Shown piece after piece: positions 1 through 32,000 of a DNA stretch of 32,000 nt; within the stretch, counting starts at the first letter, position 1, and each line of letters begins with the position of its first letter. A program made the translations under genes and the position numbers. The DNA lies in NCBI RefSeq assembly GCF_000400465.1, contig NW_008806276.1, positions 510,001-542,000 on the forward strand, given 5' to 3'. Source of the stretch: Wallemia ichthyophaga EXF-994. Its lineage: Eukaryota; Fungi; Basidiomycota. The notes below the pieces were generated by a model. That model made no database searches. It was not told the DNA's origin and was given only the letters and a program-made list of their open reading frames with translations.

Positions 1-396
1 TCTGCGAACGAGGAGGCGAGAGAATTGGCCAGCAGCTTGTATGCAGAGGAGAGAGGAGGCGCCTTCGAGGAGAGAGAAGGTGGGTGAGGAGGCGTGTAGA
101 ATCGATTCAAACGAGTCGGTGATGATGGAGAGTGCGGTGCACGGCGGGGACTGGAGGTGGAACGAGGTGAGGAGGAGCAAGGGGATTACGAGTGGCTGTA
201 TGGCGCTGATTAGGGCAGTGAGCACACCGATCCACCTGCTGTTAAACAGCCTGAGTGTGCACACCAGAGTGTAATAGCAAGTCAGAAATAGCGAGAGCGT
301 CAAGAAGGTCTGCTTGTTTGAAATATTCAAGGTCAGCGGTAGAAACAATAGAACCTCTATAAAAGAAAGGAAACGCTTGAAATTATTAAGTATCAT
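1..396 (-). CDS. ICE2: ICE2-family ER membrane protein, 5' part (runs off the window start)
   Basis: Manual minus-strand translation from the ATG at 396 is open to position 1: MILNNFKRFLSFIEVLLFLPLTLNISNKQTFLTLSLFLTCYYTLVCTLRL...SPTFSLLEGASSLLCIQAAGQFSR. This resembles the Ice2 LPLTL and SPxFxLxEGxxSLLxIQAxGQ signatures. It is absent from the ORF track because it has no stop in the window. Confidence 0.75.
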   Translation of the reverse strand, partial: MILNNFKRFLSFIEVLLFLPLTLNISNKQTFLTLSLFLTCYYTLVCTLRLFNSRWIGVLTALISAIQPLVIPLLLLTSFHLQSPPCTALSIITDSFESILHASSPTFSLLEGASSLLCIQAAGQFSRLLVRR

Positions 397-600
397 GGTG
401 GTTTGTAGGATAGCTGAGGTAGCTGTGCTACCTTCTCTACGGCCAACGTCGAATACTTCAAAATTAATAGGCTAAATTCATTATTCAATAAACTCAGCTC
501 AAAGGATTCTGGGGGGAGCAATACACCTGACAAGAGACCGCCTTCTCCACCGCCGCCGCCGTTGCATCACGTGGATGGACCGAGTACTTCGTTGCAGGAA

Positions 601-1668
601 ATGCAGCAGTCGCAGCAAATACAGCAGTCACAGCAGTCACAACAATCGCACAACTCCCACCAATCGCACCATCCTCCAGACGACCCCACCGCGGGATCCA
701 TCGACATCGACGACATGATCCAGAGACTTCTTAACATTGGCTACAGCGCAAAGTACTCCAAATCACTCCCCATAAAGCCTGAAGAGCTCACGCAGCTCCT
801 CCAACTCAGCCGAAACCTCCTCCTCAACCAGCCAACACTCATCGAACTAAACCCTCCCGTAAAAATCGTTGGCGACGTACACGGCCAGTACTCTGATCTC
901 ATTCGCCTATTCGATATGTCTGGTTTTCCCCCTCAATCCAATTACCTCTTCCTCGGCGACTACGTTGACAGAGGTAAGCAATCTCTCGAAACTATCCTCC
1001 TTCTTCTCTGCTACAAGCTAAAATACCCTGAAAACTTTTTCCTTCTCCGTGGTAACCATGAGTGCGCCAATGTTACTAGAGTCTATGGCTTTTACGATGA
1101 GTGCAAGAGACGCTCCAATGTTAAAATCTGGAAACAGTTTGTTGATGTCTTCAACAGCTTTCCAATAGCTGCAGTGGTAGCCTCCAAGATATTCTGCGTC
1201 CATGGTGGTTTATCGCCCAACCTCACAACCATGGATGACATTAGAAGGATACAGCGACCTTTAGATGTACCCGATTATGGTCTGCTTAATGATCTTCTCT
1301 GGTCTGATCCATCCGATACTGCTTTCGATTGGGAGGAGAATGAACGAGGTGTGAGCTACTGCTTTGGGAAGAGCGTCATCAATGATTTTCTAAGTCGATA
1401 CGAGTTTGATCTCATTTGCAGAGCTCACATGGTCGTTGAGGATGGTTATGAATTCTGGAATGACAGAACTCTCGTTACCATCTTCAGCGCACCAAACTAT
1501 TGCGGAGAGTTTGATAACTTTGGTGCTATCATGTCCGTCTCTCAGGATTTGCTCTGCGCATTCGAGCTGTTGAAACCACTAGACAGCCAAGCACTCAAGA
1601 AGGAGATGCACAAATCACGCAAAAGGAGAAACCAGCAACTGGCCCACACTAATGATTCCAATCAATGA
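601..1668 (+). CDS. PPZ1: PPZ-type (PP1-related) Ser/Thr protein phosphatase
   Basis: PPP motifs GDVHG, GDYVDRG, GNHE and SAPNY. PPZ-like segments [16 protein letters not shown] and [16 protein letters not shown]. First in-frame ATG is at 601; the ORF track starts at TTG 562. Confidence 0.85.
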
Positions 1669-1744
1669 GCTATATCAGAACATATTTTTAATCACCCTAT
1701 TTGTAAATTGATTTCCAAATTACATGAATCTATGTCAAATTACT

Positions 1745-2920
1745 TTACAGGTTGTCAGCGGGAGCCAAAAAACCAAATGGAGTGACTATTCTCTTGAGTG
1801 ACCAGAGTTGAGGAGGAACGACGTATCCCAGTGTACCACCGTGCAGCCAATGTCTCATCATGGGTATGCCAGTGAGGAGGAGAAAGGACCAAGCCCAGAG
1901 TGCACCGAGTGCGCCACCAACTCTACGTCCGCTGAGGTGTTGAATTGTGGTTTCCAATGCAACAGCCGCAGCTGAAGCCTGGAAGAAGGCGATGGAGGGG
2001 AGGGTTGCAGGGTGTATAGAGTGATTGAGTGCATTACGTATGCTCCACTCATGCATAAGTGCACTAACGAGAAACGCGCCTTGCACACCGAGTAGACGAG
2101 CCATGTCATCGCGTATACCCACCCACCTACACACCTTTACAACAGGGGTATATCCGCACAGTAGAAACTGTCGCTTGAAAAGTGAGTGCCATCTGTTTGA
2201 CCAGAAGTCGCGCACACTGTGCATCTTGAGCGGGTCATTCAGAAGCGGTGGCCAGCGGAGTGGGTCAAAATGGGAGTGTGTTATGCGGGAGTAGGTGTAC
2301 ACTAGTAGAGATACTAGGGAATAGCCAAGTGAGAGACCAGACCAGGCAGCTGCGCCAAGAAGGAGCGTCTGCGCTACGTCGCTGAGGAATATGCTCTGGG
2401 TAAAGAGAATGTCATTGTTGTCCATCGCATGTGCGAGCAGAGCGACGGAGAAAGTGGAAAGGAAGTGGTGTTTTACTATGTCAGTTAGGGTGTGCCTGAG
2501 GAAGTGTGCTTGAGAAATGCCTCGGATGTCTCGGATATCCCATGTGTATCCCCAAGCCCAGCCAACGCCGCGAAGATTAGTGAGGAGGTCAAAGAAAGCG
2601 GACCAGCCAAGGTCTGTAGAGGTGTCTAGCTTACTCTCCTCTGATCTCTGCCCGTGTGTGCCAATATAACGGATAGAATGACGGTGTGTAAAACCCAAAT
2701 CAACAGACTTTAAACATCCAACAAACAGAGTAACAGCCCAAACAAATCCAATTGGGCCAATGCCGTCAAAGTTACCGCGGTGGGTGTTGGATAGTGCTAA
2801 CCATATAGTGGGGAGGATGAGTAGCTTACGTACGAGCGAAATGAGCCTAGAATCACGAAAACAAATCAATCGCAGTTGAATTAAAATTGGAACTATAAAT
2901 TTAATATCTGGGATGGTCAT
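1745..2920 (-). CDS. MBOAT_2 / wax-synthase (TRI7-like) membrane O-acyltransferase
   Basis: WPPLLNDPLKMHSVRDFWSNRWHSLFKR motif, conserved His in SALMHEW, multiple hydrophobic segments. Start is either 2920 (MTIPDIK) or 2983. Confidence 0.75.
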   Translation of the reverse strand: MTIPDIKFIVPILIQLRLICFRDSRLISLVRKLLILPTIWLALSNTHRGNFDGIGPIGFVWAVTLFVGCLKSVDLGFTHRHSIRYIGTHGQRSEESKLDTSTDLGWSAFFDLLTNLRGVGWAWGYTWDIRDIRGISQAHFLRHTLTDIVKHHFLSTFSVALLAHAMDNNDILFTQSIFLSDVAQTLLLGAAAWSGLSLGYSLVSLLVYTYSRITHSHFDPLRWPPLLNDPLKMHSVRDFWSNRWHSLFKRQFLLCGYTPVVKVCRWVGIRDDMARLLGVQGAFLVSALMHEWSIRNALNHSIHPATLPSIAFFQASAAAVALETTIQHLSGRRVGGALGALWAWSFLLLTGIPMMRHWLHGGTLGYVVPPQLWSLKRIVTPFGFLAPADNL

Positions 2921-2943
2921 GAGTGTTATAGATATCAACCACC

Positions 2944-3729
2944 ATGTGCAATTGCAATCACTTGTCTTCGATTGTGGCCCCATCAGCGTTGGCTGTGAGT
3001 TGTTCTAGTCTATCTACTCGTATTCCCCGCCTAAACTTGTCTGTCTAGTCAGATTTCAGTCAATTAGCCAGCGAATGTCAGCGTGTACTCGATGACGGCG
3101 CTGATTGGCTGCATATGGATGTAATGGATGGCCATTTCGTGCCTAATATTACAATGGGTGGGTTATCCTCGTTAAAGCCGTCAAATTCTTCTAATGACGT
3201 CACAGGTCCACCGATCCTGGCTTCAGTTAAGAAGGCACTCCCACATATTAAAATGGATTGCCATATGATGGTAGCTAATCCAATCCAGTGGGTCGAGCCT
3301 GTAGCTCAAGCTGGTGGTTATCAATACACGTTCCACTACGAGGCTACTGATGACCACATGGGCGTTGTGCGTGAAATTAAAAAGCACGGAATGCGCGCTG
3401 CTATAGCCCTCAACCCATCTACTCCAGCCAACTCCCTCTCAGATGATCTCATCAAACAACTCGATATGGTTCTTGTTATGACCGTGTGGCCAGGAAAAGG
3501 CGGTCAGAAGTTCATGCAGGATCAAATGCCAAAGCTAAACGAGTTGCGTCATAAGTATACTCACCTCGATTTACAAGTCGATGGCGGCGTTGGTCCCGCT
3601 ACTATCGATGAGTGCACTAGAAATGGAGCTAATGTCGCTGTGGCGGGTACTGCTGTCTTTGGTGCTCAGAATGTGAAACAGGCTATTGATGCTATTAGAA
3701 TGAGTATCAATGCTCAGATAAATAAATAA
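2944..3729 (+). CDS. RPE1: Ribulose-phosphate 3-epimerase, 3 exons (2944-2994, 3049-3157, 3206-3729)
   Basis: Spliced product reads [48 protein letters not shown]...VLVMTVWPGKGGQKF...QVDGG...VAGTAVF. Introns GTGAGT..CTAG (54 nt) and GTGGGT..ACAG (48 nt). Confidence 0.95.
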
Positions 3730-3789
3730 TGCATTTCTTCTTTTATGCTTGTGTGGCTGTCATGGTATCTTTTTGTGTGCTTGTGTATC

Positions 3790-6010
3790 CTAATATCTGC
3801 GTCTATTTGTCGACCTATCTTCCTCCTCAGAAGATACATCGTAAAACTACGACACGCAAGTTAGAAAATAAAAAGTCAACACCAACTGCACTCACCTCCT
3901 GCGTACGTCTTCTGCGCTGGGGGACGTGCGAGGTAGATTGACCCGTGGCCGTGGAGTTGCTCGTGCCTCTGCTCAACACCTCAGCACGTGCCGAGGATTT
4001 TTTAGATCTCGATGGCTGCGTCAGCTGTACTGAATCATCACTTGAATGAAAGAGAGCTTCATCATGTTCATCGTGTTCATCCTCTTCTTCCACTTCCTCG
4101 CCGCGTTTCTTCCTCATGTGCGTGTCTTTACTTGTAACATTGCTTCTGCCTCTGCCTCTACCAGTGCTAGTGGCAGTGCTTTTCCCTCTTGCTGCTCCCC
4201 TACTCCTCCCTCTGCCTCTGCCTCTTGTTGGCGCAGGCGCAGGCGCGACGTCTACCTCGCTATCCCCGCCATCCTCATGCATGCTATCAGCCGTTGCATG
4301 CGTTAAGCCCCTTTCACCCGCCTCATCCGTCTCATCACGCGTATGTGCTCCTCTATACTTATCTCTCGTATACGCCTTTGCCTTCTCGATATCATCGTCA
4401 TCTTCCACATCAGCGATGGACTGTCTGCTCAAGAACTCGACAGCATGTTCGACCATCCTCTCCACGCTATCAGCAATAGCGTGGTTATCGCCCTTCTCCA
4501 CAAACGCCTCGACAGATCTCTGCAGACCGTCCTCATGGAGCAGCTGGAGGTGCTGGGCTGCAAGGAAGGAGTTGACGAGTGACTCTACACGCAGTTTAAG
4601 TTTGCCGGAGCGTGAGCCGTCGTCTTCATCATCTTCATTCTCATTTTCACCTCCATGTACATCCAGATCCAGTTGGCCTGGCTCATCGGCTACCACTGCC
4701 GCCTTGCGCTGCTGTCTCTTGCGTGTAAAATGCACAATGTCCTTCGGATTAGCTACGCGTTCACCGAACTCCATACCCAGGCGCTGCGGATTCCCTATTT
4801 CGAAACCCGTGTAGTCTACGCGCAAGCGAATGAGGGGGAGTGGAAGGGAGTCTCTGTCAAGGTTATGCAGCGATATGGACATTTTCTCCGCATGTTCCTC
4901 ATAAGCGCGTTCAATCAACTCGGTTATAGTGTGACGTAGATACTTGTTCACCTCCAACTTCCCCGCCAGCTGCACACCACGCTCTTCTTGCACCTCGCGC
5001 AAACAAACATCTTGCATCACGAACGGTCGCACGGTTTTAAGAGGCAGCGGAGTGAGGTTGTATTCTTTGCCGTGTATTTCGAGCAGACCAACGTGCTTAG
5101 GTACAGCTTCACCTTCACTCAAACTCGTCGCGACAGATGAACCAGGTTGGGTTATGCGGTAGGGTTTCTCGGAGACTGTTTCAGGCACTATCCGACAGTC
5201 ATGCTCGTGTCCCCATACTACCAAACTGATCGAGTCATCGAAGAGATGCTCGGGTACTGCTTGCATCGCTCCCCTGTTGATGCGGTTTTGGTGTATGAGA
5301 AGTATGTTGAAGTAGTCGTCCGCATCTTCCAGTGGCGCGTACATGTTCACCCTGCCATTCTTGAGCTCCTGATTGAATCGCTGGTCGCGGATGTTGCCGA
5401 TGCCGAAAAGGGCCGTCTTGGTCGTGCCTTTTTGGAGGAGGATAGGTTTTACGTTGATGGCTCGCTCATCATCTAAGCCATCGTCAGGAGCTTCGTCTGT
5501 GGCTGGAACATCGACTTTGCCAAAGTAGTTGACTAAACCAGCAGTGCTGAGGTGGTCAACAGCACTCAAGCTGGGAGCACCACTGGGCCAGTTAGGGACA
5601 GTCTGCGGGTCGTCGTGGTTGCCGTGGATGAGAAAGAAGGGGAGACCAACGTTCAAGTTTGAGTCTTCGTAGTTGATGGATGGGTACGTGATGTCAGGTC
5701 GGCGCTGGTCGTATGGATCGCTGAGGAGCTGAATGGACACAGGGCGATCGTTGAGGCAGTATTCCCTCAGCAGGGACATTACAGATATCACAGACTGAGT
5801 CGATGGCTTATGCTCGTGGAATAGATCTCCAGCGCAGAGGATAAAGTCTACGTCATTCTGAACACTAAGATCGAGTATTTCTCTGAGCGTGTTGATCGAA
5901 TCAGCGCCTCTAACGGGATCACGCTCGTGTACGCCGATGTGGAGATCGGTGCATAATAAAATTTTGAAGGTATCTTGGGTGTTTGGCGGGTGTTGATCAT
6001 GGTGGTCCAT
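3790..6010 (-). CDS. MRE11: Mre11 double-strand break repair nuclease; 3' intron 3847-3895
   Basis: Phosphoesterase motifs TDLHIG, AGDLFHE, HGNHDD, HQN and WGHEH. RGRGR GAR region in the C-terminus. A GTGAGT..GTAG intron gives the last exon FYDVSSEEEDRSTNRRRY*. Confidence 0.95.
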
Positions 6011-6023
6011 AACTAAGAGGAGA

Positions 6024-6365
6024 ATGTCCAAGCTGCTCTACCTGGCCAATCAATGGCCATTTGCAAAGCTCAGGCCAAAGCTCCAATTCAAGAATTTAAT
6101 CGAGAATATCCACGATAAGCGGGGAAGACACGCTCAACTAGCTGGGAGAAGTGTTGTGGCGTTGGAGGCGTTGGTGAGAGATGAGCATATGAAATCTGTA
6201 AGTATTTTACATTTTAATTCCCATCTCTAATTTCCCCTCCAGTTCCCGCTCTCAGATAGGATAACAAAGCCCGCATCTTCACCGGCACACTATTCGAAGG
6301 TTTTAGACGCCGTCGACGGCAAACCAATACACAAATCTATTCTCCAAAGATTTCTACGCTTGTAG
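6024..6365 (+). CDS. CBP6: Cbp6/UQCC2-like cytochrome b (complex III) assembly factor, 98 aa, 2 exons (6024-6197, 6243-6365)
   Basis: A 45-nt GTAAGT..CTAAT..CCAG intron joins the exons to MSKLLYLANQWPFAKLRPKLQFKNLI...ALEALVRDEHMKSFPLSDRITKPASSPAHYSKVL...*. This resembles the Cbp6 WP..xLRP..QF and FPL...IxKPASxPxYY patterns (recalled family pattern, not searched). Confidence 0.75.
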
Positions 6366-6405
6366 CTCCAATTTTCATTGAAATATCCCTTCATCTCGAA
6401 CCACC

Positions 6406-8651
6406 ATGTCTGGCTTTGATAAAGGTGCCATCTACTCCACCGCTGTTCTCCCCGGAGATCAGAACGCGTCTGAAAAGGCACCCAGCCATCTCGAGAAGGA
6501 GTTTACCGCGTTTATCAACAACTTCCGCATCGGCGATAGCTTCATCTACAGGGATCATCTCAGGTCCACGCTTCTAGCCAAGCAGTATTCCCTTGAAATT
6601 AGTATAAACCACCTCCTTCTTTACAACGAAGACCTCGGCTATCTCCTCTCCCAAAAACCCAGCGAATTGCTCCCGATTCTCGAATCTGCAACGACGCGTA
6701 TTGCTAGTGGTTTGGTCGATCCACTCAGCGCACACACCTCTACCCTACCCACAATCCAAATCTCTCTCAAATCTCAGTCCAATTTGGTCCACTTCCGCCA
6801 ACTCAACGCCGACACGGTCGCAAAACTTGTCCGCATACCCGGCATCGTCATATCTGCATCCACACTCTCCAGCAGGGCTATATCGCTTCATATCATGTGT
6901 CGTAGTTGCAGGAGCACCAAGAACCTCGACGTCAGCGGCGGTTGGGGTGCTATCAACCTCCCTCGCCAATGCGACAGTGAGTCTCCACCAGGCCAGCCCA
7001 AGGAATGTCCCATGGATCCCTACACCATCATCCATGACAAGTGTCGTTATATCGACCAGCAGACTGTCAAATTACAGGAAAGCCCCGATATGGTCCCTGT
7101 CGGTGAACTCCCCCGCCACCTTCTCCTCAATCTCGACCGCTATCTCACCGCTAAGGTCATCCCAGGCTCTAAAATAATCGCCACCGGCATCTACTCCACC
7201 TTCCAAGCAAGTAAGATGAAAGGGCAGGCACCTGCACTGCGTCAGCCCTACATCCGCGTCGTGGGGCTGGAGATAGACGATGCGCACGCCACGACAGCGT
7301 CAGGTGGACGCGGCAAGGCGTTCGCACCTGAGGAAGAGGAGGAATTTGCCGCTCTCTCTCACTTCCCCAATCTGTACGAGCGTTTCGCCGCGTCGATAGC
7401 CCCGTCAATCTACGGCAATCTCGACATAAAAAAAGCTATCGCCGCACTACTCTTCGGTGGCAGCAAAAAGATACTGCCCGACGGGATGCGGTTGAGGGGC
7501 GACATCAATGTGCTTCTCCTGGGTGATCCAGGAACGGCCAAATCGCAGCTACTCAAATTCGTCGAGAAGGTGTCACCCATCGCCGTATACACCTCCGGCA
7601 AGGGTTCTTCGGCAGCAGGTTTAACTGCTTCAGTGCAGCGCGACTCAGTCTCTCGCGACTTCTACCTCGAGGGCGGCGCTATGGTGCTAGCTGATGGTGG
7701 AGTAGTGTGTATTGATGAATTCGACAAGATGCGTGATGAGGACAGAGTGGCGATCCACGAAGCTATGGAGCAGCAGACTATCTCTATCGCTAAGGCGGGT
7801 ATTACGACCATTCTTAACTCGCGCACAAGCGTACTCGCGGCAGCGAACCCCATCTTCGGCCGCTACGACGATATGAAGTCGCCTGGAGAGGTGAGTTGAT
7901 AGCTGAGCTAGTTAGCTGCGAAACAGCCCTTCTAACACACCCCATCCCCCAGAATATAGACTTCCAGACTACCATCCTCTCCCGCTTTGACATGATCTTT
8001 ATAGTTAAGGACGAACACGACGAGGGGCGCGACCGGACAATAGCAAAGCACGTGATGAATCTGCATGCTGGCCGTCAGAATGAGGGGGAGGGTAGTACAG
8101 GCGGGGAGATCGACCTCGACAAGATGAAACGCTATGTTATGTTCTGCAAGCAACGCTGTGCACCTCGGCTATCTAACGAGGCGAGCGAGAAGCTGTCGTC
8201 CCATTTCGTCGCATTGCGCAAGGAGGTCCAGCAGGTAGAGAGGGATAATGACGAGAGGTCGAGTATCCCCATCACCGTGCGGCAGCTCGAAGCAATCATA
8301 CGCATCAGTGAATCGCTCGCTAAAATGCGCCTTAGTGTGCAAGTGCACGAACATGACGTTGAGGAGGCTATACGTCTCTTCAAGTTCTCCACTATGGATG
8401 CTGTCTCGGCGGGCAATGTCGAGGGTATGACTAGAGGTGAGCTTATGGATGAAGTGCACAAAATTGAGAAGGAGGTACGCAGACGTCTGCCCATTGGATG
8501 GTCTACCAGTTATAGCACTCTCGTTAGAGAGTTCTGCAGTCAGCAGGGATTCTCTCAGCATGCACTCGAACGGACACTCTTCATCCTCGACAAAAAGGAA
8601 GTCGTCCGCTTTGCTTCCCAGAAAAGAGTTGTTATACGTACAGGTGTCTAA
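6406..8651 (+). CDS. MCM5: DNA replication licensing factor MCM5; intron 7891-7952
   Basis: MSGFD N-terminus, CxxC zinc finger, Walker [28 protein letters not shown] Arg finger and ITVRQLEA. Splicing gives [18 protein letters not shown]. Confidence 0.97.
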
Positions 8652-8704
8652 TATAGTATGTAGAATGAAAAAGTGTATATTGTAATATATAAGTTAATGT
8701 TATC

Positions 8705-9673
8705 TCACTTGCTCTTGGAAGCACCACCACCCGTTTTCTTCTTGTTGCTAATCTTGCCTTCGAACCCAGCTCTCTTAGCACCGCCTTTCTTGTCACCAGA
8801 CTTGCCCCCTTTACCAGACTTGCCAGCAGATTTGCGATTTGCGATGTTATCAGACCTCTTCTTGTGCGCGGTAGCCATACTCTTCTCGAGATTCTTCTTG
8901 CGGTCGTTCCAATTAGTAGCTGACTTAGCTTTCTGCTTAGTGTTTCTCTTGATTTGTTTCTTCAGCTTTGCCTCGTCGTCGTTAAGTTTAACTCCTTGGG
9001 CTTTCGCCGAGGCTGATTTCCAAAGCGAGTCATCCTCTTTGGCTGCTTTAGTATCAGCGTCAAGCTCCGTGTTCTTCTGCTTGGCCGCCTCGAGTTTCTG
9101 CAATGCCTGCTTGGGGTTTGACGGCTGCTTAGGCTGTTTAGGAGACTTGTTGATATTCTGCAAAGAGGAGAATTGCAACGAGGATGAGCTCTTGTCGTCT
9201 TCTTCATCGCCCTTTTGCGGCTGTTGCGTTTGCTGCGCCTGCTTCAACTGTTTCACATCAGACTTCTTCTCCTTCTTGTCCTTTTTCAAGTTGCGCTGTC
9301 TCCTGTTTTCAAGCAACGACTCCTTGGAGGAGAGCGAGTGGTCGACATTCCTTTTATGCTCGAATTGAGTGAGTTTGTTGGTGAGTTTCGATTTGAGCTG
9401 GGAGTGAGTGGATTGTGATGGCAGTGGGAGTGGGAGTGGTGACTGGGTCGTGGAATCAGTAGCCAGGTCTTGCAAGCTGGCACTGTCATCGATATCCTGT
9501 GCTCTGGGTGCAGCCTCTTCCACCCTAGCCAACTTGGCCTGTAGCTTGTTCTTGTTGGAGGATTGCTTGAAATACTTCTTATTCACAGTAGCAGCTTCCT
9601 GACTAAAGTAGAACTGCGTTGGAATTAAATTAAGCAGAAATTCAAATTTATCGTTCAATTTGGCAGCGTCCAT
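8705..9673 (-). CDS. RRP14: SURF6/Rrp14 nucleolar ribosome biogenesis protein
   Basis: N-terminal FEFLLNLIPTQFYF; Lys-rich SURF6 domain DDEAKLKKQIKR..KxKSATNWNDR..KKRSDNI..KRAGFEG. Confidence 0.85.
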   Translation of the reverse strand: MDAAKLNDKFEFLLNLIPTQFYFSQEAATVNKKYFKQSSNKNKLQAKLARVEEAAPRAQDIDDSASLQDLATDSTTQSPLPLPLPSQSTHSQLKSKLTNKLTQFEHKRNVDHSLSSKESLLENRRQRNLKKDKKEKKSDVKQLKQAQQTQQPQKGDEEDDKSSSSLQFSSLQNINKSPKQPKQPSNPKQALQKLEAAKQKNTELDADTKAAKEDDSLWKSASAKAQGVKLNDDEAKLKKQIKRNTKQKAKSATNWNDRKKNLEKSMATAHKKRSDNIANRKSAGKSGKGGKSGDKKGGAKRAGFEGKISNKKKTGGGASKSK

Positions 9674-9694
9674 CGATGTTCCTATTCAATCACA

Positions 9695-11014
9695 ATGAAT
9701 GCTTCAAATTGGATAGACGAGTACTTGAAAAATCAAGGAGCTTATAAAATTAAATTCATACTTGAAATTACTAGCCCTTTCTTCAAAAATGTATTAGAGT
9801 GGCTGATAGATAACCCAATCAATCCACCACACGATGCCCAGGTTATTGGACTATATAATACGCATTATGCACAGAACACCAAACAGTCAGAACACACTCA
9901 ACACCAGCAAACACACCTCAACGACCAGCTCCACTCAACCCAATTCCAACTGAAATCCTATCTCAACAACAACCTCAAAGAGAGCATTAGGGTTAGTGGG
10001 ATGTTCCTTTGAGCGTAATTTATATCTGACGCGTCGCAGATGTCTTACTATTCCTTGGCTGATATTTACTACTCACTGAATAACCCCGAACACAGTTTGA
10101 ACTGTTACTTACAGTCTCGAGACCACATCAGCTCTTCTCCTCAGCTGATTGAGACGCACAACCATATAATTAATATGGCTATTGAGCTGCGCAATTACTC
10201 GCTTATCAAGAACTCAGTCATCAAGATCAACTCTATTGCCTTGAACAATGTCGATGTTAGTCACGACGCGTTACTCATCTCAACCGCGATAGCTGATCTT
10301 GGGCAATCAAACTACGCGGCAGTTGTCGAGTCACTCACTAAGCTCTCTCCAATTTCCACTCACCCACTCGTTACTCCCTCAGACATATCGATATACCTCA
10401 CACTGTGTGCACTCACGACGCAATCAAGACACGACATAAAATCTGCTATTCTAAACAACGAAGCTTTGAGGAGTAAGTTTGAATATGCACCTCATACCAA
10501 GTTACTCCTCGAGCAATACGTGTCGTCAAACTACAAGCAACTCTTCGTCACTCTGGAAGAAAACAAGTGGTGGTACCTCCTCGACCCGCACTTACACCAT
10601 CAGTACACCGCCATGGTGGAGGTTATATACCGACGCTGCATAGTGCAGTTTTTCCACTCATACAACTCCATCACGCTCGATAGTTTGGTGGAGGCGTTTG
10701 GCGATGAGCAGATATTCACTCATACACTCAGTCTTATCAAGTCAGCCCATCTCAACTTGCGCTATGACGCCGTTGGTAGGGTCTTCCACAGACCGCAGCT
10801 GGATAAGCGTCATAGTCTCATCGATAGGGCTGTCACGTTGAGTGAACTCAACTATAAATCCACTGCTCAGTTACTCCTTCGTATCAAACTGTCTGATGCT
10901 AATTTGGTCCTGGGCGAACGCCCTGCTGGCTCACATAAAGTTAACTTGCAACGCCGCAATTCAGATGAACTCGATGACGTTGATCGTACGGAGATGGACG
11001 TTGAGACTAAGTAG
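9695..11014 (+). CDS. CSN1: COP9 signalosome subunit 1 (RPN7/PCI domain); intron 9992-10039
   Basis: Spliced LKSYLNNNLKESIR-MSYYSLADIY...SLNCYLQSRD matches the CSN1 KESIR...L..Y.RARDY pattern. Also DISIYLTLCAL and LLDPHL, with a C-terminal PCI winged helix. Confidence 0.8.
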
Positions 11015-11154
11015 GTACGTGGATGCGTCTTTTATCGCCACGTTGCATCCCCCATGTATTTCATACCAACTTGCATCATGAACCAATGAAATGTATAAAT
11101 AAATATCTACTCATACGCACAATCGCACGCATAATCATACTCATAATCCCATTC

Positions 11155-12567
11155 CTACCTCTTTTCCCAGAATCTAAATGCTGGCGTCTCGTACTCCTTG
11201 AGTTTGTATTTACGTTTAGCGCTGGGTGTGATGTTAGCGAGAAGCGAGACAGGAAACAGCAAAACCCACGAGACAGGCTGTCTAGGCTCGACCAAGGCGC
11301 GTTTCTGTAACGACATGAAGCGATCTCTGAAGAGATTACCCTCGCTCTTAACACCTCTAAGAGATTCGCTGAGATCTTCACCAAGAGTGACATCCACTTC
11401 CTGAGAAGGCACAACATGACGACCTATTTTACGTCCCTCAAATCCACCTGCTCCACTTGCCTTCACTGCGGCTGCCAACTTTCTCTCCTCAGCTTTCTCC
11501 TGTTGTTTTCGCAGTTTCTTTACCAGTGATTTGGATATTCCAGTGGCTTGGTAGATGTCGTGCTTTTGCGCTTTCAGGAACGCTGTACGCTCACGCTCCA
11601 CCTTGTCTTTCTTGAGCTGGAGAGATGCCTTGCGACGACGCTTTGCTTCACGGAGATCGGCGATACGCATTTTGTCGCGGATGGTGGCTGAGGAGGTGTC
11701 TTTGTCATCATCGTCATCTTCTGCTTCTTCCTTGTCGTCTTGCAAATTGTCATCACCCTCCTCACTCGGGTCACTCTCCTCACCCTCCTCACTTTCCTCC
11801 TCTTCGTCACCACTCTCTGGCACATCCAATTCCATTCCACCAACATTCTTGCTCTGTGCGTATCGTCTGCGTACAGCAGCATTCTTGTCAGCTTTAAGTT
11901 TACGCAGCTGCTCTCTCTCGTAAGCCAACCGGAGGAGTTCTTCGTGGCTCTTGCTGTCAGGGTTGTAGCTCTGACCCGCATGAGGTTTTTCGACTGGTTC
12001 AACACCGGTGTGGTAGTGTGGATGACTGGGTAACCTCACTGATGGTTTTCTATTCAAATCGACCACTTCAAATCCCTCAGCCGCGTCGACCTTCTTCATG
12101 TCCTCGTTCTTATCGGCCACAGCATCATCCCAGAGGTCATATTGACCAGCCTCTTTCGCAGCTTTCGTTAAGCCGTGCGTGGCTATACTGTCACCCTGCT
12201 GGCTGGCAAAAGTTGCACCGAGTGGACCACTTACTTTCTTCTTTGTGATTGTGTTGAGTCTGTCTTTGTCTGCTTTGCTGATTGTGCGTGTGTGTTGTTT
12301 GAGTGCAGGCGCAGGCACGGCAGAGCGGTGTTGAAGAATGCTGAGAGATTTGAGTGGTTTGGCTGATTTCTCCTTTTTCATGCGCTTAGTGGTCTCTGCA
12401 TCGCCTTGCAAATCCACCGCAAATAGAGAATCATCGGGCTTATTCTCAAGTGCACTGCCGTAGACAACAGCTTCATCTCTCGCTGCGTTTAGCGCATCAT
12501 CAACTCCTCCAGTATTCGCATTCTTGCGCCATTCTTTCTTCCCTTTCCGTGAGCTTCTTGGTGGCAT
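11155..12567 (-). CDS. NOP53: Nop53/GLTSCR2 60S biogenesis protein; likely 48-nt intron 11222-11269
   Basis: SRKGKKEWRKN N-terminus, PHAGQSYNP, GNLFRDRFMSLQKRALVEPR. In-frame GTGGGT..CTAAC..CCAG intron near the 3' end. Confidence 0.9.
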   Translation of the reverse strand: MPPRSSRKGKKEWRKNANTGGVDDALNAARDEAVVYGSALENKPDDSLFAVDLQGDAETTKRMKKEKSAKPLKSLSILQHRSAVPAPALKQHTRTISKADKDRLNTITKKKVSGPLGATFASQQGDSIATHGLTKAAKEAGQYDLWDDAVADKNEDMKKVDAAEGFEVVDLNRKPSVRLPSHPHYHTGVEPVEKPHAGQSYNPDSKSHEELLRLAYEREQLRKLKADKNAAVRRRYAQSKNVGGMELDVPESGDEEEESEEGEESDPSEEGDDNLQDDKEEAEDDDDDKDTSSATIRDKMRIADLREAKRRRKASLQLKKDKVERERTAFLKAQKHDIYQATGISKSLVKKLRKQQEKAEERKLAAAVKASGAGGFEGRKIGRHVVPSQEVDVTLGEDLSESLRGVKSEGNLFRDRFMSLQKRALVEPRQPVSWVLLFPVSLLANITPSAKRKYKLKEYETPAFRFWEKR

Positions 12568-12617
12568 CGTTGTTGGTTGTCGGAGATGGAGATGGCTCGT
12601 GTATTCCAGCGACGACG

Positions 12618-13886
12618 ATGCAAATTATAAAATCTGGATTAGAGGCGCATTTACATAATTTCCATTTGGATTTGATAGCCGGTGCTTCCATCACTCTTTG
12701 GCTGCCTTTTCATGCTCTTGGTGGTGATGCGGCACACGAGGAACACAACGCACACAACGCACACAACGCACACGACACTCGCAGCCTCACTGAGAGCGTA
12801 CTCCACAATACCCCCCACTCCGGCAACCGTGATTGGGAAGCCTTCGTCGACGCCTACATGGCCCTCCTACACTCCCACCCCGCGCAGACTTGGCCAGCCA
12901 CAGCGCGGTGCTACACGACGCTAACGACTCTCTTTATCCAGTGCACCAGCGCCGGCAGTACACAAACCACCCCTGCTCTCCGCCTCCTCACGACGTTCCT
13001 CCCGAGACTGGCAGTGCGCACCAGCCACGCAGCGGCGAGCCAAGCGGCGAGTCAGCTCAGTCGTGCGCTAGCAGTGACGAATGTGAACATAGCACAGCGA
13101 CGCACACTCCTCGTACACATCACCAACATGCTCGCGTGGACCTATTTCAAGCTGCACAGACTCCATTCCCTCCCTACGGCCCTCAAAGCGGTTATTCCAT
13201 TGGAGGTGGACGGCGCACATGCTCTCAATTCCAACTATTCCCGCGCTGATGTCACCACTTACCGCTATTGGCGCGCTCGCTCTCTCCTCGCCGAGTGGAA
13301 GGTGGGCGCTGCGTTCACCCACCTCGAAGCGGCATACAGGGGGTGTCTTAGTTCTGCACAGACACACTCACACGCTCGCTCTGTTTCAAACAGACGTCGC
13401 ATCGCCGCGTATTGGCTGGTCACTGCTCTCATCCAGCGCAGATGCCCCACGTACACCCTCCTCCAGCGCAACGAGCTCGAGTGGCCGTTCGCGCAGCTGT
13501 TCGCGCACACGCGCAAGGGCGACGTGCGTCGTCTGTATGCTGCGCTCAACCGCCCAGATGTGCGCTCCTTCTTGATCAAGATGGGTGTATATACCATGGT
13601 GCGGGAGAAGGTGGAGTGCGTTGCACACACAGCTCTGCTACGGCGCACACTCAGGCTTTACATGCAGCTGAAAGGAACAGCCACTCCGATTATTCCCCTT
13701 GCCGTGTTCCTCAGAACCCTCCAGATCGCTCATCCAGACGAACCGTACACCCTCGACGTGGACGACGCGGAGGCTGTCGTCGTATCTCTCATCGATCAGG
13801 GCCTCGTCGGCGCTAGCATCCAGCATAGCTCGCGCACGCTCGTCTTGGCCAAGAGCGACAACAGCGCGTTTCCGCGGGCGGTGTAG
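12618..13886 (+). CDS. PCI-domain protein of the PCID2/Thp1/CSN12 family
   Basis: VTTYRYWRARSLL...AFTHLEAAY.GC...NRRRIAAYW...P...LL...GDVRRLYAAL...GVYTMVREK...EAVVVSLIDQGLV follows the PCID2/CSN12 layout. First plausible ATG is at 12618. Confidence 0.75.
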   Translation: MQIIKSGLEAHLHNFHLDLIAGASITLWLPFHALGGDAAHEEHNAHNAHNAHDTRSLTESVLHNTPHSGNRDWEAFVDAYMALLHSHPAQTWPATARCYTTLTTLFIQCTSAGSTQTTPALRLLTTFLPRLAVRTSHAAASQAASQLSRALAVTNVNIAQRRTLLVHITNMLAWTYFKLHRLHSLPTALKAVIPLEVDGAHALNSNYSRADVTTYRYWRARSLLAEWKVGAAFTHLEAAYRGCLSSAQTHSHARSVSNRRRIAAYWLVTALIQRRCPTYTLLQRNELEWPFAQLFAHTRKGDVRRLYAALNRPDVRSFLIKMGVYTMVREKVECVAHTALLRRTLRLYMQLKGTATPIIPLAVFLRTLQIAHPDEPYTLDVDDAEAVVVSLIDQGLVGASIQHSSRTLVLAKSDNSAFPRAV

Positions 13887-14020
13887 TGTGTATATAGTAA
13901 AATAGAATAAAATAGATTGCACTGTTGTACTCGTAGATGTAGTTGTTTTTTCGTTTGACATTTGTTTGCGCTCACCTGCGTGTCAACATCTTCTCGCTTC
14001 CCAAACGCCTTCAGGAGAGG

Positions 14021-15437
14021 ATGATCGATTTAGTTTTACTGCAGGAAGCCAAAGGTGAGAGAGGCGTTGAAGGAAGCAACGACGCAACTGACACACGCAC
14101 CCACCACAGGCGGAAATCCAGAGCAAGTCCGCGAATCGCAGAGGAAACGCTACGACAGTGTGGAGCTGGTGGATGAGGTTTTAGGGCTATATGCAACGTG
14201 GAACGCGCTCAATTTCGAGTCGCAGCAGCTCAACCAGCAGATAAACAGTACTCAGAAAGCCATAACGGCCAAGAAGAAGGTCAAGGAGAGTGCAGACGAT
14301 GAGCTAGCCCTGAAGAAAGAGCTAGATGGGCGTGTACCCACATTGAAGCAGCAGACAGCGGCAGCCGAGCAGCATATGAAAAGCAAAGCTGTACAGATTG
14401 GCAATATAGTTGGTCCAGCTGTGCCCATCCACGACGACGAAGAGCACAACGTTGTCGTTCGCACATGGCACCCACACGGTCCCAATGCTGCGGTGGAGAA
14501 GAAAGCAGGTGCACTACCTCACCACGAAGTACTCATGCGTCTTGACGGATTCGATCTCGAACGCGGTCAGAAAATAGCTGGTCACCGCGGGTACTTCCTT
14601 CAGGACACAGCTGTTGATCTCAACCTTGCACTCATTTCTTATGGCCTCGATTTCCTTCGCAAGCGCCAGTACCGCAAGGTTATGACGCCTTTCATGATGC
14701 GCAAGGACATGATGAGCAGGACAGCCCAGCTCGAGCAGTTCGATGAGGAGTTGTACAAGATCGACGATGGCGGAGAGGATGACAAGTATCTCATCGCCAC
14801 TTCCGAGCAGCCGATCAGCGCTATGTTTGCAAACGAGTGGTTCGAGTCACCAAAAGAGCAGCTGCCAATTAGACTCGCTGGATACTCCACTTGCTTCCGC
14901 AAAGAGGCGGGAAAACATGGCAAGGATACCTGGGGGATTTTCCGCGTTCACCAGTTCGAGAAGATAGAGCAGTTCTGCGTTACCTCCCCTGAAACATCTT
15001 GGGACGTGTTCAACGAGATGGTCGAGAATAGTGAGGAGTTCTACCAGTCCTTAGGCATTCCTTACAGACTCGTAAACATTGTCTCTGGAGCCCTCAACAA
15101 CGCCGCCGCTCAGAAATATGACCTCGAGGCGTGGTTTCCGTATCTCGGCGAATGGAAGGAACTTGTCAGCACTTCCAACTGCACTGACTACCAGTCGAGG
15201 AGCTTGGAAGTGAGACACGGGATCAAGAAACAGGGCGAGACCAACAAAACTTACGTACACATGCTTAACGGGACCATGTGCGCGACTGAGAGAGCCATGT
15301 GCTGTCTTGTGGAGAATTGGCAAACTGAAGATGGCCTTGTTGTCCCTCCTGCCCTGCGCAGGTACATGGATGACAGGGAATTCATCCCATTCTGCAAAGA
15401 TGTCCCTAAAGCCAAGGTGAACAAGTCTAAAAAGTAA
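14021..15437 (+). CDS. SES1: Cytosolic seryl-tRNA synthetase; intron 14055-14109
   Basis: Spliced N-terminus MIDLVLLQEAKGGNPEQVRESQRKR. Also YLIATSEQP, motif 2 FRKEAG..GIFRVHQFEKIEQF, ELVSTSNCTDYQSR and motif 3 HMLNGTMCATERAMC. Confidence 0.97.
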
Positions 15438-15520
15438 GAAAGTTTAATTATAAGAAATAAGGGTACAATGGATGCATGTTTCTTTCACAATAAATAGTTG
15501 ATCGTGTCTACCGCGTACGT

Positions 15521-16420
15521 CTAGCGCTGCACGGTGCCTTCAAACCAGTTGCTGATCGACGGCAATCTAAATGCCGGGGGAGTAGATGATGCTGGGGGTT
15601 GTGATTGTGTGTGAGTGTGTGTATGTGTGTTTATGTGGCCGTGTACCGGTGTGTACTGCTGACCGATAAAAGAAGATACTGAAGAAGTGGGAATAGTTTT
15701 GAGAGGGGAAGGTGAATGTACTGGTTTGTGTACTGGTGGGGATGTATTCGTTGATGTTACTCTAGACGCTGCTACTGCTGGTATACCACCTGTACTAATT
15801 TTCACACTATCCTGCGACAAGCTGTGACCATCTCTCTGGCTATCGATAGATGAAGCCGGGGAATGCATACTCTTCCCACTTCCAGCACTCTCATTCGACA
15901 ACTTGCGTCTTTTGAATCTGTCTCAGTCAGCCAATTAAACTCCGACGTACGAAAACATTCAAACACACCCTGGACTTGGTCCTCTGCGTTTCTGGACACG
16001 CGTGTACTCGCACCCGACGTGAGCGTTCACGCAGCGCGAACACGCCTTGGTCACCGTGGGCGGGTGACCATTCAGATCGGGTACTATGTTTCCATCGCAG
16101 CGCAATTTCTTGTGCGTGCATCTGTCACATGCCCGGGTCACTCTGCTGATTGGCTGCTTGGATTGTTCTGGTGTGGGTGGTTGGAGGTGTTGTATGTGTG
16201 GCTGCTGCTGTGGCTGTTGTGGCTGTTGTGGCTGTGGCTGTGGCTGTGGCATTGGCCGTGGCTGCTGTGTTTGCTTCTCCACTACATCCACACCCACTCC
16301 CCCTTCATTCAATATCGAGGCTGGGAAACTGAACTTCTGTGGCTGGGCCGGTGCTGGTGCCGGTGCTGGTGCTGGTGTTGACGCTGTAGCTCCCGCTTTA
16401 CTCTCCACTAACCCCAACAT
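15521..16420 (-). CDS. Zn(II)2Cys6 transcription factor, about 282 aa; intron 15918-15968
   Basis: RACDRCTHKKLRCD..CSRCVNAHVGCEY followed by KRRGP. Splicing gives GPSPGFKRRKLSNES. PA and PQ repeats; C-terminal LPSI motif. Confidence 0.85.
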
Positions 16421-17799
16421 GATGGTCTATTTCTAAGGCGCTCTTCGGAGTTAATTGATTAGGAAATTAGATTACCAGCCTCGGTCACTGGTCCCCGTCC
16501 TCTGTCATCAGGAATGTCAATCTTGGCGGATTTCGATGGTGGAAGGCGTATCGGTATAGGTTTCCATCTATATCAGTAACACCACCAACCGCTCCCCTTT
16601 CTATTCCGGTATTTTCTGTTGCTAAGCGAATCGAATCTCAATGGAAGAAGTTTTCGGAATAATTGTCACACACGCATGGGTGACATATGAACGTGGTGTA
16701 TGCATCTAAAGAATGTCTAAATTCCTATTCCCCTCTTTCCCTGCTTACCCCTGCTTACCTCAGCAGACACAGCAAATCTGCGGACTTTCTCCGCAAGACG
16801 CAGCGTGTATAGAGTACAGATGCTGCTAACGCTGATATCAACAGCCAGCTTATTCACACCTAACCTCCTCTACACCCTTTATACAATTTCTGCTCACATC
16901 ACGCGATCGCCCAGCACGCCCTCCTCAGTTCCACGCCCAGCGTTACTGATTCAGGGCGCAGACTGATTCCGTAACTTGTAACTATCACTAAGCCCATTTT
17001 ATTTTTATCCGTTTGTGCTGAGTTATTTACGTACGTGGATGTATTTACGTGCGCGATCATTATACGTACGTGTATTCAATCGCTTTATTTTAAATAGCCG
17101 ATGTTTGTATGAGCCAGTTGTAGAGTCTGCTCAGCCAGCTCAATCTACCCCACGAGAACAGCACTCATCACTCACCATACACCCTTTCCCCTCGCAAATA
17201 CCACATTTCAGCTTGTTCCGTGTACGGCTGATCGTGCCTCACCCCACGTCATCTGAATGCTCGGACGTCGGCAGATGATTTATGATTGTGTAATAGGCGG
17301 GCGGAGTGCGGATTGCGGTGTAAATAGAGTATTTTTATATTGGTGAGTGGTGAATGCGGTGAGCATATAATCCACCACGCGTAGACGCCTCGTACACCCA
17401 CTTCACGCACCTTGGATAATGATCGACGGGGTATCCTCACGCGACGGTGGTATGTGGTATGTAGTATGTAGTACGTAATTTGTGTTGCTGTAGAAGGCCT
17501 ATCGCACATCACTCAATTTAATAACCGCGTTAATGTAATTGATCCAAAATAGCACATTCCTCGGTCAGCAATGCGACATTGACGGCGTGATAAATGGGGG
17601 TGATATTGATTGAATTATAGATATCACAGTGTTCTTGTTGTGAGCAGGAGCAGTCCATTTTGTGTCTTGCTTTCTCTTCCTATTTCACTCCTCATGGTAA
17701 TGCTCCCTGTGTATCACTTCCTGCAGACGTTTTATTAACGCTTTGCATACAACCCACTTTTGAGTCTCAGTAATGATATTTGTACGCGACTACGTCTCA

Positions 17800-18483
17800 A
17801 TTTGCATTCGGGTGTGCCTTCGTGCTAGCATATTTGATGAGATGTGGATGGATATCGCGAGCTCAGAAGGAGAGCAACACACTACAAATTAGAAATGTCT
17901 TATTATTTGTGCACTCCATTCAAAGTCAGCTCATTAAATCAGAGATCAAATCCCTTTGATAGGGTTTTCGGCCAAAAAATAAAGTGCAAAAATATCCGAC
18001 AGCTATGAGATTCGAACTCATGAACGCAATGCGCAATAGAAGGTTAATCCAAAGATAGCAATCTATCGCCTTAACCACTCGGCCAAACTGTCACTGACTA
18101 CCAACCCATTCGCAACTATCATTACCGTACCAAGCACTAATCATCCCTCAACCTGAAAATGTTAACTATACTCCTTTTCCTTTCTCGCTTCCACTAAATT
18201 CAGCACCCCCTCCAACTCCTCATCCTCTATTAAGTATTGACCCACACACTTTAAACATCTATCGTCTTAACAAGATAATCAGTTTTCATCATAATCATCA
18301 TCAATATCCTTTCTTTTGGTGATCAATAGCCTAGGTGCATTTCCCGTGCCTAATCACTCCACCATAATCCCAAAGGTACTTCTTCTACAATGCTCAAAGT
18401 CCATCTGCATCACCGTGGTCTGCTACAGCTCCTCAAACTCCGGATTAGTAGCAGATACCTGTTAATTGTAACAACAGCTGCAT
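17800..18483 (+). repeat. Left arm of a 684-bp inverted repeat (partner 26005-26688)
   Basis: Base-by-base comparison with the reverse complement of 26005-26688 is colinear with no indels (paired coordinates sum to 44488). I found two mismatches: 17872/26616 and 18274/26214. Confidence 0.97.
17997..18092 (-). tRNA. tRNA-Ser(GCT) with 14-nt intron
   Basis: Acceptor stem GACAGTT/AGCTGTC, A box TGGCCGAGTGG, anticodon stem ATAGA/TCTAT with GCT, long variable arm GCGC-ATT-GCGT, B box GTTCGAATC, discriminator G73. Mature length is 82 nt, and a T5 terminator follows. Confidence 0.95.
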
Positions 18484-18818
18484 ACAAGCATGTGATAATC
18501 CGTAATTTCATCCTATTTAACATCTACTGGCTTGCAGCGTCGCCTACTTCCCAAAATGAAGTCATGTCCAAAATAAAGTTATGGTAAGCCGTTTAAAGTG
18601 GAGTTTGATTGAGAAGTACCCACACGCATCTCGCTCTCTACTCAGTATTCAAACCACGACTGCAACACCTATACTGCTATATGTTAGTTGGAAGATGAAT
18701 TGCCCAAACTAAGAGTAAATTACAGTATGAAATAACTAAAATTACAATCCCATGTATTACAACTAAGCCATCTGTTCTGTGTCTTGTTAGCCCTCTTGAC
18801 CACACGCAATCAAGCTCG

Positions 18819-20448
18819 ATGGGATCAGGATCGCAGAGACCACCACCCAACACGAAGTCCAATAAATGTAGTATGAGTAGCATCATAGATATATACAAGG
18901 CGCCTTCTACATTTCTGCCTCGGCTCTTTGACTATTTCAATTGCCGGAATTCTGGAATCGACGTATGCAGAAGTGGAAACGCTATAAGAGTAAATAAGAA
19001 CATGGTGTGTCATACCTAATCGTCCTATCACCCGTCTTATTGGATACAGCTGCGGGAATATTTGCGTTTAGAGCTTCTAAACGATGGCATCATTAAAAAG
19101 CACACGAGTTCAGGCAAGAGCGACTCAATCGTTGAAAAGTCTTTTAACGCGGTGCTGAAAAGCTGTCAGATGTACTTTAAGCTTATTGATAAGTGCGCGT
19201 TGGAATGTTGCATAACCATGAACAAAAAAGCTGATGGTTTCCTCACTTATGAAACCAAAAAGGGTCACAGTCCAAATAATGTGAGTGAAGCATACATATC
19301 TATGTAAAACTCATTGCAACAAGAAAAACGCCTTCCTCTTAAGCCCAAGGAATGTCGGTAATGATGGCTACAATGATATTTACAATAACTACAATGGATC
19401 TAAAAGGAAGTTAAACAATTTATCAAATAGTGGACAATTTGATCGTGATAACACCAACAAAGTAGATGAGACAATAGAGACTGAAGACGAAGTAGACAGA
19501 ATACTCGAAGAACAACCAGTAGTGCAGAAGAGGCGTAAAAAGGGCAGGCCCAGAAATGTATCGAGAGAAAGAGAAGCACAGCAGGCGTCACACGGGGAGC
19601 CGCAGCCATTAGTTGAAGCTGAAGAGGACGAACCACCTACAAAATCAGAGGAAGCAGAAGATGAGAGATTAGCTAGGCGGGAAAGAAGAGCATCTCTAAA
19701 TGCAGATACTACACGACGTGAGAATACAGCGTCGAAGCCATCCAAAATTATTATAAAAAATCCATACAGGAAGCAAGAGGAGCAAGTGAAGCAAGAAGAG
19801 CAGGAAATAGAAAGCCTCGCCAATTTAAATGATTCAAATGCAACTCAGCATCTTCTACAGCCTCCACCTCAACAGGCGCCACCAGCTACTCCTCCGGAAA
19901 TCGCAAAAGCAAGAGAAGAAGTAAAAAGGGCCGAGGAAGCAAGCGAAATGGAGCTGAAATTGCTATACGAGCAAATTGAACAACTCAAGCAGGCACGGCA
20001 AGCACAGGAAGCACAGGAATCACAGTGGCTTAATCAGCGAAACAAGCAATATGAACCTACTAAGTTAAGAGTTCGCAAATCTCAATTACTAGTAAAATTA
20101 GATCTGAAGAGGATTCAGTCGAAATCTAGTACACCGTCTCATGCCCCAGCCAAAGCGGTTGGTAACAAGGAAACCAAAAAAGCACAACTTGCACCATTGG
20201 CAACAACATCAGCGAGCTCATCGCCACTGTCAGCACCCCCATCACTTCCAACGATATCTTCATCTTCATCCGAAGCTTCAGATAATGAAGAAATTAGATC
20301 GGATGAATTCCACATCAACTCCGCCATTGCATCTCCCCCGCATAGACGACTTGAATCACCTGATATAACACGTCTATCGCTTTCACCGGTTGAGCCTATC
20401 AGTTCATACGAATCACAGCAAAGCAGAATATTAAACATAGACAAGTAA
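18819..20448 (+). CDS. Orphan putative DNA-binding protein, about 513 aa (exons 18819-19004, 19050-19280, 19324-20448): HSF-like N-terminal domain, AT-hook, coiled coil
   Basis: Two phase-0 introns (45 and 43 nt) link three ORF-track fragments. AT-hook-like KKGRPRN; E/Q-rich coiled coil; S/P-rich tail. The true start may lie upstream, because further splice-like sites occur at 18584-18790. Confidence 0.6.
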
Positions 20449-20564
20449 TAAACGCATGTATTGTAATACCAGTTTCATTTATACCCTCTTGAGCGCATTT
20501 CACAAAGTACGCCGTTGATCTCATTCTAGTAACAGTACGTTCATCTTGAGTTTTTTTAACGGGA

Positions 20565-23440
20565 ATGGTGAGCGCAGCAAATGCCTAAAGATAAATACTA
20601 AAAGATACTTAGAATATCCCTCCGAAGCAGTTTGAGCTTAATAGACCGACGATGCTTCCACCAATAAACTTACCACCGATACAAGGCAGCGACAGGCCGC
20701 ATCTTCCACCCATAAGCGGTAACCAGCAGTCCAGGGATCTCCCAATGCCATTCCCTGCTCAAAACAACAAGATGGGTGTACAAGCTATTCTCTCCGAATC
20801 GTCATATCAACCTCCACAGACGTATCCGTACTCTCAGTCTCCTAAATATTTCCAGAATGAGCCTAATTACTCTCCTAACTACCCTCAAAGACCACTCCCA
20901 GCGAGTCATGCCCAGTCACCTGTTCCGTGGTCTTCTGGCGCAATTTCCAATCAGCCACTGCCACCACAATCACAGTCTCCTGTCTATTCTAACCAATCTA
21001 ACCCTCCTCCGCCTTTTCCACATACTCAGCCGTCGTTGTTTCAACAACCCCAATATGATGCCGCACAAGCTCAACAATTCACTGCACCACGCTCTCGACC
21101 TGAGTACGGCAGTATGGATGAAGTCGTCGCTCGTCAGCAAGCTCATATTTCTCGGTCGCAGACCACTGACAGTCTTTCGCGCTCAACTACATCCAAACGC
21201 AAGCGTGATCAAGCACCGGCATTACAAGGAGAAGAGCCACTCTATCAAGATCCAACTCATAATTACAATCAACAATTCTCTCAAGAAACAGCCCAAGAAG
21301 AAGATGAAGATGTTGAGTATCAACCACAAAGACAGAGACAGGTTCTCGAAGAGCGAGAGCGCCTGCCGTCTAAAGTCAAAAACGCACACGATCGTGAGCG
21401 TGAAGCCCTCTTTGTGTATAAGGACTTAGACGTTTATGACGCTCAAGGTTCACTAAAGGTTGCTTCGGATGGCGTACATGATGTCTTATCAAAAACTCCG
21501 CGTTTTTCTATAGGCCGTCACGTCTATCAACCTGCTGAACTTGTAGATTTCTACCCACACCAAATTGGTGGTGTTTTTGAAATGTACGTACCGGGTGCTT
21601 GGTTGGGTGACAATTGGGCAGTACGAGAGCTCCTACCACAAAAGAATGGAGACACTGTAGAACTAGCACCAAAAGTACGACATGTTAGAGGCAAGACTAA
21701 TGGATTAGCTCTGACGGATTTGGATGCATTGGATGAACGTCGTATTTGGGGTACGGATGTGTATACAGACGACTCTGATCCTATTGCAATAGCAGTGCAT
21801 CTCGGCTGGCTGTTTGATGCAAGTGACAAGTCGTATGATAGAAGGTCGCTGGTGGGAGCCGGCAGACCTGCAGAGGGAGAAAAAGTCGATGATATTATTG
21901 AAGATGCAGACCTCGTCTTGGTCTTTAGAGTCGCTCCTAGACTAGTCGCCTATCATTCTTCAATGCGTCACAGACTGTGGTCTCGAGGCTGGGGAAATCA
22001 GCACGATGGATTTAGTTTGGTCTTAGAGGAATGCAAGCTCATACCGAAAGATAAGACTAATGTGATTAGACCGTCAAAGCAACTCCGTAAAGCTAGAATT
22101 GCGCTCATCGCTCAAGCGAGAAAGGCTATTATAGACTCACCAAGTGTTCAAGTTAAGGAGAATGATGTTGATGCTGAAGCTGCCGATGAGAATGATGTGT
22201 GGAAACTATTGTCAGAAGATCAGAAAAGGCCTGAAAAGAACAAATTCAATAAAAACACAAAAATGATCAGGAGAGGTTGGTGTATAGATTGTTGTTACGT
22301 TAGTTTGCTAACGCCATACCAGGTGATCGGAGATTCAAGCGTGTGCAAAAGGAGGAGAGTGAGATTGAGCTCGAGACCCAACTTGCCATTCAACAAGAGA
22401 AAGAGCAGAAGAGACTGAAAGAAGATGAGAAAAAAAAGGATGAAGATGAGAAAAAGAAGGAGGAAGATGAAAAGAAAACAGATGAGGATGAGAAAAATAG
22501 GCTTGAGGATGAACAGCGGAAAGCAGAGGAAAGTGGAAAAGGGGCGCTGGAAGAGCAAGGTAAAGGGATTGAAGACACGCAACACAATGCAGTTGAGATG
22601 GTCGAGAGTCAGACGAGTGATGCGCCACAACTTTCTCAGGAGCAGGGGCAGCATACACCACAACAGCCACAAGAACGTCAGGTGCGGAAAGAGCAAGCGA
22701 ACGCCGTGCAACAAGAACAATCGTTACAGGAAAATGTTTCTGAGCAGCAACAGGAAGACAAGAAGCCTGAGAAATCAGAAGTGGAATTGCAGCAGTCAGA
22801 TAAACAAGAGCAAGAGCAAAAGCAAGACCAAATTGAAGGCGGAAGGCTGGCTGCTCAGCAACAAAACAATGACTCTGTGTCAGCTCCAGAAACTCAGTCA
22901 ACACAGGAGCTTTCTTCAAATCAGGCTGTCGATTCAACTCATTCGACACAGCTACAGCAGCTTACCAAAGCAGCTAAACCTGAAGCAGACCATCCATCTG
23001 CTCCAGAGCCTGCCCAAGCATCCCAGGATGTGTCCATGGAAGTGGATACCCAGAACACTCAACAGCCAGAGACAGACGTGAAAACTTTCTCGGTCACAGA
23101 AGCGCAACCCAGGCAAACGTTCACGATCAATCAGAATCCTTACGACCCTGTGCAGATGAATAAATCACATGCCCAATCGACTCCTCAGCCGGGAGCTGAA
23201 GCGCCACAGATAATGTTCGTGAACCACCATACAGCGGGAGATCATCAAAATTGTTCGTTTGAGTTGTCGCAGGTGCAAAGTGACGCTTCTGCAACGCATA
23301 CGCCACGAGCACAAGATAGCGCATTTGTCAAACAAGAGGATGATTCACAGTCCACACAAGCAAGCTTCAGCATAGCCTCTGAGTCTAATGGCAACGACAA
23401 CACGACATCACAACTGCCTTCACAAAATGAAAGTCTGTGA
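20565..23440 (+). CDS. RXT3: Rxt3-domain protein (Rpd3L HDAC complex subunit-like), about 927 aa; introns 20568-20612 and 22276-22322
   Basis: RRIWGTDVYTDDSDPIAIAVHLGW and SRGWGNQHDGFS are Rxt3-domain signatures. A 47-nt GTTGGT..CTAAC..CCAG intron joins the two ORF-track ORFs in frame. The first exon is probably an ATG only (alternative start 20652). Confidence 0.75.
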
Positions 23441-23717
23441 GAATTTCCTGTAACGACACTCATCTCAGATATTAGATACCAAACCGGTCGACGCATCCAA
23501 CACAACCACATAAGCTGACGCAGATATGCAGCGTCTTACCACCTCTACCACACTAACTTCACTGAGCCAAGAAAACTAATTTATAAACCTTGTTATATGT
23601 AGCAAACAACAAGTAATATAACCAACAATTGTATACTACTTCAAAGAATAATGGATATTCATGAAATTCACATGGTCTTGCTAATGACATTGCATCATTC
23701 GACGAAACATCTTTTGA

Positions 23718-25793
23718 TCACTCTATTTGTCTAGCTTTCTTCTCTTCTTCTTTTGCTCTCTCTTGTTCTTCGATTCCTGCAGCGACCTTAGACGCGCCGT
23801 CAAATCCACGGGCGTAGAGGGCGTGCAACCATTTAGACCATATGACATATGTTGCTTTCACATCTTGCAGACCTGCTAGCGTTGAGAAGGCTACAGATGT
23901 ACGAACGTGTCGCAAGTATTCTTTTAAATACGACCAGAATATGGATAATGAGACGCCAGTTTCACTCCACCGCCTCGAGATGTCTTTAAGTGTTGCTCTG
24001 TGGTTTGATTTCTCGCAATATTGTCCGATGATTAAAAAGACGCGCGTTGGGCCATGGGTAGTGTGTAGGGATGTGTCCAAATGTCTAGAATATGTGAGAT
24101 AAAGTTCAAAGGCTCAATATCATCTCCTCTCACCTGGTCAAGTCGTTCAATTTGAGAACCATCAACAATCGTCTTGGCAAATTCCTTAGCAGTTCAAATA
24201 CACTACTCAGCAATCCCTCTTTTGTAACCAACGCGCTTCTCAGTCTTTCAACATCACTAGAATTTCCAGCTGGTGTGTTGTCGAGAATGCCGCCAGAACG
24301 CTTGTGCTTGCGGGGACCACCTTTCACCTCATGATCGTAGGCACCTTCAAGACCTGCCTTTCCTGTGATAGCAGACTCGAAAATGGCTGTAAGCATTTGA
24401 GTAAGTGTGGTTTAGGTCGCACTCCACCCACCATACATATCCTCATCGATATTGCCAACCAACTTTGCGTAATGCCTCCTCTCCTTGAAAGTGGCTTTGG
24501 AAGGTGGCTTCATCAGCGAAAGCCAGAATCTAGCATAGTTTACTCGAAGGTCATCCGATAAATCAAAGTAAAGACCATGGTCAAGGAGGCAGATGTCAAA
24601 GTTGTACGGCGACCGCGACTTCTTGTGAGCAGGTCTGATGAGCAGGTTACCTGGGTGTGGGTCTGCATGGAAGAAGCCATTGATGTAGACCATCTCAGAG
24701 AATAGGCTGGCAAGCTCTTTAGCTACTTGATTTCTGTCAATATTGTGCTTTTGGAGGAAGTTCAAGTCATCAGGTCTGGCGCCTTCTATATATTCCATGC
24801 ACAGAGCCAGCTTATGTGACCAAAGGAATTCAGGTATGTAGAGTGTTGTACTTGACTTGTCGGCGAAGTCATTCCTGCATCTATTAGCGTTGTTGGACTC
24901 ATGCCTAAAGTCCAATTCGAGTGGAAGATTCACAGCCATCTCATCCGCCAGCCATGTGAATTCGAACTCGGGGAAGAGTCTGGGGCGTTATTTAGTATGA
25001 CGTAAACGAGAAGCCGAGTAGCTCACTTTTTGATTCCCTTGCTTATGAGCTGCACAGTCTTGATGTCTATCTCAGCATACTCGTCTAAGCCTGGATGCTG
25101 TACCTTCACGGCGACTTTCTGGCCTGTTGATTTATCATTTGCGACGTGTACCTGAGCCAGTGAAGCGACACCGATAGGCGTAGGATCAAATGTCGTGAAA
25201 AGCTCCTCGGTGGATTTACCAGTGGCTATTTTAAGAATCTTATTAACATCATCGATCGACGATGGATTGCATTGGTCTTGAAGAGGACGCATTGTGCTTG
25301 TCCATTCCAGCGGGAGGAGAGCAACACTGGAAATATGCTGACCAAGCTTGATGAAAACACCTCCGTTAGCCTTTAAGACGTTGAGCACCCTCTCAGCACA
25401 CCTCTTGTGACAACCAGCTAAACTGTCCCATTTTTCGTCATCTGAGGCGTAAGTCCTACCAAGCGTGAGCTTGTAGTCTGTTGCATTGGCGACGAATGCC
25501 TGAGCGCATCTTGCACACCTCTGAGCCGCCAAAGACGTGTGCTTGAATGTATCGCTGGTGTTATAAAGTATGAATGAACTTGGGAGGAATATCAGGAGTA
25601 CGATGATCGATGTTGGTAATTTCGATAAGAATTCTCTTTTCTCATGGCGATTGTGATGGGTGCTGCTCCACCTTCTCAATGGAGCTTGGTGGCGTAGGAA
25701 ATTGTGTGCGGGAGTTTTGCTGGCCGCTCGCGTATTGCTGCATTTCAACCCTCGTAGCGATTGCTTCGCCTGGTTGAACAGCACTCGCTGCAT
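23718..25793 (-). CDS. ABC1/UbiB atypical kinase (ADCK1/Mcp2-like), mitochondrial; introns 24980-25026, 24387-24431, 24085-24133
   Basis: GGVFIKLGQH (KxGQ), VASLAQVH, VAVKVQHP, LPLELDF, HADPHPGNLL and LLDHGL motifs. Arg-rich, acid-free presequence MQRVLFNQAKQSLRGLK. Confidence 0.9.
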
Positions 25794-26004
25794 TTCTAAG
25801 AGTTGGTCGTCAAGATGAATCGCCTTTTGAAGAGCAACGACTAACATCAACTAAGTTAAATTAATTAAGACTTGGAAATAAGCGTGTTGATGCTGGTGAG
25901 GTGGCTCTGGTGTGTATTTGTCGTGTGTTGCCACCACCACTACCAGCTACTGGGACTCAATTTGAGTAGAATGGGCGATGAGTAGGAGCATAGGAGGGTT
26001 CATA

Positions 26005-26688
26005 ATGCAGCTGTTGTTACAATTAACAGGTATCTGCTACTAATCCGGAGTTTGAGGAGCTGTAGCAGACCACGGTGATGCAGATGGACTTTGAGCATTG
26101 TAGAAGAAGTACCTTTGGGATTATGGTGGAGTGATTAGGCACGGGAAATGCACCTAGGCTATTGATCACCAAAAGAAAGGATATTGATGATGATTATGAT
26201 GAAAACTGATTATATTGTTAAGACGATAGATGTTTAAAGTGTGTGGGTCAATACTTAATAGAGGATGAGGAGTTGGAGGGGGTGCTGAATTTAGTGGAAG
26301 CGAGAAAGGAAAAGGAGTATAGTTAACATTTTCAGGTTGAGGGATGATTAGTGCTTGGTACGGTAATGATAGTTGCGAATGGGTTGGTAGTCAGTGACAG
26401 TTTGGCCGAGTGGTTAAGGCGATAGATTGCTATCTTTGGATTAACCTTCTATTGCGCATTGCGTTCATGAGTTCGAATCTCATAGCTGTCGGATATTTTT
26501 GCACTTTATTTTTTGGCCGAAAACCCTATCAAAGGGATTTGATCTCTGATTTAATGAGCTGACTTTGAATGGAGTGCACAAATAATAAGACATTTCTAAT
26601 TTGTAGTGTGTTGCTTTCCTTCTGAGCTCGCGATATCCATCCACATCTCATCAAATATGCTAGCACGAAGGCACACCCGAATGCAAAT
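26005..26688 (-). repeat. Right arm of the 684-bp inverted repeat (partner 17800-18483)
   Basis: Reverse complement of 17800-18483 with two mismatches found. Confidence 0.97.
26396..26491 (+). tRNA. tRNA-Ser(GCT) with 14-nt intron, identical to the copy at 17997-18092
   Basis: GACAGTTTGGCCGAGTGGTTAAGGCGATAGATTGCTA[TCTTTGGATTAACC]TTCTATTGCGCATTGCGTTCATGAGTTCGAATCTCATAGCTGTCG, followed by a TTTTT terminator at 26496-26500. Confidence 0.95.
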
Positions 26689-26922
26689 ACTCAATTCGCA
26701 AATTTATTAAGTTGCTGCAGTAGTGAATTATACAGCGCAGCCGCTTTCTCACATAATCACATTCCTCTCGCGACTCACATCAAGACAAGAAACGCTACAT
26801 ACATGTCGTACAACGTAGTGTGTGAGTATGTTATTAAGATCAGTAGGTGGAAGAGTGTTAAACGTGTCAAGCGCGAATAAATAGAAATGACGCCCAGCAA
26901 GCTTCAAGTTTCAAGCGTCTCG

Positions 26923-28305
26923 CTATAGGGGTGGGAGAGGGAAAGATTCAGGATTTACACCGGCATCCTTCACACATCTATCCCAGTAAGCTCTAAAGAA
27001 TGGTGTTAACAGACATGGCACACCGACACACCAATACACCGACATACCTTCTCAGCTTGGTATCTTCAGCCTGCTTGCCGACAGACTGAGGCTGAGTCTT
27101 TTCGTTCCAGAAAGCTCCGCGTGGCTTACCCTGCAATGAACAAGTAGCGAGGAATAGAGCCGTCTTCGCACCTTCTGGTGCCGAGATGGCGAAGGTGTTG
27201 ACGAGCATGTTCACAGGAACGCTGAAGACTTTGAGAGCTTTGTATTCTTCCTTGTTTGAGATGGTCGTCTTGACGAACCCAGGGTGGTAGTTGGCGACAA
27301 AAATCTTCCTGTATTTGACATTAGGGTGGTTGTCGAGACTGGTTTGAAGTTCTCGACAAAGGATGGTGATGACTAAGGATTTGTGTGAGATTTGAGCTGC
27401 GAATGAGAAAGAAATATCCACCCACGCTTCTTTGAATCACTGTACAGCGCGAAAGAGTTAAGAGCATAATTTTTGTATTTCCGCACATCACGCAGCGGAG
27501 TGCGGGGATTCTCGGAGGGAGCGTTAGGAATGTCAGTGAGTTTTGCACCGTTTGATGAAGTGACGATGATACGTGGATCGTCTGACTCTGAGAGAGCTGG
27601 CAGAAGATGCTCGATGAGTGCGAGGTGTCCAAGAGCGTTGCACTGTTGAGCAATGAGTGATGGTCTTGAATGGTTGTGCCCAATGTACACCCACCTGATA
27701 CGTCATTTCAAAATTATCCTCAGTCGTTGACATATCCGCATTCGGAACGATCAGACCAGCGTTACAGAAAAGTAAATCACACTTTCTGCAGCTGGGATCT
27801 TGATCAGACCACTGATCGCCAAATGACTTTATGGATTCGAGTGAAGAAAGGTCTATTTTGATGATAATGATTTCAGTGTCGCCCGTATTCTTCTTCTCAA
27901 TCTCAGACTTTGCTTTCTCTGCTTTATCAAGGGACCGGCATCCCATTACTAGTCTGCCAATATTATTCTCCACGAGCCATTCGCATTTAGCGAAACCGAG
28001 TCCTTATGGGTGATTTAGAAACAGTGGCAATTTGCTGGATGACATCACACACCTGCGTTCGCACCGATACAAATGGCTGTCTTCCCTTGAACAGATTTGC
28101 CGTTGAGTTCCAAGTTTCTTGTGGGCTGTTAGTTAGGATATCATTGGGACAACTCTGGGAGTGTACTACTAACTTTAATTTCGCCATCGAAGTAACAAAA
28201 CTTGCTTATGATATTGGAATTGAGAAGGCAATTGACAAGTATGTGAATATTTTCCACGACTTAGATTTCTACCGGCTATTTTACATCTCAAACCAAAGCG
28301 GCCAT
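26923..28305 (-). CDS. Short-chain dehydrogenase/reductase (retinol dehydrogenase/WWOX-like), multi-exon; N-terminal exon(s) uncertain
   Basis: Spliced GKTAICIGANAGLG (GxxxGxG), DLSSLESI, LFCNAGL, RIIVTSS, catalytic YSDSK and YHPGFVKT. Last exon AYWDRCVKDAGVNPESFPLPPL* ends at 26923. Confidence 0.85.
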
Positions 28306-28326
28306 GATAGCAGCTACTGATTAGTG

Positions 28327-29047
28327 ATGGAGTACATCTTTAACAGCAATTCTCCTTTTACAGTTTTCATTGGCGGATACATTTACAAGCTCGATAAGAC
28401 GTACTCAAGGCGAATTCAGCAGTATTGAGTGATTGCTTTGATATCTGTGATGCTCGGATGGATCAACCTCAGGAAACGATAACTTTGGAAGACAATCACT
28501 GCTTTACTACTTGTTGTGGAATAGTAAACGACATTAAGCCTTATTATCATGTAATTAGCCGTTTAGTTGAAAATTCCACCCTTTGGTTTCTGTTTACAGA
28601 TTGTCTGAATTCTTACAAGACAGTGCAACTCTTTTAGAATTAGAAGAGTATCTGCTAAGGCGTAAGCTCTTTACTAGTCCTGAGAAGCTCAGCTTTTGCG
28701 CCAGATTCAGTCTCAGTAGTGAAAACGTAGATAGAATTCTCAAACAAAAACTGAATTCAGCGCGTATATTACAATGAAATAGTCGTGACTTTTTCGATAT
28801 CAGTGTTGAGAATACTGAGAGCTTGGTGTTTCTACCGACAATCCAAGCACAGCTAGATACCACGGTGTGTGATGGGATATGGTACACTCAACGCACACTA
28901 CTCACATGAAGACAGCTAAAGCGATCCAACATGTGCAATGAAGATGGATATGAAGGTAAAAAGTACACATTCAATCGCCAACATTGTAAAAAATAGAGAT
29001 GGAGAGAAATACTCAAATCTGCGTCTTGTCAATGGGTATACAAATAA
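28327..29047 (+). pseudogene. Probable disrupted gene with a BTB/POZ-like N-terminus
   Basis: MEYIFNSNSPFTVFIGGYIYKLDK continues in the -1 frame as DVLKANSAVLSDCFDIC. Intron-like segments at 28551-28599 and 28865-28915. In-frame TGA (28775) and TAG (28994) interrupt coding-like text. Confidence 0.3.
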
Positions 29048-29087
29048 GTTAGGGATCAGGTCATTAATATCAACTCAGTGTACTTGG

Positions 29088-31036
29088 TTATGCATATTCA
29101 CTTTGAACCAATTCAACTGCTCTGTCTATGCATTCGTCAACTGTCCACTTTGGTTCTCTCCTCGACAATTTGAGACTAAGAAGATCCCCAACTTCGTCGC
29201 ACGCGCGTAACAATTCGTCGATATCCCCCTTGGTGTGTGAAGACGAAAGACAGAATCTCACTCTACCACTGGTCAATGGTGTGGCTGGGTAAGCGACGAC
29301 TACAACAACGATAGAAGCAGCACCCGGTGTGAGTCTGTCCATCATTGTTCTTGAGAAGAGCGGTAGTTTTGCTGGGTTGAATATAAACAACGGCACTATT
29401 GGCGAATCCCTTGAACCAGACATGATGAATCCCATCTTGCGCAGTGCTGATGATAAATAACGAGCGTTAAACGCCAGTCTTCTCAATCTATCTTTGCCTT
29501 CTGTACCATCCAGTAGATCTCTTGGAAGGGTCATCCAATGCGGCAAAGTGTTGTGAGTGACTGGACCTGGATGTGTGTCCTCACTTATATGTTCACCACC
29601 TTCGACAAACTCTTTGACGCCTGTGATGGAAGCGAGCGAACTGATAATCTGGGTGAGTACAGGCGGAGACATGGATTCAGCATAAGTCATTCCATGACTC
29701 CTCTGTCTGATTCTATTCACCAAATCTTGATCACCTGCGATATAACCACCAGCAGCACCAAATGACTTTGTAACTGTACCCATAAGTATATCAATCAAGC
29801 GAGGATTTATTCCAAAGTAGTCACACACACCTCTACCGTGTGGACCGATAGCACCAATTGAGTGAGCTTCATCGATATAGAGGTAGAATTTGTACTTGTT
29901 CTTCATTTCCATAATTGCTGGAAGATTGACTAGTGTACCTTCCATTGAGTACAACCCTTCTACAATTAGCAATATCTTCTTCCATGGACGGTGTGTGCGA
30001 GGTTGGCCTTGGGAGATGGTCTCTCTAAGTAAATTCTCGAGGTCTTTCATGTCGTTGTGTTTGTACTGTCTTACACTGGCACCAGACAGACGCACACCGA
30101 ATCTAATTGAGCTGTGGTTGAGTTCATCACTAATGACTAAACAGCCTTTATTAACGAGTGCAGGGATAGTAGTTGAGTTCGTAGCGAAACCCATTGATAT
30201 CAGCATAGCGTCCTGGGTGCCCAGGAATTTAGCCACCAGCTTCTCCGCATGATGGTGTAAATCGAGTGTACCACCTTCAAGACGAGGACCACCAGCAGAA
30301 ATGCCGTACCTCGAAATGCAGTCTTCAACAGCATCTGCGCAGCCGCCTCTAGCTTGGGCGAAACCAAGGTAATTGTATGATGAGACGTTGAGGCATCTTG
30401 TGTTGGACCCCGAGTAGAAGTAGGTGTTGTTGTAATCATCCGAGTCTCTATCGAGTGTGAGTATCGTACGACCAGGCACGCCTGAGTGGAGGGTGAGAGG
30501 AGGTAGGTCCAAATAAAGCCAGACTAACCAGTCGTTGGTCTACTAAAGCAGTCATCGATACGCAACTTAAGCCTACGCGTATAGAAGCTATCGAAATCGG
30601 ATAAAAGAGCAGCGTAACCATTATTAGGCATGAGATGCTTGTAATGCTTATTGAACATGCGTTTACCAAAGAAATCCCTCATATGGCCAATAACGATGAG
30701 TAAGACGAAGCTTACGTACGTAGATATCAATATGTAATAACTGGGATCCTCTACTTCTGCGATTGTGGAGTCTTCGTTGGTATTGTGACTGCTTATAAAT
30801 CGAAAGTCGTCGTTGTTGCAGATACCGTACTCGTCGTGGCTAAGTTGAGATTTCGTGGGCACTTCCAACTTATTCTGGAGATATGATCTTGCGTCGGGTA
30901 GATTGTCTGCGGATGTCGTTGAGAGAGATGGCATCGATGGTCGCGGATAAAGGAACGTGGATTTCGCGTTTACATTTCCAGCTGGGGACTTTTCTAGCTG
31001 CGTACTCCTCAGCCTATTTGAACTATTTACTTGCAT
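29088..31036 (-). CDS. LCB2: Serine palmitoyltransferase subunit 2; intron 30482-30528
   Basis: SDFDSFYTRRLKLRIDDCFSRPTTGVPGR, SYNYLGF, SDELNHSSI, EGLYSMEG, DEAHSIGA and the PLP-lysine motif GTVTKSFGAAGGY. Confidence 0.95.
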
Positions 31037-31712
31037 TTTTTGTTTTTTTAGATAATGAGTGTTCAGGACACTGATGTGCGCAGGGCGCTGAGCGAGGGTA
31101 GTTTGCGCCAATCAAATCTTAAAATTCATATTTTCGGGATGCAGTTGTGTGGCGAGTATACACAGCAGTCTGCTATATCGCTCTGCTCGGCCGCACTCGG
31201 CTTTTTTAATCGCACGTATCCATTCCATTGACGCCGAAAGCAACTCAAACGAGGCATATTAATTCCTCCGTGTAAAAATATAATTCTCATATATTTGCAC
31301 ATACTCTGTATACTGAATTAATTTTATCCATTTTTTTCAAGCCGTTTGCAGTATGTTTGAGGTGTATCGTGCGTATTTAGAGTTCGTGTTTAGAGTATTT
31401 TTGGAGTGCATTGAGTGTCGTTACATACAAATGTAGCTAAGTCTTACTCATGGTGCTCTTATCTCTGGTAAAGGACATGAAAATTTTCCAAAAGAAATAA
31501 GCTGAGAGCAAGTGGAAATCTGCTACGTTGGAGATGTAGCAACATTTATTACAGTCCCTCCTCATTATCGACTCTCAAAATATTAGGATAACCCAGGCTC
31601 TCCCAGATTCGTCACTTTTTCACACACAGCGGCGATACGATGGAAAATCAAGACAGCTACAAAGACCCATTTGAAGTGAGTTCGTAGAAATTTCACGTTT
31701 ATTTCAGCTCAA

Positions 31713-32000
31713 ATGCCAAAAAAGGACGCCAAAAGTCCCTTTCCTGGCCACCCAGGTGAATCTGTCGAGAGATCGGCACCAAGCAAGGGCAAGGGAGATG
31801 TGTTGCAGCCAAGCAACCAGAAGATGCAGCCGAATGATACCGATGAGCTTATCGTGAAAATGATCAAGAAATCTTCATCAACCGCTGAGAGGCTCAAACA
31901 ACTCGATGGATTGCTTAAAATGGTTAGCGGTGTATATCCCAGCTGAGCTACATTCTTAACTCACTAACCACCCAGGCAATTGAGAAAATCCTGCTCGAGA
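31713..32000 (+). CDS. Hypothetical protein, 5' part; intron 31923-31975
   Basis: ORF from ATG 31713. A 53-nt GTTAGC..CTAAC..CCAG intron continues the frame as LKMAIEKILLE off the window end. No family recognised. Confidence 0.5.

What the first reader, a model, noticed from the sequence alone, without database searches (positions are those of the whole stretch)
17800..26688. 7.5-kb three-gene block bracketed by 684-bp inverted repeats that each carry a tRNA-Ser gene
Seen: two arms (17800-18483, 26005-26688) in opposite orientation, with sharp ends, no indels and only two mismatches. Each holds a complete tRNA-Ser(GCT) pointing outward. There are no terminal inverted repeats, target-site duplication or transposase, and the tRNA sits mid-repeat, unlike a SINE head. 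About 390 nt upstream and 200 nt downstream of the tRNA are conserved, whereas dispersed tRNA copies normally share only the gene itself. Established analogies: IR-mediated flip/flop inversion of MAT regions in Ogataea and Komagataella; TFIIIC/B-box-containing IR-L/IR-R boundaries of the S. pombe silent mat region; tRNA boundaries at S. pombe centromeres. Inference: this may be an invertible cassette and/or a tRNA-insulated chromatin domain enclosing a putative transcription factor, an Rpd3L-type subunit and a mitochondrial kinase. The alternative is a recent inversion with duplicated breakpoints.
Basis: partly seen in the sequence, partly recalled or inferred. Interest (0 to 1): 0.85.

Follow-up and report, generated by a model that had tools for sequence, protein, structure and literature searches.

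The report
Inverted tRNA-Ser repeats flanking an inverted block
In the salt-loving fungus Wallemia ichthyophaga, two near-identical back-to-back copies of a serine tRNA gene bracket three ordinary genes; the pair is old, the copies keep overwriting each other, and the segment between them has flipped at least once in evolution, which is a clean example of a known way genomes rearrange rather than a new kind of switch.

Summary
Arms 17800-18483 and 26005-26688 are a 684-nt inverted repeat with two mismatches and sharp ends. Each carries an outward-facing, intron-containing tRNA-Ser(GCU). The window is an exact piece of Wallemia ichthyophaga EXF-994 scaffold KE007226.1 and is not the MAT locus. 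The same block (unknown gene X, Rxt3, ABC1 kinase) is bracketed by two outward tRNA-Ser(GCU) genes in W. hederae and W. mellicola, so the pair predates these species. The two copies match within W. ichthyophaga and within W. mellicola (introns 14/14 and 41/41 nt) but differ between species; W. hederae keeps two types (31/15 nt). That is concerted evolution by gene conversion. Against W. hederae, both flanks are collinear and the block is inverted, with breakpoints at the tRNAs; W. mellicola shares the W. hederae junction, so the inversion is derived in W. ichthyophaga. Eight other strains' contigs end inside the left arm, so the repeat is real and species-wide, but no assembly resolves orientation within the species. 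Best reading: an old inverted tRNA pair kept alike by gene conversion that mediated an inversion by homologous recombination, as reported for Saccharomyces. An active flip-flop or a tRNA-insulated domain is untested. The inversion call depends on 2-kb mate-pair scaffolding of the reference.

The parts
17800..18483 (-). Left arm of the 684-nt inverted repeat, on the Zn-cluster/SerRS side and next to gene X
   Evidence: contigs of eight other W. ichthyophaga strains end inside it, at 17917-18092
17997..18092 (-). tRNA-Ser(GCU) with a 14-nt intron, transcribed leftward, away from the block
   Evidence: Rfam RF00005 49.7 bits; ARAGORN with introns allowed
18189..18299 (-). Conserved ~111-nt non-coding element, on the tRNA's strand, with its proximal end 96 bp upstream of the tRNA 5' end
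   Evidence: blastn to W. mellicola at E=4.5e-13; nhmmer hits in the window, W. mellicola and a fourth lineage; distance measured; not coding and no stable fold
19218..20448 (+). Gene X: 395-aa low-complexity protein in the reference annotation, with no known domain and a conserved KKGRPRN motif
   Evidence: reference gene model; tblastx collinear with W. hederae and W. mellicola inside the block; no Pfam or PDB match
20652..23440 (+). Rxt3-family gene (Rpd3L histone deacetylase complex subunit family), 913 aa in the reference model
   Evidence: PF08642 at E=6.6e-14; 80% identity to W. hederae and 72% to W. mellicola; gene model
23718..25850 (-). ABC1 atypical kinase gene with several exons, 644 aa in the reference model; its 5' end lies about 155 bp from the inner edge of the right arm
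   Evidence: PF03109 on two exons; gene model
26005..26688 (+). Right arm of the inverted repeat, on the SDR/aminotransferase side and next to ABC1
26189..26299 (+). Second copy of the conserved non-coding element
   Evidence: nhmmer
26396..26491 (+). tRNA-Ser(GCU) with a 14-nt intron, transcribed rightward, away from the block

Best explanation
This is an evolutionarily old pair of inverted tRNA-Ser(GCU) genes around a conserved three-gene block (X, Rxt3, ABC1). The two copies exchange sequence by gene conversion (concerted evolution). In W. ichthyophaga this keeps 684 bp 99.7% identical, covering the tRNA, 197 bp downstream of it and 391 bp upstream including a conserved element. Because the repeats are inverted, an occasional crossover between them flips the 7.5-kb segment between them. 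At least one such inversion became fixed on the W. ichthyophaga lineage. Shown: the repeat; the tRNAs; their presence in three species; similarity that is high within a species and low between species; the inversion relative to both flanks. Inferred: that the mechanism was homologous recombination between the arms; that the arm sequence derives from the ancestral ABC1-side copy; that the arrangement has no programmed function beyond supplying two tRNA-Ser(GCU) genes.
For: (1) The pair is ancient. W. hederae (L001 7083-7195 on the minus strand, 16120-16216 on the plus strand) and W. mellicola (L002 6953-7075 minus, 18094-18216 plus) also have two outward tRNA-Ser(gct) genes around Rxt3 and ABC1, and gene X is collinear inside the block. 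(2) Concerted evolution. Exons are invariant in five of the six copies. Introns and flanks match within W. ichthyophaga (14/14 nt, identical) and within W. mellicola (41/41 nt, one difference) but differ between species. W. hederae keeps two types (31 and 15 nt), and one of its copies has a compensatory change at acceptor-stem pair 2:71. Repeat extent differs by species: 684 nt at 99.7%, about 250 nt at 92-95%, and tRNA only at about 78%. (3) Arm-to-arm divergence is 0.29%, within the 0.14-0.47% seen between strains. The G at 17872 is private to the reference strain's left arm, since eight other strains have A there. (4) Inversion. Window 11484-16498 and 26923-31924 align to W. hederae on the minus strand, while 20611-25606 aligns on the plus strand. 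W. mellicola shares the ABC1-to-Zn-cluster/SerRS junction with W. hederae, so the W. ichthyophaga state is derived. (5) The repeat is real and species-wide. Six strain contigs stop 118-119 nt into the arm, one less than the k of 120 used for those assemblies, and two stop at 18069 and 18092 (assembly method). (6) The arms are not a mobile element. (7) Precedent. PMC2817429 summarises Kellis et al. [quoted passage not shown]
Against: The block's orientation in W. ichthyophaga comes from one assembly (EXF-994: SOAPdenovo, 500-bp and 2-kb Illumina libraries). No long read or independent spanning contig confirms it, and all other strains' contigs break in the arm. Gene conversion does not by itself explain how identity spread over 588 bp of flanking sequence with sharp ends. 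That requires an ancestral repeat longer than the tRNA. This is supported only indirectly, by copies or relics of the conserved element on both sides in W. mellicola and on the ABC1 side in a fourth lineage. The genome-wide copy number of the arm could not be checked. No orientation polymorphism was seen among the four W. mellicola junction-spanning contigs examined (L002, L003, L004, L006).
Confidence: 0.7

Rival explanations
1. Active flip-flop: the 684-bp arms recombine often enough that both orientations coexist within cultures or segregate among strains, possibly with a regulatory effect, as in the inversion-based MAT switches of Ogataea and Komagataella.
For: The arms are long and 99.7% identical. 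The block has flipped at least once in evolution. Sequence exchange between the arms is recent. Every short-read assembly breaks at the arm, so nothing excludes a mixture.
Against: The block and its flanks hold no mating-type or other switch-like genes. Inversion through arms that contain whole tRNA genes changes no coding sequence or proximal promoter. No site-specific recombinase is nearby. The reference assembler resolved one orientation without gaps (no N in the window). W. mellicola contigs that span a junction all show one orientation. A contig break is what any repeat longer than k produces and is not evidence of two isomers.
Confidence: 0.1
2. tRNA-insulated chromatin domain: the two outward tRNA genes bind TFIIIC/Pol III and act as boundary elements that isolate the X-Rxt3-ABC1 block, and that function is why the bracket is conserved.
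For: The tRNA-block-tRNA unit is kept in three species even though the outer flank on one side was replaced in W. mellicola. Gene-poor spacers of 0.5-1.5 kb surround the tRNAs in a compact genome. tDNA boundary activity is established in S. cerevisiae and S. pombe (general knowledge, not tested here).
Against: No chromatin or expression data were available. Conservation of two tRNA genes is explained by their need as tRNA genes. The enclosed genes are ordinary housekeeping types. Synteny of five small genes within one genus is not unusual. W. hederae lets the flanks diverge completely, so no extended boundary sequence is conserved.
Confidence: 0.08
3. The repeat arose in one step as a by-product of the inversion, through staggered breaks or template switching that duplicated one breakpoint region, and was not produced by gene conversion of an older repeat.
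For: The lineage with the inversion is also the one with the long near-identical repeat. The arm ends are sharp. Both W. ichthyophaga tRNA copies carry the intron type found in only one of the two W. hederae copies.
Against: Both tRNA positions were already occupied before the inversion. Duplicating one breakpoint would therefore leave three tRNAs unless one was lost precisely, and only two exist. W. mellicola shows the same within-species homogenisation without that inversion. The junctions show no microhomology.
Confidence: 0.1
4. Assembly artefact: the arm is duplicated in error, or the block is scaffolded in the wrong orientation in EXF-994.
For: EXF-994 was assembled from short reads at K=21 and depends on 2-kb pairs to bridge 684 bp. 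All other strains break in the arm.
Against: Two tRNA copies at these positions are confirmed independently in W. hederae, W. mellicola (several strains) and the JGI reference. The two arm mismatches show that the arms were assembled separately. The contig-end pattern in eight strains fits a true repeat. A 2-kb library at high coverage can orient the block. A duplicated-arm artefact is effectively excluded; a wrong orientation is not.
Confidence: 0.07

Closest known systems
Evolutionary inversions flanked by oppositely oriented tRNA genes in Saccharomyces (Kellis et al. 2003, as summarised in PMC2817429), and the enrichment of tRNA genes at yeast evolutionary breakpoints (Gordon, Byrne and Wolfe 2009, PMC2675101)
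   Same: A chromosomal segment inverted between related species, with a tRNA gene at each breakpoint in opposite orientation and of the same isoacceptor. Ectopic homologous recombination between the tRNA copies is the presumed mechanism.
   Different: This case is in a basidiomycete (Wallemiomycetes). No Ty/LTR element was recognised at the site. The shared sequence extends far beyond the tRNA (684 bp). The same tRNA pair is conserved around the same block across the genus and shows clear concerted evolution.
Recurrent inversions mediated by inverted repeats that are homogenised by gene conversion, for example the FLNA-EMD region of the eutherian X chromosome and the inverted repeat of plastid genomes
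   Same: Inverted repeats kept near-identical within a genome while diverging between species. The crossover outcome of the same recombination flips the spacer. Repeat boundaries shift between lineages.
   Different: The scale differs (0.7-kb arms against 11 kb or more). Only one inversion event is documented here. Coexistence of both isomers, as in plastids, is not shown.
Flip-flop mating-type switching by inversion in Ogataea polymorpha and Komagataella phaffii (described in PMC5499181)
   Same: Inverted repeats flank a segment whose inversion is mediated by recombination between them.
   Different: In those yeasts the repeats flank two MAT loci, and inversion moves one next to a centromere or telomere that silences it. 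Here there are no MAT genes, no evidence of a silencing neighbourhood and no evidence of induced switching. The Wallemia MAT locus is elsewhere.
tDNA chromatin boundaries (the S. cerevisiae HMR tRNA-Thr barrier; S. pombe centromeric tDNAs and the IR-L/IR-R B-box boundaries; from my own knowledge)
   Same: Pol III genes or TFIIIC sites bracket a domain on both sides.
   Different: Nothing indicates that the enclosed Wallemia genes lie in, or beside, heterochromatin. Boundary activity was not tested and cannot be tested by sequence alone.

Membership tests
Inversion by homologous recombination between inverted tRNA genes | Two copies of the same tRNA gene in opposite orientation at the two ends of the segment | tested here: met
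   tRNA-Ser(gct) at 18092..17997 (-) and 26396..26491 (+)
Inversion by homologous recombination between inverted tRNA genes | The segment is inverted relative to both collinear flanks in a related genome, with breakpoints mapping to the repeats | tested here: met
   blastn of the window against W. hederae: flanks on the minus strand, block on the plus strand; the strand switch falls between 16498 and 20611 and between 25606 and 26923, and both intervals contain an arm. Caveat: the reference orientation rests on 2-kb pairs.
Inversion by homologous recombination between inverted tRNA genes | The repeats existed before the inversion, so they are its cause and not its product | tested here: met
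   Both tRNA copies are present at the block ends in the uninverted W. hederae and W. mellicola
Concerted evolution of repeat arms by gene conversion | Paralogous copies within a genome are more alike than orthologous copies between species | tested here: met
   Introns and flanks match within W. ichthyophaga and within W. mellicola and differ between species; W. hederae keeps two types
Programmed invertible switch (flip-flop, MAT-like or recombinase-driven) | Both orientations present within a strain or population | not testable with these tools
   All eight other W. ichthyophaga assemblies break in the arm; no reads were available
Programmed invertible switch (flip-flop, MAT-like or recombinase-driven) | Inversion changes expression, through a promoter, gene or silencing context at a boundary, or a dedicated recombinase is present | tested here: not met
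   The arms contain whole tRNA genes plus identical upstream sequence, so local context is the same in both states. The window has no recombinase and no MAT genes.
Transposon or composite element | Terminal inverted repeats, a target-site duplication, or a transposase or reverse transcriptase | tested here: not met
   None at the arm edges or in the block
tDNA chromatin insulator pair | TFIIIC/Pol III occupancy with a chromatin-state transition at the tRNA genes | not testable with these tools
   Needs ChIP or expression data

The most novel reading that the evidence does not exclude
The tRNA-block-tRNA unit is a maintained functional module. The two arms, each made of the conserved upstream element, a 96-bp spacer and the tRNA-Ser gene, would act as paired Pol III boundary or co-regulatory elements for X and ABC1. 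They would recombine often enough that both orientations coexist in W. ichthyophaga populations, giving a reversible structural polymorphism in a fungus long thought to be asexual.
Probability: 0.07. Interest if true: 0.75.

Novelty: new member of a known kind. Interest (0 to 1): 0.38.

Why it matters
This is a well-resolved natural example, outside the ascomycete yeasts, of how a pair of inverted tRNA genes behaves over long evolutionary time. The pair persists around the same genes across a genus. It is repeatedly homogenised by gene conversion, with repeat boundaries that differ by species. It has served as the substrate for at least one inversion and lies at a second rearrangement breakpoint in W. 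mellicola. That supports the view that tRNA genes are rearrangement hot spots because they act as homologous recombination substrates in their own right, and not only because retroelements insert next to them. On the practical side, it marks a spot where every short-read Wallemia assembly breaks, and where the reference orientation should be verified before it is used in synteny or population analyses.

Tried and rejected
(1) ARAGORN in the tool's default run found no tRNA. This was because of the intron, and Rfam and ARAGORN with introns allowed resolved it.
(2) MAT locus: rejected, since the window has no HD, HMG or STE3 gene and the published Wallemia MAT inversion involves other genes.
(3) Orientation within the species: eight W. 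ichthyophaga strain contigs all end in the arm. A 128.8-kb contig was counted but never displayed; it probably extends leftward and ends in the arm too.
(4) The search for W. ichthyophaga block proteins (Rxt3, ABC1), meant to fetch block contigs, returned none. The look-up of the window's Nop53 ORF found no record.
(5) The metagenome scan for more Wallemia loci found only distant fungi, 64% identity at best.
(6) Conserved element as a coding exon: rejected, because there is no bias towards synonymous changes and the frame is broken by indels in lineage 4.
(7) Conserved element as a known RNA family: only sub-threshold C/D-box hits. As a structured RNA: no support, with z = +1.3 and a consensus energy of -2.4 kcal/mol.
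(8) Homology of the arm flanks to W. hederae flanks, to identify the donor side directly: nothing beyond about 40 bp next to the tRNA.
(9) Gene X as a transcription factor: no Pfam or PDB match.
(10) Genome-wide copy number of the arm: could not be tested, because no searchable fungal genome collection was available.
Full report
**Observation.** The window contains exactly one long inverted repeat, at the coordinates given: 17800-18483 and 26005-26688, 684 nt each, 7521 nt apart. A direct comparison shows two mismatches (17872 G/A, 18274 G/T) and no indels, and identity collapses immediately outside both ends. Rfam places a tRNA in each arm, at 18092..17997 on the minus strand and 26396..26491 on the plus strand, so both point away from the block. 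ARAGORN missed them in the tool's default run. With introns allowed it calls tRNA-Ser(gct) with a 14-nt intron in both. Each arm therefore holds 197 nt downstream and 391 nt upstream of the tRNA. The arm edges have no terminal inverted repeats, no target-site duplication and no junction microhomology, and the arms carry only short ORFs.

**Source and gene content.**
- The genes are fungal and contain introns.
- The Rxt3 ORF is 80% identical to W. hederae and 72% to W. mellicola. The flanking seryl-tRNA synthetase is 100% identical to W. ichthyophaga.
- Window 4021-25437 is an exact substring of W. ichthyophaga EXF-994 scaffold KE007226.1, positions 514021-535437.
- The left flank holds PP1, MBOAT, ribulose-phosphate epimerase, Mre11, MCM5, SURF6, RPN7, Nop53, a PCI protein, SerRS and a Zn-cluster gene. 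The right flank holds a short-chain dehydrogenase and an aminotransferase.
- The block holds gene X (reference model 19218-20448, 395 aa, no Pfam or PDB match), Rxt3 (20652-23440) and an ABC1 kinase (23718 to about 25850).
- There are no mating-type genes. The inversion already described in Wallemia is at the SXI1/HMG/STE3 locus (PMC6738226 and PMC6628117), which is a different place.

**The pair is old.** The orthologous loci of W. hederae (L001) and W. mellicola (L002 to L006, including the JGI reference) have the same layout: two outward tRNA-Ser(gct) genes around X, Rxt3 and ABC1. What varies is how far the repeat extends. It is 684 nt at 99.7% in W. ichthyophaga, about 250 nt at 92-95% in W. 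mellicola, and little more than the tRNA exons (about 78% over 150 nt) in W. hederae.

**Concerted evolution.** Aligning the six tRNA copies shows exons that are invariant in five of the six. The sixth, one W. hederae copy, has a compensatory change at acceptor-stem pair 2:71. Introns and flanks follow the species, not the position:
- W. ichthyophaga: 14 and 14 nt, identical.
- W. mellicola: 41 and 41 nt, one difference.
- W. hederae: 31 and 15 nt, unrelated to each other.

The W. ichthyophaga intron resembles the short W. hederae type, which is the copy at the ABC1 end. So the two copies have overwritten each other independently in two lineages, and W. hederae has escaped this.

Within W. ichthyophaga, arm-to-arm divergence (0.29%) lies within the range of strain-to-strain divergence in the flank (0.14-0.47%). 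The G at 17872 is private to the reference strain's left arm, because eight other strains have A there. Two strains (L007, L008) carry other variants in the left arm. Their contigs run further into the arm, as expected if their two arms differ at those sites.

**Inversion.** Against W. hederae, window 11484-16498 and 26923-31924 align on the minus strand, whereas 20611-25606 aligns on the plus strand. Both flanks are collinear and the segment between the tRNAs is flipped. W. mellicola shares with W. hederae the junction between the ABC1 end and the Zn-cluster/SerRS flank. W. mellicola is the more distant of the two by protein identity (72% and 85% against 80% and 89%), so parsimony puts the inversion on the W. 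ichthyophaga lineage. On its other side W. mellicola has quite different neighbours (BRO1, a 2OG-Fe oxygenase, a methyltransferase). That means a second rearrangement breakpoint also falls just outside a tRNA.

**Is the repeat real, and does it flip now?** Contigs from eight other W. ichthyophaga strains all end inside the left arm. Six end at 17917/17918, which is 118-119 nt into the arm and matches k-1 for the k of 120 used in those assemblies. Two end at 18069 and 18092 (method). The repeat therefore exists across the species. For the same reason none of these assemblies fixes the block's orientation.

The reference orientation rests on a 2-kb Illumina library (PMC3849046). This is adequate in principle but is not long-read proof, and it is the main caveat on the inversion claim.

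In W. mellicola, the four contigs I examined that span a junction agree in orientation. Several strains break at the arms, and one contig (L005, 11,156 bp) is just the block.

**A conserved element in the arm.** Positions 18189-18299 (and 26189-26299) match W. mellicola at E=4.5e-13, even though the surrounding non-coding DNA cannot be aligned. A profile search finds the element in these places:
- both W. ichthyophaga arms;
- upstream of the X-end tRNA in W. mellicola;
- as a degenerate relic upstream of the other W. mellicola tRNA;
- as an extra copy, 88-90% identical to the first, in some W. mellicola strains;
- upstream of ABC1 in a fourth Wallemia lineage (Logan SRR25399871, L016).

It was not found in W. 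hederae. It lies on the tRNA's strand with its proximal end 96 bp upstream of the tRNA. The extra W. mellicola copies join 94-96 bp upstream of their tRNAs. It is not coding, has no stable fold and matches Rfam only below threshold. Its presence on both sides in several lineages suggests that the ancestral repeat was already longer than the tRNA, which would explain how conversion can maintain 684 bp. Its nature is unresolved. It could be an unstructured C/D-type RNA, a cis-regulatory element, or the end of a mobile element that targets tRNA upstream regions.

**Mechanism.** The best-supported account has three steps.
1. An old inverted duplication of a tRNA-Ser unit brackets three genes.
2. 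Gene conversion between the copies keeps them alike within a genome.
3. A crossover between them inverted the block in the W. ichthyophaga lineage.

A single-step origin by breakpoint duplication is unlikely, because both positions were already occupied by tRNAs and no third tRNA exists. Nothing suggests a programmed switch. Inversion through arms that carry whole tRNA genes and identical upstream DNA leaves every gene and proximal promoter unchanged, and the window has no recombinase and no mating-type content. A boundary function for the tRNAs cannot be judged from sequence.

**Comparison with known cases, and novelty.** Inversions flanked by tRNA genes are on record for Saccharomyces (Kellis et al. 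2003, as summarised in PMC2817429). tRNA genes are enriched about threefold at yeast evolutionary breakpoints (PMC2675101). Inverted repeats that are homogenised by conversion and flip their spacer are also well known. This locus is a new and unusually clean member of that kind in a basidiomycete. I found no description of it in the Wallemia genome papers I read, which report only the MAT inversion. Interest is moderate to low. It would rise sharply only if both orientations were shown to coexist or if a boundary function were demonstrated.

Noticed in passing
window 18189-18299 (-) and 26189-26299 (+); L002 7286-7399; L016 345-452: A ~111-nt non-coding element conserved across very divergent Wallemia lineages. 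It sits 96 bp upstream of the tRNA on the same strand and has a conserved RUGAUGA-like motif and an invariant CAATACTT. It is absent from the W. hederae locus. It is not coding, has no stable fold and matches no Rfam family.
   Followed up: partly
L004 1-350; L005 11038-11156; L006 17849-17958 (W. mellicola strains): Some W. mellicola strains carry an extra copy of the element, 88-90% identical to the first, that joins 94-96 bp upstream of a tRNA. It is on the X-end arm in one strain and on the ABC1-end arm in two others. Contigs stop 119 nt into it, as if it were repeated elsewhere. It could reflect exchange between the arms or a mobile element that targets tRNA upstream regions.
   Followed up: partly
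window 14055-15437 (SerRS) and 17997-18092 (tRNA-Ser); L001 19029-21602 and 16120-16216; L002 20884-22339 and 18094-18216: The cytosolic seryl-tRNA synthetase gene lies about 2.5 kb from a tRNA-Ser gene, with only a Zn-cluster gene between them, in all three species. This linkage of an enzyme with its own substrate tRNA may be coincidence.
   Followed up: no
L001 16120-16216 (W. hederae): One W. hederae tRNA-Ser copy has a compensatory double change at acceptor-stem pair 2:71 (A-U to U-A) relative to all five other copies. The two W. hederae copies are therefore diverging independently while both stay foldable.
   Followed up: no
L002 1-6095 compared with window 26923-31924: In W. mellicola the flank outside the X-end tRNA holds different genes (BRO1, 2OG-Fe oxygenase, methyltransferase) in place of the dehydrogenase and aminotransferase. 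A second evolutionary breakpoint therefore maps next to a tRNA of this pair.
   Followed up: partly
window 15959-16436: The N-terminal part of the Zn-cluster gene is encoded by a long CAG/CCG-type low-complexity run (poly-Q/P). Several Logan and strain contigs break there.
   Followed up: no
L016 (Logan SRR25399871, 5593 bp): A contig from a fourth Wallemia lineage, only about 75% identical in DNA to W. ichthyophaga, W. hederae and W. mellicola, carrying ABC1 and part of Rxt3. It may be a species that has no genome assembly in the collections searched.
   Followed up: no
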